Shown one piece after another: positions 1 through 64,000 of a stretch of 64,000 nt of DNA. The notes below the pieces were generated by a model. It made no database searches. It had not been told where the DNA came from and saw nothing but the letters and a program-made list of their open reading frames with translations. Position 1 is the stretch's first letter, and every line of letters begins with the position of its first letter. Source of the DNA: an uncultured Thermoplasmata archaeon (GTDB lineage: Archaea > Thermoplasmatota > Thermoplasmata > UBA10834); assembly GCA_963705355.1 (NCBI GenBank), contig OY970070.1, forward strand, positions 686,818-750,817. Reading direction: 5' to 3'. Both the position numbers and the translations under genes were made by a program.

Positions 1-1
1 C

Positions 2-1663
2 AGGAAATCGTCCGAGGCATCTTCCGAGGTGACGAAGACCCGCATATGGGACACCCTTGAGAAGTTCAAGGGAAGACTGGAGAAGTCCGCGGCCGAGGGT
101 CTCAATTTCGGGATGGCCGAATCATGCGTCGCGGATGGCATCAGGGCATTCAAAGAGGGAAGGTATCAGGATTCACTTAAGCTCGCCATGAAATGCGAGA
201 TAGAGATGGAAAGGGCTGAGCTTCAGCGGGATATCAGCGCGAGGTCCGTGGAACTCGCCCGAAAGAAGCTGATGGATGCTTCTGCAGAGGGCATCAAGAG
301 CCAGCGGGTAAGCGACCTCGTCGAGAAGGCGGAAGCACTCCTCAGGCATGGCAGGTACGTGGACGCGATGACCTCGGCCATAGAGAGCGGGGACGAGCTC
401 TATCTCATAAGGGAGAAACTTGACAGCGGCAGAATCGAGTTGAGCGCGAGCAGAGAGCGCGTCGAGAGACTCAAGAAAATAGGAATAGACACTTCCGAGT
501 GCGACGAGATTCTGGACATCGCGCAGGAACACCTGTCGGCACACGAGTTCGCCAAATCAAGTGACGCATTGAGAAGGGCCTCCTCGAGGGCTGAATCGCT
601 CTTCGAGAACTCGCTCAAGGACGTGATGGACCAGAACCGCCAGGTGATTGCCAAAGCCAAGGCAATGGGCATCAACACGAAGTCCTCAGAGGACTTGCTC
701 GATGTGGCGAACACTTCGTTCCAGGAGAAACTGTGGGACTTCGCGTTCCAGCAAGCGATGGCGTGCAGGGACAGCTGCCTGCAGCTGATTTCCAAGAAGC
801 TTTCGAGCTTGATCGAAGAGATACAGACGAAGACGGACAGCTTGAGGCGCTTCGGGGCTGCCGTCAAACCCATAGAGGACATGGTCGACATCGCGCAGGC
901 TGCTGAAGGAAAGGGAGACATTGCGAAGGCGTTCCAGACGCTCATGGATGCCGACCAGAAGATCAGCAGCCTTGAGGACGCACACAAGAAGTACCTGGAC
1001 ATATCGATAGCAGCTGAGAGCGCCATGGAGAACCTCGGAAGGTATGGGTTCTCCAAGAGAGAACCGGAAAGACTGATAGCGATGGCGGAGATTGAGAAGG
1101 AGAAGGATTACGACTCCGCAATCGAGCTCGTCGCAGAGGCGCTTGACACCGCGAAGGAACTCATGGAAACGTATTCGCCTGAGATCGCCGGCTCGATATC
1201 CGGCGTCGGACTCCAGGAAGGCGCCCAGAGCGAGCTGACGGTCAAGCTCACGAACACCGGCAAGGCGCTGGCGAAGGATGTGTCACTCGAAGTCCAGGGA
1301 GACTTCGATGTCAAGACCGCGCAAGGTGTCGCGTCATTGAAGCCCAATGCAGAAGCCACAGTGATAATCAACCTCGTTCCAAGGCGCAGCGGAAGCGTCC
1401 CCGTCCGGGTCAAGATCACCAGCAAGAGGCAGCTCGACGGGAGGATGCAGACATTCGAAACAGAGGACATGGTCAACGTCTTCGCCGCGGGGCCTCCGTT
1501 CAAGCTCGGCAGGGCCACAGACACCACGAGGTGCATCTCCTGCCAGGGTAGGATCAAGCCCGGCTTCGACATAGTCACATGCAGGTGCGGAGGCCAGATG
1601 CACTTTTCGTGCGCCAAGAGGACCAACCAGTGCCCGGTTTGCGGTCAGAAGTACCAGTTCTAG
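2..1663 (+). CDS. helical-repeat protein with beta-rich (CARDB-like) segment and C-terminal Cys-rich zinc ribbon; probably 5'-truncated by the window edge
   Basis: Frame is open from base 2 with no upstream stop; first in-window start is GTG at 29. Repeated alpha-helical units, a beta-rich segment (ELTVKLTNTGKALAKDVSLEVQGDFDV), and C-terminal CISCQG...CRCGG...CPVCG motif. Confidence 0.45.
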   Translation, partial: RKSSEASSEVTKTRIWDTLEKFKGRLEKSAAEGLNFGMAESCVADGIRAFKEGRYQDSLKLAMKCEIEMERAELQRDISARSVELARKKLMDASAEGIKSQRVSDLVEKAEALLRHGRYVDAMTSAIESGDELYLIREKLDSGRIELSASRERVERLKKIGIDTSECDEILDIAQEHLSAHEFAKSSDALRRASSRAESLFENSLKDVMDQNRQVIAKAKAMGINTKSSEDLLDVANTSFQEKLWDFAFQQAMACRDSCLQLISKKLSSLIEEIQTKTDSLRRFGAAVKPIEDMVDIAQAAEGKGDIAKAFQTLMDADQKISSLEDAHKKYLDISIAAESAMENLGRYGFSKREPERLIAMAEIEKEKDYDSAIELVAEALDTAKELMETYSPEIAGSISGVGLQEGAQSELTVKLTNTGKALAKDVSLEVQGDFDVKTAQGVASLKPNAEATVIINLVPRRSGSVPVRVKITSKRQLDGRMQTFETEDMVNVFAAGPPFKLGRATDTTRCISCQGRIKPGFDIVTCRCGGQMHFSCAKRTNQCPVCGQKYQF

Positions 1664-3012
1664 CTTGATCCGCCTATCTTGGCTTTCGAGATCCTCAAAG
1701 CAGGTGTGATCACCCCGAATGCTTCCCGTGGCTCCTTACCGGTCATATCGACTCGCTTGAGGAGATCGATCAAACCGATGCCCATGGTGGCTTGCCGAAC
1801 AGATGGGCCCAAGCCTCCGCGATCGATCTTGTAGCTTTCCATCATCAGACCCGAGAACTCGCCCGTCGCGAGGTTGGGGTAATCGTACGTGAGCCTGAGA
1901 TAGACGCCGCCCTTCGTTTCTCTGATCATCTCATCCAGCGAGGAGTCACCTTTCTTGACGACCAGATTGGAGCTGGAGATGGATGGCGGTCGCCTATAGC
2001 TCCAGATGGTCCCCCCTCGAGAGGAGTTCCCCGTGCTGGACACCGAGTCCTTCCCCGCGGTGTAGCTGTCATGGAGGTACGATTTCAGAACCCCATTCTC
2101 GACTATCGGAGTGAGCCGCGACGGCGTTCCCTCTCCGTCGAAGGAATAGCTACCAGTCGCCCATTCTATTCTGGGGTCATCGGAGACGGTGAGAGAACGA
2201 GCAGCCACCTCCGACCCCAGCTTCCCTGCCAGATAGCTTCTCTTGCGCTGAATGCTTTCGGCGTTCACTCCTCCACCTATTGCCATCGAGAAAATGAATC
2301 CGACCGCAAGTGGGTCGATCACCACTGGGTAGTCTCCAGTCAGTATCTTTGTCTGAGTGAGCCCCATGATCGCGTGATCAGCGGAGCTTCGACCGACCTT
2401 CGCAATCATAGCCCTGTCGAGTCTCCTGCTCGACCCGGCGTCGAAGCCCGAGAACATCGCAGATCCTGATTTCGCGACAGACTCGACGCTCATCTCGCAG
2501 AATGTCAGCCTCTGGGAGGAGTTGAGGCCATTGCTGTTGGCGAGCACGAACTTGCATTCACCCACAGCGATGCTTGCGTTCACCGAAGTGATCTTCTTTT
2601 CGCCTCCAGCAGTCTCTGAGAGCTCTATGGCCATCTCGACTATGTCATCAGGCTCGAGCTTCGCAATGCGCGCATCGAAGAGACCATTGACTTTCGATGG
2701 CCTGGCGGACTCGGGAAGGCTCTTGAAGTCTGGATCGGGAGTTCCCGCCTTGGCGAGAGAGACCGCAAGCTTCGCCGCCTTCTTGATCGCGGAAGGATCG
2801 TAGCCGGTGCAGGACGAGAAACCCGAACATCCCGCCCTGAACACTCTGATTGCCACTCCCGGATCGAGGACATTGCTCGATTGTTTCATGGACCCTTTCT
2901 CGATTTCGGCGGAGGAGTACCACGAGTCCGTGATGAGCACATCACAGCAAGACGGACCGAGCTTCATCACATGCTCGACCGTTCTCTCCGCGAGCTTGTT
3001 CATATCCACCAT
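1660..3012 (-). CDS. pmbA: PmbA/TldE-type metallopeptidase (peptidase U62 family)
   Basis: 450-aa ORF with PmbA/TldD-family layout; directly adjacent to a TldD-like gene, the usual pairing. Confidence 0.75.
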   Translation of the reverse strand: MVDMNKLAERTVEHVMKLGPSCCDVLITDSWYSSAEIEKGSMKQSSNVLDPGVAIRVFRAGCSGFSSCTGYDPSAIKKAAKLAVSLAKAGTPDPDFKSLPESARPSKVNGLFDARIAKLEPDDIVEMAIELSETAGGEKKITSVNASIAVGECKFVLANSNGLNSSQRLTFCEMSVESVAKSGSAMFSGFDAGSSRRLDRAMIAKVGRSSADHAIMGLTQTKILTGDYPVVIDPLAVGFIFSMAIGGGVNAESIQRKRSYLAGKLGSEVAARSLTVSDDPRIEWATGSYSFDGEGTPSRLTPIVENGVLKSYLHDSYTAGKDSVSSTGNSSRGGTIWSYRRPPSISSSNLVVKKGDSSLDEMIRETKGGVYLRLTYDYPNLATGEFSGLMMESYKIDRGGLGPSVRQATMGIGLIDLLKRVDMTGKEPREAFGVITPALRISKAKIGGSS

Positions 3013-3024
3013 GCCCCGTCCCTC

Positions 3025-4440
3025 CTATGCGAGTCCTCCGACGACCATGTCGGCCACGCACATGTGCGGCCCGCCGTCTGTCGTCCTGGCCGACTGGCCG
3101 CCCTTGCCGCAGTAGCCGGGATCTCCCAGGCTGAAGTCGTCGCCGATACCTTGCACCTTGTTGAGGACCTCCAGTATTAATCCTGAGAGAGATGCGTCCC
3201 TGTACCTTTGCCCTATCTCACCGTTCCTGATCTCGTGGGCCTCGTCGCATTTGAACATGAATTGGCCCTTCGAAGGCTCGACATAGCCGTACTGATTGCC
3301 CTGGATCAGGAGGCCGTGCTTCAGCTCTTCGATTAGTTCGTCTCTTTTCCAGTCGCCTGGACCGATGTACGTGTTGCTCATACGTATGATCGGCGGGCTG
3401 TTGAACGCCTGGGATCTTGACGAACCGTTTGGCCGAACGCCCATCCGGCTGCTCGACTCGAGGCTGTGCAGGTACTCATTCAGCACGCCCTTCTTAATGA
3501 GAACATGCTTCTTCGCAGTAACTCCCTCCCAATCCAGCGAGAAGTAACCGAACGTGCTCTTGATCGTGGGATCGTCGATGAGGCTGACCCTCTCGTCGGC
3601 AACTTTCTTGCCGAGCCGTCCCTCGAGCACTGATGCGCCAGCCAGGATCGCGTCCGCCTCGCACGCATGTCCGAAAGCCTCGTGAGCCAGCATGCCGGTC
3701 ATCTTGTTGTCCAGTACGACAGTGAATTTGCCAGCAGGTGCGGGCTTCGACTCAAGAAGACGCAACGCCTGGGAAGTCGCATCGTTCCCGAGACGTGCGG
3801 CCTCCTCGGTGTTCATCAACTCGTAGCCGCCCACGCTGCCCACGGCTGCATGACCACGTTGAAGGACGCCTTCTGATGTCGCGTATGCGGAGCACGCTGC
3901 CAAGACCCATCTCTCCTTTGTCTTCGCCAGGGTCCCGAACGAATTCGCAACTATCCGGTCGACCTCGAGATCGTCATATCTTGAATTCGTGCTCGTGATC
4001 CTCTGGTCGAACTCGCGCATGGCCTTGTCCTGTCCGAGTGCAAACCTCAGCTTCTCTTCGACGGGAACGTCGGTCGGCTTCTGCCTGCATTTGTACTCCT
4101 CTGACCTTCCGACTGCAGCAGAGTCGGCAATTTCGAACGAATGCTTCGCCTTTGACTTGGCGACCTTGGCCATCTTGACAGCAGAGGACGCCGCAGACTT
4201 CGTGGAGGAGGCTGAGAGAACGTTAGTGGATGCGAATCCCCACGCCCCCCCAATGAACGCTCGGACACCACAGCCAGAGTCATGCTGCGCGATGAGAATC
4301 CTAGTCTTTCCATCCATTATCACGACGTTCGTGCCTGTGGAATGCTCAAGCCTGAGATCGGCAAACTCTGCTCCGAGCTTGAGCATCTGATTGATGGTCT
4401 TCCTAGCGATATCTTCCAAGGATAACCCTCCTGATGTCAT
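3025..4440 (-). CDS. tldD: TldD-type metallopeptidase
   Basis: 471-aa ORF containing HEAFGHACEAD (HExxxH zinc-binding motif typical of TldD). Confidence 0.8.
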   Translation of the reverse strand: MTSGGLSLEDIARKTINQMLKLGAEFADLRLEHSTGTNVVIMDGKTRILIAQHDSGCGVRAFIGGAWGFASTNVLSASSTKSAASSAVKMAKVAKSKAKHSFEIADSAAVGRSEEYKCRQKPTDVPVEEKLRFALGQDKAMREFDQRITSTNSRYDDLEVDRIVANSFGTLAKTKERWVLAACSAYATSEGVLQRGHAAVGSVGGYELMNTEEAARLGNDATSQALRLLESKPAPAGKFTVVLDNKMTGMLAHEAFGHACEADAILAGASVLEGRLGKKVADERVSLIDDPTIKSTFGYFSLDWEGVTAKKHVLIKKGVLNEYLHSLESSSRMGVRPNGSSRSQAFNSPPIIRMSNTYIGPGDWKRDELIEELKHGLLIQGNQYGYVEPSKGQFMFKCDEAHEIRNGEIGQRYRDASLSGLILEVLNKVQGIGDDFSLGDPGYCGKGGQSARTTDGGPHMCVADMVVGGLA

Positions 4441-4476
4441 TCCAGATTGCAGTGCACTGGTTCAAACCATCTCCTT

Positions 4477-6024
4477 TCAGGTTCGCTGGAATCCGCAGGC
4501 GCCTTCCGCGGCATCAACAAAAACCCCAGCGGAAATCATCAGCGCGACCTTCTCGATCTCCGCTCCAAGGGATCTGTCCTCCTCGAGCGCAGGGACCTCC
4601 TTCCGAAGCACGGCTTTGACTTTCTCGATCCCTGGACTCGAGCTCAGGTGGATGAAGTCAAGGCCCTGCGCGGCGGCAATCATCTCGATGGCGACCACTC
4701 GCCCGCAATTCTCGACTATCTGACGGGCTTTCCAGGCCGCAATCGTGCCCATGCTGTTGTGATCCTCCTGGTTTGCGCTTGTCGGGATCGAATCGGCAGA
4801 TGCAGGATGCACGAGCACCTTGTTCTCAGACACGATGGAAGCCGCAACATACTGGGGCACCATGAGCCCTGACCCGACTCCTCCATGCCTTGTCAGGAAC
4901 GCTGGGAGACCGCTGAGCTTCTCGTCGACAAGGCGTGCGGTTCTTCTTTCGGAGAAACTGCCCAGACCGTGAGCCGCCAGGCCCAGGAAATCCATGGCCA
5001 GAGCCACAGGCTGCCCGTGGAAATTGCCTCCTGAGATGACCATTCGATCCTCTGGGAAGAACAGAGGATTGTCAGTCGCTGAGTTCATCTCGACATCCAG
5101 AACGTCCTCCGCGTACCAGATGGCCTCCAAGCTCGCTCCGATGACCTGGGGGATGCACCGAAGGGTGTAGGCGTCCTGGATCTTGGGGCAGTCATGGTGA
5201 GAGACCATGATCTCACTCCCTTGGAGAAGCGAGAGCATGTTCCGAGAAACACGCAGCTGACCCTTGTGGGGCCTGACTTTGGAGATCCTCATGTCAAAGG
5301 CTGACGATGTTCCCTTGAGCGCTTCCAAAGACATAGCCGCAGCCAGCTGAGCGTTGTCAGCGAGTGTGGCTGCATCATTGACCGAAAGGACCCCTATCGC
5401 TCCCATGGCCTGCGTCCCGTTGATTATCGAAATGGCCTCTTTAGGCTCCAGAGAGAGCGGGGAGATCTTCTTCCTCCTGAGCGCCCGACCTCCTGGCTCT
5501 AAGCCATTTCCAGCATCAGCCTCCCCTTCGCCGATCATCACAAGACCGAGGTGAGCGAGCATCACGAGATCCCCGCTGGCGCCAACCGAGCCCTGGCGGG
5601 GGACGCTCGGGTGGACGCCCTTGTTAAGCATTTTGATCAGCATTTCGACGAGCTCTGGCCTCACTCCTGAATAGCCCTTGGCAAGCGCGTTCGCCCTCAG
5701 AAGCATCATCGCCCTGACTATCTCGGCAGGATAGCGCTCGCCGACCCCGCATGCGTGGCTTCTGAGAAGGTTCACCTGAAGATGCTTGAGTTCCTCAGGT
5801 GGAATCCTGACATCGACCAGCTCCCCGACGCCGGTGTTGACGGCATATATGGTCCTGCCGTCCTCGACAAGCTTCTCCAGTTCCTTGCGCGAGGTCTGCA
5901 TCCGATCGCCGGCGTTCGTGGCCAACTCGACCTTGGCACGTTCCCGGGCTACGCGAACGACCTGCTCGATGGTGAGGCTGTTGCCGTCGATTCTGACACG
6001 TTCTAGGAGTATGTCTTCTGTCAT
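4477..6024 (-). CDS. hutH: histidine ammonia-lyase-like MIO-dependent lyase
   Basis: 515-aa ORF with GSVGASGDL (Ala-Ser-Gly MIO-forming triad) and overall HAL/PAL family layout. Confidence 0.75.
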   Translation of the reverse strand: MTEDILLERVRIDGNSLTIEQVVRVARERAKVELATNAGDRMQTSRKELEKLVEDGRTIYAVNTGVGELVDVRIPPEELKHLQVNLLRSHACGVGERYPAEIVRAMMLLRANALAKGYSGVRPELVEMLIKMLNKGVHPSVPRQGSVGASGDLVMLAHLGLVMIGEGEADAGNGLEPGGRALRRKKISPLSLEPKEAISIINGTQAMGAIGVLSVNDAATLADNAQLAAAMSLEALKGTSSAFDMRISKVRPHKGQLRVSRNMLSLLQGSEIMVSHHDCPKIQDAYTLRCIPQVIGASLEAIWYAEDVLDVEMNSATDNPLFFPEDRMVISGGNFHGQPVALAMDFLGLAAHGLGSFSERRTARLVDEKLSGLPAFLTRHGGVGSGLMVPQYVAASIVSENKVLVHPASADSIPTSANQEDHNSMGTIAAWKARQIVENCGRVVAIEMIAAAQGLDFIHLSSSPGIEKVKAVLRKEVPALEEDRSLGAEIEKVALMISAGVFVDAAEGACGFQRT

Positions 6025-6087
6025 CGCAGGACCGTCAATGCCTAAGAAGCGTATGAGCCTGACGATATCTCAAACTACTGGGAACAC

Positions 6088-6504
6088 TCAGGGGCCTTTC
6101 TCTTTCACTGGGACGAACTTGTAGCCGTAGTGAATGATTCCTGATGGCCCCTCCTCGCTCAGCTTCCGCAGCGTGACCCTCACGGGAGTCCCGATCTGGA
6201 GATCACACGCGTCGCAGTCGATCACCTGGCCGGTCACCTTGACGCCATCGTCCAGCTCCACCATGGCGATGACATACGGCTTCTGCATGGGAAGCTCCTC
6301 GAGCCCCTCCTGCACTTCGGTCAGTGAGAATATCTTGCCCTCGCCCTTCAGTTTGACCGTTTCGATCTTGCCGACGCTCTTCCTGTGGCAGACCGGACAG
6401 ATGGCCCTTGGCGGGAAGAAATGGCGTCCGCAGCTATTGCACTTCATTCCCACCAGGTTGTACCTGCTCGGGTTCTCTCTCCAGAATCTCGGTGCGGTGG
6501 CCAT
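6088..6504 (-). CDS. DUF35-type Zn-ribbon/OB-fold protein (thiolase/HMG-CoA synthase partner)
   Basis: CxxC...CxxC zinc ribbon (CNSCGRHFFPPRAICPVCH) followed by OB-like region; internal ATG (MATAPRFW) sits right after the thiolase stop. Confidence 0.7.
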   Translation of the reverse strand: MATAPRFWRENPSRYNLVGMKCNSCGRHFFPPRAICPVCHRKSVGKIETVKLKGEGKIFSLTEVQEGLEELPMQKPYVIAMVELDDGVKVTGQVIDCDACDLQIGTPVRVTLRKLSEEGPSGIIHYGYKFVPVKEKGP

Positions 6505-6505
6505 C

Positions 6506-7678
6506 TCAAGCCCTCCTAAACAAGTGCACGACGACCGTCGCACCAGTTCCGCCCACGTTGTGCGTCAGCCCTACAACCGCATCCTTGACCTGCCTCTTGT
6601 CCGCCTTGCCCCTCAGCTGGGCGACTATCTCGACCGCCTGCGCCAGGCCCGTCGCGCCAATCGGATCCCCGCGGGCCTTGAGCCCACCGGAGGTGTTCAC
6701 CGCGATCTCAGCGCTCAGAGCTGTCAGGCCTGCCTCTGTCGCCTTTCCGCCCTCGCCTTTCTTGAAGAACCCGAGGTCCTCGATCGCGAGTATCTCGCTT
6801 ATGGTGAAGTTGTCATGCACTTCCGCGACGTCGACATCCTTCTGGGTCAGCTTGGCCATTTCAAACGCGCGCCTGGCCGCAACCTTCGTCGCTTCCATCG
6901 TGCATATGTCCTTCCTGTCATGCAACGAGAGAGAATCGCTCGCTTGGCCAGAGCCCACGATCTCGATCGGGATTTCGGTGTACTTCTTCGCGCTGTCCAA
7001 CGGACAGAGGACAACCGCAGCCGCACCATCCGAGCTTGGAGCGCAGTCGAAGACCCTCAGTGGCGATGACACGAGCGGAGATGACATGACCGTCTCCCTG
7101 GTTATCTCCCTCTGGAACTGGGCCTTCGGGTTCAGAGAACCGTTCTTGTGGTTCTTCACCGCGACATCTGCCAGCTGCTCCCGCGTGGTCCCATATTCGT
7201 GCATGTGCCGTTTTGCAATCAGCGCGTGAAGGGCAGGAAAGGTGGCTCCCAGGACGGTCTCCCACTCCTGATCCACTGCAGACGATTGTATGACCGCAGA
7301 CTCGACATCGCTGACGTCGGTCATCTTCTCTGCGCCTCCGACCACGACGATGTCGTGAAGGCCAGATGCGACCGCAAGGAACCCTTGCCTAAGGGCAAGG
7401 CCGCCAGAAGCGCCCGCGGCCTCGACCCTGGTCGCGGGGATGTGATCTCGGGCAAGACCCGAGTAGTCCGCAATCAGGGCACCAATATGCTCCTGCTCGA
7501 TGAAGCGACCAGCGGACATGTTGCCCACATAAAGGGCGTCGATCTTGTCCGCCGTGATGTTCGCATCAGCGACCGCCGTGAGTCCGGCTTGGATCCCTAG
7601 ATCCCTGAAAGAGTAATCCCACAGCTCGCCAAACTCAGTATCGCCCACGCCTATTATCGCCACGCGCCTCATGGTCAC
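6506..7678 (-). CDS. acetyl-CoA C-acetyltransferase (archaeal thiolase)
   Basis: 390-aa thiolase-like ORF (N-terminus [15 protein letters not shown]); 4-nt overlap with the HMG-CoA synthase gene. Confidence 0.85.
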
Positions 7679-8745
7679 TCACTCCCCAGGGTGATCTTGC
7701 CCCTGAACTTCGCGTATGTGGCATAGTCCAGGAACTTGAGGTTCGAGTTCAACTCGATGACTGTAGGGGCTTTGTGCTTGGGGTATCGTTCGATTTCATC
7801 CGTAACGCTTATGTCAAATGCGTCCGACCCAGCTCCCGAACCATAAGCGACAGCGAATATCCTGTCCCCCGCCTTCGCCTCATCGAGGATCGCAGCCAGT
7901 CCAAGCGGAACTGAGGCAGAGTAAGTGTTGCCGATGATTGGCGCGAGCAGGCCCGTCTTTATCTGCGGATCCGTGAAGCCAAGCTGCTTGGCCACCCTTG
8001 TAGGGAACTTGCCGTTCGGCTGGTGGAACACCGCATAAGTGTAGTCCTTCGCTGTCGACCCTGTTCGCTCCATCAGACCCTTTGCGCCGCTGACGATGTG
8101 ATGGAAATAAGCTGGCTCTCCGGTGAACCTTCCGCCGTGCCGAGGATACATCTGTCCTTCTCTCCTCCAGAAATCAGGCGTGTCAGTCGTGTACGAATAA
8201 GTGCGGTCAATCGTCGCGATCATCTTCTCGGAACCAATCAGAAACGCTGCCCCGCCCGCCGATGCCGAGTACTCAAGAGCGTCGCCGGGCGCACCCTGCG
8301 ATGTGTCCGCTCCGATCGCGACGCCGTACTTCACCATGCCCGAACCGACGAGTCCCATGCATGTCTGGATCGCAGCCGTGCCCGCCTTGCAGGCAAATTC
8401 GTAATCGGCAACGGTCAGATGTGGAGATGCCTCGATGGCCTCAGCGACGATCGTTCCTGATGGTTTGACGGCGTACGGGTGAGATTCCGAGCCTACATAG
8501 AGAGCTCCGATGTCCTGGGGGTTCACGTCACATCGCTTCATCATGTTCCTGGCGGCCTCGACAGCGATAGTGATGGTATCCTCATCGGGCGACGGCACGG
8601 ACTTGCAGTTGATCATCAGTCCCTTGCTCATGGACTTGCCGTCGACTCCCCAGACTTTCCCGATCTCCTCTGGCGTAATCCTGTAGCGTGGCACATAGGC
8701 TCCGTAGCTGACGATTCCGACTTTCATACAGACATCACCTACCAC
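7675..8745 (-). CDS. hydroxymethylglutaryl-CoA synthase (archaeal type)
   Basis: 356-aa ORF with archaeal HMGS-like N-terminus ([16 protein letters not shown]) in operon with thiolase and DUF35. Start may be GTG at 8745 or ATG at 8727. Confidence 0.85.
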
Positions 8746-9429
8746 TCATCCAAGCGATTGGAGTTCCTCGACCAGATCGCCGATTGCGAGCTGGGTTCGC
8801 ACGAGCGGAATGCCTTCGAGCTCCGCCAGGCGGATTGCGAGCTCGTCGACCTGCTCTGGTTTCTGATAGACGACCATGGCGGGCTTCAGCGGATGGGCCC
8901 TGATAGCTATCATCGGCGATCTCCCGAACCTGACTCCCGTGAAGACGAGAGCTCTCTGGCTGCTCCACCCGTATATCTTGAGATAATCGAAGGAACTCAA
9001 CGAGGTTATGGCCCTCACGCTGTCGAGCACGGTGTACCCACAGATGTGTTTATCAAGCGATATGGCAGGCGTCAGATTCTCCCCTTCAATCTTGTCAACG
9101 AGGTCGGACGCCAAGATCTCGACCGCAAATTCCTTGATCGAGATGATCGAGTCGGTCTTTGCTGCGAGGGAGTATTGCTTGAGGATGGTTCCCCCTGTCT
9201 TCTCATCGATGTCGAGGAACGCGTCGACGATCTTCCTGACAGTCACAATCCCCGGAGACTTCCTTCGGCCCGCTTCGTAGTCGCTGATGACAGAAGGCGA
9301 GACGCCGAGGTGCTTTGAGAGCTCCTGCTGAGAGATGTCGAACTGCTCTCTCCACTTCCTGATCGTCTTGCCGGGCTCCTCCGAGAGACATATCTCTCCC
9401 GCGATCTTCTCTCTTACTTGGTCCCGCAT
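8746..9429 (-). CDS. XRE-type HTH transcriptional regulator with C-terminal domain of unknown function
   Basis: N-terminal HTH (ISQQELSKHLGVSPSVISDYEAGRRKSP); its stop abuts the HMGS start, making it first gene of the operon. Confidence 0.6.
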   Translation of the reverse strand: MRDQVREKIAGEICLSEEPGKTIRKWREQFDISQQELSKHLGVSPSVISDYEAGRRKSPGIVTVRKIVDAFLDIDEKTGGTILKQYSLAAKTDSIISIKEFAVEILASDLVDKIEGENLTPAISLDKHICGYTVLDSVRAITSLSSFDYLKIYGWSSQRALVFTGVRFGRSPMIAIRAHPLKPAMVVYQKPEQVDELAIRLAELEGIPLVRTQLAIGDLVEELQSLG

Positions 9430-9451
9430 GAGGAAAGGAGAAGAATGTCGA

Positions 9452-9459
9452 TATTTATA
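9452..9459 (-). promoter_or_regulatory. TATA box (TATAAATA on minus strand) for the HTH-HMGS-thiolase-DUF35 operon; implies a leaderless mRNA
   Basis: AT-rich octamer centred about 27 nt upstream of the ATG at 9429 in an otherwise GC-rich region. Confidence 0.45.
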
Positions 9460-9674
9460 GTTTGCCGTATCTGATTATCGGCAAAAGACGATTGCATCTG
9501 GCTTGAGGAATTGGCGCTCGGTTCGATATGAAATGGCAGAGGCGACACGAGCAGCCCAACGACCTCTTTACACTTCAAACCTAACGGCATGAGCATCGAC
9601 TCTGACAACACACATTGGGCTACATCAGGAATAAATAACACAGCCCTTCTATCCCTGAATCGCCCGAGCACGAT

Positions 9675-9748
9675 GGGGTAGTGGTCTAGCTTGGTATGAT
9701 CCGTGGTTCGGGACCACGTGACCGTCGGTTCAAATCCGACCTACCCCA
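9675..9748 (+). tRNA. tRNA-Pro (anticodon CGG)
   Basis: Hand-folded cloverleaf: acceptor GGGGTAG/CTACCCC, anticodon stem CGTGG/CCACG with loop TTCGGGA, T-arm GTCGG-TTCAAAT-CCGAC, discriminator A; CCA not encoded. Confidence 0.8.
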
Positions 9749-9791
9749 CTGATTCTTCTTCCGAATGATGTCGGTCGCTTTGACAAACACG

Positions 9792-9798
9792 TATTTAT
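9792..9798 (+). promoter_or_regulatory. TATA-like box (TATTTAT) upstream of tRNA-Gly
   Basis: AT-rich heptamer centred about 29 nt upstream of the tRNA 5' end. Confidence 0.35.
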
Positions 9799-9823
9799 CA
9801 AGGAAGGTGATTCCCAACATCGA

Positions 9824-9934
9824 GCAGGTGTAATCTAGCTGGTTAGGATTTTGGCCTTCCAACTCTTCAAGAAATATGATAAAATTGGAGAGGGACGAAA
9901 GCCAACGGCCCGGGTTCAAATCCCGGCACCTGCA
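9824..9934 (+). tRNA. tRNA-Gly (anticodon TCC) with an approx. 38-nt anticodon-loop intron
   Basis: Acceptor GCAGGTG/CACCTGC, D-arm ATCT...GGAT, anticodon stem TTGGC (9851-9855) pairing with GCCAA (9901-9905) across a 38-nt insert after loop position 37; T-arm CCGGG-TTCAAAT-CCCGG. Confidence 0.7.
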
Positions 9935-9986
9935 CTTTCGTTCCGTTGAGTTTCAGTTCAGCCCCGCTCGCAATTCTGCAATCGGT

Positions 9987-10187
9987 CTAAGCCTCGTCCT
10001 CGTTCTCTCCGAGCACAGGGTGGTGCGCCAAGGCGTACATCTCGTCGAACTGCTTCGACTCCGCCAGTGCAAGTTGCTGGACGAAGCAGTGCGGGTGGAA
10101 ACCAACAACCTTCTCTCTCGAGCAGCTGTTGGTGTATTCCTCGTCTTCCGTCATTCTCTGTGGCTTCAGTCTCCTCAGTCGAAACAT
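9987..10187 (-). CDS. hypothetical small protein
   Basis: ATG at 10187 preceded by GGTG (Shine-Dalgarno-like) about 6 nt upstream; follows the TAG stop of the upstream small ORF in the same frame. Confidence 0.25.
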   Translation of the reverse strand: MFRLRRLKPQRMTEDEEYTNSCSREKVVGFHPHCFVQQLALAESKQFDEMYALAHHPVLGENEDEA

Positions 10188-10196
10188 TTCAAACAC

Positions 10197-10529
10197 CTAT
10201 CCTGCAATCTCTGCGATCTCACTTGCCTCGGGCTCAGGAACGACGTCCATGTCGGTCTGCAGGCTCCGATCTATCTCAGACAGATCAGTCAGGAGCTGCG
10301 AGATGTCCGTGACATCTTCTCCAAGGCCCGACATCTCGTTCACGAGATCCTCGAGGTCCTGAAGCGTGTGAGTCTTCGCCCACTGTATGGCTTGGACGTT
10401 TCGGACTGTTGCCTTCAAGGCGTCCCTGTGCTTCATTGCATCCCATCCTAAACGGTTTGTCTGACGATTTGTCAGCTGTTTCACCGTATGACGCTCACAT
10501 CTATTTATACATTGCTTGAATGACGCCAT
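10197..10529 (-). CDS. hypothetical small acidic protein
   Basis: 110-aa ORF with no recognisable motif; sits between the tRNA pair and the TPR gene; start uncertain. Confidence 0.25.
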   Translation of the reverse strand: MASFKQCINRCERHTVKQLTNRQTNRLGWDAMKHRDALKATVRNVQAIQWAKTHTLQDLEDLVNEMSGLGEDVTDISQLLTDLSEIDRSLQTDMDVVPEPEASEIAEIAG

Positions 10530-10757
10530 CTTTGAGCCAGATTCGTCAGACTGCCATCCTGACCCCGTCTGAGAAATCTCTGCGAGATTTCCGAGCTGGA
10601 TTCTGGAGAAATCAGGTCGTCCAACTCAGCCGCAATAGATTCCCGTCAGACATAGAATGGCCGCTCCTGGACTCGTAAAAGAATCAGTCAGAAAGAATGC
10701 TGGAAACTCTTTTATCAAGCCACGCGCATTAAGTCGCAATCAGCCAGGTGGACTGCT

Positions 10758-13700
10758 TTGGGCCTGCTTGACACGCTCTGGAACAAGGAGAAGAAGCTTC
10801 TGGAGAGATCCAGAAAAGAGCTGGCAAGAGCCGATTCCCTCGAAAAGAGCGGCAGAACGGAGGACGCTCTTGCGGAGCTCGAGAAGACAAGGGCACTGCT
10901 GAAAGAGAACATGCTTTTCATCGGGAAGATGAGGCTGGACTTCTCGCAGGTGTTCACTCAGCTGGGCGATGGCTACCTCGCTCACGAGAGGGCGCAGATT
11001 GCGCAGGATGCTGCGAAGAGGGCTCTCGAGCTGGATCCAAAGAACCCGCTCGCCATGGGCGTTGAAGGGCGCTCAGCGCTGAAGCTCGGCATGACCGAAC
11101 AGGCACTCGCATCGCTCAGAAATGCCGTGGCACTGGCACCTGACTCTGAGAATCTGTGGTCGGCCTTGGGTGAGGCCCAGGATGCGATAGGGGATTTTGT
11201 CGGGGCGATCGAGAGCTACAAGCGCGCTCTGGCCATCAACCCTCTTGGCATTCGTCACTTCGACAAGATACTCGCGCACACGCCCAACGATCTGGATATG
11301 ATCAAGAAGAAAGGAACCACATTGAGCAAGCTGCAGAGGTACGATGAGGCCGTCAGCACATTCCAGGCCGGAATCGACATCGAGCCCAAGGACAAGGATC
11401 TCTGGATAGGAAGGGCGGCCGCGCTCAACCTCGCGGGCAAGAGCGAGCAGGCAATCGAGGCACTCAACTCGGCCCTGAAGATAGATCCGAACGATGTGTA
11501 CTGCCTCGACAACCTCGGAAGGATCCTGCACAAGCAGGGCATGCGCGAAGAGGCCCTGACGAGTTTCACCAGAGCCTCAGAAATCGATCGAGGGAACAAG
11601 GTTGTCTGGAACGAGCTCGGGGTCGTGCAAGAGGAGCTCGACCTGCACGATAAGGCGCTCGAATCTTTCGACCAGGCGCTGAGGATTGATCCGAACGATA
11701 TCAACGTTCTGAGCAATAAGAAGAAGACCCTGCTGAAGGTCGCGCGCTACGCAGAGCTCATAGGGGTCTGTGACAAGATACTTCTGATCAGCCCGCATGA
11801 TCACGAATCTCTGCTGGACAAGGCTAAGGCCCTGTACGAATTGAAGAGATACGACGAGGCGCTGACCTTCATCGACGCAACGCTCAACCTGGCGCCAAGG
11901 CTGAAGGAGGCGATGAACCTCAAGAAGGAGTGTCTGATTCGGCTGGAAAGGCACGGCGATGTGATTGCGTGGTGCACCAAGATTCTCGAGGGCGACCCCG
12001 ACGACTATGCTGCGATGCACGACAAAGGTGTCGCACAGCTGAAGTCCGACCGACCGCAGGAAGCCATAAAGACTTTCGAGAAGGCATTGAAGATAGCTCC
12101 CGACCCGCTGCCGATGCTCGAGAGCCTGAAGGACGCCTACAAAAGGCTGCAGAAAGACGGTCAGGTCGTACAGACCTGCGACCGGATAATCGCCATCGAC
12201 GCGAACAACAAGACCGCGCACCTCGACAAGGCCGTCGCGTTGGACAGAGCTGACCAGTTCGACGAGAGCCAGGCGGCGTACAGGCTGGCGCTCAAGTACG
12301 ATCCTAAGAACCCGGAGATCTTCTTCAACATGGCCGCTCTGTTCCTCAGGTCCGGCAAGCCCAAGGAGGCTGTGGACTACTCCAAACAGGGGATTCAGAT
12401 CGCGCCGACAAACCACGCGTTGTGGAAGATCAATGGCGACGCGAGTCTCAATTCCAAGGACTACGAGGCAGCAGTCGCAGCCTACTCGAAGGCTGTCGAG
12501 CTCGATCCGAAAGATCAGGCGAGCTTCGCGAAGCTCGGCCGGTCGTTCATAGAACTCAAGCGGTTCGAACAGGGTCTGATGGCGTACGAACATGCGCTAC
12601 AGCTTGACGCGAAAGACGCCGAAGTGTGGTTCCAGAGGGCTGAGGCACTCGAATGGCTCGACAGAGACCAGGATGCGCTCTCTTCGGTTCAAGAGGCCAT
12701 GAGGCTCAAAGCCACGACGCCAGAGTACAGAGTGAAGGAAGGCATGCTCCTCAGGAACCTTGGCAAGCCAGAGGACGCTCTGAGGGCATACGACGAGGCT
12801 CTCAGGCTGTCCCCGAGAAACGTGGCCGTGCTGAACTCGAAGAAGGATCTGTTGAAATCTCTGAAGAGGAACGATGATGTAATAGCCGTCTGCAACGAGA
12901 TACTTCAGTTGGCCCCCAAGGACCGAGATGCCCTGATAGACAAGGGCAGCGCGGCGCTCTTTCAGAAGCGGCCCAACGAGGCTCTAGTGTGCTTCAACAA
13001 GGCTCTCGAGCACGATGCGGACAACCTCGACACACTGGAGCTCAAGAAGATGGCGCTCATCTCCCTCGACGACTCGGAGAGTGTCGTGGCGGTGACCGAT
13101 CACATTCTGCGCCTGAGCCCGAAGAACAAGAATGCATTGGCGGACAGGGCGAGCGCGCTCGAGAAGCTAGGGAGAGCCGACGAGGCCATCAGGAGCTACG
13201 AGACCGCACTGACACTCGACCCGAAAGATATCTTCCTCTGGAACAGGAAGGGGCTTCTGCTTCTAGGGGCAGGAAACCCCGCGCAGGCGGCGGAGGCGTT
13301 CGATTACGCAATCAAGCTAGACTCCAACCAACCGTTCGTCCTGAACAATAGGGGAAAAGCGTATCTCGAGCTCCGAAGGTTCGAGGAGTCTCTCGCTGAT
13401 TTCAAAAAGGCCATAAAGATCCTGCCGAATGTGGCGGAGTTCCACACAAACGAGGGCAGGGCACTTGCGAGCCTCGGCAGATTCGACGACAGCATTGGGT
13501 CGTTCAACGAGGCACGCAGACAGGCGCCCAAAGACTCATCCACATTCAAGTACATGGGCATGGCCCTCCTCAAATTGAACAGGGTGTCGGAAGCACTCGG
13601 GGCGTTCGACGAGGCGATCAAGCTAGGCTCCAACGACCAGGATATGTGGAAGAGCAGAGCGAAAGGCTTCGAGGCGATGGGAGACAAGGAGGAAGCTGTG

Positions 13701-15215
13701 AGATCCTACATGAAGGCGCTCGAGATCGACCCCGAGGACCAAGCAGCTTGGTACAGGCTCGGCCTGCTGCACCTGGAGATCGGCAGGTTCTCGGACGCGA
13801 ACGCATGCTTCGACAAAGCGCTGGACCTCGACAGCGCCAACCCCAAGATATGGATGAGCAAAGGCTTCGCGATGGAGAAGCAGAACCTCTACGAGGAAGC
13901 GGTGAGTTCCTACGACAGGGCGATCGGGCTCGACTCCAACGACAAGGAGGCGTGGAAGAGCAAGGGGCAGGTGCTGCTCGCGCTCGGACGCGCGGAACCA
14001 GCGCTGCGGTGCTTCGACCACGCGCTCAGCATCGACCCCTACTTCGAGGCTGCCTCAGAGGGCAGGAAGCAGGCGGAGGACGATATCCGAAAGAACAAGA
14101 TCGAGGACTACTCCAGGGCGGTGCTCGAGTTCGAGTACGCCCACGGCCGCCCGGTGACCAAGGAGGAAGCATTCAAAGTGTGTGGGATTCCCTATGCATT
14201 CCTTGGAGACGTGCTGGAATTCCTGAGCGGAAAGGAGAACGTCGGCCTCACGGGCATGGTCAGGGAGGAGTCCGACAGATACGAGAGGATGTCACGAGAG
14301 GTCCTCGTGAACACGATGGAGAAGCGAGACCTCGCGGCACATGGTCTCCGACTCTGCGACATCACAGTCAACTTCCCAGATCTCAGAATCTCGAGCGCGA
14401 AGAAGATACTCAGCTACATACAGGCGGTCGAGGAGCATGAGTTCAGCACGAAGTCATCGGACCCCCAGACTGAGGCACTGCTGCGACAGGCGCTCGAACT
14501 GCCCAACGACCAGAAGAACGTCCTGGGACTGATCAGGAACCTCGGCATCGGGGCATACTGGGCCCGACAAATTGTGACGATCCTTCACACCTTCCAGGGC
14601 GCTGGATTCGCGACGCCGGCAGTGGCGCTGAAGTCCATCGTCAGCGAGAGCTACGGGCACTACTCCCCTTACGACGAGCGTGCAGCTTGGCGGGAGAGGC
14701 CTTCGCCTGAAGAGCCTTCATTTCCGTCCGAGAGGAGAGGACGCCGTCGAGAAGCGCCCCGGCCCGAAGAGATGCATAAAGAGGAGCGAGAGCCCAGAGC
14801 GGCCGAAAGGTACAGTCATGAGGTCGAAGCCCTCAGACAAAAACCGCGGCCGAAGCCTCAGAGGGAGCGGCCAGGAAGGGAGACCGAGCGCGCTCCTCAG
14901 GAAATTCCTTCTGATTTGGTCGGGCGCAGATGCCTGTTCCACGGAGGCATCGCGGTCGCGAGATGCGCGAAATGCAAGGCGGTGCTCTGCAGGGAATGCA
15001 TCAGAGGGTCTGACAGATGCCCCAGATGCAACACCCCGCTGAGGGCGGTGGAAGAGACCGAAGAAGGGAGACGGCCGAGAGAGGTCGAAGCCGAGGAAGA
15101 GCCTGAAGAGGAGGCCGAGCAGGAGCCGGAGGAAAGGCCTCGGAAGAGACCCAGGGAAAGGCAGAAACCTCCCCGAAAGAAGACCGAAGAGGATGAGGAT
15201 CTGAATCGCCTTTGA
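10758..15215 (+). CDS. very large tetratricopeptide-repeat (TPR) protein with C-terminal Cys-rich zinc ribbon and charged tail
   Basis: 1485 aa; dozens of 34-residue TPR-like units over about 1,100 aa; C-terminal CLFHGG...CAKCKAVLCRECIRGSDRCPRCN followed by E/K/R/P-rich tail. First in-frame start is TTG; first ATG is 51 codons downstream. Confidence 0.7.
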   Translation: MGLLDTLWNKEKKLLERSRKELARADSLEKSGRTEDALAELEKTRALLKENMLFIGKMRLDFSQVFTQLGDGYLAHERAQIAQDAAKRALELDPKNPLAMGVEGRSALKLGMTEQALASLRNAVALAPDSENLWSALGEAQDAIGDFVGAIESYKRALAINPLGIRHFDKILAHTPNDLDMIKKKGTTLSKLQRYDEAVSTFQAGIDIEPKDKDLWIGRAAALNLAGKSEQAIEALNSALKIDPNDVYCLDNLGRILHKQGMREEALTSFTRASEIDRGNKVVWNELGVVQEELDLHDKALESFDQALRIDPNDINVLSNKKKTLLKVARYAELIGVCDKILLISPHDHESLLDKAKALYELKRYDEALTFIDATLNLAPRLKEAMNLKKECLIRLERHGDVIAWCTKILEGDPDDYAAMHDKGVAQLKSDRPQEAIKTFEKALKIAPDPLPMLESLKDAYKRLQKDGQVVQTCDRIIAIDANNKTAHLDKAVALDRADQFDESQAAYRLALKYDPKNPEIFFNMAALFLRSGKPKEAVDYSKQGIQIAPTNHALWKINGDASLNSKDYEAAVAAYSKAVELDPKDQASFAKLGRSFIELKRFEQGLMAYEHALQLDAKDAEVWFQRAEALEWLDRDQDALSSVQEAMRLKATTPEYRVKEGMLLRNLGKPEDALRAYDEALRLSPRNVAVLNSKKDLLKSLKRNDDVIAVCNEILQLAPKDRDALIDKGSAALFQKRPNEALVCFNKALEHDADNLDTLELKKMALISLDDSESVVAVTDHILRLSPKNKNALADRASALEKLGRADEAIRSYETALTLDPKDIFLWNRKGLLLLGAGNPAQAAEAFDYAIKLDSNQPFVLNNRGKAYLELRRFEESLADFKKAIKILPNVAEFHTNEGRALASLGRFDDSIGSFNEARRQAPKDSSTFKYMGMALLKLNRVSEALGAFDEAIKLGSNDQDMWKSRAKGFEAMGDKEEAVRSYMKALEIDPEDQAAWYRLGLLHLEIGRFSDANACFDKALDLDSANPKIWMSKGFAMEKQNLYEEAVSSYDRAIGLDSNDKEAWKSKGQVLLALGRAEPALRCFDHALSIDPYFEAASEGRKQAEDDIRKNKIEDYSRAVLEFEYAHGRPVTKEEAFKVCGIPYAFLGDVLEFLSGKENVGLTGMVREESDRYERMSREVLVNTMEKRDLAAHGLRLCDITVNFPDLRISSAKKILSYIQAVEEHEFSTKSSDPQTEALLRQALELPNDQKNVLGLIRNLGIGAYWARQIVTILHTFQGAGFATPAVALKSIVSESYGHYSPYDERAAWRERPSPEEPSFPSERRGRRREAPRPEEMHKEEREPRAAERYSHEVEALRQKPRPKPQRERPGRETERAPQEIPSDLVGRRCLFHGGIAVARCAKCKAVLCRECIRGSDRCPRCNTPLRAVEETEEGRRPREVEAEEEPEEEAEQEPEERPRKRPRERQKPPRKKTEEDEDLNRL

Positions 15216-15314
15216 CCGGAATTCGATTCTGTAGGCACGCATGAGCTAGCTCTCCTCAGGCCATTTCATATACGGGCACTGTAATCCAAATCTGCAATTG
15301 TTGGAGCTGGGATT

Positions 15315-16151
15315 GTGGGACGCATAGGACGTGGCTGGCAATTGGCCAAGATGAGCTTGAGAGTCCTGCGAAAGGACAAGGAGATCCTGATATTCCCGTT
15401 CTTGTCGGGTTTGATCACCCTGCTTATCCTCGCTAGTTTCTTCGTCGGGGCGCTTTTCACATGGGGATTCGACGGCATCTCCGACAACGCGAACCAGTGG
15501 GTATTCATCGTGTTCTTCGCTGTCTTCTACTTCGTCGCCTTCTTCCTCTCGATATTCTTCAATGCTGCAGTGATAGGTTGGGCGACGATCAGGATGAACG
15601 GCGGGGACCCGACGGTCGCGGACGGCTTCAGGATCGCTCGGCAGAACATCAAGCACATAGTGCTCTGGGCCCTGTTCGCAGCCACCGTCGGCTTGATTTT
15701 GCGGGCTATCCAGGAGAGGGTAGGATTCATCGGGAAGCTGTTGGTGGGGGCGCTTGGCGCCGCTTTCACGATCGCGACCTACTTCGTGGTGCCAGTATTC
15801 ATCTGCGAGAAGTTGGGTCCATGGGCCTCGCTGAAGAGAAGCGTCTCGATCTTGAAGAACACCTGGGGAGAGGCGCTTGTGGGCAACCTCGGGTTGGGGG
15901 CGATCTTTGTTCTTCTGGGTCTTGTCGGACTCATACCGATCCTCATAGGGGTCGCCTTTATGACCATGTGGTCGGTAGTGGTCGGCATCGTGGTCGCCAT
16001 AGTCTACTGGCTGATTCTGGGGCTGATCGCGGCTGCGGCCCAATCAGTGCTCGTCGCGGCCCTCTACAGATACGCCACGACTGGAAAAGTGTCCGAGGAG
16101 TTCGAGGGGCTCTCGTTCCAGAACCCGTGGAGCGTACCGAAGCGAATCTGA
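15315..16151 (+). CDS. polytopic integral membrane protein, function unknown
   Basis: 278 aa with several long hydrophobic segments; the overlapping long minus-strand ORF is rejected as a shadow ORF. Confidence 0.55.
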   Translation: MGRIGRGWQLAKMSLRVLRKDKEILIFPFLSGLITLLILASFFVGALFTWGFDGISDNANQWVFIVFFAVFYFVAFFLSIFFNAAVIGWATIRMNGGDPTVADGFRIARQNIKHIVLWALFAATVGLILRAIQERVGFIGKLLVGALGAAFTIATYFVVPVFICEKLGPWASLKRSVSILKNTWGEALVGNLGLGAIFVLLGLVGLIPILIGVAFMTMWSVVVGIVVAIVYWLILGLIAAAAQSVLVAALYRYATTGKVSEEFEGLSFQNPWSVPKRI

Positions 16152-16423
16152 GACTAACCGTGCAACTTCTTGGTCAGCTTCGCAACGCGCCTTCCGTACC
16201 TCCCCTCGAACGCAGGAGGTGCGATGCACTGATAATCGGCTCGCCGTTGAATGTGATCTCAAAGGAATTCCTGCAGGAGATATCGGCCATTCTCCCGTGC
16301 CCGCCCACATGAGGGCGAATTGCATCTGGCCATTGATACGTGTCGTCGTCCTTCGCCATGACCATTCAATACGAACTTTGATGAGCGAGTACTGGATTCA
16401 CCAAAACGATAGGGGGTGTTGGC

Positions 16424-16912
16424 TTGCGAGTTTGTCACAGATGCAGAAAAGAAACAGAAGAGATGTTCTGTCCGAACTGTCATGTCTTGACCTATCCCCC
16501 CAGGGCAGCGGGCACGACGCCAGCATCACTCGCAGGTGAATCCTTTGATTGCACCATTTGGCAGGGTCCGAACCGGTCCAGAGGCATTGAGGTCCCGCAA
16601 AGTGAACGCGACAAGTACTTCTCCAAGAATCACGACATGGTCGTTCTACACATCGAAGGTAAGAGGACCGTCGCGACCTTGGGACCTCCGTTTTGGAAGA
16701 AACCAGCGGTGATCAAGAAGGCGGTCGACGACACCGGAAGGGACCAGCTGATCAAGTTCTTCGAGAAGCACCACCTGCTTCCCCCTCAGCAATCCATGAA
16801 AGAGAAGGGCATAGTGGACACCGTGATCTTCGAAGTGATCACTCCGATGGAGGAGTTCAAGATCGGGGTGACAGAAAGACATGAAGAGGAAGGCAGGCGC
16901 GAGCGGGACTAG
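16424..16912 (+). CDS. hypothetical protein with N-terminal CxxC-x9-CxxC zinc ribbon
   Basis: N-terminus CHRCRKETEEMFCPNC; TTG start in the ORF track, start uncertain. Confidence 0.35.
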   Translation: MRVCHRCRKETEEMFCPNCHVLTYPPRAAGTTPASLAGESFDCTIWQGPNRSRGIEVPQSERDKYFSKNHDMVVLHIEGKRTVATLGPPFWKKPAVIKKAVDDTGRDQLIKFFEKHHLLPPQQSMKEKGIVDTVIFEVITPMEEFKIGVTERHEEEGRRERD

Positions 16913-18108
16913 ATAAGCTTCAATTCTCTGCCAATCGTCTCGAATGCGCCCAGGGCTTCGTCCAAATCACTTTTGGTCAAGGCCGCGTTCATGATGGTCC
17001 TGATCCTCGCTTTGTCCTTGGCCACCATCGGGAACACGATCGGGAGAGCGAAGACTCCGAGCTCGAACAGCCGCGAGCTGAACATCTTCGCGGCTCCGCT
17101 TTCGCCGATCATGACGGGGATGATGGGCGTCTGACTCTTGCCCGTGTCGAATCCAAGATCGCGGACGCCTTTCCTGAAGTAATCAGTGTTTGCCCAGAGA
17201 TTCCTAACATGCTTCGGCTCTGTTTCCAGAACATCAATCGCCGCGATGCACGCGGCAGCCACTGCTGGAGGATGTGAACCGCTGAGAAGCCAAGTTCTCG
17301 ATTTGTTGTACGCGAAATCGACTAGGTCGCGGGTGCCGGAGACATGGCCGCCGACCACGCCGAAAGCTTTCGAGAAGGTGCCCATCTCGACGTGGACATC
17401 ATCCCTGTGGAGCTTGAAGTGAGACACAATGCCTCTTCCGCCCTCACCGAGCACACCCTCTCCGTGCGCGTCGTCCACATAGACCATGGCACCGTGATCA
17501 TGGGCGATTGGCGCTATCTTGTCGACAGGCGCGATGTCTCCGTCCATGCTGAAGACGCCGTCGGTGATTATCAGAACCCTTCTGTAGGCGGGGCTGTGCT
17601 CTTCGGCCTTCTCGAGAACCTTCCTCAAATCATCGACATTGCAGTGCCCGTACACTGCACGGTCTGCCCTCGACAGCCTGACGCCGTCGATGATGCTTCC
17701 GTGATTCAACTCATCGCTGACGATCAGATCGCCTGCATCTGCGAGCTGCGGAATCAGGCCAGCATTTGCAGCAAAACCCGTCTGATAGACCAGCGACGCC
17801 TCTGCATCCTTGAACTTCGCTAGGCGCCTCTCGAGCTCCATGTGCAGGTCCATGTTCCCTGCAATCGGGCGCACTGAGCCCGATCCAGCGCCGTAGGTTC
17901 TCACCGCTTCGATGGCGGCCTTCTTCAACTTCGGGTGAGTGCTCAGGCTGAGGTAGTTGTTCGAACACAGCATGAGGACCTTCCGGCCGTCCACGACGCA
18001 ACGAGGCATGCTGGGTCCTTCGAGAACTCGCAACTTCCAGTCGAGCTCGTTGCCGACCAGCTGTTGGTACTCATCTCTCAGAAACCCTACGGGATCTCTC
18101 CGAGCCAT
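16909..18108 (-). CDS. kbl: 2-amino-3-ketobutyrate CoA ligase (glycine C-acetyltransferase)
   Basis: 399-aa PLP alpha-oxoamine synthase family ORF; adjacent and co-directional with a threonine dehydrogenase-like gene. Confidence 0.8.
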   Translation of the reverse strand: MARRDPVGFLRDEYQQLVGNELDWKLRVLEGPSMPRCVVDGRKVLMLCSNNYLSLSTHPKLKKAAIEAVRTYGAGSGSVRPIAGNMDLHMELERRLAKFKDAEASLVYQTGFAANAGLIPQLADAGDLIVSDELNHGSIIDGVRLSRADRAVYGHCNVDDLRKVLEKAEEHSPAYRRVLIITDGVFSMDGDIAPVDKIAPIAHDHGAMVYVDDAHGEGVLGEGGRGIVSHFKLHRDDVHVEMGTFSKAFGVVGGHVSGTRDLVDFAYNKSRTWLLSGSHPPAVAAACIAAIDVLETEPKHVRNLWANTDYFRKGVRDLGFDTGKSQTPIIPVMIGESGAAKMFSSRLFELGVFALPIVFPMVAKDKARIRTIMNAALTKSDLDEALGAFETIGRELKLI

Positions 18109-18112
18109 CTCC

Positions 18113-19180
18113 TCACCACTCGGGTTTGAGCGAGACTTTCGCCGCCTGCTTCGTGCGAATGAGTTCCATGCCTTTCTCGATGTCCCTTATCGGTAAGGTG
18201 TGGGTGACGATCGACGAGAGCTTTGACCTAAACGCTGGGTTCTTCAGAACCTTGAACATCGTGTCCCATGTCTGGAACATCTTCCTGCCTGTGATTCCGA
18301 AGACCGTCGCAGACTTGAACGTTATCGCGTTGTTGACATCAATAGCCACAGGGTCGTTGTAGAGCCCCAGGATTGACACCCTCCCGCCGGGCGTCAGCAT
18401 CTCGAACACCTGTTTCAGGGCGGGTGCCGCGCCAGACATCTCGAGGCACACATCAGCTCCGTTGCCGTCGGTGAGCTCTTTGACTTCCCTGACGAGCGCG
18501 CCGTTGCCCATGGCGGCGTCGAGCACGACATCTGAGCCCATCCTTTTCGCCAGGTCGGATCTCACCTTCTCGCTCGCGAGCTCCGTCGCAATGATCTGCT
18601 TCGCCCCGACGGTTTTCAGGAGAGCGATGGCCATGAGCCCGATAGGCCCGCAGCCGGCAACGACAACGTTCTTCCCCTTGATGTCGTGGAAGCAGTCGTT
18701 CGGGAAGACCGTGAAAGTGGCGTTGCCGAGCGGCTCCAGGAGCGACCCCAGCTTCGGATCCAATCCCTTCGGAAGCTTCATCGCGTTCCTCTCGGGCAGC
18801 TTGACGTACTCTGCGAACACGCCGTCCGTGTCAACTCCCAGGATCTTCATGTTCCGGCAGATGTGCATCCTGCCGGTCTTGCACTGGTAGCAGGTTCCGT
18901 CGACTATGTGAGTCTCAGCGGAAACCATGTCACCGACATCGACCCTCCTGACGCCCTTGCCGACCTCAACGACCTCGCCGCAGAACTCGTGTCCGAACAC
19001 GATAGGCAGGGTCTTGACGCGCTTCTGCGCCCAGTGGTTCCAGTCCCAGATGTGGACGTCGGTGCCGCAAATCGACGTCATCTTCGCCTTGACGAGGACC
19101 TCGCCCTTGCCTATCACAGGCAACGGCACATCCTCGACCTGCGCTCCCGGCTCCCTTTCTCTCTTGACGACCGCGTGCAT
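18113..19180 (-). CDS. tdh: L-threonine 3-dehydrogenase (zinc-dependent)
   Basis: Zinc-ADH family motifs (CGTDVH, GHEFCGEV, GCGPIG Rossmann). Start set at internal ATG (MHAVVKRE), not the ORF-track start. Confidence 0.75.
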   Translation of the reverse strand: MHAVVKREREPGAQVEDVPLPVIGKGEVLVKAKMTSICGTDVHIWDWNHWAQKRVKTLPIVFGHEFCGEVVEVGKGVRRVDVGDMVSAETHIVDGTCYQCKTGRMHICRNMKILGVDTDGVFAEYVKLPERNAMKLPKGLDPKLGSLLEPLGNATFTVFPNDCFHDIKGKNVVVAGCGPIGLMAIALLKTVGAKQIIATELASEKVRSDLAKRMGSDVVLDAAMGNGALVREVKELTDGNGADVCLEMSGAAPALKQVFEMLTPGGRVSILGLYNDPVAIDVNNAITFKSATVFGITGRKMFQTWDTMFKVLKNPAFRSKLSSIVTHTLPIRDIEKGMELIRTKQAAKVSLKPEW

Positions 19181-19290
19181 CCGAAGGTCACAGCTCCTAT
19201 TGTCCAAGAGTGGACATTGGTACTGCCTTTTAAGCGATTTGGGACTACTAAGAAGTTCGACGTATGTCCCTGGTGGAAGCAGGTGCAAGC

Positions 19291-20706
19291 TCAGAAAAGT
19301 ACCTTCTTTCCCAGCTTCGCCCTCTCAACGTTCCCGTGCAATTCGGAGAACACCTTCGCGTGCTTGGTGTGTATCGGGACGAGCCTGTCCGGGTCAGCGT
19401 TCCCGATGAACGCTTCCAACTCCTCCCTGCAAGCATGGCCGGAGGCGTGATGGTGGTGTTTGCTCAGCTTCAGAAGTTTCAGCCAGTTTCTCAAACGCCT
19501 CTCGTCGATCAGCTGCTCCTCATTGTGCGCCTCTGAGGTCGAGTGGATGTAGATGCTGCCAGGAGGCATCTCGAAATCCAGGAGGTTGGTCATGTCATAG
19601 AACCCTGAGTGGAGTATCCGCTTTTCCCCGCCCTTTGCGACATCAGGGCCGCGGATCACATTGCCACAGCTGAGGAACTGGCGCTCCCAGGTTTTGTAGT
19701 CACTGTCGTCGAAGTTGCCCTTGCCCTTCTTCTCCATGAGCAGTTCGATGGATGGTTCGGTTCGAGGGTCTGGAAGTGTTAGGCCTTTCGACCTCATCGT
19801 GGACAGGATCAACGCGTCTCTGAAGGTCAGAACTAATGTGCGCCCGCTCTCCTTGGCAGCCTCCAGGAATGTCTCGAGCCGCTGCAGGTCCTTGTAGGCG
19901 AAGTCAGCGACGACCAACCCCTTCGCCTGCTTGGCCAGGTCAACAACGGCCGTCCTGACTTCCTTCTCAGACGGCTTGCCACGCTCATGCACGCGAGTCC
20001 CCTCGCACAGCATGATGTCAATCTCGTTCCCCGATATCCGCCGCATCGTCTCCGCGGTCGTGTTGCCGAACCCTTCCACCCGCAGGTCCCCGGAATACAG
20101 TAGCGAGCCCTCAGATGTGTGGACCAAATAACTCATCGCGCCGGGGACCGAGTGATCGACAGGCAAGCCCTCGACCACGATGCCGTCCACTGCCACTTTC
20201 TTGTTCGGCTCAACAACGACCCACTTCCTTCTCACGACATCATCAGACCTACTGGATGGCCTTCGTTTGTACTCGAATATCTCGCTCTCGAAGTCGTGGA
20301 CGTTGCAGATGCTGAGCGCTTCAGCCATGGCGGACGATTGCAGCGAGGCGTAAACTGGCACGTTCTCGTTCAGGAAGGCGATGTATGAGGAGTGGTCCAT
20401 GTGTATGTGAGTGAGGAAGACCGCCTGGACGGGGCAGGCATCCGATGTCCCCATGCCGAGCATCTTGAGGTAGTCCGACCGGTAGACGCCGCAGAAGTCA
20501 GGATGCATCGCATCGGGCAGCAGGCCAGTGCGAATGAGGTCGGTCAGGCCTGCGGACGCGCGGGGTCTCAGGTACTCCTCGAAGTACTTACCCTTCTGAT
20601 TGTAGCTGAGGCCGAGGTCGAGGAAGATCCGACTCCCGCGGTCTTCCAGAAGGATCTTGTTCCCTCCGATCTCGTTGACCCCACCGTGGAGCGTTATGCT
20701 TGTCAT
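19291..20706 (-). CDS. beta-CASP family metallo-beta-lactamase ribonuclease (aCPSF2 / RNase J-like)
   Basis: 471 aa; MBL motif THIHMDH near N-terminus and a C-terminal His-rich region consistent with beta-CASP nucleases. Confidence 0.5.
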   Translation of the reverse strand: MTSITLHGGVNEIGGNKILLEDRGSRIFLDLGLSYNQKGKYFEEYLRPRASAGLTDLIRTGLLPDAMHPDFCGVYRSDYLKMLGMGTSDACPVQAVFLTHIHMDHSSYIAFLNENVPVYASLQSSAMAEALSICNVHDFESEIFEYKRRPSSRSDDVVRRKWVVVEPNKKVAVDGIVVEGLPVDHSVPGAMSYLVHTSEGSLLYSGDLRVEGFGNTTAETMRRISGNEIDIMLCEGTRVHERGKPSEKEVRTAVVDLAKQAKGLVVADFAYKDLQRLETFLEAAKESGRTLVLTFRDALILSTMRSKGLTLPDPRTEPSIELLMEKKGKGNFDDSDYKTWERQFLSCGNVIRGPDVAKGGEKRILHSGFYDMTNLLDFEMPPGSIYIHSTSEAHNEEQLIDERRLRNWLKLLKLSKHHHHASGHACREELEAFIGNADPDRLVPIHTKHAKVFSELHGNVERAKLGKKVLF

Positions 20707-20715
20707 GCGTCTCCC

Positions 20716-21414
20716 TCATGAGTTCGACATCGCCATCAAGCTTTTGGTTTGCGCGCTGCGAACACGGGGCAGTATATCCCTCAGAACATCAGCAGTGTGG
20801 AAGTCGTCCAATGATGCGATGTGCGGCCTGCGCTGACCCATCTCCTCGGCCAAGTCCGCGATTTTCAGCCACGATGGCAATTCAGAGATACCCTTGATCC
20901 TCTCCGCTCTGGCCCAGCTGTTGTACGGTCTGTCCACTAGGATGGCCTCCACGCCAATCCTCCTGACAGGGTACAGGTCGAGAACCGGCATGTCGCCCAC
21001 CATGACGGCCTCCTCCCGCTTGAATCCCTTTCTATAGAGATACTTGGCAATCAGCTTGCCCTTGTTGTCGTTCAGCATGATCTCGTCGAAGAGATGGCGG
21101 ATGCCGAACTTGTCGAGCAAGGCGGTCAGTATCTCCTTCGGGTTCTTCGAAACGATGCACAAGGTCTCGACTTGTCCTCTTAGTGCCTCGAGCGATTCTC
21201 TGACGCCCTTGTCCAGCTCGAAGAACTCGACTGCGGCATCAGGTGAAGGGTCCGCCCAGAACTCCCAGCGAGACTTGCCGTTCTTGGGCACATAGAGTGT
21301 GCCCTCCGCATCAAGGAACACGTGTCTGAATTTCCGCACCTTCTGTGCATCCCATTGGCTCATGATTGGTGAAGTCGCAGGCCCGGTATTGATGGAGATC
21401 AGATATCGTATCAT
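20716..21414 (-). CDS. HAD-superfamily hydrolase-like protein
   Basis: Motif-I-like VFLDAEGTL (second Asp replaced by Glu) and downstream GDMPVLD; start uncertain. Confidence 0.4.
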   Translation of the reverse strand: MIRYLISINTGPATSPIMSQWDAQKVRKFRHVFLDAEGTLYVPKNGKSRWEFWADPSPDAAVEFFELDKGVRESLEALRGQVETLCIVSKNPKEILTALLDKFGIRHLFDEIMLNDNKGKLIAKYLYRKGFKREEAVMVGDMPVLDLYPVRRIGVEAILVDRPYNSWARAERIKGISELPSWLKIADLAEEMGQRRPHIASLDDFHTADVLRDILPRVRSAQTKSLMAMSNS

Positions 21415-21511
21415 ATCGGCTGATACGAAGAGGCATGGCTCTGGAGGAATTGTGTCAGCACCGGATTTAATATTAGTATGATAATTATTATTACGGTATC
21501 ACAAGAAGTAA

Positions 21512-22216
21512 ATGGAACCGACGACATACACTATCTCGGCGAGAAGAATGGTAGTTGTCTTCGGTACCCTTGGCTTTCGTCCAAAGTCCCTGGTTCCAAC
21601 AATAAGATCCACGCCAAATGTGGACAAGGTCGTGTTCTACTGCGGTGCGGACAAGTCCGACACAGAGGCGACGAGGAGGGTCGGGGAGGCGAGGAAGGCT
21701 GTCCTGGAGTATTGCCGAAGCATGAAGCTTGCAGTCGAGGCGGTTGACTTGGACGATCCATTCGACTTCAAGAACATCGCAGTGAGGATCAGGGGCGACA
21801 TTCGCAAGCACAAGCGCGAGGGCAGAGAGATTGCGATTTTCAACATAGCCGGGGGAACGAAACCCACCTCTGCTGCGGCCTTGCTGGTTTGCATCCTGGA
21901 GGGAATACCGACGGTGTACGTCCACGACCTGACCTACGAAGAGATCCCGCTGCCGCTGCTGAAGATGGAATATAGCCAGGTGCTATCGGGCGAGGAGCGA
22001 GAGATACTCAAGACGTTGTCGAAAAACAAGTCGAGGAAGCTAACAGAGGTCGAGCTGGCATCGCTGATTGGAAAGCACAAGGCAACCGTCAACCACCACC
22101 TCCGCAACCTCGTCGCCAAAGGCGCGGTGAGGCTGGAGAGACACCCGGACGACTCGAGGAAGAAGGTCGTGGTCGTCGAGGAGTCGACGGAGCTCCTGCT
22201 TGGTGATGACGAGTGA
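21512..22216 (+). CDS. Csa3/CARF-like regulator with C-terminal winged HTH (paralog A)
   Basis: N-terminal strand VVVFGTLGF, glycine-rich NIAGGTKP about 100 aa later, C-terminal wHTH-like segment; AT-rich promoter-like stretch upstream. Confidence 0.5.
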   Translation: MEPTTYTISARRMVVVFGTLGFRPKSLVPTIRSTPNVDKVVFYCGADKSDTEATRRVGEARKAVLEYCRSMKLAVEAVDLDDPFDFKNIAVRIRGDIRKHKREGREIAIFNIAGGTKPTSAAALLVCILEGIPTVYVHDLTYEEIPLPLLKMEYSQVLSGEEREILKTLSKNKSRKLTEVELASLIGKHKATVNHHLRNLVAKGAVRLERHPDDSRKKVVVVEESTELLLGDDE

Positions 22217-22863
22217 GAATCCTTGTTTCCACCTTCGGTCCTGAGGACGCTGAAAGGGTCCTGCAGGCCATGAGGCAGCTTCCATATGACAAGCTGGTCC
22301 TCATCGGCCAGGAAGGCATCCAAGGATGCGAAGCGTTTCAGAGGATCAAGAACCTCGAAGATATGGCTGGCCATGCGGTCGACGCCGAGACTGTTGATGA
22401 AGATGATTTCATGGCGCTCGTCGACGGAGTATCGGAGATACTCCTGAGACATGCAAACGGCGGAAGGAATCCCGTGACACTGAACATCAGCGGCGGATCG
22501 AAGTTGCTGGGTGATGCCGCGCTGCTTGCGGCATTCCGCTTCGGATTGGAGGCGTTCCATTTCGACGGCAGGATCACCAAACTGCCGGTTCTCCAAGGGG
22601 CGACCGCGAAGGACAGATTCACGACTTCTCAGACGAGACTGATCAACGTGATTGGGGAAAAGAATCTGGTCTTGGACGATCTGATCGTCAAGATGAAACC
22701 GGCGAGCAAGCAATCAACCGAGAGAGTGATTCGAGAACTTAGGAAGCAGAACCTGCTCAGACCCGAGGTGCGCAGAAGGAAGGTCCGCTTGTCACTGTCA
22801 CCCTCGGGGTTGGAGGTCTTCCGCGCTATCCGCCTGACCGCAACGAACAAGAGACCAGATTAG
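22213..22863 (+). CDS. Csa3/CARF-like regulator with C-terminal winged HTH (paralog B)
   Basis: Same architecture as paralog A (ILVSTFGPE, NISGGSKL, basic C-terminal HTH-like region); GTG start overlapping the upstream stop (GTGA). Confidence 0.5.
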   Translation: MRILVSTFGPEDAERVLQAMRQLPYDKLVLIGQEGIQGCEAFQRIKNLEDMAGHAVDAETVDEDDFMALVDGVSEILLRHANGGRNPVTLNISGGSKLLGDAALLAAFRFGLEAFHFDGRITKLPVLQGATAKDRFTTSQTRLINVIGEKNLVLDDLIVKMKPASKQSTERVIRELRKQNLLRPEVRRRKVRLSLSPSGLEVFRAIRLTATNKRPD

Positions 22864-23633
22864 TCGTGCTTCTCTAGGTCCTCTCCGCCCTCGAATACCT
22901 GCTGGGCGAGACTGTAGATGTCCTCGAGTCCATCTCCCGAGTCCGCGCTCACGGGCATTAGCGTTCTCCCGACGCCCACGCTCTCCAGTGCCTGAAGGAA
23001 CTCTGCATTCAGCTGGGTCTGACTGTCGACAGACTCGTCGAGGAGGGCGTTGAAAAGGGCGTAGTAGTCTCCACTCCATTCTTCGATCTTCATCTTCTCC
23101 ATGTCGGACAGAACATCGGCTTTTGCGAGCACGGAGATCATTGGCAACGGGAGCCTGAAGTGTACAGACGCCGCCAGCATCAGCGAGGACACGAAACCGT
23201 TCGGGGTCTTGGCCAGAGCAGGGTCGAACAGATACACGAGCATAGCGGCCTGCCCGCTCAACTCTTCGAGCACCAGCCTGCTGCTCTGCCTGAACGAAAA
23301 CAGCTCCAACTGGCCTGAGGTATCGATGAGAACGAAATCGGTGTTATATCCCGCCACAACCTGGGCGATCTCTTGGATATTCACCGCGAGCATGTCGGCC
23401 GCGGCGATCTGCGCCCCGTTCGGTCCGAGGCCGTACTCCTGCATCACCTCCGACAGCTTGATCCAGTCACGGACGTCGACGTCAGGCGCATAGAGCAGTG
23501 TATCCGCGCCAGGGTCCAGGTTGACGGTGATCGCATCATAGCCCTGGTTCTGCAGCCACAGGAGAAAGGCGTTTGTCAGAGTGCTCTTGCCGCAGCCAGC
23601 AGTCCCGACAAAATACAGATGTTTTGCAGCCAT
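22860..23633 (-). CDS. GPN-loop GTPase
   Basis: P-loop GTAGCGKST and GPN motif (GLGPNGA). Confidence 0.8.
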   Translation of the reverse strand: MAAKHLYFVGTAGCGKSTLTNAFLLWLQNQGYDAITVNLDPGADTLLYAPDVDVRDWIKLSEVMQEYGLGPNGAQIAAADMLAVNIQEIAQVVAGYNTDFVLIDTSGQLELFSFRQSSRLVLEELSGQAAMLVYLFDPALAKTPNGFVSSLMLAASVHFRLPLPMISVLAKADVLSDMEKMKIEEWSGDYYALFNALLDESVDSQTQLNAEFLQALESVGVGRTLMPVSADSGDGLEDIYSLAQQVFEGGEDLEKHD

Positions 23634-23657
23634 TTCCCGCTCCGCGTGAATGTCAGA

Positions 23658-23763
23658 TGGCGGGCTTGAAGGGATTCGAACCCTTGGCCAACCGGTGTCT
23701 CCTTCCGTTCCTTTCAGAACCGAAGTAAGAGCCGGTTGCTCTACCTAGCTGAGCTACAAGCCC
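23658..23763 (-). tRNA. tRNA-Lys (anticodon CTT) with approx. 29-nt anticodon-loop intron and genomically encoded CCA
   Basis: Minus-strand fold: acceptor GGGCTTG/CAAGCCC, D-arm GCTC-AGCTAGGTA-GAGC, anticodon stem ACCGG/CCGGT split by insert after position 37, T-arm AAGGG-TTCGAAT-CCCTT, discriminator G then CCA. Confidence 0.75.
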
Positions 23764-23788
23764 GCAGACTCGCAGAATATGTCGACCA

Positions 23789-23796
23789 TTTATAAA
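23789..23796 (-). promoter_or_regulatory. palindromic TATA box (TTTATAAA) for tRNA-Lys
   Basis: Centred about 29 nt upstream of the tRNA 5' end. Confidence 0.5.
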
Positions 23797-23926
23797 CCTA
23801 TCGTGTTTGACAAGAAAGGTTGGGACGACTGGCCTCCTTGGTCCCAGGCTTGAGATATGATTATTCCAACAATTATATATTTAGAATTCAAAATGAAATG
23901 AGTGAAAGAGGTTTGTGTGAAAGGGC

Positions 23927-25423
23927 TCAGCTTTTGCCGAACTCGTTCACTATCGCACTGAGCCCCTTAGACTTGTCAGCGTCCAGCGGGACCGGCTTGT
24001 GCTCCTTCAAGATCTGCTCGATGCGCGCGTTCGCCGCCTCGAGCGAGTCCATGCCGCCTTTGTTCACGGCCTGCTCGAAGGTCTCCGTCCTCCACATTAG
24101 CTGCATGTAGTAGTCGCGCATGTGCGAGAGCGTGTGCTTCTGACCCAGATAGTTCCCGCCTATGCCGACCTTCTTGATCAGGTCCACTGCTAGCGTCTCA
24201 TCGCTGACCTCGAACCCGCTCATGGTCTTCAGGGTCATACCAGCTATCTCATGGTCGAACAGCAGCTGCTCGTACGACAGAAGTGTGGAGCCGTCCGGAA
24301 CCCCCAGGCCATTGATGACCTCTCCGCCGACAAGGATGCTCGCGGCGGTGGAGAGCTGGTTCTCTATCGATGCCTGCACGCCAGGGACCTTCGCGCTCGA
24401 GCCCATGCCTCCTGTGGAGTTCGGTATCTTGCAGAACTTGGCCATCTCGACCGCGGCAGCGCAAAGGATGGTGCTCTCGGGCGAGCCGCCTATGTACGCG
24501 CCCGACATCGGGTCCATGGCGGAAAGGACGGAGCCGTACATGACGGGCGAACCGGGTTCGTGAGCTTGCATCGCGCATGCGAGCGCGAGCGTCTCCGCGT
24601 GATTGACCACGAGGTCGCCAGCGATCGTTGCGGGACCGTTCATGCCCGCCTGGGCCATGCCGGTGATGTGCACTGGAACATGGTTCTCCGCCCAGACCAT
24701 CGCCGCCTCAGTGGTCGGACCTTCGAGCACGAGCGGCGAGACTGTGCAGACCATGGCGGAGATGTAGTGTCTATTCCTCAGCTCCTCGATGTCGCCCATG
24801 ATCTCGGCGGCCATCTTGACCTGGGCCCTGGCCTCGTCCGGGTTCGAAGTCGACTCGGTCAGAATGTGCTTCTGAGTGTTCTCCATCGCGACCCTAACGC
24901 CCTCGATCACGTGCATCTTTTCCGGCACATCGTGCGCGACAACCATCGGCTCATAGATGCTTACGTACGGAAGCCAATCGGATATGATCGCCGTCCTGCG
25001 AATGTCCTCCAGGACAGACCTTCTTTTGGTCCGCGTCTTGGCCTCCCACACAGCGACTCCGCAACCGTCGGTTGTGAAGTAGCTGTGGTTGCCGTCAAGG
25101 GGGAGATCGAACTCCTTGGTTCGACCCGCAAGGGTGTACGTCTTTGGGATCTTCTTCGAGAGCGAGTTCACGACACTTATAGGGAACTTGACGACCTCGG
25201 TCTTCTCGTCCACGATGGCCCCCGAGCCCTTCAGGGCGCTCCTGGCCGTCTTGCTGTGGACCTTGAGGCCGACGTCCTCCATCACCTCGAGGGTGGCCTC
25301 GTGGATCATCTTCTTGTCCGTCGTGCTCATCAGCTCGCACTTTGTCTTGACCTTGAAATTGTCTGCGAAGTTCTGGTTTGCCATTTTGTTCACTTCCTCC
25401 TGACACGCAGTCAGATATTGCAT
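23927..25423 (-). CDS. MttB-superfamily (trimethylamine/quaternary-amine:corrinoid) methyltransferase, no in-frame amber codon
   Basis: About 490-aa uninterrupted ORF of MttB-family length and layout (N-terminal IHEATLEVMEDVGLKV); probable ATG start at MANQ. Confidence 0.7.
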   Translation of the reverse strand: MQYLTACQEEVNKMANQNFADNFKVKTKCELMSTTDKKMIHEATLEVMEDVGLKVHSKTARSALKGSGAIVDEKTEVVKFPISVVNSLSKKIPKTYTLAGRTKEFDLPLDGNHSYFTTDGCGVAVWEAKTRTKRRSVLEDIRRTAIISDWLPYVSIYEPMVVAHDVPEKMHVIEGVRVAMENTQKHILTESTSNPDEARAQVKMAAEIMGDIEELRNRHYISAMVCTVSPLVLEGPTTEAAMVWAENHVPVHITGMAQAGMNGPATIAGDLVVNHAETLALACAMQAHEPGSPVMYGSVLSAMDPMSGAYIGGSPESTILCAAAVEMAKFCKIPNSTGGMGSSAKVPGVQASIENQLSTAASILVGGEVINGLGVPDGSTLLSYEQLLFDHEIAGMTLKTMSGFEVSDETLAVDLIKKVGIGGNYLGQKHTLSHMRDYYMQLMWRTETFEQAVNKGGMDSLEAANARIEQILKEHKPVPLDADKSKGLSAIVNEFGKS

Positions 25424-25486
25424 CTCGTCGGGATTAACGATTGGCTAGGGTTTGGCCCGATCAGCTGCGGGTGGTTATAGAAAGAC

Positions 25487-26953
25487 TCAGAAGCTACGTT
25501 TCTCCAGGGCATCAGCGCCGATGCTCTTCGAGTACTCCCGAATGATGCTGTCGATGCTCTTTCTGACCTCGGTCTCGAGAGGTTCGGGATGATGCGAACC
25601 AAGAAGCTCGACCATGCGCTCCTTGGCGCGCTTCTTCGCGTCCTTGGAGCCGGCCTCCATCCACCTTGTCCTGCTGGCCCTGTCCGAGATCCTGGGCGCC
25701 AAATGCTCCTTCCTGAAACGCAGCAAGGTGTCCTTCTGCTTCAAGTAGCTGCCCATCGGGCCTACCTTGTTGATGAGTTCGACTGAAAGTGTCTGATCGT
25801 TCACTTCGATGCCCTCGGAGAACCTGAGGGCATTGGCTGCGATCTCCTCGTCAATTACAAGCTGAACCGGCGAGAACGTGCTGAAAGCTTCAGTCGCGCC
25901 GATGAACAGGTCCGAGAAGTCGGCGCCCGCAGCGGCGGCTGCAAGAGCTGAGAAGGCCTTCTCATATGCGGCTTGCTCATCCACCGCCTTTGAGTCGCTC
26001 TGAACCCCCATGTTGCTGGGCAGGCCGTAGTACTTGGCGAGTTGCACCGCGCCCACGCCAATGAGAGAGAACTCGGGGGCACCAGTGGCGGACATCCCGC
26101 TCCTCATGTCGAGCGGGCAGGATACTGAGCCGTAGACGATCTTCGGGGATCTAGTGACCGTGCTCGCAATCACGATGGAACTGAGCACCTCGGCGTTTTG
26201 CTGCACGAGGGTCCCCGCGATGGAGGCTGGAGCGGTGCCGCCAGCAAGGGCCATGACTGTGACGAACACTGGCATATCCATTCGGCAATAGCCGAGCAGG
26301 GCCTCCAACATCGTATAATCGTGCCCAAGAGGGCTGATGGGGTCGACGTACCCGCAGAAAAGGGGCTTCTTGCGCAGGATCTCCCGGTCCCCATAGATGG
26401 CCTCTCCCAGCCTCATGGCCATCTCGACATCGTCCTTGCCCGTGCTCCCGCCGTATGTGCACTTTGACGAGTTGATCAGGCCAGCAGCCATCACCACGAT
26501 GCTCCTCTCGTAATCGCCGATGTCGCTGGCGTATGTCGGGACATAAGCGATCTGGACATTCTCAAGCGCATCCAAAAGCCTGCAGCAGAGAATGCCGTCG
26601 GCCAATTTAGGAACCCGCGCCTGGTCGGTTTCCGGATCGATGTAGTGAACGCACTCTGCGCCTGGCCCAATCTTAGTCCTGCCGTCGACGGCCTCGATCG
26701 AGTTCTTCTCGCTTCTGGCGTACCACTTGAAATTCTTCTTACAGCTCTTGACGGCCTCCATCACGACCGACTCGGGCATTTTGACGATCTTGGTCTTCCG
26801 GTCGACCTTGAGGCCTTTTCTCACTAGCAGGTCCAGCGTCTCCGAGGAGTTCACGAGCACTCCAGTCTTGCTGAGGACCTCGAGGGAAGCGCCATGGATG
26901 GCGTCCAATCCATCCTTCTCTATCACCTTCAGCATCTGTTTCCCAGAGACCAT
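25487..26953 (-). CDS. MttB-superfamily methyltransferase paralog, no in-frame amber codon
   Basis: 488-aa uninterrupted ORF with the same family layout (N-terminal IHGASLEVLSKTGVLV); tandem to the first paralog. Confidence 0.7.
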   Translation of the reverse strand: MVSGKQMLKVIEKDGLDAIHGASLEVLSKTGVLVNSSETLDLLVRKGLKVDRKTKIVKMPESVVMEAVKSCKKNFKWYARSEKNSIEAVDGRTKIGPGAECVHYIDPETDQARVPKLADGILCCRLLDALENVQIAYVPTYASDIGDYERSIVVMAAGLINSSKCTYGGSTGKDDVEMAMRLGEAIYGDREILRKKPLFCGYVDPISPLGHDYTMLEALLGYCRMDMPVFVTVMALAGGTAPASIAGTLVQQNAEVLSSIVIASTVTRSPKIVYGSVSCPLDMRSGMSATGAPEFSLIGVGAVQLAKYYGLPSNMGVQSDSKAVDEQAAYEKAFSALAAAAAGADFSDLFIGATEAFSTFSPVQLVIDEEIAANALRFSEGIEVNDQTLSVELINKVGPMGSYLKQKDTLLRFRKEHLAPRISDRASRTRWMEAGSKDAKKRAKERMVELLGSHHPEPLETEVRKSIDSIIREYSKSIGADALEKRSF

Positions 26954-27187
26954 ACGCCCCTCACTCCATTGCCGGAAGAGACTTCACTGCTGGTCGATAT
27001 CAGATGTGCTGGATTCCAGTGAATGGCTCTCACCAGACTTCCCGGCGGCGGGACAATAGACTTCATTCAGATAAAGAAATGCCAAACGACTTAAGAAAAG
27101 CTGCGCGAAGTGATGCATTCAGATTTCATCCGAGCCACACTGCAGGTGCAAAGAGTTTATCATGGGGCCCCGCATTGGCTGTTCTGG

Positions 27188-27961
27188 ATGCACGACGCTT
27201 TTATCGCAGTTCTGAGCAGTGGAAGCATTGGTAACTCGTTCCTCGTGATGTCTGATGGCCGCGGCATCCTCATCGATGCCGGGATCTCGTGCAAAGAACT
27301 CGAGCGCCGAATGTCGTCATTCGGTGTAGAGGCGTCGCAAATCGAGGCCTTGGTGCTGACACACGAACACACTGATCACGTGCGATCAGCGCGGCGATTC
27401 GCCGAAGAGAACGGCGTCCAGGTTTTCGGGACAAGAGGGACTCTTGCGCTCACACAGTTGGATGGAACGAAGACCGTGACCATCGCCTCTGCAAAGGACT
27501 TCGCAGTAGGTGATTTGCATTTCAGACCTTTCAAAGTCAGACATCTTGCCGCTGAACCCGTAGCATTTGCCATCACCATTGGCACGAAGAAGGTGAGCAT
27601 CGCATCCGATCTTGGATGCGTAACGCCCAATGCCGTTAGCGAGATGGCCGACTCCGACCTTCTGTTGATTGAGGCGAACTATGACGAGGGGATGCTGCTT
27701 GCAGGAGACTACCCAGACTTTCTCAAGCGAGCCATCAAGGGCGACCATGGTCACCTCTCAAACGATGACGCAGGCGTCCTGTCCATGAGGACCGCGACAG
27801 ACAAGACGCGCAAAATCGTGCTCGTCCATCTCAGCAAGGACAACAACACTCCCGAGATAGCCCTCGATACGGTCGAGCGGAGTCTGAAGCGGGCAAAGTT
27901 GAATTCCGAGCTCGAAGTCTCAGAGCACGGGCTTCCGAGCGGGCCTTTCGCTCTAGGCTGA
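27188..27961 (+). CDS. metallo-beta-lactamase fold hydrolase
   Basis: HxHxDH motif (LTHEHTDH) and N-terminal LSSGSIGNSFLV typical of MBL-fold proteins. Start set at internal ATG. Confidence 0.6.
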   Translation: MHDAFIAVLSSGSIGNSFLVMSDGRGILIDAGISCKELERRMSSFGVEASQIEALVLTHEHTDHVRSARRFAEENGVQVFGTRGTLALTQLDGTKTVTIASAKDFAVGDLHFRPFKVRHLAAEPVAFAITIGTKKVSIASDLGCVTPNAVSEMADSDLLLIEANYDEGMLLAGDYPDFLKRAIKGDHGHLSNDDAGVLSMRTATDKTRKIVLVHLSKDNNTPEIALDTVERSLKRAKLNSELEVSEHGLPSGPFALG

Positions 27962-28621
27962 CGCGATCAGCTTGACCTTCCCGTGCGACACGAGAGTGCT
28001 GGCAATCCCCTTCGGCAGAGAGATGACCTCTTCCTTGCGCAATCTGTAATCCTTGTCGACTCCGGCGAATGTCGGGATGTCTTCGAGGACTCTGACGAGG
28101 ACGAGTTCCTCTGGCTGTTGTTTCTCGGATATTGACTCCTTCTTCTCGCACGTCTTCGCACTCGGAACATCTGGCAACTCCACGACATCTGATGGTTGAG
28201 TGAAGCGCGGCCCAAGCTCCTCGAAGTCTGCTCTCGAATCCTTGTGGGCGCCCAACACGGAAGTCAGGCTGGCGAACAGCACGAGCTCGTCAGGAGTCAG
28301 GTTGCCGGTGTCGGGATTGTCTCCTGCGACCTTCCTGAGAGCGAGAAGGGATATCTTCCTCTGCCTCAACTCGTAGACCCGTTTTGACTTGTCGATGGCC
28401 TTCTTGAGCTGGTCGTTGATCATCATGCTTGCCTGGGACATGGGATTCATGGCGAGCTCGCGTTCGCTCTCTTTCCTCAATGTCTTAATGTATGCCCCGA
28501 TCTTCTCGTAGAGTGAGGAATCTACCTTTGTGAGCTGCGAGGATTTGTTCTCCTCACGAAAAAGACCCATGATTTCCTCATAGCTCATGTCCCCCCTCTC
28601 GGCAGCCATCAAATCAAGCAT
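27953..28621 (-). CDS. GINS-like DNA replication complex subunit (Gins51-like)
   Basis: 222 aa with alpha-helical N-terminal half and beta-rich C-terminal half; assignment by architecture only. Confidence 0.4.
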   Translation of the reverse strand: MLDLMAAERGDMSYEEIMGLFREENKSSQLTKVDSSLYEKIGAYIKTLRKESERELAMNPMSQASMMINDQLKKAIDKSKRVYELRQRKISLLALRKVAGDNPDTGNLTPDELVLFASLTSVLGAHKDSRADFEELGPRFTQPSDVVELPDVPSAKTCEKKESISEKQQPEELVLVRVLEDIPTFAGVDKDYRLRKEEVISLPKGIASTLVSHGKVKLIASA

Positions 28622-28740
28622 GCATCATTAATGTATTTGATGCTTGTGCGTTGCAGATTCTGCAGCAAATCAGGTGGCAAAGGCACTGGATAGCATCGAT
28701 GCCAACTTCCAAGTGCTACACGTAGTCAGAGAAGCATAAT

Positions 28741-29979
28741 ATGCTAGCCATCGTCAAGGACGAGATGCTGGTGAAGGGAGTCGCCTTCCGTCTGGACTCG
28801 GGCCTTCCGGCGGATGCGAAGTTCCTGCTCGAAGACTTCAGATTGGCAGTCAACAACGCGATCAGGGCAGGTCTTCAAGCGCGGGTGACTTCGAGAAATG
28901 CCCTGGTTAGGATCGCGTACAAGGACTTTCGCCACCAACATCCAAGGATGTATTCCCAACATCTGGTATCGGCCTTCGAAGTGGCCGGGAGCGTGCTCAA
29001 GAACTATCGCAGGCGGGTTCGAAAAGGGGGCAGCTGCAGAATCCCCTTCGTCAAGCGCCTGATTATGAAAGCAGAGAATCAGGCGTACAAGCTCGATCGG
29101 AAGTCCGGAGTCATCGACCTTCCGATCAGGGCTGGCTGTCATGTCAAGTTGAAGCTCGTCGTCAGCAAGTATCATCGGAAGTATCTGGACGATTTGGCCC
29201 TTTCTCTCGGTTCCCTGACAATTCTCCCCGACCGAGTCATAGTCGCATTCAGGAAGGATGCTCCCAGACAGTATACACCCGCATCAGTGTTGTCGCTCGA
29301 CACCAACGAGCGCAGTCTGGACGGCGTGCTCATCGAGGGTGATGCCGCCAAGGCTGTCAAAGCGGAGTTCCCAGAAGTCGCAATCATCCAGCAGCAGCAT
29401 CACGATAGGCGCAAGAGGTTTCAGAAGAAGAAAGCGCATGACAGGCGTACTTCGAGAAACCTTTGCAGGAGAGAAGGGGCGAGGGAGCACCACCGGATAG
29501 ACTACAGGATGCACCAAGTGGCAGATGCTGTCATTTCGTTCGCTGAGAGACAAAAGTCCGCAGTCGTTCTCGAGGATCTGAAAGGCATCAAATCGAAAAG
29601 GAGCAAGGAACTGAATCGGCGACTCAGCATGTGGCCCAGGCGAAAGCTTCACCAGATCATCGAGTACAAGGCACAATGGAAGGGCATCCCAGTAGTCAAG
29701 GTCGATCCAAGATACAGCAGCAGAACGTGCCCGATATGTGGGAGGATACAGGATTCCCGAATGGGCGCGGAGTTCAAATGTGATTGTGGCTGGCACCTCG
29801 ACAGGCACATCAACGCCAGCATCAACCTGCTGCAGACAGCCATCTCGAAGGGGATGGCAGGGGGTTTACGGTTCAACCCCGGCGCGTTCCAGCATGACGT
29901 GATGATGATCCCATACGAGCCAGCGATGGCCGCACGGTCGGAGCCGAATGGAACGAGTGGCATTTGCGAAGTGACCTGA
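28741..29979 (+). CDS. tnpB: TnpB/OrfB (IS200/IS605-family, IS1341-like) RuvC-type RNA-guided nuclease homolog
   Basis: RuvC-I-like SLDTNE, C-terminal zinc finger CPICG...CDCG and DRHINASINLL motif; no tnpA nearby. Confidence 0.8.
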   Translation: MLAIVKDEMLVKGVAFRLDSGLPADAKFLLEDFRLAVNNAIRAGLQARVTSRNALVRIAYKDFRHQHPRMYSQHLVSAFEVAGSVLKNYRRRVRKGGSCRIPFVKRLIMKAENQAYKLDRKSGVIDLPIRAGCHVKLKLVVSKYHRKYLDDLALSLGSLTILPDRVIVAFRKDAPRQYTPASVLSLDTNERSLDGVLIEGDAAKAVKAEFPEVAIIQQQHHDRRKRFQKKKAHDRRTSRNLCRREGAREHHRIDYRMHQVADAVISFAERQKSAVVLEDLKGIKSKRSKELNRRLSMWPRRKLHQIIEYKAQWKGIPVVKVDPRYSSRTCPICGRIQDSRMGAEFKCDCGWHLDRHINASINLLQTAISKGMAGGLRFNPGAFQHDVMMIPYEPAMAARSEPNGTSGICEVT

Positions 29980-30017
29980 TGGTCACCACCCGACAATGCA
30001 ACAGAACCTGCGTTGCA
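28741..30017 (+). mobile_element. solo IS200/IS605-type tnpB element including 3' hairpin region (boundaries approximate)
   Basis: tnpB ORF plus hairpins at 29971-29986 (GTGACC-tgat-GGTCAC across the stop codon) and 29997-30017 (TGCAAC/GTTGCA stem). Confidence 0.4.
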
Positions 30018-30043
30018 CTTAGCCGATACGGGAGACTAATATT

Positions 30044-30379
30044 ATGGCTGGACGTTACCTCACCAGGAAGAAGTCGATGACCCCTAAGACGTCGGTTAAG
30101 CCTCATGGTACGGGATGCGTCGTGACGATAGACGTGTCGATCGGAGCAGCGAAGAGCCAGATTGTAGGCGTGAACCGCTGGAGAGGAACGCTTCATGTGC
30201 GGATATCCGCGGAACCAAGGGACGGCGCGGCGAACGAGGAGCTATTGAGATTCCTTTCCGAGAAGCTGGGTGTCCCTAGAGGTGACATCGTCATCATGAG
30301 AGGAGAGAAGTCCTCCCGGAAGGTCGTCCATCTGCCTATTCCTTCGGACCGAGCGACCTCCGCTCTGGAGGACAAGTGA
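30044..30379 (+). CDS. DUF167/YggU-family protein
   Basis: Motif GTLHVRISAEPRDGAANEELLRFLSEKLGVPRGDIVIMRGEKSSRKVV. Confidence 0.65.
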   Translation: MAGRYLTRKKSMTPKTSVKPHGTGCVVTIDVSIGAAKSQIVGVNRWRGTLHVRISAEPRDGAANEELLRFLSEKLGVPRGDIVIMRGEKSSRKVVHLPIPSDRATSALEDK

Positions 30380-30820
30380 ATGCTTTCACCGGAGGAGCGG
30401 CTCGAGCAGCTTGAGAAGGTCTTTGAGGAGCTGGTGGACCTCAGCGCAGACGCGCCGATAATCGTCGAAGGCATCAGGGACGCAGACGCGTTGAGCCGCC
30501 TCGGGATTGAGAAGAACGTCGTCACGCTGAACAGAGGAGTGTCGATATTCGCGTTCTGCGAACAGATCTCCAGGCAGAGCAAGAAGGCGATTGTCCTGAC
30601 GGACTGGGACAGAAGGGGAGGGCAGCTCGCGAGGATGCTCAAAGAGTCGCTGATGGCAAACGGCGTCGAGGTCATAGACAGCATTCGCACGCAGATCGTG
30701 ATACTTTCAAAGAAGGAGGTCAAGGACGTCGAGAGCATGCCGACATTCATCGAGAGGCTGAGAGCCAGGGATGCATCACAGAGGATGCGCGCTCGCATTG
30801 TTAGGGCAAAAAGGATTTAG
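30380..30820 (+). CDS. Toprim-domain protein (small primase-like)
   Basis: 146 aa; PIIVEGIRDADAL ... IVLTDWDRRG layout resembles Toprim acidic motifs. Confidence 0.45.
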   Translation: MLSPEERLEQLEKVFEELVDLSADAPIIVEGIRDADALSRLGIEKNVVTLNRGVSIFAFCEQISRQSKKAIVLTDWDRRGGQLARMLKESLMANGVEVIDSIRTQIVILSKKEVKDVESMPTFIERLRARDASQRMRARIVRAKRI

Positions 30821-30844
30821 TATAGCAACCCAATCAAACGCGCC

Positions 30845-32176
30845 ATGGCACTCTCCGAATGTTCTCTGGAGATGCTTCGATACCTCAATCTGAAATCTGT
30901 GGACGATCTCTTCGTTGACATTCCGGAGGAGGTCAGGGTTGACGGACTGAATTTGCCCGACGGACTTTCGGAGATCGAGCTGAGGCGAGAGCTCGAGGCG
31001 CTGTTCTCGTCCAACAAACCGGCATCATCTCAGCCGTCGTTCTTGGGCGCTGGAGTCTATCATCATTTCATTCCGGCAGCGGTCAGGACCATCATTTCCC
31101 GTTCGGAGTTCCTGACGTCTTACACGCCATATCAACCCGAGATAAGCCAGGGCATGCTGCAGGCGCTCTTTGAGTACCAGTCATTCATGGCTGAACTCAC
31201 GGGCATGGACGTCGTAAACTCGAGCATGTACGATGCCTCGACCGCGCTGGGCGAGGCAGTCCTAATGAGCCGCAGGATCTCCGGTGGAGACACATTCCTG
31301 ATCAGCAGAGCTGTCAGCCCTGAGAAGAAGCAGGTGGCCGCGACATATGCAAGAGGCGCGAACATAAGGATCGATGAAGTCGCGTACGACAGAGTGACGG
31401 GGCTCGTGGATCTGACAGATCTCAAATCGAAGATGAAGGACAACATCCTGGGATTCTACTTCGAGACTCCGAATTTCTTCGGCCCAATCGAGACCGAGGC
31501 TGACGAGATCAGGGCAGTTGTCGGCAACAAGACCCTCGTGACCGGCGTCAATCCGATGTCGCTGGCTCTCCTCAGACCGCCAGGTGAGATGGGCGCAGAC
31601 ATCGTTGTGGGAGATGCGCAGGTTTTCGGCAACCCGATGAACCTTGGCGGGCCGATGATTGGCGTCTTCGGATGCAAGGAAGAGCATGTCCGGAAGATGC
31701 CCGGAAGACTGATAGGCATGACCAATGACATTGAGGGGAAGAGAGCCTACTGCATGACCCTTCAGACAAGGGAGCAGCATATCCGAAGGAGCAAGGCGAC
31801 CTCAAACATATGCACGAATGAGGCCCTCCTTGCTATAGCTGCGGCGTCATACTTGGCTTTGGTCGGCCGCAACGGACTGAGGGAAATCGCAGCGAAGAAC
31901 GTGGAGAACATGCATTCTCTTTCGGCCCGGATGAACCAGCTCGATGGCCTTGGGTCACCGCACTTCAAGTCCGCGCACTTCAACGAGTTCGTCGTAGGAT
32001 CTGACATCGACTCCGAGAAGATCCACAAAGGACTTCTGTCCAAAGGAGTACACGGAGGGCTTGTCCTCGACAAGATGTTCCCTGAGCTGAAGCACGCAGC
32101 CCTATACGCGACCACCGAGATGCACACCAGACAGGATCACGACAAGCTCATCAAGGCGTTGGAGGCGGTCCTTTGA
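30845..32176 (+). CDS. gcvPA: glycine dehydrogenase (decarboxylating) subunit 1
   Basis: 443-aa ORF with P-protein N-terminal-subunit layout; 4-nt overlap with subunit 2. Confidence 0.9.
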   Translation: MALSECSLEMLRYLNLKSVDDLFVDIPEEVRVDGLNLPDGLSEIELRRELEALFSSNKPASSQPSFLGAGVYHHFIPAAVRTIISRSEFLTSYTPYQPEISQGMLQALFEYQSFMAELTGMDVVNSSMYDASTALGEAVLMSRRISGGDTFLISRAVSPEKKQVAATYARGANIRIDEVAYDRVTGLVDLTDLKSKMKDNILGFYFETPNFFGPIETEADEIRAVVGNKTLVTGVNPMSLALLRPPGEMGADIVVGDAQVFGNPMNLGGPMIGVFGCKEEHVRKMPGRLIGMTNDIEGKRAYCMTLQTREQHIRRSKATSNICTNEALLAIAAASYLALVGRNGLREIAAKNVENMHSLSARMNQLDGLGSPHFKSAHFNEFVVGSDIDSEKIHKGLLSKGVHGGLVLDKMFPELKHAALYATTEMHTRQDHDKLIKALEAVL

Positions 32177-33639
32177 GGTATCATCAGGCCGTCCACGAAG
32201 TCCCGACTTTGTTCGAGAACTGCGAGAAGCCCTCCGAGCAAACGAACCTCGACCAAACTGTGCGTGGCCTCCTTCCGGAGAAGATCCTGAGGAAGGACCT
32301 CAACATTCCCGACCTCCCGGAGAGGGATGTCGTCAAGCACTTCATCAACCTGTCACAGATGAACTTCGGCGTCGACAATGGCCTCTATCCGCTGGGCTCA
32401 TGCACAATGAAGTACAACCCGAAGGTTTGTGACGAGGTGGCCTCCTGGAGTTCGGTCACGGACCTGCACCCGTTGCAGGATCCGTCGACGATACAGGGCG
32501 CACTGAAGCTAATGCACGAGCTCGAGAGGATGCTGTGCGAGATCGGCGGCGTCGATGCCGTGACTCTGCAGCCAGCTGCGGGCGCACACGGCGAGTTCAC
32601 GGGGATCCAGCTCGTAAAGGCATATCACGAGGCCAACGGGGAGAAGAGGAACGAGGTGATTCTGCCAGACACCGCTCACGGGACGAATCCTGCGAGCGCG
32701 GCAATGGTTGGCTACGATGTCCTCGATCTGCCCTCCAAGGAAGGCTGCGTCGATGTTGAGGCATTGAAGTCGGCGATATCGAAGGACACTGCTGCTTTCA
32801 TGCTGACCAACCCGAACACACTGGGTCTCTTCGAAAAGAACGTCAAGGAGATCGCGGGGATTCTGCACGATGCTGGCGCGTTGCTCTACTACGACGGAGC
32901 GAACCTGAACGCCATCATGGGCAAGACGTCTCCCGGGAAGATGGACTTCGACATCGTTCACTTCAACCTCCACAAGACTTTCGCGACCCCACATGGCGGA
33001 GGCGGCCCAGGGGCAGGGCCAGTCGGCGTGAAGAAGATGCTTGAGGAGTTTCTTCCAGTGCCTCGTATCGTTGAAAGCAATGGGACTTATTCCCTGGACT
33101 ACGAAAAGCCCAAAAGCATCGGGAAGGTCAGGGCGTTCTTCGGCAACTATGCGGTTCTCGTCAGGGCGTACGCGTACATCAGGATGCACGGCGGCAAAGG
33201 CCTGGCGCAAATCTCGGAGAACGCGGTCCTGAACTCGAATTACCTCAAGGAGAAGCTGAAATCCGACTTTGAGCTGCCGTATGGAGACCTGAGAAAGCAC
33301 GAGTTCGTCCTGAGCGGAAGACCGTTGAAGAAGAACGGCCTCAGGACGCTGGATTTCGCCAAAAGGCTGCTTGACTATGGCTTCCATGCCCCGACGATAT
33401 ACTTCCCGTTGATAGTCGACGAGGCAATAATGATCGAGCCGACGGAGACTGAATCACGAGAATCCCTCGACGCGTTCGTGGACGCGTGCAAGGCCATCCT
33501 GAAGGAAGACCCGGAGCTGCTCCGTTCCGCGCCTCACAATACAGCTAGGAGGAGACTCGACGAGGCAAAGGCTGCGAGGGATATGATTTTCAGCTGGCGC
33601 GCTTACGAGAGAAAAATGCGGATGGCTAATCGCGCTTGA
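32173..33639 (+). CDS. gcvPB: glycine dehydrogenase (decarboxylating) subunit 2
   Basis: 488-aa PLP-dependent ORF with P-protein C-terminal-subunit layout. Confidence 0.9.
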   Translation: MRYHQAVHEVPTLFENCEKPSEQTNLDQTVRGLLPEKILRKDLNIPDLPERDVVKHFINLSQMNFGVDNGLYPLGSCTMKYNPKVCDEVASWSSVTDLHPLQDPSTIQGALKLMHELERMLCEIGGVDAVTLQPAAGAHGEFTGIQLVKAYHEANGEKRNEVILPDTAHGTNPASAAMVGYDVLDLPSKEGCVDVEALKSAISKDTAAFMLTNPNTLGLFEKNVKEIAGILHDAGALLYYDGANLNAIMGKTSPGKMDFDIVHFNLHKTFATPHGGGGPGAGPVGVKKMLEEFLPVPRIVESNGTYSLDYEKPKSIGKVRAFFGNYAVLVRAYAYIRMHGGKGLAQISENAVLNSNYLKEKLKSDFELPYGDLRKHEFVLSGRPLKKNGLRTLDFAKRLLDYGFHAPTIYFPLIVDEAIMIEPTETESRESLDAFVDACKAILKEDPELLRSAPHNTARRRLDEAKAARDMIFSWRAYERKMRMANRA

Positions 33640-33877
33640 ACCTGGCGCAGATCAGCGTCCTGGTCCCCGTGACTCCAGGGATGGTCCGTATCTTTCCAAG
33701 GACCTCATCGCACAGGACATCGTAGTCCTTCGTCTCCATCCTCGCAATCATGTCGAACTGCCCGAAAAGCTGGTGCACCTCTGAGAGGCCCGGGAGCTTT
33801 CGCATCTGTTCGAGCACGAAGCCCTCCTTGCCAGTTGCCGTGGTTATGAGCACGTAAGCGACCGCCAGAGGCATCAC
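33626..33877 (-). CDS. stand-alone Lrp/AsnC-type ligand-binding (RAM) domain protein
   Basis: 83 aa resembling the C-terminal effector domain of Lrp/AsnC regulators, no HTH; convergent overlap with the gcvPB 3' end. Confidence 0.45.
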   Translation of the reverse strand: MMPLAVAYVLITTATGKEGFVLEQMRKLPGLSEVHQLFGQFDMIARMETKDYDVLCDEVLGKIRTIPGVTGTRTLICARFKRD

Positions 33878-33988
33878 CTGAATTGGCCTGTAAAGTGCTT
33901 GTGCGTACTTATAGTCTATCGGTAGGGCCAGGTTAAAATCCGATGCAAATGATTATCTATGCTCATCGAGCAATCCAAGGCGGACACA

Positions 33989-34582
33989 ATGGGCGGATTC
34001 GTGGTCATAGAAGGCATAGACGGATGCGGGAAGTCCTCGGTCGCAAGGCTGCTAGTCAAGAGGCTGGGGAGCAGTGCCGTTCTGACAAGGGAGCCCACGG
34101 AATCATGGATCGGCCAAGCCGTGAGGAGGGGCGACAGGCACAAGATCAGCCCTTACGCTGACGCTCTCCTGTTCATGGCAGATCGCGCACAGCACACGGA
34201 GCAGGTAGCTGAATGGCTGGCTCGGAGGAAGACGGTCGTGTGCGACCGATACTATCACTCGACGGTGGCATATCAGACTGCGTGCCTTGAGGGCATTTTC
34301 GAGGGAGACGCCTTCAAATGGCTGCTGGAGGCAAATCTCAAGATATCGATCCACCCAGACCTGACGGTGTTCCTGACGATCCCGCCAGAGCTGGGGCTCC
34401 AGCGGATACGGACCAGGTCCGAGCTCTCCCGCTTTGAACGGCTGAACTTCCTCAGAAAGGTGCAGAAGAACTACATTCGTTTGGCGAAGCTCGACAAGAC
34501 AATAGTCAAGGTGGATGGCGCGAAGGACCTTCAGTCAGTCACAGATGAGGTACTGAGCCTCGTCAAGGAGAGGAAGATTTAA
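33989..34582 (+). CDS. tmk: thymidylate kinase
   Basis: P-loop GIDGCGKSS and DRYYHSTVAYQ motif. Start set at internal ATG (MGGFVVIEG). Confidence 0.8.
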   Translation: MGGFVVIEGIDGCGKSSVARLLVKRLGSSAVLTREPTESWIGQAVRRGDRHKISPYADALLFMADRAQHTEQVAEWLARRKTVVCDRYYHSTVAYQTACLEGIFEGDAFKWLLEANLKISIHPDLTVFLTIPPELGLQRIRTRSELSRFERLNFLRKVQKNYIRLAKLDKTIVKVDGAKDLQSVTDEVLSLVKERKI

Positions 34583-34610
34583 GGGGTCGCGGAGACTCAC
34601 AAGTGGTGTT

Positions 34611-35801
34611 ATGCATCCAGCGGATCATCTGAGGGGTTCCAAGAGCGAGAAATTGAATGGCCGCAAGATCGTCCTTGGCGTGACGGGCAGCATAGCAGCC
34701 GTCGAGACTGTGAAGTTATGCAGAGAGCTCATCAGGAATGGCGCCGACGTGCATGTGGTCATGTCGAGGGACGCGCAAACGATCGTGCACCCATGGGCGC
34801 TCCAGTTCGCCTCGGGCAGAGAGGTCATCACAGCCATCGACGGGAACGTCCAGCATGTGTCCCTCTGCGGCGATGTTCCCGACAGGGCCGATCTTCTTCT
34901 AATCGCGCCCGCGACAGCGAACACGATATCCAAGATGGCATGCGGGATTGACGACACGTCCGTGACGACGATGGCCACAACTGCAATGGGGACTGGAATT
35001 CCTGTGATTGTTGTCCCTGCAATGCACTACTCAATGATGGAACACAAGATAGTTCTGGAGAACATCAAGAAACTTGAGAGGATAGGGGTGACCTTCCTCG
35101 AGCCGAAGATACAAGAGTCGAAGGCCAAGATGCCCTCGATCGACTACATCGTTTCCTCAGTTATCGCCGCGATCGGCAAGAGGGACTTGGTCGGGCGCAA
35201 GGTCCTCGTCATCGCCGGAGCGACAGAGGAGCCGATCGACGACATAAGGGTCGTGACCAGCAGGAGTTCGGGCGAAACAGGGATCGAGCTTGCCAGAGCC
35301 GCGCAAGAGAGGGGAGCGAGCGTCGAGCTTTGGATGGGCAGAGCAGAGGCCGACCTGCCAGAACACATCACCACCAGAAGATACCGTTCGTTCAAGGATC
35401 TGTCGAGGATGATCCAAGGGAGGAGGTTCGATATCGTTATGTTCCCAGCAGCGGTATCGGACTACTCACCTCGGAAGGTCCAGGGGAAGATACCATCAGA
35501 TAGCGCGAAGGTCAGCCTTGAGCTGAGGAGGAATCCGAAGCTCATCGACCGCCTCAAGGCAAGGCTGGTCGTCGGGTTCAAGGCACAGACGAAGATAGGA
35601 GACACCGAGCTGATTCAGGAATCTCTCAAGCTGATCAAGAGATCGAAGTGCTGCATGGTTGTCGCAAACAAGATGGAGCATGTGAAGCCGGGAAGAACTC
35701 GCGTCCTGCTCGTTCAGAAGAACGGCGACACGGAAGAGCTGGAGGGCACGAAATCCCATGTCGCTGACCAGATCATCGACAAGGTCGTAAGGATGATGTG
35801 A
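34611..35801 (+). CDS. coaBC: bifunctional phosphopantothenoylcysteine decarboxylase / phosphopantothenate-cysteine ligase
   Basis: N-terminal flavoprotein motif (KIVLGVTGSIAA ... PATANTISKMA) and C-terminal CoaB-like half. Confidence 0.85.
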   Translation: MHPADHLRGSKSEKLNGRKIVLGVTGSIAAVETVKLCRELIRNGADVHVVMSRDAQTIVHPWALQFASGREVITAIDGNVQHVSLCGDVPDRADLLLIAPATANTISKMACGIDDTSVTTMATTAMGTGIPVIVVPAMHYSMMEHKIVLENIKKLERIGVTFLEPKIQESKAKMPSIDYIVSSVIAAIGKRDLVGRKVLVIAGATEEPIDDIRVVTSRSSGETGIELARAAQERGASVELWMGRAEADLPEHITTRRYRSFKDLSRMIQGRRFDIVMFPAAVSDYSPRKVQGKIPSDSAKVSLELRRNPKLIDRLKARLVVGFKAQTKIGDTELIQESLKLIKRSKCCMVVANKMEHVKPGRTRVLLVQKNGDTEELEGTKSHVADQIIDKVVRMM

Positions 35802-36661
35802 TGAACGCGAAGGCGTTCTGTCCTGGGCACGTCACCGGCTTTTTCCAGATTTGTGAGGGCGCAGACCCTCTTTCGACCGGGTCGAGGGGAGCTGGTCTCT
35901 GCCTGACGCGCGGGGCGACCTCCGAGGTGAAGGTCGAGGCTGCGCAAAGTCAGGGAGTATTGATCCACATCGACGGAAAGAGGGCGAGATCGGATACCAC
36001 GCGAGCTGCGATCGCGCAAATCATCGGCAACGAGAAGCTAAGGGTCACAGTCGACACTACCCTCGACCTTCCGCACAGCCAGGGATTCGGCATGAGCGCG
36101 GCCGGCGCGCTCTCTGCTGCGATTGCCCTTGCCGACACGCTGGGAAGAACCAGACAAGAGGCCTTTGAGGCGGCTCACATCGCCGAGATACAGTGCTCAA
36201 CGGGCCTCGGAGACGTCTCCGCCGTGTGGAAAGGCGGGATTACGATAAGGAAGAGGGCGGGGCTTCCTCCGGCAGGGGAGGTTCTCAGGATCGATGGAAC
36301 GCCAGAGGTCGCGCTTACTGTAGTTGGTTCAAAACTCCTCACGAAAGAAGTGCTAGCAGATCCGGTCAGGCGGTTGGCAATAAACAAGAGCGGCGCAAGA
36401 AAGGTGGACGAGCTGCTGAGAGACGCAACACTAGATAGACTGATGAAGCTGTCATCCTCTTTTGCAGTTGAATCAGGTCTCGCATCCAAGGCGATCATAC
36501 AGGCGATGGTTGCCGCGGGGAAGTTGGGACTGGCTAGCATGGCGATGCTGGGTAACTCTGTCTTCGCAGTGGGAGACACAAGAGGCCAGTCTGAAATCCT
36601 CAGAGAATTCGGCGATGTCTGGACCTGCAGAGTCTCCGCCGATGGCCCGACAGTGCTTTGA
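35798..36661 (+). CDS. pantoate kinase (archaeal CoA pathway, GHMP-kinase fold)
   Basis: GHMP-kinase-like motifs (FCPGHVTGFF, GFGMSAAGALSAA); 4-nt overlap with coaBC supports a CoA operon. Confidence 0.6.
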   Translation: MMNAKAFCPGHVTGFFQICEGADPLSTGSRGAGLCLTRGATSEVKVEAAQSQGVLIHIDGKRARSDTTRAAIAQIIGNEKLRVTVDTTLDLPHSQGFGMSAAGALSAAIALADTLGRTRQEAFEAAHIAEIQCSTGLGDVSAVWKGGITIRKRAGLPPAGEVLRIDGTPEVALTVVGSKLLTKEVLADPVRRLAINKSGARKVDELLRDATLDRLMKLSSSFAVESGLASKAIIQAMVAAGKLGLASMAMLGNSVFAVGDTRGQSEILREFGDVWTCRVSADGPTVL

Positions 36662-36730
36662 AAAACAATTATCGACAAAGTGTCATATATACGTAGAGTG
36701 TTGGTGATTTGAGCTAAGGAGGGCAGGTCG

Positions 36731-37186
36731 ATGGAGGAAGCGTCGGCGTCGGGTATTTGGGATCCCAAAGTAGATGGCTGGAAGCAGCTGAGAGAGTTGA
36801 ACGCCATGGAGCGCAGCCAGGATTCGAACTACTGGCTATCGAGCGCGATTCTTGTTGCCGCGAATGCGGTCCTCGTGGCTGAGTTCTTCAGGCAGGAGAG
36901 CCACTATCTTGCCAGGTTCTGCATTTCCGTGATTGGTCTCGTGATCGCAATCGTGATGGTTCTGCTCGTCTCCCGCGCGAGAGTGTACAAAAGCAGGTGG
37001 CTTGACAAGGCCAAAGCCATCGAGAAGGAATTGAGCGTTCCAGCGGAGTATTCCGTCTGGGAGGATAAAGGGCTTCCTGGATTTCCAGCGTCACAGGCAT
37101 TGATGCTGGCAATGTACGGCTTCGTGATCATGTGGGTCGCGGGGGCTGTATTCGCTGCCTCGAACCTGCTGCTGGAGAACCTTTGA
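36731..37186 (+). CDS. hypothetical membrane protein
   Basis: 151 aa with at least three hydrophobic helices. Confidence 0.45.
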   Translation: MEEASASGIWDPKVDGWKQLRELNAMERSQDSNYWLSSAILVAANAVLVAEFFRQESHYLARFCISVIGLVIAIVMVLLVSRARVYKSRWLDKAKAIEKELSVPAEYSVWEDKGLPGFPASQALMLAMYGFVIMWVAGAVFAASNLLLENL

Positions 37187-37190
37187 ACGG

Positions 37191-37496
37191 TCACTCAAAA
37201 AGCGTGAAGAGCCTATCGTCGCCGCCCACATCGAAAAGGCCAATCCTTGCTCCGCTGTCCAGCCATCCATGAGCATAGTTGATGCACGCGAAGGCGTTCA
37301 CAAGATCGCCCTTCGCTGCGAAGTCCCTAGCATCCTGGAAATACGATCTTGCCATCCTCATGAAGTCGTCGGCCAGCTTCCGGTTGAAGGATCTTTCGGG
37401 AGCAGCTGTCTTTGCCTTGTCCAGAGCCTTTGAGGTCAGCTGTATGTAGCGCTCAACCCTCTCTTCGGTTATCGTTGCCATTTTGGCTGGCATCAT
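37191..37496 (-). CDS. conserved archaeal hypothetical protein (possibly DUF357-like)
   Basis: 101-aa ORF immediately downstream of and co-directional with the HerA-like ATPase; family assignment from memory only. Confidence 0.35.
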   Translation of the reverse strand: MMPAKMATITEERVERYIQLTSKALDKAKTAAPERSFNRKLADDFMRMARSYFQDARDFAAKGDLVNAFACINYAHGWLDSGARIGLFDVGGDDRLFTLFE

Positions 37497-37497
37497 C

Positions 37498-39087
37498 TTA
37501 CCCTTTCGACGGAATGACCTCGACGCTCTCTCCGCCGTGTTTCGACTCTCTCGGCCTTATCTCCACCAACAGCGGCATGGAAACGCCCCCGCCGGTGATT
37601 ATGGCACTTCCGATGGGAAGTCTCTGGATCTCGTCCTCCATGCCTTCCGTGAGACCTTCAATCGATGCGGCTATCGCGGTCAGGTCGTTCGGGTTTGTCA
37701 CTTTGAGTATGATCTCGGTGTTGCACTGGCTCAGGACGTTCTTGTCGATCTTGGCGGCCCTTTGCGTGATGACCATGAGACCCAGCCCGAACTTCCTCCC
37801 TTCGGAGGCGATGGTCCTGAATACCTTGGAACACGCAACTTGGCCTTGCTGTGGGCAGAAGTTGTGGGCCTCCTCGACCACAAGCATCATAGGTGGTATC
37901 TTCTCCACCTTCCTTAGCTCGAACAAGGCGTTGCCGATTCTGTTCACGATCAGCTGTTGGATGTCCGGAGGAGTGCCCCTCAAGTTGATTATCGTGCACT
38001 TTCCCTTCTGAAGCAGCTCGTCGATCTTAGTGCCCTGCTCAGCGAAGATGTCAATCTCGTTGAGATACTCCAGCTCTGTGATGAGTGCTCCGCTCGAAGC
38101 CTCTCCTCCCTGCTCCAGTACTGCGATGATATCGTTTATCGTGTAGGTGCCCTTGGTCTCTTTCAGGATGTCGATGGCCTTTCTAAGCATCGTCAGGAAA
38201 TTCCGAACGTTCTTTATGTTGGTGAGCCCGAGAATCTCCCTCGCGTCCAGATTGTGGAGGGTGAACTTGAGCGGCTTTGCGCCCCTGTTGATTGATGGGT
38301 CCGTCGCGAACTCGAGGATCTTGTCGTCGTAGCCCTTAGGTGTCACGCCGAAGTCCCTAGTTGTCTTCTTGATGGACCCCTTGTGTTTCATGCTCGAGTA
38401 CTCACCGTGAGGGTCGACGACGCATACGGTCACATTGTGCTTCATCAGCTCTTCGATTATCGCCCCTGAGCAGTAGGACTTGCCTCCACCAGTCTTGCTC
38501 AGGATGCAGACGTGCTTCTGCACCATGACGTTGATATCAAGCTCGATTCTGACATTATGGCTTGCGAGGAGCCCGATGTACGCCCCGGCTTCGTTGTTCT
38601 CCTTTATCCCCACGACGCTCTTGATGAGCTCCTCCTTGGCCCTGTAAACGACAGACCCTGCCTTCAAGGGCGTCCGTGGAACCTGCAAAAGGTTCCTATC
38701 ATCTCTGTAGCCAATGATTGAGATTGCAGCCGACTGCTTCTCTTCAATAGAGACCGGCGTGCCATCCCCCATTCCCACGGCCCCGTCAATCGTCAGGTTG
38801 GTCTTGTTCTCGACCTCGGACACTTGGCAAAGAACCCAACCGTCGAGGTCGTGCTTAACCTGAACGTACTCCATCTTCTCCAGCGGGGCCGTCACCCCGC
38901 AATTGAAGTTGAGAGTACCCACGTTGCCGTATATGATCGCTACAGGTTCCATGCCGTCAGGCTGCCTTCTCAGAATCAGCCCCCGGCGCTTTGCCTCCGG
39001 AGACCTGTGAACGCCTGCTTGCGCAGGAGGTGCAGATGGCACCTGCTGAGAGGGGTACGGCTGGCCAATGCTCTCATTCAACTGCAT
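37498..39087 (-). CDS. HerA/FtsK-like (DUF87) P-loop ATPase
   Basis: Walker A (LSKTGGGKSY) and downstream Walker-B-like MMLVVEEAHNF; low-complexity N-terminus, alternative ATG about 45 codons in. Confidence 0.6.
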   Translation of the reverse strand: MQLNESIGQPYPSQQVPSAPPAQAGVHRSPEAKRRGLILRRQPDGMEPVAIIYGNVGTLNFNCGVTAPLEKMEYVQVKHDLDGWVLCQVSEVENKTNLTIDGAVGMGDGTPVSIEEKQSAAISIIGYRDDRNLLQVPRTPLKAGSVVYRAKEELIKSVVGIKENNEAGAYIGLLASHNVRIELDINVMVQKHVCILSKTGGGKSYCSGAIIEELMKHNVTVCVVDPHGEYSSMKHKGSIKKTTRDFGVTPKGYDDKILEFATDPSINRGAKPLKFTLHNLDAREILGLTNIKNVRNFLTMLRKAIDILKETKGTYTINDIIAVLEQGGEASSGALITELEYLNEIDIFAEQGTKIDELLQKGKCTIINLRGTPPDIQQLIVNRIGNALFELRKVEKIPPMMLVVEEAHNFCPQQGQVACSKVFRTIASEGRKFGLGLMVITQRAAKIDKNVLSQCNTEIILKVTNPNDLTAIAASIEGLTEGMEDEIQRLPIGSAIITGGGVSMPLLVEIRPRESKHGGESVEVIPSKG

Positions 39088-39199
39088 CCCATCCGACTGC
39101 TTAATATAACACAGTAGATTCTATTAATGGTTTCGCCAGGCGGAACACGACCGCGCTCAAGTTATAAGAGAAGGTACTCCATTCCCCGCTCAGGATACC

Positions 39200-40054
39200 A
39201 TGTTCGTCGTCGGGGGGTCAGCTTCTCAGCTCCTGTCGAAGGAGCTGGCAAAGAGCCTCAGAGCGAAGCAGGCAAAAGTGGAGACATATCGTTTTCCTGA
39301 CGACGAATGCTATGTAAGGATAGACGACGACCTTGACGATCAGGAGGTGTTCCTCGTACAGACCTCCTGGCCTGACAGAAACATCGTTGAGCTGTTCCTG
39401 CTCCAGGATGCGATAAAGGAATTCGATGTCGATTCGCTCACTACAGTCGTGCCCTACTTCGGCTATGCCCGCCAAGACAAACAGTTCAAGCCCGGCGAAC
39501 CGATAAGCGCGCGTGCGCTCGCGAGGTTGATGCAGGTGAACACGGACGCGTTCATGACAGTGGACGTTCATTCCCCTAATGTCGTGGACTGGTTCGGTTA
39601 CGTGCGCGCGAAGAACGTCGCAGCTTATCCGGAGATCGGCAAGTACCTCAAGGGCAAGGGAATAGAACTCATTCTCTCGCCGGACGAGGGGAGGGCGGAC
39701 AACGCGAAGCGAGTCGCTGACGTCGTCAACTGCGAAGCCGACTTCCTAGTCAAGGAGCGGCTCAACGGAGAGACCGTCAAGATGGCACCAAAGAGGCTGG
39801 ATGTCAAGGGGAAGAAGGTCGCGATCGTGGACGACATAATATCGACTGGTGGGACCATCGTAAAGGCGGCCGAGCAGCTGCGAAAGCAGGGGGCTGCGAG
39901 GATCTTCGCCGTGTGCACCCACGGAGTGTTCGCCGGCAATGCGATCCCGAAGCTCGAGGCGGTCTGCGACGAGATATGCACGACGGACACAATTGAAAAC
40001 CCGAAGACCTGCATAAGCGTGGCCTCGCAGATAGCCAAGATAGCCAGGGACTGA
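39200..40054 (+). CDS. prs: ribose-phosphate pyrophosphokinase
   Basis: PRPP-binding motif VAIVDDIISTGGT and Prs-like layout. Confidence 0.85.
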   Translation: MFVVGGSASQLLSKELAKSLRAKQAKVETYRFPDDECYVRIDDDLDDQEVFLVQTSWPDRNIVELFLLQDAIKEFDVDSLTTVVPYFGYARQDKQFKPGEPISARALARLMQVNTDAFMTVDVHSPNVVDWFGYVRAKNVAAYPEIGKYLKGKGIELILSPDEGRADNAKRVADVVNCEADFLVKERLNGETVKMAPKRLDVKGKKVAIVDDIISTGGTIVKAAEQLRKQGAARIFAVCTHGVFAGNAIPKLEAVCDEICTTDTIENPKTCISVASQIAKIARD

Positions 40055-40106
40055 TTCTGGCGCCACCAAAAGCTACATATGGCTGGCTTCGTTTTCAGAC
40101 CACGCA

Positions 40107-41504
40107 ATGAAGAAGGCAGAAGACTTCAGCGAGTGGTACAACGAGATAGTCGAGAAGGCCAACCTGACGGACAAGCGCTACCCGATAAAAGGGATGAACG
40201 TCTGGACTCCGTACGGCTGGAAGATCATGCAGGCGATCGACGGCCACATAAGGCAGGCGTTCGACGGGACGAATCACCAGGAAGTTTATTTTCCCCTGCT
40301 CATCCCCGAGGACCAGTTCGCCAAGGAGAAGGAGCACATCAAGGGCTTCGACACCGAGGTCTTCTGGGTCACGCATGCCGGCCTGAATCCGTTGGACGTC
40401 AAGCTGCTGCTCAGACCGACGAGTGAGACTGCGATGTACCCGATCTTCTCCCTGTGGGTGAGGTCACACGCGGACCTCCCCCTCAAGACGTATCAGATAG
40501 TGAACACCTTCAGATACGAGACGAAACAGACCAGGGCGTTCATCAGGGTCAGGGAGATACACTTCTTCGAGTCGCACACGTGCCACGCAGATTTCCAGGA
40601 CGCCGAGAGACAGGTAAAGGAGGATTTCGAAATCCTGTCGGTCCTTGCGAGGAAGTGGTGTCTGCCGTTCAAGCTCCTAAAGAGAACCGACTGGGACAAG
40701 TTCCCGGGCGCTTCCTACACTGTCGGGATAGATACCTTACTCCCTTCCGGCAGAAGCCTACAGCTGGGCTCCATCCACCAGTACATGGAGAACTTCTCGA
40801 AGCCCTACGACATCAAGTACGAGGACGAGAAGGGCGAGCACAAGTACGTCCACCAGACGACTTTCGGCATGAGCGAAAGGCTGGTGGGGGCCGTCGTTGC
40901 GGTCCACGGGGACGACAAGGGCCTCGTGCTCCCGCCAGACATCGCGACGAACCAGGTGGTCGTCGTGCCGGTCCTTGCGAAGGGCGAGACGAAGAAGGTG
41001 TCTAAGGAAGCCAAAGACCTGTACGAGGAGCTTAAGGCAGGCGGCATCAGGGTGCACATCGACGAGAGGGATGTCAGACCTGGCGTGAAGTACTACGACT
41101 GGGAGTTGAAGGGCGTTCCGCTGAGGCTCGAGCTGGGCAAGAGGGACATCGAGAAGGCCAAGGTGACCTTCGTCAGGAGGGATACGGGTGAGAAGTCCCT
41201 CCGCGACCGGAAGCATGTCGTGAAGGAGGCCAGGGACATGCTCGCTCTGATCGCCAAGGACATGCTCGCGAGAGCGACAAAGGAGATGGAGAACGGAATC
41301 GTCACCGTCAAGTCACTGGACAACCTGCCCGAGAAGATGATCCGCGCTGGTTGGTGCGGAGACGAGGCCTGCGGTCACGACATCGAGACGAAGTCCCGCA
41401 GAGACATCCTCGGCGTACCGGTCGACGGTGAGACGTACTCAGGCCAATGCGTCATCTGCGGCAAGGCGACGAAGACACCGATCTACCTGGCAAGGGCGAT
41501 GTGA
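40107..41504 (+). CDS. proS: proline--tRNA ligase (archaeal/eukaryotic type)
   Basis: 465 aa class-II aaRS with archaeal ProRS-like N-terminus (FSEWYNEIVEKANL) and C-terminal zinc-binding Cys cluster. Confidence 0.9.
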   Translation: MKKAEDFSEWYNEIVEKANLTDKRYPIKGMNVWTPYGWKIMQAIDGHIRQAFDGTNHQEVYFPLLIPEDQFAKEKEHIKGFDTEVFWVTHAGLNPLDVKLLLRPTSETAMYPIFSLWVRSHADLPLKTYQIVNTFRYETKQTRAFIRVREIHFFESHTCHADFQDAERQVKEDFEILSVLARKWCLPFKLLKRTDWDKFPGASYTVGIDTLLPSGRSLQLGSIHQYMENFSKPYDIKYEDEKGEHKYVHQTTFGMSERLVGAVVAVHGDDKGLVLPPDIATNQVVVVPVLAKGETKKVSKEAKDLYEELKAGGIRVHIDERDVRPGVKYYDWELKGVPLRLELGKRDIEKAKVTFVRRDTGEKSLRDRKHVVKEARDMLALIAKDMLARATKEMENGIVTVKSLDNLPEKMIRAGWCGDEACGHDIETKSRRDILGVPVDGETYSGQCVICGKATKTPIYLARAM

Positions 41505-41510
41505 GCGATC

Positions 41511-41759
41511 TCAGGCGCCGACTGGCTTCTTCTTGTAGAGAAGTATCCCGATGAGGCCGAAGGCTATCAAGGGGATGTAGACTGCATATATCCCGATGTT
41601 TCCTCTCGTGAAAGGGTACCACGTGCCGTAGATGAGACCCCAGACCCAGTAAATGAGCACTCCAGCAACCAGCAACAGGCTGTAGAATGCGAGTATGATC
41701 TTCCTCTGGACCTCAGGTCCCTCAGCCTCAGCCATCATCGCGGCCAATGAATTGGCCAT
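41511..41759 (-). CDS. small hypothetical membrane protein
   Basis: Two hydrophobic helices; start uncertain. Confidence 0.35.
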   Translation of the reverse strand: MANSLAAMMAEAEGPEVQRKIILAFYSLLLVAGVLIYWVWGLIYGTWYPFTRGNIGIYAVYIPLIAFGLIGILLYKKKPVGA

Positions 41760-41917
41760 ATAAATGGGTTTCTCAAGGGCATAGAGAAAAGAGTTATCAA
41801 GGCGGCGACCATTACTCTTCCAGCTTAGGAGACAACCGGCCATATAGACCTACCTCGGGGGAAAGTGGGAGACTGCACGAACAAGAGCACTCTGAAGGAT
41901 CACGAGCTTGCAGAAGA

Positions 41918-43819
41918 ATGTCTGAGCTTCATCTTCTACGCCGGCACGGCAGAGGTCTCGTCGCCATGATGTTGACCTCCTTGTTGCTTTTCACCGGCCT
42001 GCCCGCCTCTGCCATTGGACACGCTGAGGCGGCCAGCAAGACGACGCTCATAATAGGGATTATCGAACCGATCGACAGCCTCAACCCGTTCCTAGGCGTA
42101 AACGACAATGCATACATTTTCTACGGCCTCGTCTACGACTATCTGATGTCCGTCGACCAGAACAAGAGCATCAAGCCCAATCTGGCGACGAGCTGGTACA
42201 TCGTGCCTGATCAGCTACCCTACGGTTCTGTCTGGCAGTACAACTTGACCCGGAACGCGACTTGGCACGATGGTGTGCCGTTCGACGCGGACGACGTTGT
42301 TTTCACAATCAACTACCAAATAGGGGATAACTACGACAGCATGTGGGCCTACCAGCCGTACACAAGGTTCATCGACAGTGTTGAGAAGATCGACCAGTAT
42401 ACTGTGAGGATATACTTCAAGGACTTGGAAGATAACCCTGCGCCCTGCCCGTTCGGCGACGCACTTATGATGCCGATTGTTCCGGAGCACATATGGACCG
42501 ACATCTCGCCCGAAGATGCTGGGTTCTCATACGACAACTACCTCCCGATAGGCACTGGCCCGTTCATGTGCACCAAGAGGACGAAGGGCGAGTTCATCGC
42601 TGGCGACCAGCTAATACTCCTGCGGAATCCGAACTATCACGGAGAGGCAGACTACAGCAAGAAGGTCCAATTCGACAGGCTAATCATCAAGACCTATCTG
42701 GAGCCCGCGGCGATGCTCATCGACATGGAGAAGGGAAGCATCGACCTTGCAGCCTTCAACGCCCCGAACTACCGGAACCTGATGGACTGGCTCGAGAGGA
42801 ACCCGACGGACAACATTGGGCACTACGCTGGCCTGAGCACGACGGCCTATTCGAACGACATACTTGTCTCCATGTACAACGACACCTCCGGTGAGACCAA
42901 CTCTCTGAGGTTTGATCCTGCGGTCAGGCAGGCCATGGCTCACGCGATCAACAGGGAATTCATCAAGGATAGCATATTCGCGGGCTATGCCGATGTCGGC
43001 TCGACGATAATTGCACCGACATATGGTGACTACTACTGGCAACCCGGTCCAAGTGAGATATATGACTACAACATCGCCAAGGCCAATCAGATTCTTGATG
43101 CAGCCGGATACGTCTGGAACGCGGACCACACGAAAAGGTATTCTGGACCCGGAAACGCATATGGCGTGGAGGGCATGCAGCTGAGGTTCAGGTTCACAGC
43201 CGAACAGGAACTTGTCGAGGACAGGGATACCGTCAACTACCTCACGGAGGAGTGGGCGAAGATAGGAATAGAGATCGTTCCGGACTTCGTCAACACAGCA
43301 CAGTGGAACACCGTCGTCTATGGTGGTACGTACGACCTGGCCACCACATATTGGAGCGGGGATTATGACCCGAACTACCTGCTCTTCATCCAGTCCGAAT
43401 GGGCAATTGGCGGATGGTCAGAGAACAACTATTCCAACCCCGACTATGACGCGAATTTCTCCGCCTCCGAGCAGGCTATCAACCACGCCGAAAGGATAGG
43501 CTACATATTCAACTGCTCCAAGATAATGTACCGGGATGCCGCGTTCATCACGACCGTCTACGGATACGGTTGCTATGCCTGGAGGAACGACACCTTCAGC
43601 GGATGGGGTGACTGGGGAGCTCATCCTGCAAGGAGTCTGTCGAGCTACTGGTCTGCGAATGACCTCTACTTCGACCTCGTGCCGTTGGAGCGGCAAGGAG
43701 GGGGGATCAGCATGAACTACGTGCTGATAGGACTGGGAGTCGCTGTTGCAGTTGCGGTCATCGTCGTGTTGATGATGCGGAAGCGCGGAGAGAAGGAAGA
43801 GGAAGTGAGACTGCCCTAG
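41918..43819 (+). CDS. ABC transporter substrate-binding protein (peptide/nickel family 5) with C-terminal membrane anchor
   Basis: N-terminal signal-like hydrophobic segment, large SBP body, C-terminal hydrophobic helix and basic tail. Start set at internal ATG (MSELH). Confidence 0.7.
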   Translation: MSELHLLRRHGRGLVAMMLTSLLLFTGLPASAIGHAEAASKTTLIIGIIEPIDSLNPFLGVNDNAYIFYGLVYDYLMSVDQNKSIKPNLATSWYIVPDQLPYGSVWQYNLTRNATWHDGVPFDADDVVFTINYQIGDNYDSMWAYQPYTRFIDSVEKIDQYTVRIYFKDLEDNPAPCPFGDALMMPIVPEHIWTDISPEDAGFSYDNYLPIGTGPFMCTKRTKGEFIAGDQLILLRNPNYHGEADYSKKVQFDRLIIKTYLEPAAMLIDMEKGSIDLAAFNAPNYRNLMDWLERNPTDNIGHYAGLSTTAYSNDILVSMYNDTSGETNSLRFDPAVRQAMAHAINREFIKDSIFAGYADVGSTIIAPTYGDYYWQPGPSEIYDYNIAKANQILDAAGYVWNADHTKRYSGPGNAYGVEGMQLRFRFTAEQELVEDRDTVNYLTEEWAKIGIEIVPDFVNTAQWNTVVYGGTYDLATTYWSGDYDPNYLLFIQSEWAIGGWSENNYSNPDYDANFSASEQAINHAERIGYIFNCSKIMYRDAAFITTVYGYGCYAWRNDTFSGWGDWGAHPARSLSSYWSANDLYFDLVPLERQGGGISMNYVLIGLGVAVAVAVIVVLMMRKRGEKEEEVRLP

Positions 43820-43887
43820 ACGAGTGAATCACCCAGACACAGTCTGACCAGAGAATGCAGTGGACTCAGGGCGCAGGGTGGGGAGAA

Positions 43888-44868
43888 ATGGCACAGGACT
43901 TCCGGAGGTATTTCCTCGTCAAGGTTGTATATGCAGTCCTGACAGTCTTCCTGATACTGACCTTCAATTTCCTTCTGTTCAGGGCCATGCCTGGCGACAT
44001 GGACCGCATACTCATACCCAGGGGGGCGTCACCCGAGACCCGCACTCTCCTGCGGGAGTACTACGGTCTGGACAAGCCGAGGCTAGAGCAGTACGTGATA
44101 TACCTCGAGCATCTCTTCAAAGGTCAGCTCGGACAGAGCACCGATTTCCGAAGAGGAGTGGATGTGGTTTCCATCCTGGGCCCGTTCCTGCTGAACACAC
44201 TAATCCTGGTCGGCATCGGGACCGTGATATCCGTATACGTGGGCATAATGCTCGGGAGGCTGACCGCATGGAAGCGGGGGAAGGCAGCGGACCGGATTGG
44301 CAGCGCCTTCTTCCTTGTCTTCTACTGCATGCCGACCTTTCTGTTCGCTCTCGTCATGGTCACTGTTGTGGGGAGATACGTTCCCGAGTGGCCCATAAGC
44401 GGAGCCTACAGCTATGACTACGCATCCTACGACATCTTGGGCAAAATCGGAGACAGAGCTCTCCACACTCTCTTACCGCTCGCGGCGCTTGTGGTCGAGA
44501 CGATTGCCACATTCTCCATAATCACGAGGAGCTCGCTGATAGATGTCATGACCGAGGAGTACATGGTGACCGCGATCGCAAAGGGGAACAGAAGCAAGGA
44601 CGTGCTCCACAAGCATGCGATGCCGAATGCGATGCTTCCAGTGGTGACCGTGGTCGCTATGAATGTTGGCTGGATCATGAGCGGCTCGATCATGATCGAG
44701 GTCATCTTCGGCTATCAAGGGCTGGGGTACATGACTTGGAAAGCTGTAAGAGGCTATGACTATCCGGTCCTTCAGGCGGTCTTCATGCTCGAAGCCGTCG
44801 CGGTCGTAGTTGCCAACTTCATTGCAGACATGGCCCTGTTCAGACTGGATCCGAGGGTGAAGATTTGA
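43888..44868 (+). CDS. ABC transporter permease (DppB/OppB-like)
   Basis: Multi-TM permease adjacent to the SBP; RBS-like GGTGGGGAG before the ATG. Confidence 0.8.
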   Translation: MAQDFRRYFLVKVVYAVLTVFLILTFNFLLFRAMPGDMDRILIPRGASPETRTLLREYYGLDKPRLEQYVIYLEHLFKGQLGQSTDFRRGVDVVSILGPFLLNTLILVGIGTVISVYVGIMLGRLTAWKRGKAADRIGSAFFLVFYCMPTFLFALVMVTVVGRYVPEWPISGAYSYDYASYDILGKIGDRALHTLLPLAALVVETIATFSIITRSSLIDVMTEEYMVTAIAKGNRSKDVLHKHAMPNAMLPVVTVVAMNVGWIMSGSIMIEVIFGYQGLGYMTWKAVRGYDYPVLQAVFMLEAVAVVVANFIADMALFRLDPRVKI

Positions 44869-45818
44869 ACGACTCCGGGGACATGTCAAGCGGAGAGGGC
44901 GCACGGAGGTTTTCACTCCTATCCGAAAGCCGCCAGGAGAAAATAGCGCTCCTGGCCAAACGGCTGAGGAGGATCAGAAGGCAGTACTCTCACAACATCG
45001 CTGGAATGGTCGGTCTCTCCGTTCTCATCTTCTTCGTGGTGATCGCAGTCCTCGCCCCCGTCCTGGTGACCCACCAGGACCCGAACTCCTCACTCAGATG
45101 GGCCAAGGACGTGAACAGGTATCATCCGCCGTCCAGGGAGTTCTTGTTCGGCGCCGACTACTTCGGAAAGGACGTCTACAGCCTGACGATATACGGCACG
45201 CGCGCAAGCCTGATAGTCGGGCTTGCAGCCTCGGTGATCTCAATAGTGCTCGGATCCGTGATTGGGCTATTCTCGGGTTACTACGGCAAGGTCCCCGACG
45301 AGATTCTGATGCGGTTCACGGATTTCTTCCTGGTCATCCCGTGGTTTCCCCTGATGATTGTCGTTGCCATGCTCCTAGGGAAGTCCTTCACGAACGTGAT
45401 CATAGTCATAGGCATAACCTCTTGGCCTTCCACGGCAAGAATCGTCAGGGCACAGGTGCTGTCAGTGAAGGAGAAGGCGTTCGTGGAGCGGGCGAGGGCG
45501 ATCGGTTCGAGGAGCAGGCACATAATATCGAGGCACATCCTGCCAAACGTGTTCCCCCTCATCTTCGCGAACACGATCTTGCTAATCGCGAACTCGATCT
45601 TCTCCGAATCGTTCCTGGACTTCTTTGGGCTCGGGGACCCGAACATCATCAGCTGGGGCACGATGCTCGAGAACGCCTACGACAAGGGGGCATTCAGCAG
45701 CTATGCGTGGTGGAACATCCTTGCGCCAGGGGCTTGCATCGTCATCCTGATAATGTCATTCTATCTGATAGGCGACGTGCTGGATGAGATCCTCAACCCG
45801 AAGCTGCGCAGAAGATAG
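44865..45818 (+). CDS. ABC transporter permease (DppC/OppC-like)
   Basis: Multi-TM permease with 4-nt overlap to the preceding permease gene. Confidence 0.8.
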   Translation: MNDSGDMSSGEGARRFSLLSESRQEKIALLAKRLRRIRRQYSHNIAGMVGLSVLIFFVVIAVLAPVLVTHQDPNSSLRWAKDVNRYHPPSREFLFGADYFGKDVYSLTIYGTRASLIVGLAASVISIVLGSVIGLFSGYYGKVPDEILMRFTDFFLVIPWFPLMIVVAMLLGKSFTNVIIVIGITSWPSTARIVRAQVLSVKEKAFVERARAIGSRSRHIISRHILPNVFPLIFANTILLIANSIFSESFLDFFGLGDPNIISWGTMLENAYDKGAFSSYAWWNILAPGACIVILIMSFYLIGDVLDEILNPKLRRR

Positions 45819-45865
45819 AGCACGTGCTGTTCATCGAAGTGATTCGAGAAAGAGGGTTTCAAAGG

Positions 45866-47374
45866 TCACGCATGACCGCCCAGCTGTCCAGGCGGAGCCG
45901 AGGTCCCGAGCTTCAGGAACTCCTCCTCGTCCTTCAGGGCCTGCTCGAATATCTCCATGCCCTTCTCGAGCAACTCCTTGGATATGCATAACGGAGGGGC
46001 GATCCGGAAGACGTTGCCGAAGAAGCCAGACGTGATTGTCATGAGACCAGCTCTCCAGCACTTGCCCTGGATGTTGGTCGCCTCATGCGGCTCCCTAGTG
46101 TACTGGTTCTTCACGAGCTCGACGCCGATCATCAGACCTCTGCCACGGACGTCGCCTATGATCTCTCTGCGCTGCTGCATCTCCTTGAGCAGCTTGACGG
46201 CGTAGTCACCGAGCTTCGCCGCCCTGTCCGCGAGGTTCTCGTCAATGATCGCCTGCACGTGAGCGAGTCCTGCAGCCATGGTTATGGCATTCCCGCCGAA
46301 TGTGGATGAGTGGGAACCCGGCCTCCACTTCCTCATGATGTCGTGCTTCGCGATGATCGCGCCCAGCGGAACACCGCCACCCAGAGCTTTGCCCATGACG
46401 AGGATGTCGGGTATGGTATCGAAATGCTCACACGCGAACATCTTGCCAGTCCTCGCGAAGCCTGTTTGGACCTCGTCAAAGACCAGCAATGCGCCCTGGT
46501 CGTCGCAGATCTTCCGCAACCTGGGCAGATACTCCTTGGGAGGAACGACGTAGCCGCCTTCTCCCTGGATCGGCTCGACAAACATGGATGCGATCTGCCC
46601 GGTCGGGCCACCCATCGACAAGACCTGCTTCTCGATGTAGTCCACGCACCACAGGCCGCACTCAGGGTATGTCTGCTTGAACGAGCACCTGTAACAGTAC
46701 GCGTATGGTGTGAATATGATACCTGGCGACATCGGGCCGTAGCTGTACCTGAGCTTCAGTTTGCTGGTGAGGGCCAAACCCGCTCCGATCCTGCCATGGT
46801 AGGACCCGAAGAATGCCAAGTGCTCGCTCCTCTTAGTGTAGTATCTTGACAGCTTGAGCGCGGCCTCGACCGCCTCCGCGCCGCTGTTCGAGAAGAAGGT
46901 CCCCCTCAAAGCCTTGCCAGGGGAAATCTCCGACAGCAGCTTCGCGAAGTACGCTTCCTTGTCGAAGTAGGCGTCGTTCGCCATGCTGTGTATTAGCTTC
47001 GCAGCCTGCTCCTGAATCGCCTTGGTGACCTTGTAGTGCGTCCAGCCCGCGTTCTGAACCGCGATGCCAGACGAGAAGTCGAGCAGGACATTGCCGTCCG
47101 CGTCCATGACAGCGGTGCCAGCGGCCTTCTCGATTGTGAATGTGAAGCATCTATCGTATGCGTACGAGACGTAGTCTCTGTCGATCTTGATGATCTCCTT
47201 GCTTTTCGGCCCCGGGGCTCTCACGACGATCTTGGGTGCCTCTCTGGCCCATTGAGGGACCCAGTCGGGCAACGGGAACTCTTCAGGTGCCGAGCTGACC
47301 TTGGTCTGCTCTTCGGTCGGTTTCGTCTGCTTCACTGGCTCCGAGACCGACTCGTTCTCTGTCATCTCACCCAT
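45866..47374 (-). CDS. class-III (omega) aminotransferase, PLP-dependent
   Basis: Motifs FDEVQTGFARTG and STFGGN typical of acetylornithine/GABA aminotransferase family. Confidence 0.8.
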   Translation of the reverse strand: MGEMTENESVSEPVKQTKPTEEQTKVSSAPEEFPLPDWVPQWAREAPKIVVRAPGPKSKEIIKIDRDYVSYAYDRCFTFTIEKAAGTAVMDADGNVLLDFSSGIAVQNAGWTHYKVTKAIQEQAAKLIHSMANDAYFDKEAYFAKLLSEISPGKALRGTFFSNSGAEAVEAALKLSRYYTKRSEHLAFFGSYHGRIGAGLALTSKLKLRYSYGPMSPGIIFTPYAYCYRCSFKQTYPECGLWCVDYIEKQVLSMGGPTGQIASMFVEPIQGEGGYVVPPKEYLPRLRKICDDQGALLVFDEVQTGFARTGKMFACEHFDTIPDILVMGKALGGGVPLGAIIAKHDIMRKWRPGSHSSTFGGNAITMAAGLAHVQAIIDENLADRAAKLGDYAVKLLKEMQQRREIIGDVRGRGLMIGVELVKNQYTREPHEATNIQGKCWRAGLMTITSGFFGNVFRIAPPLCISKELLEKGMEIFEQALKDEEEFLKLGTSAPPGQLGGHA

Positions 47375-47377
47375 CCC

Positions 47378-47890
47378 TTACTCCTCCCGAGACTTGTCGA
47401 GAGTCAACGCGCCAGGTTTGCAAACCTTGACGCAGGCGGGATCACTCGCACAGAGGTCGCATGTATATGCAGTCTCAACTCCGAAGGCACCTTCGAAAAA
47501 GACCCCGTCGTACGGGCACCTCGGAATGCATGCCATGCAGGCGAAGCACCTGTGTTCGTCAAGGGTCCAGTACTTTCCCTCATTGTGGAACTCGAGCAGC
47601 GCTGATGGACACAACTCGCTCGGGGGGCAGGTCTCGCAATGAAGACACATGACCGCCTTGTGCTCGCTCCCATCCTTCGTGACTTTGATCCGCGACCTTC
47701 CAGCGGCCACACTGGAGGGGTGCGCCTTTATGCAGGCATTCTCGCACTCCAGGCAACCATTACACTTGTCCGGGTGGAAGACCAACCCGAACTTTTTCTT
47801 GGCAGAGCTCATCAGTGCATCCTCCTGAGTTCGCACGCCTGCGCCATCCCGCGCCAATAGATACGGTGTGCATGAGTCAGGCCGACTCAC
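47378..47890 (-). CDS. multi-cluster 4Fe-4S ferredoxin-domain protein
   Basis: Several Cys-rich cluster motifs (CNGCLECENAC, CLHCETCP, CFACMACIPRCP, CDLCASDPACVKVC). Confidence 0.75.
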   Translation of the reverse strand: MSRPDSCTPYLLARDGAGVRTQEDALMSSAKKKFGLVFHPDKCNGCLECENACIKAHPSSVAAGRSRIKVTKDGSEHKAVMCLHCETCPPSELCPSALLEFHNEGKYWTLDEHRCFACMACIPRCPYDGVFFEGAFGVETAYTCDLCASDPACVKVCKPGALTLDKSREE

Positions 47891-48234
47891 TCCGGCAATT
47901 CAACAGTAAGATGCTCATTCCATTTATACCCTCGCCAGCTGGAGTATTTCTAAGTTGGCATTGTGCAATTTCCAGTCGAAGTTTACGAACATCTTTCATA
48001 AGAACGCGGCATAAAGTTGAAAACTTCTCAAATAACCTGGGCCTATCGTCAAACATTCGAAGGCAACAAAAACAGTAATGAAAAGGGCTCGAAAGAAGGG
48101 TTTTTTATGGCTAGAATACGATATTATCGAGAAGCGTCGCCTTCTTCTTTGGGTCTCGACATCGGGCATGCCTCGGCGATGTCACTGACCGGGCAGATTG
48201 TACATCGCTAGCCACATCTGGCCATCGGCAGACC

Positions 48235-50088
48235 TCATTTCAGGTTCGACAGTTTCTTGGCGATGTCACCCAACCCGACCTCTTCGAGCGCTTTCTTCGT
48301 GGGCCTGCCCTGATCGTCCCAGCCCCAGAGCCTGTAGTACTCGCTCAGCATCTTCTCGAATTCGGCCCGCGGAACCGCCTTGCCCTTGGTCTTGCCACTC
48401 GGCAACGGGTCCTTCTCCATGCGTTCGGGGAGATTGTCGTCCTTTCTCGAGAAGCCTTCCCTGGCATTGAATGCCTTCACGAGATTCCAGTTGCGTCTGC
48501 CGATCATGCGGAGGTACTGCTCATCTGCCTTGACGCCCGTGACGGCTGTGTAGTACTTCGCCATGTTCGGGAAGTTGACCGCGTAGAAGTCGCAGAAGAT
48601 GAAGCTCCACTTCACACTTGTCCTCGTCTGGTCCTCGACGCATATCGCGGCCTTGCCGTCAGTGCTCCAGGGATCGCCGCTGCCATACGCGTCGCTGGCC
48701 ACTGGCCAAGCCCTGTTATGGTCGGCACCGCGGTCTGATGTGGCATACGCAAGGGCCATTCCGATCGAGCCGCGTGGATCGTAGGCCGGGTACTCCGAAC
48801 CCTTGGATTCGACCACGAGCTTTTCAGCTCCCTTGCCTATCTTCTTCGCCGCCCGCTTGGAGCCGTCCGCGAGCACGTTGCCGATGTGCTGTCTGTGAGC
48901 GATCATCGCAGGCATCTTCACGTAGGCATCCTCGTTGCCGAACTTGAGGTCGAGACCGCCAGTGTCCTTCTTGGTCAGGATACCCTTCTCGTAAAGGTCC
49001 ATCGCCAGGGCAACGACGCTGCCGGCGGAGATCGTGTCCAGCCCGACCTTGTCACATTCCTCGGCGAACTTCACGATCGCCTCGATGTTCTTGATGCCGC
49101 AGTTCGAACCGCAGATGCCGATGGTCTCGTATTCAGGTCCTTCAGTCGCCGCTCCCTTCAACGCTCCCTTCGACACCCTGGTCCAGCTGCCGCACGCGAT
49201 GCCGCAGTCGAAACAGGCCTTCCTCCGCACGAGGACTCTGCTCTTCAGGGCGTCGGAGTTGATTCCCGCCGAACCTTCGAACTCTCCCGAGCTCCAGTTC
49301 CTCGTGGGCAGTATCGCGGCATTCTGGCTCATGTCGACGAGGATAGGTGTTCCATCGGTGATGGACCCGGCATGATCTGGGTTCTCGACCACATCCTTCA
49401 ACAGCATCTCCTTGGCCATTGGTATGAATCTATCGATGTCAGGCACTTCGAGGCCCATCGTTCCCCTGACAGCGACCGCTTTCAGGTTCTTGGAGCCGAA
49501 GACCGCACCGCCCCCGCCTCTACCAGCGTTCCTGGTGAGGTCGCTCGTCACGCACGCAATGAAGGACTGCCTCTCACCCGCGGGGCCGATGCATGCAACC
49601 CTTGCGTACTTCTCGCCTGTCTCCTTCCGGATCAGCGCTTCCGTCTCGTACGTGTCCTTGCCCCAGATGTTCTTCGCGTCCCGAATCTCCGCCTTGCCAT
49701 CTTTGATCCAGAGATAGACCGGCTTCTTCGCCTTGCCTTTGATGATGATTCCGTCGAAGCCCGCGTACTTGAGCTCAGGGCCGAAGTAGCCTCCCGCATA
49801 GCTGTCCAAGAACGTTCCTGTCAACGGCGACTTCGTGATGACGACATACCTACTGGTGACTGGGACCATGGTTCCCACGAAAGGCCCCGTCCAGATCATG
49901 AGTATGTTGTCAGGCGACAGCGGGTCCACGCCGGGCTTCAGCTCCTCGAAGAGATACCTCGCCCCGAGACCTTTCCCTCCAATGTGCAGCCTCGCCCATT
50001 CCCTGTTCAGTGGCTCAGTGGTTATCTTCTCGCTCGTCAGGTCGACTCTCAATACCTTGCCTGTGTAACCGTCCGCCATCTTGCTCAC
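48235..50088 (-). CDS. aor: aldehyde:ferredoxin oxidoreductase (tungsten/pterin AOR family)
   Basis: About 615-aa ORF with AOR-family N-terminus (GYTGKVLRVDLT); 4-nt overlap with an upstream ferredoxin gene. Confidence 0.85.
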   Translation of the reverse strand: MSKMADGYTGKVLRVDLTSEKITTEPLNREWARLHIGGKGLGARYLFEELKPGVDPLSPDNILMIWTGPFVGTMVPVTSRYVVITKSPLTGTFLDSYAGGYFGPELKYAGFDGIIIKGKAKKPVYLWIKDGKAEIRDAKNIWGKDTYETEALIRKETGEKYARVACIGPAGERQSFIACVTSDLTRNAGRGGGGAVFGSKNLKAVAVRGTMGLEVPDIDRFIPMAKEMLLKDVVENPDHAGSITDGTPILVDMSQNAAILPTRNWSSGEFEGSAGINSDALKSRVLVRRKACFDCGIACGSWTRVSKGALKGAATEGPEYETIGICGSNCGIKNIEAIVKFAEECDKVGLDTISAGSVVALAMDLYEKGILTKKDTGGLDLKFGNEDAYVKMPAMIAHRQHIGNVLADGSKRAAKKIGKGAEKLVVESKGSEYPAYDPRGSIGMALAYATSDRGADHNRAWPVASDAYGSGDPWSTDGKAAICVEDQTRTSVKWSFIFCDFYAVNFPNMAKYYTAVTGVKADEQYLRMIGRRNWNLVKAFNAREGFSRKDDNLPERMEKDPLPSGKTKGKAVPRAEFEKMLSEYYRLWGWDDQGRPTKKALEEVGLGDIAKKLSNLK

Positions 50089-50489
50089 CTCTTGATAACG
50101 TTTCTAGGGCACGCCTCAGCGCACTGAGGTGACCCCCCGCACAGGTCGCACTTGATCGAGTAGCTCCCGGAAGGGTCCATCCAGCATCCGTTGTAGGGAC
50201 AGGCCTCGACACAGGCACCACACGCAGTGCACAGCTCCTTGTCGACATAGTAGATCCCAAGGCCTTCGTTCAGCTTGATCGCATCGGCGGGGCACGCCTC
50301 AACGCACGGGTGCTCGTCGCATTGGATGCAATAGTTGAACCTGTACTCACCCGGCTCTGGATACACATCCTCGACGTTGATCCGGGACTCGCTGGGGTTG
50401 AACTTCCCGACATGGCTTCCCGAACAGACAAGCATGCATATCTGACAGCCGATGCACTTCTCCTTTTCCACTTTCAGACCCTTGCTCAA
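50085..50489 (-). CDS. 4Fe-4S dicluster ferredoxin (AOR-associated)
   Basis: 134 aa with multiple CxxCxxC(x)nCP motifs. Confidence 0.8.
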   Translation of the reverse strand: MSKGLKVEKEKCIGCQICMLVCSGSHVGKFNPSESRINVEDVYPEPGEYRFNYCIQCDEHPCVEACPADAIKLNEGLGIYYVDKELCTACGACVEACPYNGCWMDPSGSYSIKCDLCGGSPQCAEACPRNVIKR

Positions 50490-50912
50490 TTATGTTCCCT
50501 CCCTGACAGATGATCATCCATTGATTCGGCACGGCACGATGAGGACCGGTTCAGTCTATGATTCAAAAGGCGAGACGGAATCCCCTCTACCAAGCCCCCA
50601 TGGGACGGATAGCTTGATTGCGGACGGCGTATTTAGTTATTGTCGGCTCCCGTGTGTGCAGCCAGACTGCAGGATTCCTAACAGACGTTGAGCCAGAGGC
50701 TGCCATCGATATGCTCGAAAGGGCCTATCGATGGCCCGATTCGAAGAGGCCATTTAAATATACTCAAGACCATTAATTATCGCCGGAGGATGGGATGAGA
50801 ATGTCGATCGCTTTCGTTTTGACTCTGCTCCGGACTGCAATCATAAGCACGCCGTCTTCACTGCGGTCAGGCGCCGAATCAGGAAGATAGTTATAGAGAC
50901 AATGACTGCTAT

Positions 50913-51683
50913 TTGGCCTTGATGATCCCCGACGGCGCGAGAGTGCTCTTGGTCGACTCAAACGGCAGGAAGTTCGTGGTCAAAGCAGGGATGCAGATGA
51001 TCGAAGTCGGGGGACTCGGAGTAGTTGACGGGGTCAGGCTCCACGACTCCGACTTCGGGGACAAGCTCAAGATCGGGGGCCGCGAATTCGTCGTCCTGAA
51101 ACCGAGCGTCAAGGACCTGCTGAGCATCATCGAACGCAGAGCGCAGGTCATGATTCCAAAGGACAGCTTCTCAATTCCTCTTCACCTGGACCTTGGCTGC
51201 GGCAGCCGCGTGATAGAAGGCGGCGTGGGATCGGGCGCCCTCACGATGGTGCTTCTGAAGGCTGTCGCTCCTTCGGGAAGGGTCTACTCGTACGAGACGA
51301 GGGCGGACTACGCGGAGCTTGCTCGCCGCAACATCGCTCTCTCAGAGCACGAGGCGAACTGGGAACTCAGAATCGGCGACGTCTGCAGAGGGGAGTTGGA
51401 GCACAACGTCGATGCAGCCGTAATCGACATCCCTAACCCTTGGGATGCGGTTGAGAACGTGGCAAGGGCACTGAAGGCGGGCGGACACTTCTGTTGCTAC
51501 GTCCCTAACGCCAACCAGCTCGAAGACGCTGTCAAGAAAATGCGAGCGGTGAGGCTCGATGAAATCGTGGCGTTCGAGACCTTGCAGAGAGAGATGATCG
51601 TGCACGAGGGAGGCGTCAGGCCCAGCTTCGACATGCTCGGCCACACCGGATACTTGGCCTTCGGAAGGAAGATGCGGAGCTGA
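50913..51683 (+). CDS. trmI: tRNA (adenine-N1)-methyltransferase (TrmI/Gcd14 family)
   Basis: SAM-binding motif LDLGCGSRVIEGGVGSGALT and TrmI-like N-terminal domain. Confidence 0.6.
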   Translation: MALMIPDGARVLLVDSNGRKFVVKAGMQMIEVGGLGVVDGVRLHDSDFGDKLKIGGREFVVLKPSVKDLLSIIERRAQVMIPKDSFSIPLHLDLGCGSRVIEGGVGSGALTMVLLKAVAPSGRVYSYETRADYAELARRNIALSEHEANWELRIGDVCRGELEHNVDAAVIDIPNPWDAVENVARALKAGGHFCCYVPNANQLEDAVKKMRAVRLDEIVAFETLQREMIVHEGGVRPSFDMLGHTGYLAFGRKMRS

Positions 51684-51746
51684 AACCTGCAATCCCTCAA
51701 AAGCTAAGTATGCGCTTGCGCAATCTCCCAAACAGGTGATCAAGGG

Positions 51747-51986
51747 ATGGCTATCGCAGAGGTCAGGGTAGAGCTGAAGAAGGGGGTGGCTGACCCTGAG
51801 GGCAAGAACACGCTGAAGGCGCTCGAACTGCTGGGGTTCGGGGGGCTGAAGGATGTGAAGACCGTGAAGGTCTTCGATATCTACCTGGAAGGAAACGGGG
51901 GAGACGTGGAGAAGAAGATCGACGAGATGTGCAGGAGGCTTCTCGCCAACCCCGTGATACACAACTATTCGATCAAGATCAAGTGA
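51747..51986 (+). CDS. purS: phosphoribosylformylglycinamidine synthase subunit PurS
   Basis: 79-aa PurS-like ORF immediately upstream of purL. Confidence 0.85.
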   Translation: MAIAEVRVELKKGVADPEGKNTLKALELLGFGGLKDVKTVKVFDIYLEGNGGDVEKKIDEMCRRLLANPVIHNYSIKIK

Positions 51987-51995
51987 GGGACCCGG

Positions 51996-54329
51996 ATGTC
52001 GACCGACAAGTTGTACACTCGGCGGGAGGTTCCTTTCGAGCTTGCCGAGATCGACCTTGAATCCGCGAGCGACGAGCAGCTCAAGGAGCTGAGCAGTGAA
52101 AGCGGCACAGCGTTGTCGCTCGAGGAGATGCATCGCATTCGCGATTTCTTCGCAGCGAAGGGCAGATGGCCGACTGATGTCGAGTTTCAGTCGCTCGGCC
52201 AGGCCTGGAGCGAGCACTGCTGCTACAAGAGCTCGAAGATCTTTCTGAAGCAGTACGTTTTCGGCATCAACACACCGCAGGTGATCGACAGGGGCGACGC
52301 AGGCGTCATGGAGTTCGACAAGGATCATGCATACGCACTCAGAATCGAGAGTCACAACCACCCGAGCGCTGTCGAGCCGTACGGCGGAGCAGCGACTGGA
52401 ATCGGTGGCATAATCAGGGATGTGCTTTGCATGGGCGCTCAGCCAATCGCGCTCGTCGACCCGCTTTTCTTCGGTCCTCTGGACTACCCGTTCAAGAAAC
52501 TCCCTGCGGGGATCAAGCACCCGAAATACCTGTTTGGAGGGATAGTGGCTGGCATACGCGATTACGGCAACAGAGTCGGACTGCCAACCGTCTCAGGTGG
52601 AGTCTGGTTCGATGAGAGCTATGTCGGCAATTGCCTTGTTAACGTAGGCTGCGTAGGCATCGCCGAGAAGAAGCAGCTGAGGAAAAACGCAGTGAAGGGA
52701 CCCGGCGACGTGCTGGTGCTCGTTGGGGGGCGCACAGGAAGAGACGGAATTCACGGGGTCACGTTCGCGTCTGCGGTGCTGACGAAGAAGAGTGAGACCG
52801 AGTCCAGAGGAGCTGTCCAGCTCGGAGACCCTATCATGAAAGAGCCTGTCATCCACGCATTGCTCGAGGCCGATTACAGGGGCCTTGTGAACGGCATGAA
52901 GGACCTCGGCGGAGGTGGACTCTCGTGCGTCGTGGGTGAGATCGCTCTTGCGGGAGGGTGCGGAGCGGAGGTAGACCTGACCAAGGTACCGCTAAAGGAG
53001 GAAGGGCTGGCTCCCTGGGAGATATGGGTTTCCGAATCACAAGAGCGAATGATGCTCTCAGTGTCGGCAAAGAACGTTGACGAGGTATTGCACATATTCA
53101 AGCTCTGGGACGTGCCGGCGACTCCAATTGGCAAGGTCATCCCCGAGAAGTCCGTTCGACTGTACTTCCAAGGCGAGAAGGTCTTCGACCTGGAGCTCGA
53201 GTTCCTCACGGCAGGACCTGTCTACTGCAGACCGTGCAGTGCGAGGAGATCGAAGGGCAGCAGGACGGAAAAGACCCCGAGTGTAAAGGATAGATACGAC
53301 AAGGAGCTGCTCAGATTGCTGTCATCACCGAACATATGCAACAAGGAGTGGGTGATCCGGCAGTACGATCATGAAGTGCGAGGCAACACAGTCATCAAGC
53401 CGCTTCAAGGGAAGCTCGGCCATTGGAGCCACGGCGACGCGGCAGTGCTGAAACCGGTCGAGGATTCGTTCAAAGGCCTCGCGATTGCGACTGCGTCGAA
53501 CCCGTTTGCGGTCGGCATCGACCCGTACCGTGGGGGCAAGACTTGCGTCGACGAAATGTGCAGGAACCTCGTCGCAGTCGGTGCCAGGCCGCACTCGTTC
53601 ACGAACTGCCTCAACTTCGGCAACCCGGAGAAGCCTGACAGGCTGTGGCTTTTCAGGGAGGCTGTCAGAGGCATGGGGGAGGTGGCGAAGGCGCTGAACG
53701 TCCCCACACCGTCTGGTAACGTGAGCTTCTACAACGAGGCGCCATCTGGTGCCGTTCTGCCGACGCCCACGCTGCTCGGCTGTGGTATAGTCCGGGACAT
53801 CAGGAAGTGCGTAACGTCTGACCTGAAGCGAGAGGGGAACACGCTAGCTGTCATAGGCGCGACCAAGCCTGAGATGGGCGCATCTGAGTACTACAGGATG
53901 AAGAAGGGATACTCCAGAAAAGTCCCTGATGTGGACATTCAAGCGCTCCGAGCGGGAATGGAGGTCGTCATCGGAGGAATCGAACGAGCCGCCATTGTCG
54001 CGTGCCACGACATATCAGACGGAGGACTGGCAGTAACACTTTCCGAGATGTGCATAGGCGGGGATGTCGGGGCCGAGATCGACCTGACCAAGATGGAGAG
54101 GCTGCGATCTGATGTCCGCCTGTTCTCCGAGAGCAACAGCAGATGGGTCGTGGAGATCAGAAAGGGAAAGGAGAAGCAGCTGCCAAAGGACAGGAAGACG
54201 AAGGTGGCCAGGCTCGGAACGGTCGGTGGCGACTCCCTCATGATATCATCTGACAGGAGACTGCTTGACGTCGATGTCCCCAGACTCTCACAAAGCTTCA
54301 ACTCGACTCTCTGGAGGCTGGTAGGATGA
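51996..54329 (+). CDS. purL: phosphoribosylformylglycinamidine synthase subunit PurL
   Basis: 777-aa ORF with PurL/AIR-synthase-related repeat layout. Confidence 0.9.
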   Translation: MSTDKLYTRREVPFELAEIDLESASDEQLKELSSESGTALSLEEMHRIRDFFAAKGRWPTDVEFQSLGQAWSEHCCYKSSKIFLKQYVFGINTPQVIDRGDAGVMEFDKDHAYALRIESHNHPSAVEPYGGAATGIGGIIRDVLCMGAQPIALVDPLFFGPLDYPFKKLPAGIKHPKYLFGGIVAGIRDYGNRVGLPTVSGGVWFDESYVGNCLVNVGCVGIAEKKQLRKNAVKGPGDVLVLVGGRTGRDGIHGVTFASAVLTKKSETESRGAVQLGDPIMKEPVIHALLEADYRGLVNGMKDLGGGGLSCVVGEIALAGGCGAEVDLTKVPLKEEGLAPWEIWVSESQERMMLSVSAKNVDEVLHIFKLWDVPATPIGKVIPEKSVRLYFQGEKVFDLELEFLTAGPVYCRPCSARRSKGSRTEKTPSVKDRYDKELLRLLSSPNICNKEWVIRQYDHEVRGNTVIKPLQGKLGHWSHGDAAVLKPVEDSFKGLAIATASNPFAVGIDPYRGGKTCVDEMCRNLVAVGARPHSFTNCLNFGNPEKPDRLWLFREAVRGMGEVAKALNVPTPSGNVSFYNEAPSGAVLPTPTLLGCGIVRDIRKCVTSDLKREGNTLAVIGATKPEMGASEYYRMKKGYSRKVPDVDIQALRAGMEVVIGGIERAAIVACHDISDGGLAVTLSEMCIGGDVGAEIDLTKMERLRSDVRLFSESNSRWVVEIRKGKEKQLPKDRKTKVARLGTVGGDSLMISSDRRLLDVDVPRLSQSFNSTLWRLVG

Positions 54330-55156
54330 AGGCGAGCCAGGTCAAAGTGTGTGTGCTCAGGATAGAGGGCACCAACTGCGAGGAGGAGATGTATCTCTCG
54401 TTCCGGCGCCTGGGGGCGAGGCCGGAGAAGGTCCACCTCAAGCAGCTCACGGGGACGGACGTCTCCCACGAGGAGAAGAGGTCCCTCTCGGACTACCACA
54501 TACTCGCGCTCCCCGGAGGCTTCTCTGCAGGGGATTACGTCCGTGCGGGCGCCATATTCGCCGCAAGGATGAAGAGCAGGCTCTCGAAGGACCTAGTGGA
54601 TTTCATCAAGGCAGGCAAGCCCGTGCTGGGCGTGTGCAATGGGTTCCAGATACTCGTCGAAGCTGGCCTGCTCCCTGCAATGTCTGGCATAATGACGGAG
54701 TTCCCTGAGGCGGTCCTTGGCACGAACGACTCGGCTAGGTTCGAGTGCAGGCCTACGCTCCTGAAGAAGGTCAACAGGGGAAGCTGCGCATTCACCTCGA
54801 TGATCTCTCCTGACAAGATCTCCCTGATTCCATCCGCCCATGCAGAGGGCAAGCTGATGTTCCCGCTGGAAAGGACAGAAGAGATTATCAAGGAGCTCGA
54901 GGAGAACGACCAGATCGTGTTCAAGTACGTCGATCCCGAAGGCAACCTGGCAGGGTATCCATGGTGCCCGAACGGTGCGGTAGAGAACATCGCGGGCATC
55001 TGCAACAGGGAGGGCAACGTCTTCGGCCTCATGCCCCACCCCGAGAGGGTGTTCTTCAAGTTCACTCATCCTGACTGGACTAGGGAACCCGATGGCCCGG
55101 GGGACGGGAGGGCAGTGTTCGAATCCGTCCTGCACTACGTCACGAGAAAGATGTGA
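54326..55156 (+). CDS. purQ: phosphoribosylformylglycinamidine synthase subunit PurQ (glutaminase)
   Basis: Class-I amidotransferase catalytic Cys motif (GVCNGFQ); 4-nt overlap with purL. Confidence 0.85.
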   Translation: MKASQVKVCVLRIEGTNCEEEMYLSFRRLGARPEKVHLKQLTGTDVSHEEKRSLSDYHILALPGGFSAGDYVRAGAIFAARMKSRLSKDLVDFIKAGKPVLGVCNGFQILVEAGLLPAMSGIMTEFPEAVLGTNDSARFECRPTLLKKVNRGSCAFTSMISPDKISLIPSAHAEGKLMFPLERTEEIIKELEENDQIVFKYVDPEGNLAGYPWCPNGAVENIAGICNREGNVFGLMPHPERVFFKFTHPDWTREPDGPGDGRAVFESVLHYVTRKM

Positions 55157-55162
55157 AGGGGG

Positions 55163-55543
55163 ATGAGGAAGCCCTCTTCAAATGAACAAAGAACATCGGA
55201 AGTGCGCAAGAATCAAATTACTGGAATCGCAAGCGAGAGATTACGGTCGATCGAAAAAAAGATGAACAAGGTTGTCGAACTTGCGGTCGAGGAAGAGGCA
55301 TCAGTCATTGAGCTCGGCATTTCGCCACCTCGCATCAACCGTCCAAGCGCGGAGCCGGAAATGCGACTGCGCGAACTGCGGACTGAGCTGGCGAGGGTCA
55401 TCGAACGGTTTGAGTTCATGGTGCCAGAACTTCCAAGGAAACAGAAGAGAATGCACAGAAGACTCAAGTCCCTTCTCGATTCGTCAGAGACTCTCGAAAG
55501 GAAGTGGCTCGAATACCAGGCAATCGTCAGAGGGAGACTATGA
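55163..55543 (+). CDS. hypothetical coiled-coil protein
   Basis: Charged helical ORF with no motif; convergent overlap with ribK 3' end. Confidence 0.3.
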   Translation: MRKPSSNEQRTSEVRKNQITGIASERLRSIEKKMNKVVELAVEEEASVIELGISPPRINRPSAEPEMRLRELRTELARVIERFEFMVPELPRKQKRMHRRLKSLLDSSETLERKWLEYQAIVRGRL

Positions 55544-56183
55544 GCTCCACCTGGTCTCCGTCCTTCAACCCGAGCGAGCGTCTCAGGTGATACTTGCAGA
55601 TGACTTCGATGATGTCCGTGTGGTGAGACCTCACAGGAAGAACGACCGCGCACTCCATGTTGTGGATCGTCGCGAGAAAGCACTTCACATCCCCGAAGGT
55701 CCTGCCCTCTTTCTCGAAACCCTTGATCAGAATGCCCTCGGATTTCCTCAGGATGTCGAGCTTGGGCAACTCAGGGTCGGCGAGCCTAAGGTTCAACGTC
55801 CCCTCGAAAGGCTTGAACCACAGCTTCTTCTGGAATTGATCGGCGTAGGCCTCCTGGTTGACATAGTACTGACCCTCTCCGAGACCAGATGTGACTGTGC
55901 CTATGATGACGAGGTGGTCCTTCATCTCGAATATGCGCTGGTAGTCCGAGTACTCCTTTCTGAGAAGGTCAAAACCCTTATCGGTCAGCTTGATCCGCTG
56001 CCTCCTGGCACCCAGATCCCGCTCAATCAGAGCATCGCCGAGAAGCTCCAGTATTTTCTTGGAGGCGGACTGTTGGCTGATTTCGAGGACATTTCCGAGC
56101 TCCCTCGACGAAATCGCGATATAATCATGCACTCCACCCATGAGCGCTATGTGTTTGAGTGTCGCGATTTGCTTCTCATGCAT
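55527..56183 (-). CDS. ribK: CTP-dependent riboflavin kinase (archaeal type) with N-terminal HTH
   Basis: N-terminal wHTH-like segment followed by GTVTSGLGEG and EGTLN motifs. Confidence 0.7.
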   Translation of the reverse strand: MHEKQIATLKHIALMGGVHDYIAISSRELGNVLEISQQSASKKILELLGDALIERDLGARRQRIKLTDKGFDLLRKEYSDYQRIFEMKDHLVIIGTVTSGLGEGQYYVNQEAYADQFQKKLWFKPFEGTLNLRLADPELPKLDILRKSEGILIKGFEKEGRTFGDVKCFLATIHNMECAVVLPVRSHHTDIIEVICKYHLRRSLGLKDGDQVELIVSL

Positions 56184-56232
56184 GGTACGGCTCGGATGAG
56201 CTAGCCATCATAATAGCTTTTCGTCGTCGAGA

Positions 56233-56595
56233 TTACTCGTAATCGTCGGCCACTAGATAACGCTCGGCACGCAACCTAACAACTGGAACTCGCCTTTCCT
56301 TGAGTCGGCCTATTAGCTCTCTGTCGTTGGTCACGACGGCAGCAGACCTTTGCACGGCCAAATCGATAACCGCGTCATCGCCAGCGAGCTCGGTCTCCAC
56401 TATGTGATACTTGCGCGCCAATGCGAGAGCGGCTTTTCCGTTCCTGTCCGTCGTGTTCGCCAGCTCGCCAAGGACAGAGCTGGGCACGAAGACCGGAATG
56501 TCGCCAAACAGGCGCCTGAGCTCATGGTCCAGATTGAGTTTGAATTGAAAGGGCATCAGAAGAGCGTTCGCATCGAGCACAATTGCCAGAGGCAA
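56233..56595 (-). CDS. PIN-domain protein
   Basis: 120 aa with N-terminal IVLDANAL and conserved acidic residues in PIN-like spacing. Confidence 0.5.
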   Translation of the reverse strand: MPLAIVLDANALLMPFQFKLNLDHELRRLFGDIPVFVPSSVLGELANTTDRNGKAALALARKYHIVETELAGDDAVIDLAVQRSAAVVTNDRELIGRLKERRVPVVRLRAERYLVADDYE

Positions 56596-56607
56596 GGCAT
56601 CACACGC

Positions 56608-57840
56608 CTACTGAACGACGCCGTAGCCGATCAGGCGCCATTTGCCGGCTATGCGTCTCGATATGGCTATCCTCTGGCTCTTCTCCACACAGACTGGTAT
56701 CTTTAGGTCGACCTCCGCAGAATCGGATCGGCCGCTCGTGACCACCCCAACGGTGGTTGCAGTGCCAACGCTCAGCATCAAGGGCTCATTCGTCTTGAGG
56801 TTGTCCACGGCAAGCTCAGATGAGATTCCGACGACCCGTTTCATGAGTTCGGTCTTGAACGTCAGTTCACTGAGCACGGGTGGGAGAGTCCCAGGAACTC
56901 CGGCTATCCTGCCGACCAGTGAATCCGACTTGGTGGATGACGGGTCAAGGCCGGTTCCGATGGCAATCAATCCGCCAGGACCAGCGACTTCGAGCGAGAG
57001 TGCGCCAGCGTAGAGCGACCTCACCTTGGTCACGATGCTCTCCCAGCTCGACTTACTTCCGACCTCGACTTTCCTGCCGGGCAGGATCTCCACCTCGTCA
57101 CCGATCTTAAGCTTCCCCTGGGTCATCGAGCCGCCAATGACCCCGCCTTTGAGATTCTCGAGCTTCGTGCCGGGGACATTGACATCGAAAGACCTCGCGA
57201 TGTACATCCTCGCTGGCTTCGACCTGTCCCACTTTGGTGTCGGGATATTCTTCTCGATAGCCTCGATGAGCATGTCTATGTTGACATCGTGGTGGGCCGA
57301 TATTGGTATGATCGGGGCCTTCTCTGCGATCGTCCCCTTGATGAAGTCCTGGATCTCGGCGTAGTTCTCCCTGGCCTCCTCCTTGGTGACGATGTCGATC
57401 TTGTTCTGAACGACAATTATCTTGTCCACTCCGATGATGGACAAGGCCATCAAATGCTCCCTCGTCTGCGGCTGCGGACATTTCTCGTTCGCTGCGACGA
57501 GTAGGAGAGAGCCGTTCATTATCGCCGCGCCCGAGAGCATCGTGGCCATCAGAGTCTCGTGGCCTGGAGCATCGACGAATGAGACTGATCTGAGGAGCTC
57601 GCACTCGCCCTTGCAGTTGGGGCACGTTGGCTGGTTCGTGTAGCATTCTGGCGCTTCGCAGTTCTTGCACTTGTAGAACGCGACATCCGCGTACCCGAGG
57701 CGGATCGAGATGCCTCTCTTGACTTCCTCAGAGTGCCTGTCGGTCCATTCGCCCGTCAGAGCTTTCGTCAGCATGGTCTTGCCATGGTCCACGTGGCCGA
57801 TCATACCGATGTTTGTCTCTGGCTGGCTCGGAACCTTCAT
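56608..57840 (-). CDS. eif2g: translation initiation factor 2 subunit gamma
   Basis: G-domain motifs [12 protein letters not shown] and zinc-ribbon Cys cluster ([19 protein letters not shown]). Confidence 0.9.
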
Positions 57841-58259
57841 TACTGCTTCTTCTCCTCTTTCTTCAAAAGCTCAGAAGCCGGCTTCATCCCGTGCTGCGTG
57901 ATCTTCATGTTGATCTGCAGTGTGTCGGGCGCGATCGTGTTGCCCCTGACATTCTTCCTTCGCCTCAGCCCGCTCTTCTTGGAGTTGAAGCCGATGCTCT
58001 TGGAGATCAGAAGCTTCTTCCTTCTCGGGCCGGGCAGATCCTTCCTCATGGGGAACCCATCCTTGTCGCTCCCACCAGTGATTTCCAGTTTGAAACCAGG
58101 CAGGCCGACGAATATGCCGTCCACGACGTCGCCTATCTTCTTGCCGATGAGCGAGTTGGCGTGATGACCTGAGACTGGCGTCTGATACGACTTCCCATCT
58201 TTTGGATCGCCTATCACGGCCCTGAACTCTGCCAAACAATCCACTCCGGTGTGTGGCAC
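57840..58259 (-). CDS. rps6e: 30S ribosomal protein S6e
   Basis: S6e-like sequence ([10 protein letters not shown]... [17 protein letters not shown]); exact start uncertain. Confidence 0.85.
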
Positions 58260-58395
58260 GCCCTAATGCGAAAGGAGTTATATAGGTTTCGGACCTGGAA
58301 TGGGAATGCTGGTATACCGTTTTGGAGCGGTGCGAATAGCGTACGTCGACATGAATATTACCGGCCAAACTATTACAAATAGCTCGAGGTCAAAG

Positions 58396-58716
58396 ATGAA
58401 GAAGATCACGAGAGAAGTACTGAAGAACATGATGGACACCAACGTCGATTTCGTCCTCATAGATGCGCGCGGGCATGAGGCCTATGACAAGGAGCACTTG
58501 CCCGGTGCGGTGTCAATCCCGTCGGATCATCTGGGGGAGCATCTGCTCAAGAACTACAAGAAGGACATAACTATCGTCACATACTGTTCTAGCTTTGAAT
58601 GCACCGCAAGCACGATAGCAGCAGAGAAGCTCGAGAAGTACGGATTCAAGAAGATTCTCGAGTTCAAAGGCGGTCTAGCAGACTGGAAAGTCGCGGGGTA
58701 CCCGACTGAGAAGTGA
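58396..58716 (+). CDS. rhodanese-domain protein
   Basis: Rhodanese active-site loop context (IVTYCSSFECTAS); ATG at 58396 preceded by GAGGT. Confidence 0.6.
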   Translation: MKKITREVLKNMMDTNVDFVLIDARGHEAYDKEHLPGAVSIPSDHLGEHLLKNYKKDITIVTYCSSFECTASTIAAEKLEKYGFKKILEFKGGLADWKVAGYPTEK

Positions 58717-58717
58717 C

Positions 58718-60484
58718 TCATCTTCCCCAGAACGGTTTCTCCTTTCGCTTGATTGCCGCGAGCTGCTCAAAGGCCTCAATCTCATCCTGTTTCAAAGTGT
58801 AGCTCGCAAGCTCGTGCGCGTGTCTTTCGGGAATATCGACCAGCAGCACGTCCTCCACATCGATCTGCCTTCCCACGGTCGCATCATCGATTGAAATCGC
58901 GACCTCGGCTCCTGCGATGGCCTCCTTGAGCGACTCCTCCCCACTGCGTATGCTTTTAATCCTGCCGACTTCCTTTCCGTCTTCTCTGACCAGACCTTGG
59001 CCAGGGCGGATCCTGCCGGCCAGAACTCTGACGCCCACAATCGCAGGTTTGCTGACTCGGAAGACGTGGTCTCTCATTATCACGATCTTGCCTGGGAAGA
59101 CTATCTCCAGCCTCTGCTCCACCTCGACCTCCTTCTTGCGCTCCTCGCACCAGGTCCGGTAGTCTTCGAGCAACCGATACATGACATCGTTCTCGAAGAT
59201 CTTGATGCCAGATGAGAGGGCCTCGGACTTCGCATCTTCGTTTATCCCGACATTGAACGCGAAGATGGCTCTGTGCATGGGATCCGCAAAATGAGAGGCC
59301 TCGACGATGTCCTTGCGGATCACGTTGCCGATGTCTATCTTCCTGATGGGAAGATTGCTCTGCTTTGCCTCGAAGGCGAATGCCTCCAGTGACCCGATCG
59401 CATCTCCCCGGACAATGATTCCTTCCTCGGCGAGCTCGACCTTGATCTGGCTCTCCTTGCGAACCTCGTCCTTCAGCTCGTCGAGATCTCCACTGACCAC
59501 CCTGATGGTGCCCCCGGCCATGGCGTTCTCGAGGTTCTGAGCGACTACCCGAATCCCTGCAGCCGCGGAAACCTCCTTGACCCGATCGAACCTCAGGGTT
59601 GGATCGCGAATCTCATCCAAGGGCCTCGGCCTCTGCAATCCCTTTATCTTGGTCACAATCGGTTCGTCCTTGACCGATGAGACCACTATCTGGTCTCCTA
59701 CCTTCACAGTTCCGCGGTAGATGATCGAGTCGATTGCAGTGCCTATCCCCCTCTCTTCCTTTACTTCCAGGACCGTGCCCTCGCCCGGCCCTTCCTCCGT
59801 CCGGAGTTCTTCTCCAAGAAATCTCTGTGCCAACCCGACGAGCATGAGGAGCAAGTCTGGCAGTCCCTCACCATACTTCCCGCTTATCGGAACGATAGCG
59901 ACCGTTTTTGTGAAGTCGGTAATCTTGTCAAAGCGGTCTGCGCTAAGACCGCTCTTGTCGAATATTCTGCCCGAGAGACTGTATATCTTCTCCTCCAGCT
60001 CCGCAGCGACCCGCGGGTCCTGTGCCGCAATAGCATCGCCGAAGGTCTTCCATTCTTCGCGCCTCCAGCCAGGTATGAGATCTATCTTGTTGGCCGCGAT
60101 CAAGAACGGCGTGCGGAACTTCTTCAGTATGTTTATCGACTCGATGGTCTGCGGCTTCAGACCCTCGTTTATGTCAATGACGAGTACTGCGAGGTCTGCA
60201 AGAGCGCCGCCCCTGGTCCTCAGAGTGACGAACGAATAGTGCCCCGGCGTATCTATGAAGAGCAGCCCCGGAACGGAGAACTTGCGGTCGCCTATCAGAG
60301 GCCCGCATAGCTTGTATATCGTCTCGATTGGCACATCGGTGGCGCCGATGTGCTGAGTGATTCCTCCCGCCTCCCGGCTGACGACCTCAGTGCCCCTGAT
60401 CTTGTCTAGAATAGTCGACTTCCCGTGGTCGACGTGCCCCATGACCGAGACTATAGGGTGCCGGATGGCCATGGAAATCACCAA
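58718..60484 (-). CDS. infB: translation initiation factor aIF5B (IF-2 homolog)
   Basis: G-domain motifs (VMGHVDHGKST, DTPGH, NKID) and 588-aa length. Confidence 0.9.
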   Translation of the reverse strand: MVISMAIRHPIVSVMGHVDHGKSTILDKIRGTEVVSREAGGITQHIGATDVPIETIYKLCGPLIGDRKFSVPGLLFIDTPGHYSFVTLRTRGGALADLAVLVIDINEGLKPQTIESINILKKFRTPFLIAANKIDLIPGWRREEWKTFGDAIAAQDPRVAAELEEKIYSLSGRIFDKSGLSADRFDKITDFTKTVAIVPISGKYGEGLPDLLLMLVGLAQRFLGEELRTEEGPGEGTVLEVKEERGIGTAIDSIIYRGTVKVGDQIVVSSVKDEPIVTKIKGLQRPRPLDEIRDPTLRFDRVKEVSAAAGIRVVAQNLENAMAGGTIRVVSGDLDELKDEVRKESQIKVELAEEGIIVRGDAIGSLEAFAFEAKQSNLPIRKIDIGNVIRKDIVEASHFADPMHRAIFAFNVGINEDAKSEALSSGIKIFENDVMYRLLEDYRTWCEERKKEVEVEQRLEIVFPGKIVIMRDHVFRVSKPAIVGVRVLAGRIRPGQGLVREDGKEVGRIKSIRSGEESLKEAIAGAEVAISIDDATVGRQIDVEDVLLVDIPERHAHELASYTLKQDEIEAFEQLAAIKRKEKPFWGR

Positions 60485-60722
60485 CGGACACGCTTTATAT
60501 CAAGTTAACTGGCATGGACAGACACATGGTCTTTGCGATGAACAAACTCGCCTGGACCGGATGAGGCCTTCGTTCACAACCGCTTCCAGCGCAAGCGACA
60601 CCTTGCCGCGAAGCCGAGGATGATGGCCTTTCCAAGAGAAGCTCGCTCTCCAATCGAGCGACTGGCAAACCGTCACGAAATCCCCCAGAAGTGGGAAGCC
60701 GGATGAAGGGGTCTCGTGGAGA

Positions 60723-61178
60723 TTACTTCTCGAAGAGAGAGGCCTCGTCTATCTTCTCGTACTTCTGAATCTCGTAGTCGTTGAAGAACAACTTGATCTC
60801 GCGCTTGGCGCTCTCGGAGGAGTCGGACCCGTGCACGATGTTCCTGCCCGTGACCTGAGATAAATCGCCTCGGATGGTCCCCGGAGCGGCGTCCTGGGGG
60901 TTTGTCTTGCCCATCATCGCCCTCAGGGCGGCGATGGCGTTCTCGCCCTCGAGCACCATGCAAACGACAGGCCCGGAGGTTATGTAGGTCAGCAGGGGGT
61001 CGTAGAACTCCTTCCCCTTGTGCTCCTCATAGTGCCTTTCTGCCAACTCCCTCGGTATCTTCATCATCTTCATCGCGCAGACCTTGAGGCCTCTGTCCTC
61101 GAACCTCTGGACGATCCTGCCGACGAGCCCCCTCTGGACTCCATCGGGCTTCACCATCGCGAAGGTCTTCTCGATCAT
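60723..61178 (-). CDS. ndk: nucleoside diphosphate kinase
   Basis: NDK motifs ([20 protein letters not shown] catalytic His). Confidence 0.9.
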
Positions 61179-61654
61179 GCTTTGCCACCATCCGACTGCT
61201 TTTCCTTGTGTTCGGTCTTTGGCTTCGGCTTCTCCGCTTTGGCTTCCTCAGTCTTCTTTGCCGGCTCGGCCTTCTTCGCAGGGACCTCCTTGGCGGGTTC
61301 CTTCGGAGCCGGCTTCTTCTCTTCTGCCTTCGGCTTACCCTCCTTGGGAGCTCGCTTGGCCTCCTCCTTCTTTGGCTCCGCTTTCTTCTCCGCCATCGCC
61401 TCTTCTTTCTTGACCTTGCGGGCCTTCGTGGGCTCAGGTGCGACCTCTGGCGCCCCCCTCATCCTAATCTGTTTCTCGCGCGCATAGTACTGAGTCCAGG
61501 TAGTCCTCCTCGGGACGCGCCCGAGCACGATCATGTTCTTGAAGCACTTGGAAGTGCAGAAGTTGTAGACTACCCCATCCTTCTTGATGTACATCCTGCC
61601 CGTCCCCGGCTCGATCTCGTCACCGCAGAACGTGCACACTCTTCGCTCGACCAT
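61175..61654 (-). CDS. rpl24e: 50S ribosomal protein L24e with long Lys/Ala/Glu/Pro-rich C-terminal extension
   Basis: N-terminal L24e zinc-binding core ([13 protein letters not shown]...CTSKC) followed by about 95 aa of low-complexity K/A/E/P repeats. Confidence 0.85.
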
Positions 61655-61680
61655 TGAACATCACCTCTGATGCAGGAGGC

Positions 61681-61893
61681 TCAGCGCACGCTGAGCTTCC
61701 TCGCCTCTCTCGAGGTCTCCTTCAGCATCAGCACATCTCCGACCCTGATGGGACCCATGACGTTGCGGGTGATGATACGGCCCTTGTCCCGGCCGTCCAT
61801 GACCCTCACCTTCACCTGAGTCGCCTCTCCGGTCATGCCGGTCCTGCCGATGACCTCGACGACGGTTGATGGTATGCTCTCATCTTCTGGCAT
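61681..61893 (-). CDS. rps28e: 30S ribosomal protein S28e
   Basis: 70-aa ORF with S28e-like core ([21 protein letters not shown]...[11 protein letters not shown]). Confidence 0.9.
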
Positions 61894-61902
61894 TCAGGCC
61901 AC

Positions 61903-62316
61903 CTACTTCTTCAGCGCCTTCAGCTTGTCGGCTAGCTCGTCGAGAGCCGGCTTGCCCTTCGCGGCATCGAGTATGGCGACCGCAGCGGTCGGCTTCTCGA
62001 GCCCACAGGCGTTGCCAAGCTCGGCCTTGCTCGGGACATAGGCGTAAGGCACGTTCCGCTCCTCGCACAGAGAGGGCATGTGCATCAGTATCTCGGGCGG
62101 TGAGACGTCCTCTGCCATGACGACCATCAGAGTCTCGCCCCTTTCGACGAGCTTTGTCACCTCGTTCGTACCCTTGCGTATCTTTCCGCCGTCTCTTGCG
62201 AGCTCGACTAGCTCGTAGGTCTTGTCAGCTAGGTCCTTCGGCATCTCGAACTTCACATACACTGGCTTCGCCAAGTTGATACCTCCTTCAGGTGCGTTAG
62301 CACCGTCATCATTCAT
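61903..62316 (-). CDS. rpl7ae: 50S ribosomal protein L7Ae (kink-turn RNA-binding protein)
   Basis: L7Ae family sequence (KIRKGTNEVTKLVERGE...YVPSKAELG); start may be downstream of the annotated ATG. Confidence 0.9.
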   Translation of the reverse strand: MNDDGANAPEGGINLAKPVYVKFEMPKDLADKTYELVELARDGGKIRKGTNEVTKLVERGETLMVVMAEDVSPPEILMHMPSLCEERNVPYAYVPSKAELGNACGLEKPTAAVAILDAAKGKPALDELADKLKALKK

Positions 62317-62359
62317 CGGCCCTTTTGATGAAAAGAGCAGAATGAGTAAATGGTCTTGG

Positions 62360-62366
62360 TATAAAA
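62360..62366. promoter_or_regulatory. TATA box (TATAAAA), strand assignment ambiguous
   Basis: Isolated AT-rich heptamer in GC-rich spacer about 47 nt upstream of the rpl7ae ATG (minus) and also oriented for a plus-strand transcript toward 62855. Confidence 0.35.
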
Positions 62367-62854
62367 TGGTTGCCGGAGTTACACTGTGCGATGCGGATTC
62401 TCACGACGTACAAATACGTGGAAGAGCGCTCGACGGCTGATCCAAATGCCAGGGAATGCAGGTTCCCGCATTACAGCCGAGCCCCCGTACGCTCCTTCGC
62501 TACAGGGGCTCAACTTTCGAAGGTTCGAAAACGAGGGCGATCACGAAGGGATAGCTGGGGTCATGAATCGCAGTTGGGAGGCGGACCGCGTTGATGCCAC
62601 AGTTGCTGCAACCGACATAGGAAGAACATACGCCCCCTAGGAGACCTTCAATCCCAAATAGGAAGGACAATCCGTCAGGCGCGCTCGTGCTCTACCAGAG
62701 CTTGGGATTTAGGAAAGATAGGGAGTTCATCTTCTACAGGAAACCGCTCTAATGCATCATCGAAGGACCCATTCCCGAGCATTCAGTCCGATGGAAAAGT
62801 CAATCGTGCGAGAAGCTATATCGCCATTCATCATCAGGTCACTGGGTGATTGCC

Positions 62855-64000
62855 ATGTCTGGGCCGCTGGTGCACTTCCAGCCGATTGGAAGCAAGGTCG
62901 AAGCAAGGGAGGACAGCAGTCTTCTGGATCTTGCAAGGGATGCAGGAGTGGCGATCGAGTCCATCTGCAGTTCCCTTGGCAAATGTGGCAAATGCCGCGT
63001 CGTCGTGAGATCCGGGGGGAAAGCGCTATCGGGCTTGACGGAAAGCGAGAGGCGTCTGCTCGACAGGCGAGAATTGAGAGATGGTGTGAGACTGGCATGT
63101 CAGGCGAAGTTGGCCTTCCCCGCCAACATCACGGTTGAGGTGCCCGAGGAGAGCAGGAGAGGACATCACAGGCTCTTGTCCTCGGGCGTTGAGAGGAAGG
63201 TCGAGCTCAGACCAGCGGTGCAGAAATTCGTATTGAAAATCCCCCCGGCAACACTGAGAGACCTTCGCGCGGATGATGAGAGGCTCCTGCAAGAGCTGAA
63301 GAAGAAGGTCAAGAGGCAGTTTCTGGTGTCTCCTGGCGTGCATAGGCACCTACCAGAAGCGCTCAGGAAAAGCTCGTGGGTCACCACTGTAACACTCTTC
63401 AGGAACGAGGAGGTCATTCGCGCGGAACCGGGCGATACCTCCTCCCGACTGTTCGGCATCGCGGCGGACATTGGCACCACGAAGGTTGTCGCATATCTTC
63501 TAGATCTGAACACTGGCGAGTTGCTCGGGACGGAGAGTATGCCCAACCCGCAGATATCCTATGGTGAGGACCTGATGTCAAGGATCGCCTACACCAACAA
63601 GAATCCCAAAGGGTTGGATGAGCTTCAGCAATCAATCGCTCACGGGCTCAACACCCTCATCTTCAAGTTGTGCACGGACAAGGGACTCACACCAGGGGAC
63701 ATCCTTGAGGTCATGGTCGTCGGAAACACCGCAATGCACCACATCTTCTTCGGCATACCCACGACCCATCTGGCAGCCGCACCATACGCCCCGGTTGTCA
63801 AGACCTCCCTGTCGGTGAATCCTCCTCATGTCGGACTCAACACGTATCCGTTCGGGAAGGTCTCGTCGCTTCCTAACATAGCAGGGTTCGTTGGCGCAGA
63901 TGCGGTCTCCGATCTCCTGTCCAGCGGACTGTACGACGACAATGATGTCGGCATGATGATAGACATCGGGACGAACACCGAGATAATCGCGGGCAATAAG
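62855..64000 (+). CDS. RACo/RamA-like corrinoid-protein reductive activase (2Fe-2S ferredoxin domain + ASKHA/DUF4445 ATPase domain), 3'-truncated by window edge
   Basis: Hand-translated from ATG at 62855; open to the window end. N-terminal CSSLGKCGKC...C ferredoxin-like Cys pattern, then ASKHA-type start GIAADIGTTKVVAYLLDL. Not in the ORF track because no stop lies in the window. Confidence 0.65.
   Translation, partial: MSGPLVHFQPIGSKVEAREDSSLLDLARDAGVAIESICSSLGKCGKCRVVVRSGGKALSGLTESERRLLDRRELRDGVRLACQAKLAFPANITVEVPEESRRGHHRLLSSGVERKVELRPAVQKFVLKIPPATLRDLRADDERLLQELKKKVKRQFLVSPGVHRHLPEALRKSSWVTTVTLFRNEEVIRAEPGDTSSRLFGIAADIGTTKVVAYLLDLNTGELLGTESMPNPQISYGEDLMSRIAYTNKNPKGLDELQQSIAHGLNTLIFKLCTDKGLTPGDILEVMVVGNTAMHHIFFGIPTTHLAAAPYAPVVKTSLSVNPPHVGLNTYPFGKVSSLPNIAGFVGADAVSDLLSSGLYDDNDVGMMIDIGTNTEIIAGNK

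Follow-up and report, generated by a model that had tools for sequence, protein, structure and literature searches.

The gene at the window edge

The stretch of DNA analysed here (64,000 nucleotides, hereafter the window) ends inside a gene. Its frame runs on the + strand without a stop for 382 codons, from ATG 62855 off the window end, as the first-pass annotation had noted for an untracked partial gene, and this visible part is the first 60% of the gene. It was absent from the list of open reading frames because that list leaves out frames running off an end. The gene, its parts and its 5' flank are as follows (window positions):

62446..62752, + strand: degraded GNAT acetyltransferase pseudogene, between the L7Ae gene and the activase gene (activase 5' flank)
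62845..62850, + strand: Shine-Dalgarno-like GGTGAT, 4 nt before ATG 62855 (read from the sequence)
62855..64000, + strand: 5' part of a RACo-type (RACE/COG3894) gene for a predicted ATP-dependent corrinoid reductive activase, codons 1-382 of ~630
62879..63112, + strand: plant-type [2Fe-2S] ferredoxin domain, residues 9-86 (PF00111, 42.6 bits, cut-off 21)
62966-62968, 62984-62986, 62993-62995 and 63098-63100, + strand: codons of the Cys ligands C38, C44, C47 and C82
63191..63442, + strand: RACo linker region, residues 113-196 (PF17650, 66.3 bits, cut-off 26.2)
63452..63937, + strand: Pfam 'RACo middle region', residues 200-361 (PF17651, 185.1 bits, cut-off 26.8)
63467-63484, + strand: ASKHA phosphate-1 motif D205-IGTTK, opening the middle region, invariant in clade members
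63962..63982, + strand: ASKHA phosphate-2 motif D370-IGTNTE, invariant in clade members

The closest in-frame stop upstream is TAA 62750, and GTG 62846 is the sole other upstream start candidate. GGTGAT is presumably a match to the anti-Shine-Dalgarno of archaeal 16S rRNA. The N-termini of homologues align with ATG 62855, and the JGI gene call on a conspecific contig begins at the same residue; ATG 62855 is supported as the likely start.

The gene directly upstream is plainly degraded: residues 1-70 of a 340-aa GNAT from another locus (L001) match positions 62446-62655 at 47% identity with an in-frame TAG (tblastn), and its residues 313-340 match in a different frame at 62666-62749 (75%), followed by the stop. 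Such a neighbor, together with the 248 activase codons at the 3' end that fall outside the window, might suggest that the activase copy is itself a pseudogene or a cut-down relic. This is highly improbable, since the 382 visible codons hold no stop, every catalytic and ligand residue is conserved, and two conspecific metagenome contigs (L072 and L073; 99.2% nucleotide identity to the window over 12,001 bp, zero gaps) carry the complete gene of 630 aa, to which the window part is identical at 379 of 382 positions, the three substitutions all being conservative and the 12 kb free of indels. On this conspecific evidence we treat a pseudogene or truncated copy as ruled out. The early stop or frameshift just past the edge that the first-pass annotation had allowed for does not occur in these contigs; extended through them, the gene includes the RACo C-terminal domain (RACo_C_ter / DUF4445, PF14574), which lies past position 64000 and was seen in the conspecific copies and in homologues, beyond the window's own sequence. 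We judge the window gene, by this comparison, to be intact and of the expressed type, with about 630 codons.

Domain architecture and conserved motifs

Three Pfam families were matched in the window activase, all exceeding their gathering scores: Fer2 (5.7e-11), RACo_linker (2.2e-18) and Raco_middle (9.7e-55). The 2Fe-2S ferredoxin-like cysteine pattern that had been read in the first pass is there, CSSLGKCGKC corresponding to C38-x5-C44-x2-C47 (codons 62966-62995) and C82 supplying the fourth cysteine; all four are invariant across eight clade members and align with the cysteines of CGGAGTCGKC...LACQ in the RACo structure 3ZYY. So too is the ASKHA-type ATPase start, GIAADIGTTKVVAYLLDL, at residues 201-218. 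Its D205-IGTTK aligns with DIGTTT of 3ZYY and stands at the head of a PF17651 match covering model positions 1-162 of 163, while D370-IGTNTE, the last recognisable feature ahead of the window end, aligns with DIGTNGE. From the positions of these motifs, the RACo middle region would be the first ASKHA lobe.

An assignment to an unrelated sugar-kinase or Hsp70-like family, which had been considered, is contradicted by these RACo-specific families: Pfam searching (E<=0.01) found Fer2 and RACo families and no kinase, Hsp70 or actin family in the window activase. A PDB search returned RACo and then ferredoxins. Homologues at E<=1e-20 numbered 4598 in a database search (best, 1e-217); among the 120 matches listed, all were 599-665 aa long, all contained PF14574 and 119 had the full four-domain architecture. 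Together the Pfam, PDB and database matches lie well outside anything that chance would give.

Placement among known activases

The gene belongs to an uncultured archaeon of the Thermoplasmata, non-methanogenic and probably of the order UBA10834 (Ca. Gimiplasmatales), and encodes a RACo-type activase, an enzyme of a known kind. Its architecture supports a product that would use ATP and an Fe-S cluster to re-reduce oxidised B12-type cofactors on methyltransferase partner proteins. The RACo of Carboxydothermus hydrogenoformans (PDB 3ZYY) matches at E 5.7e-60 with 35.5% identity, collinear over residues 6-382 vs. 6-389, and has the same order of domains: an N-terminal plant-type [2Fe-2S] domain (C-x5-C-x2-C...C), linker, middle region and ASKHA ATPase. 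The complex of RACo with CoFeSP has been described (PDB 4C1N), and AcsV (NCBIfam NF040756) is the RACo orthologue. The window fragment aligned to positions 2-392 of the 632 of the AcsV model (252 bits) and the full-length conspecific activase to positions 2-632 (504.4 bits), short of the cut-off of 800; P0001, an 86% identical activase, scored 510.6 bits. The window activase further differs from RACo/AcsV in its archaeal host and in its setting, amid ribosomal-protein and translation-factor genes rather than an acs/cdh cluster.

The first-pass annotation had called the product RACo/RamA-like. The RACo half of that name is borne out by the domains and by 3ZYY; the RamA half is not. RamA and RamM (Methanosarcina, Methanolobus) have the ASKHA activase core in common with the window activase, for which we predict the role that they play, ATP-dependent reduction of Co(II) to Co(I), there on methylamine or methanol corrinoid proteins. 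Ferguson et al. in 2009 reportedly placed the [4Fe-4S] clusters of RamA in its C-terminal domain. Activators of that type have two [4Fe-4S] clusters and not a [2Fe-2S] (PMC6739815), in contrast to the N-terminal [2Fe-2S] domain found here. On the RamA model TIGR04270 the full-length conspecific activase scored 111.5 bits (cut-off 500) and the window fragment 31.2 bits; model positions 2-410 were aligned and positions 411-534 unmatched, and no CxxCxxC motif occurs anywhere in the 630 residues of the conspecific protein. The low score, the Fer2 domain and the lack of that motif rule out RamA membership.

A further counterpart, which we liken to the window activase by description and not by sequence comparison, is the activating enzyme (AE) of the Acetobacterium dehalogenans O-demethylases, a monomeric, ATP-dependent [2Fe-2S] protein that activates small corrinoid proteins (PMC6739815). 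No O-demethylase-type genes occur in the window; a gene cluster comparable to those of AE is found at an archaeal homologue in Archaeoglobales (L028), where B12-binding, URO-D-like and MtrH-like genes are grouped with the RACo gene. Because the subfamily falls below both the AcsV and the RamA cut-offs, public records say only 'ASKHA domain-containing protein' or 'DUF4445'.

Gene neighborhoods in the clade and beyond

We compared gene neighborhoods at 70 loci, 26 of them from Thermoplasmata and 44 from outside the clade. The Thermoplasmata neighborhood is a housekeeping one, with L7Ae on one side of the activase gene and saccharopine-dehydrogenase (SDH)-like genes, an MFS gene and PPDK on the other. 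In 25 of the 26 loci the examined flanks lack a B12-binding gene, and this, with the housekeeping character of the neighborhood, speaks against a partner of the MttB type discussed below. The one exception (L030) has a corrinoid protein and an MttB gene 8.3 kb from its RACo gene. The first-pass annotation had proposed looking downstream for corrinoid-protein genes; none was present downstream of the activase in the conspecific or related contigs, and SDH-like genes, MFS, PPDK and GT4 were found instead.

In 21 of the 26 Thermoplasmata loci (58-87% RACo identity), RACo is followed on the same strand by SDH-like genes and then MFS, an arrangement that might be taken for a lineage-specific module in which the activase, the one to three SDH-like genes after it and the MFS transporter make up an undescribed corrinoid-dependent pathway. 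No curated equivalog fits the SDH-like proteins, which reach 200 bits on the carboxynorspermidine synthase model (cut-off 800), and in the Bathyarchaeia locus L022, too, RACo is followed by an MFS gene, although that MFS has no tblastn similarity to those of the clade. We hold such a module to be unlikely. The arrangement is confined to one syntenic clade (no SDH-like gene lies near RACo in any of the 44 loci outside it), and the same block takes in PPDK and genes for ribosomal proteins and translation factors, which looks more like ancestral gene order than like an operon. Large gaps of 100-205 bp separate the genes, and in L072 a TATA-like box (TTAAATA) stands after the RACo stop and ahead of the SDH-like ATG. 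Were the module real, a methylated lysine-like or polyamine-like compound would be imported and demethylated via the non-pyrrolysine MttB paralogs, and the product would be processed by the SDH-like enzymes; that this route represents a so far undescribed corrinoid-dependent catabolism we consider equally improbable.

Distant homologues have other company. Within 10 kb of the activase, all 21 gammaproteobacterial loci that span 12 kb or more have a B12-binding gene, and 20 of them an MttB gene. One of the loci, in Pseudothioglobus (L042), combines a corrinoid protein, a pterin-binding methyltransferase, RACo and MttB. The order in L022, the nearest sampled homologue outside Thermoplasmata (45% identity), is RACo, MFS, corrinoid protein, MttB. 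A B12-binding gene lies just upstream of RACo in six of six Asgard loci, and a corrinoid-protein or methyltransferase neighborhood is also present at the distant homologue L031. Such a neighborhood is typical of the RACE family and not obligatory, and it is absent at the window locus.

MttB paralogs and candidate partners of the activase

Two methyltransferase genes of the window are candidate users of a corrinoid protein served by the activase:

23927..25423, - strand: non-pyrrolysine MttB-superfamily methyltransferase paralog A, 498 aa (Pfam MTTB, 277 bits)
25487..26953, - strand: non-pyrrolysine MttB-superfamily methyltransferase paralog B, 488 aa (Pfam MTTB, 278.5 bits)

Paralog A scored 411.8 bits on TIGR02369 (cut-off 525), uninterrupted across model positions 3-467, and matched PDB 7XCL at 1.9e-67; paralog B scored 418.5 bits against the same cut-off and matched the glycine betaine methyltransferase PDB 9YCE at 5.8e-70. 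The two are 31% identical. They lie 36 kb from the activase on the opposite strand, physically unlinked to it. This distance, and the lack of a corrinoid protein or second methyltransferase within the window, weigh against an MttB partner. For the latter, Pfam searches of the ~50 long ORFs of the 64-kb window gave no corrinoid protein, no pterin-binding or MtrH-like methyltransferase and no methylcorrinoid:pterin/CoM methyltransferase. A tblastn search with a MetH B12-domain seed gave no window match (positive controls matched in 34 of the 70 sampled loci), and tblastn and HMM searches built on four Pfam-verified corrinoid proteins gave nothing in the window better than E ~1. These null results rule out such genes inside the window.

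A different partner would follow if the activase were a functional RACo/AcsV in the strict sense, reactivating the CoFeSP (AcsCD or CdhDE) of the Wood-Ljungdahl pathway and not MttB-linked corrinoid proteins. The top structural match is the C. hydrogenoformans RACo, and among the curated models that of AcsV, the CoFeSP activator, matches best, over its whole length at 504 bits. MAGs of UBA10834 / Ca. Gimiplasmatales, the order of the closest named relatives (RBG_16_62_10 and UBA9653), have been reported with CODH/ACS and Wood-Ljungdahl genes. Both the AcsV match, though below cut-off, and the CODH/ACS reported for the order count against an MttB partner. The score is nonetheless far under 800 bits, the literature reports CODH/ACS for no more than a part of the order, the genus COMBO-56-21, and no CODH/ACS or CoFeSP genes are among the genes of the window or among the gene calls within 10 kb of the activase (~8-10 kb downstream) in the conspecific and related contigs. 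The homologues examined outside the clade, moreover, adjoin a B12-binding corrinoid protein or methyltransferases of the MttB, MtrH or URO-D type, or stand alone. We regard a CoFeSP partner as a real but rather unlikely possibility.

We favor as probable, instead, an intact RACo-type activase that serves one or more small MtxC-type corrinoid proteins methylated by non-pyrrolysine MttB paralogs. We read the partner in this way because of the neighborhoods of distant homologues, the clade member L030, reports of non-pyrrolysine MttB genes and of some MtbC/MttC genes in UBA10834 MAGs, and the dispersal of the corresponding genes in Eubacterium limosum. There, several MttB paralogs from separate gene clusters share one activase, RamQ, and one corrinoid protein, MtqC, with RamQ activating MtqC in the MtpB/MtcB/MtyB quaternary-amine:THF systems (PMC8604678). 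We propose RamQ as a functional analogue by description and not by sequence comparison; its genes for activase, corrinoid protein and MttB are dispersed, much as the two divergent MttB genes of the window lie far from the activase, and the systems differ in that ours has an archaeal host. The first-pass annotation had linked the activase functionally to the MttB paralogs, and that link is accordingly kept in part: the homologue neighborhoods and the RamQ precedent make it plausible, if circumstantial, and genomic linkage forms no part of it.

Proposed mechanism

In methyl-transfer proteins the corrinoid alternates between the Co(I) and methyl-Co(III) states, and is occasionally oxidised to Co(II), which is inactive (PMC7317905, PMC6739815; family features also in PMC2933860). 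By analogy with the family, the activase would bind the Co(II) form of a corrinoid protein, its N-terminal [2Fe-2S] cluster would accept one electron from a low-potential donor, and ATP binding and hydrolysis in the ASKHA domain would drive the uphill reduction of Co(II) back to Co(I). Most likely the activase would serve a single small MtxC-type corrinoid protein, or a few of them, with genes at other sites in the genome; several non-pyrrolysine MttB paralogs, including the two in the window, would methylate these proteins. The predicted ATP-dependent activity is of the kind assayed anoxically on other corrinoid proteins (PMC8604678, PMC6855144).

Implications

The activase adds one more ordinary member to a known family and would not surprise a specialist; the importance of the finding is modest. 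It corrects an annotation gap, the gene having been missed solely through running off the window. Studies of MAGs from non-methanogenic Thermoplasmata orders beside Methanomassiliicoccales report non-pyrrolysine MttB and some corrinoid proteins, calling their role unclear, and do not discuss an activase. On a reading less far-reaching than the module, the activase could be an unrecognised fourth component, and these non-methanogenic relatives of Methanomassiliicoccales could then run complete quaternary-amine methyl-transfer systems. The conservation of an intact RACo-type activase throughout the clade fits the upkeep of a working corrinoid-dependent methyl-transfer chemistry, which may belong to methylotrophy with methylated amines, to the Wood-Ljungdahl pathway, or to both.

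The activase gene at the window edge

The first-pass annotation had claimed an untracked partial gene at the 3′ edge of the window, and translation bore this out: on the plus strand, 382 codons follow without a stop from ATG 62855 until the window closes at 64000, a frame missing from the ORF list because ORFs running off an end go unlisted. The start at ATG 62855 is well supported. The closest upstream in-frame stop is TAA 62750, leaving GTG 62846 as the sole alternative upstream start candidate; a Shine-Dalgarno-like GGTGAT lies 4 nt 5′ of the ATG, homologue N-termini line up with this start in the alignment, and MSGPL opens both the window protein and the JGI gene call in a conspecific contig.

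A database search found 4598 activase homologues (E ≤ 1e–20); among the 120 of them listed, lengths were 599–665 aa, and the four-domain architecture including RACo_C_ter (PF14574) was complete in 119. Searching for exact copies of the neighbouring L7Ae protein led to two conspecific JGI metagenome contigs, 129.6 kb (L072) and 80 kb (L073) long, that are 99.2% identical in nucleotide sequence to window positions 52000–64000, with no gap. The activase gene in both is full-length (630 aa), matches the window part at 379 of 382 residues and shows no early stop or frameshift past the window edge. Judging from these contigs, truncation or frameshift of the window copy, whose 3′ part falls beyond 64000, would be very unlikely.

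Domains of the activase fragment scoring above the Pfam gathering score
residues 9–86, Fer2
residues 113–196, RACo_linker
residues 200–361, Raco_middle

Both strings originally quoted as a ferredoxin-like Cys pattern and an ASKHA start were found, namely CSSLGKCGKC (C38-x5-C44-x2-C47, with C82 as fourth Cys) and GIAADIGTTKVVAYLLDL (residues 201–218), and the Fer2 and RACo families were matched. The solved RACo of Carboxydothermus hydrogenoformans (3ZYY), which activates the corrinoid iron-sulfur protein CoFeSP, matched collinearly (E 5.7e–60, residues 6–382 vs. 6–389, 35.5% identity), the cluster Cys ligands and both ASKHA motifs aligning to equivalent 3ZYY residues. Neither the four Cys nor the two phosphate-binding motifs, D205-IGTTK and D370-IGTNTE, vary among members of the Thermoplasmata clade. 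No kinase or Hsp70 family was matched in the domain search of the fragment, which argues against an unrelated sugar-kinase or Hsp70-like ASKHA family. At the level of gene identity the earlier reading is correct and the finding real; the activase is an ordinary further member of a known enzyme family.

RACo type vs. RamA type

Activators of this class bear one [2Fe-2S] or two [4Fe-4S] clusters (PMC6739815). The full-length conspecific protein aligned along the whole of the NCBI curated AcsV model (NF040756), scoring 504 bits, below the cut-off of 800, whereas the RamA model (TIGR04270) matched in the ASKHA core only (111.5 bits, cut-off 500), leaving its positions 411–534 unmatched; no CxxCxxC motif occurs anywhere in the full-length protein. 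By its sequence the activase is thus of the [2Fe-2S] RACo type, so that of the proposed label ‘RACo/RamA-like’ the first half stands and the second holds for the common core only. The subfamily is uncharacterised, its public records being labelled ‘ASKHA domain-containing protein’ or ‘DUF4445’. Because AcsV is the best curated-model match and CODH/ACS has been reported for part of the order UBA10834, we retain the corrinoid iron-sulfur protein (CoFeSP) of the Wood-Ljungdahl pathway as a possible, though rather unlikely, main partner.

Genomic context

The window is archaeal, with L7Ae, S28e, L24e, NDK, aIF5B and aIF2-gamma on the minus strand; PurL/PurQ and the following are also present.

4477–6024, histidine ammonia-lyase
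30845–33639, glycine-cleavage P subunits
41747–45818, plus strand, Opp-type peptide ABC transporter
45866–50088, minus strand, class-III aminotransferase, 4Fe-4S ferredoxin and aldehyde:ferredoxin oxidoreductase (AFOR), adjoining the Opp-type transporter

The genes at 41747–50088 suggest that the archaeon ferments peptides and amino acids and has a means of supplying reduced ferredoxin, and histidine ammonia-lyase and the glycine-cleavage P subunits fit such a lifestyle. Relatives are uncultured Thermoplasmata, including RBG_16_62_10 (68% identical) and UBA9653 (61%), both assigned to order UBA10834 / Ca. Gimiplasmatales; a Slate River MAG (OBJ2) is 85% identical. Judging from the activase gene and its synteny, the window would probably belong to that order.

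Between the L7Ae and activase genes lies a GNAT acetyltransferase pseudogene (62446–62752, plus strand). Its remnants represent only residues 1–70 (with an in-frame TAG) and 313–340 (in another frame) of a ~340-aa protein, so ~240 codons have been deleted; the gene is intact in six related loci (L001, L003, L005, L007, L012 and L070) and lost also in L002 and L006. The plus strand further encodes a 1485-aa protein of nearly all TPR repeats (10758–15215) and two adjoining CARF/Csa3-like proteins, one with Cas_APE2256, HFX_2341_N and MarR/HTH matches (21512–22216), the other with HFX_2341_N and Csa3_N only (22213–22863); no cas genes were found among the window's long ORFs.

Beyond position 64000, conspecific and related contigs (L001, L002, L003, L012, L069, L070, L072 and others) carry, 3′ of the activase, one to three saccharopine-dehydrogenase-like (SDH-like) genes, an MFS transporter and, on the opposite strand, PPDK, instead of the corrinoid-protein gene for which the first-pass annotation had proposed looking there. 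Of 26 Thermoplasmata loci, 21 retain this order, with RACo identity falling to 58%, and none of the 44 loci from outside the clade has the block. Against carboxynorspermidine synthase the SDH-like proteins score low (200 bits, cut-off 800). We consider it very improbable that RACo, SDH-like and MFS genes form one functional module, since their association is limited to a single syntenic clade, intergenic gaps measure 100–205 bp, and the SDH-like gene has a TTAAATA box in front of it.

The proposed link to the MttB paralogs

23927–25423 and 25487–26953, minus strand, tandem MttB paralogs, 36 kb from the activase

The two paralogs are only 31% identical to one another. Neither reaches the trimethylamine methyltransferase equivalog cut-off, and since their frames are uninterrupted they are of the non-pyrrolysine kind. 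Their nearest solved structures are trimethylamine methyltransferase 7XCL and glycine betaine methyltransferase 9YCE. The pair is flanked by genes for a GPN-loop GTPase (22860–23633) and a metallo-beta-lactamase-fold protein (27110–27961), and ~1.8 kb away is a 412-aa ORF (28741–29979, plus strand) with a Cas12f1-like TNB domain, TnpB-like as typical of IS200/IS605-type elements. No corrinoid protein is encoded next to the pair or elsewhere in the 64-kb window, nor is any pterin-binding, MtrH-like or URO-D-like methyltransferase. Corrinoid protein and MttB genes occurred within 10 kb of the activase in only one of the 26 Thermoplasmata loci (L030). Given this, the 36-kb distance and the lack of a corrinoid protein in the window or downstream, there is no operon-level linkage in this lineage.

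Distant homologues have other neighborhoods. The closest out-group, a Bathyarchaeia locus (L022, 45% identity), has genes in the order RACo, MFS, corrinoid protein, MttB; two other Bathyarchaeia loci have a stand-alone RACo, as in the window. In the cassette of Ca. Pseudothioglobus (positions 6341–13490 of locus L042, from NZ_CP159805), a corrinoid-protein gene is followed by genes for a pterin-binding methyltransferase, RACo and an MttB that scores high (724 bits). Where gammaproteobacterial loci spanned 12 kb or more, a B12-binding gene was near RACo in 21 of 21 and an MttB gene in 20 of 21; in all six Asgard loci a B12-binding gene lay directly 5′ of RACo. One Archaeoglobales locus grouped B12-binding, URO-D-like, MtrH-like and RACo genes, and in one Nitrososphaerales locus an MtrH-like gene adjoined RACo. 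The compact cassette seen in Ca. Pseudothioglobus, its pterin-binding methyltransferase included, is kept across many genomes of marine gammaproteobacteria (Ca. Pseudothioglobus and ~20 other SUP05/Thioglobus loci).

Eubacterium limosum offers a characterised precedent for dispersed encoding, with one RamQ and one MtqC for the MttB paralogs MtpB, MtcB and MtyB, in separate clusters (PMC8604678). These comparisons favor the proposed functional link between activase and MttB, which we regard as reasonable but unproven. Studies of UBA10834 and RBG-16 MAGs report non-pyrrolysine MttB and some MtbC/MttC genes, describe the part these play as unclear and contain no discussion of an activase.

Proposed function

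What the activase does, where its electron comes from and which partner it serves we infer, and the mechanism is drawn from established properties of RACE-type ATPases (PMC7317905; PMC6739815). The activase would bind a corrinoid protein in the inactive Co(II) state, its flexibly tethered [2Fe-2S] domain would take up an electron, and ATP would enable the uphill reduction of Co(II) to Co(I), each electron costing roughly one ATP. A reasonable candidate for the donor is reduced ferredoxin, since the window encodes AFOR and a 4Fe-4S ferredoxin. At the family level we predict, with near certainty, an ATP-dependent corrinoid reductive activase; in this archaeon we lean toward its serving MttB-linked small corrinoid proteins, and possibly others too.
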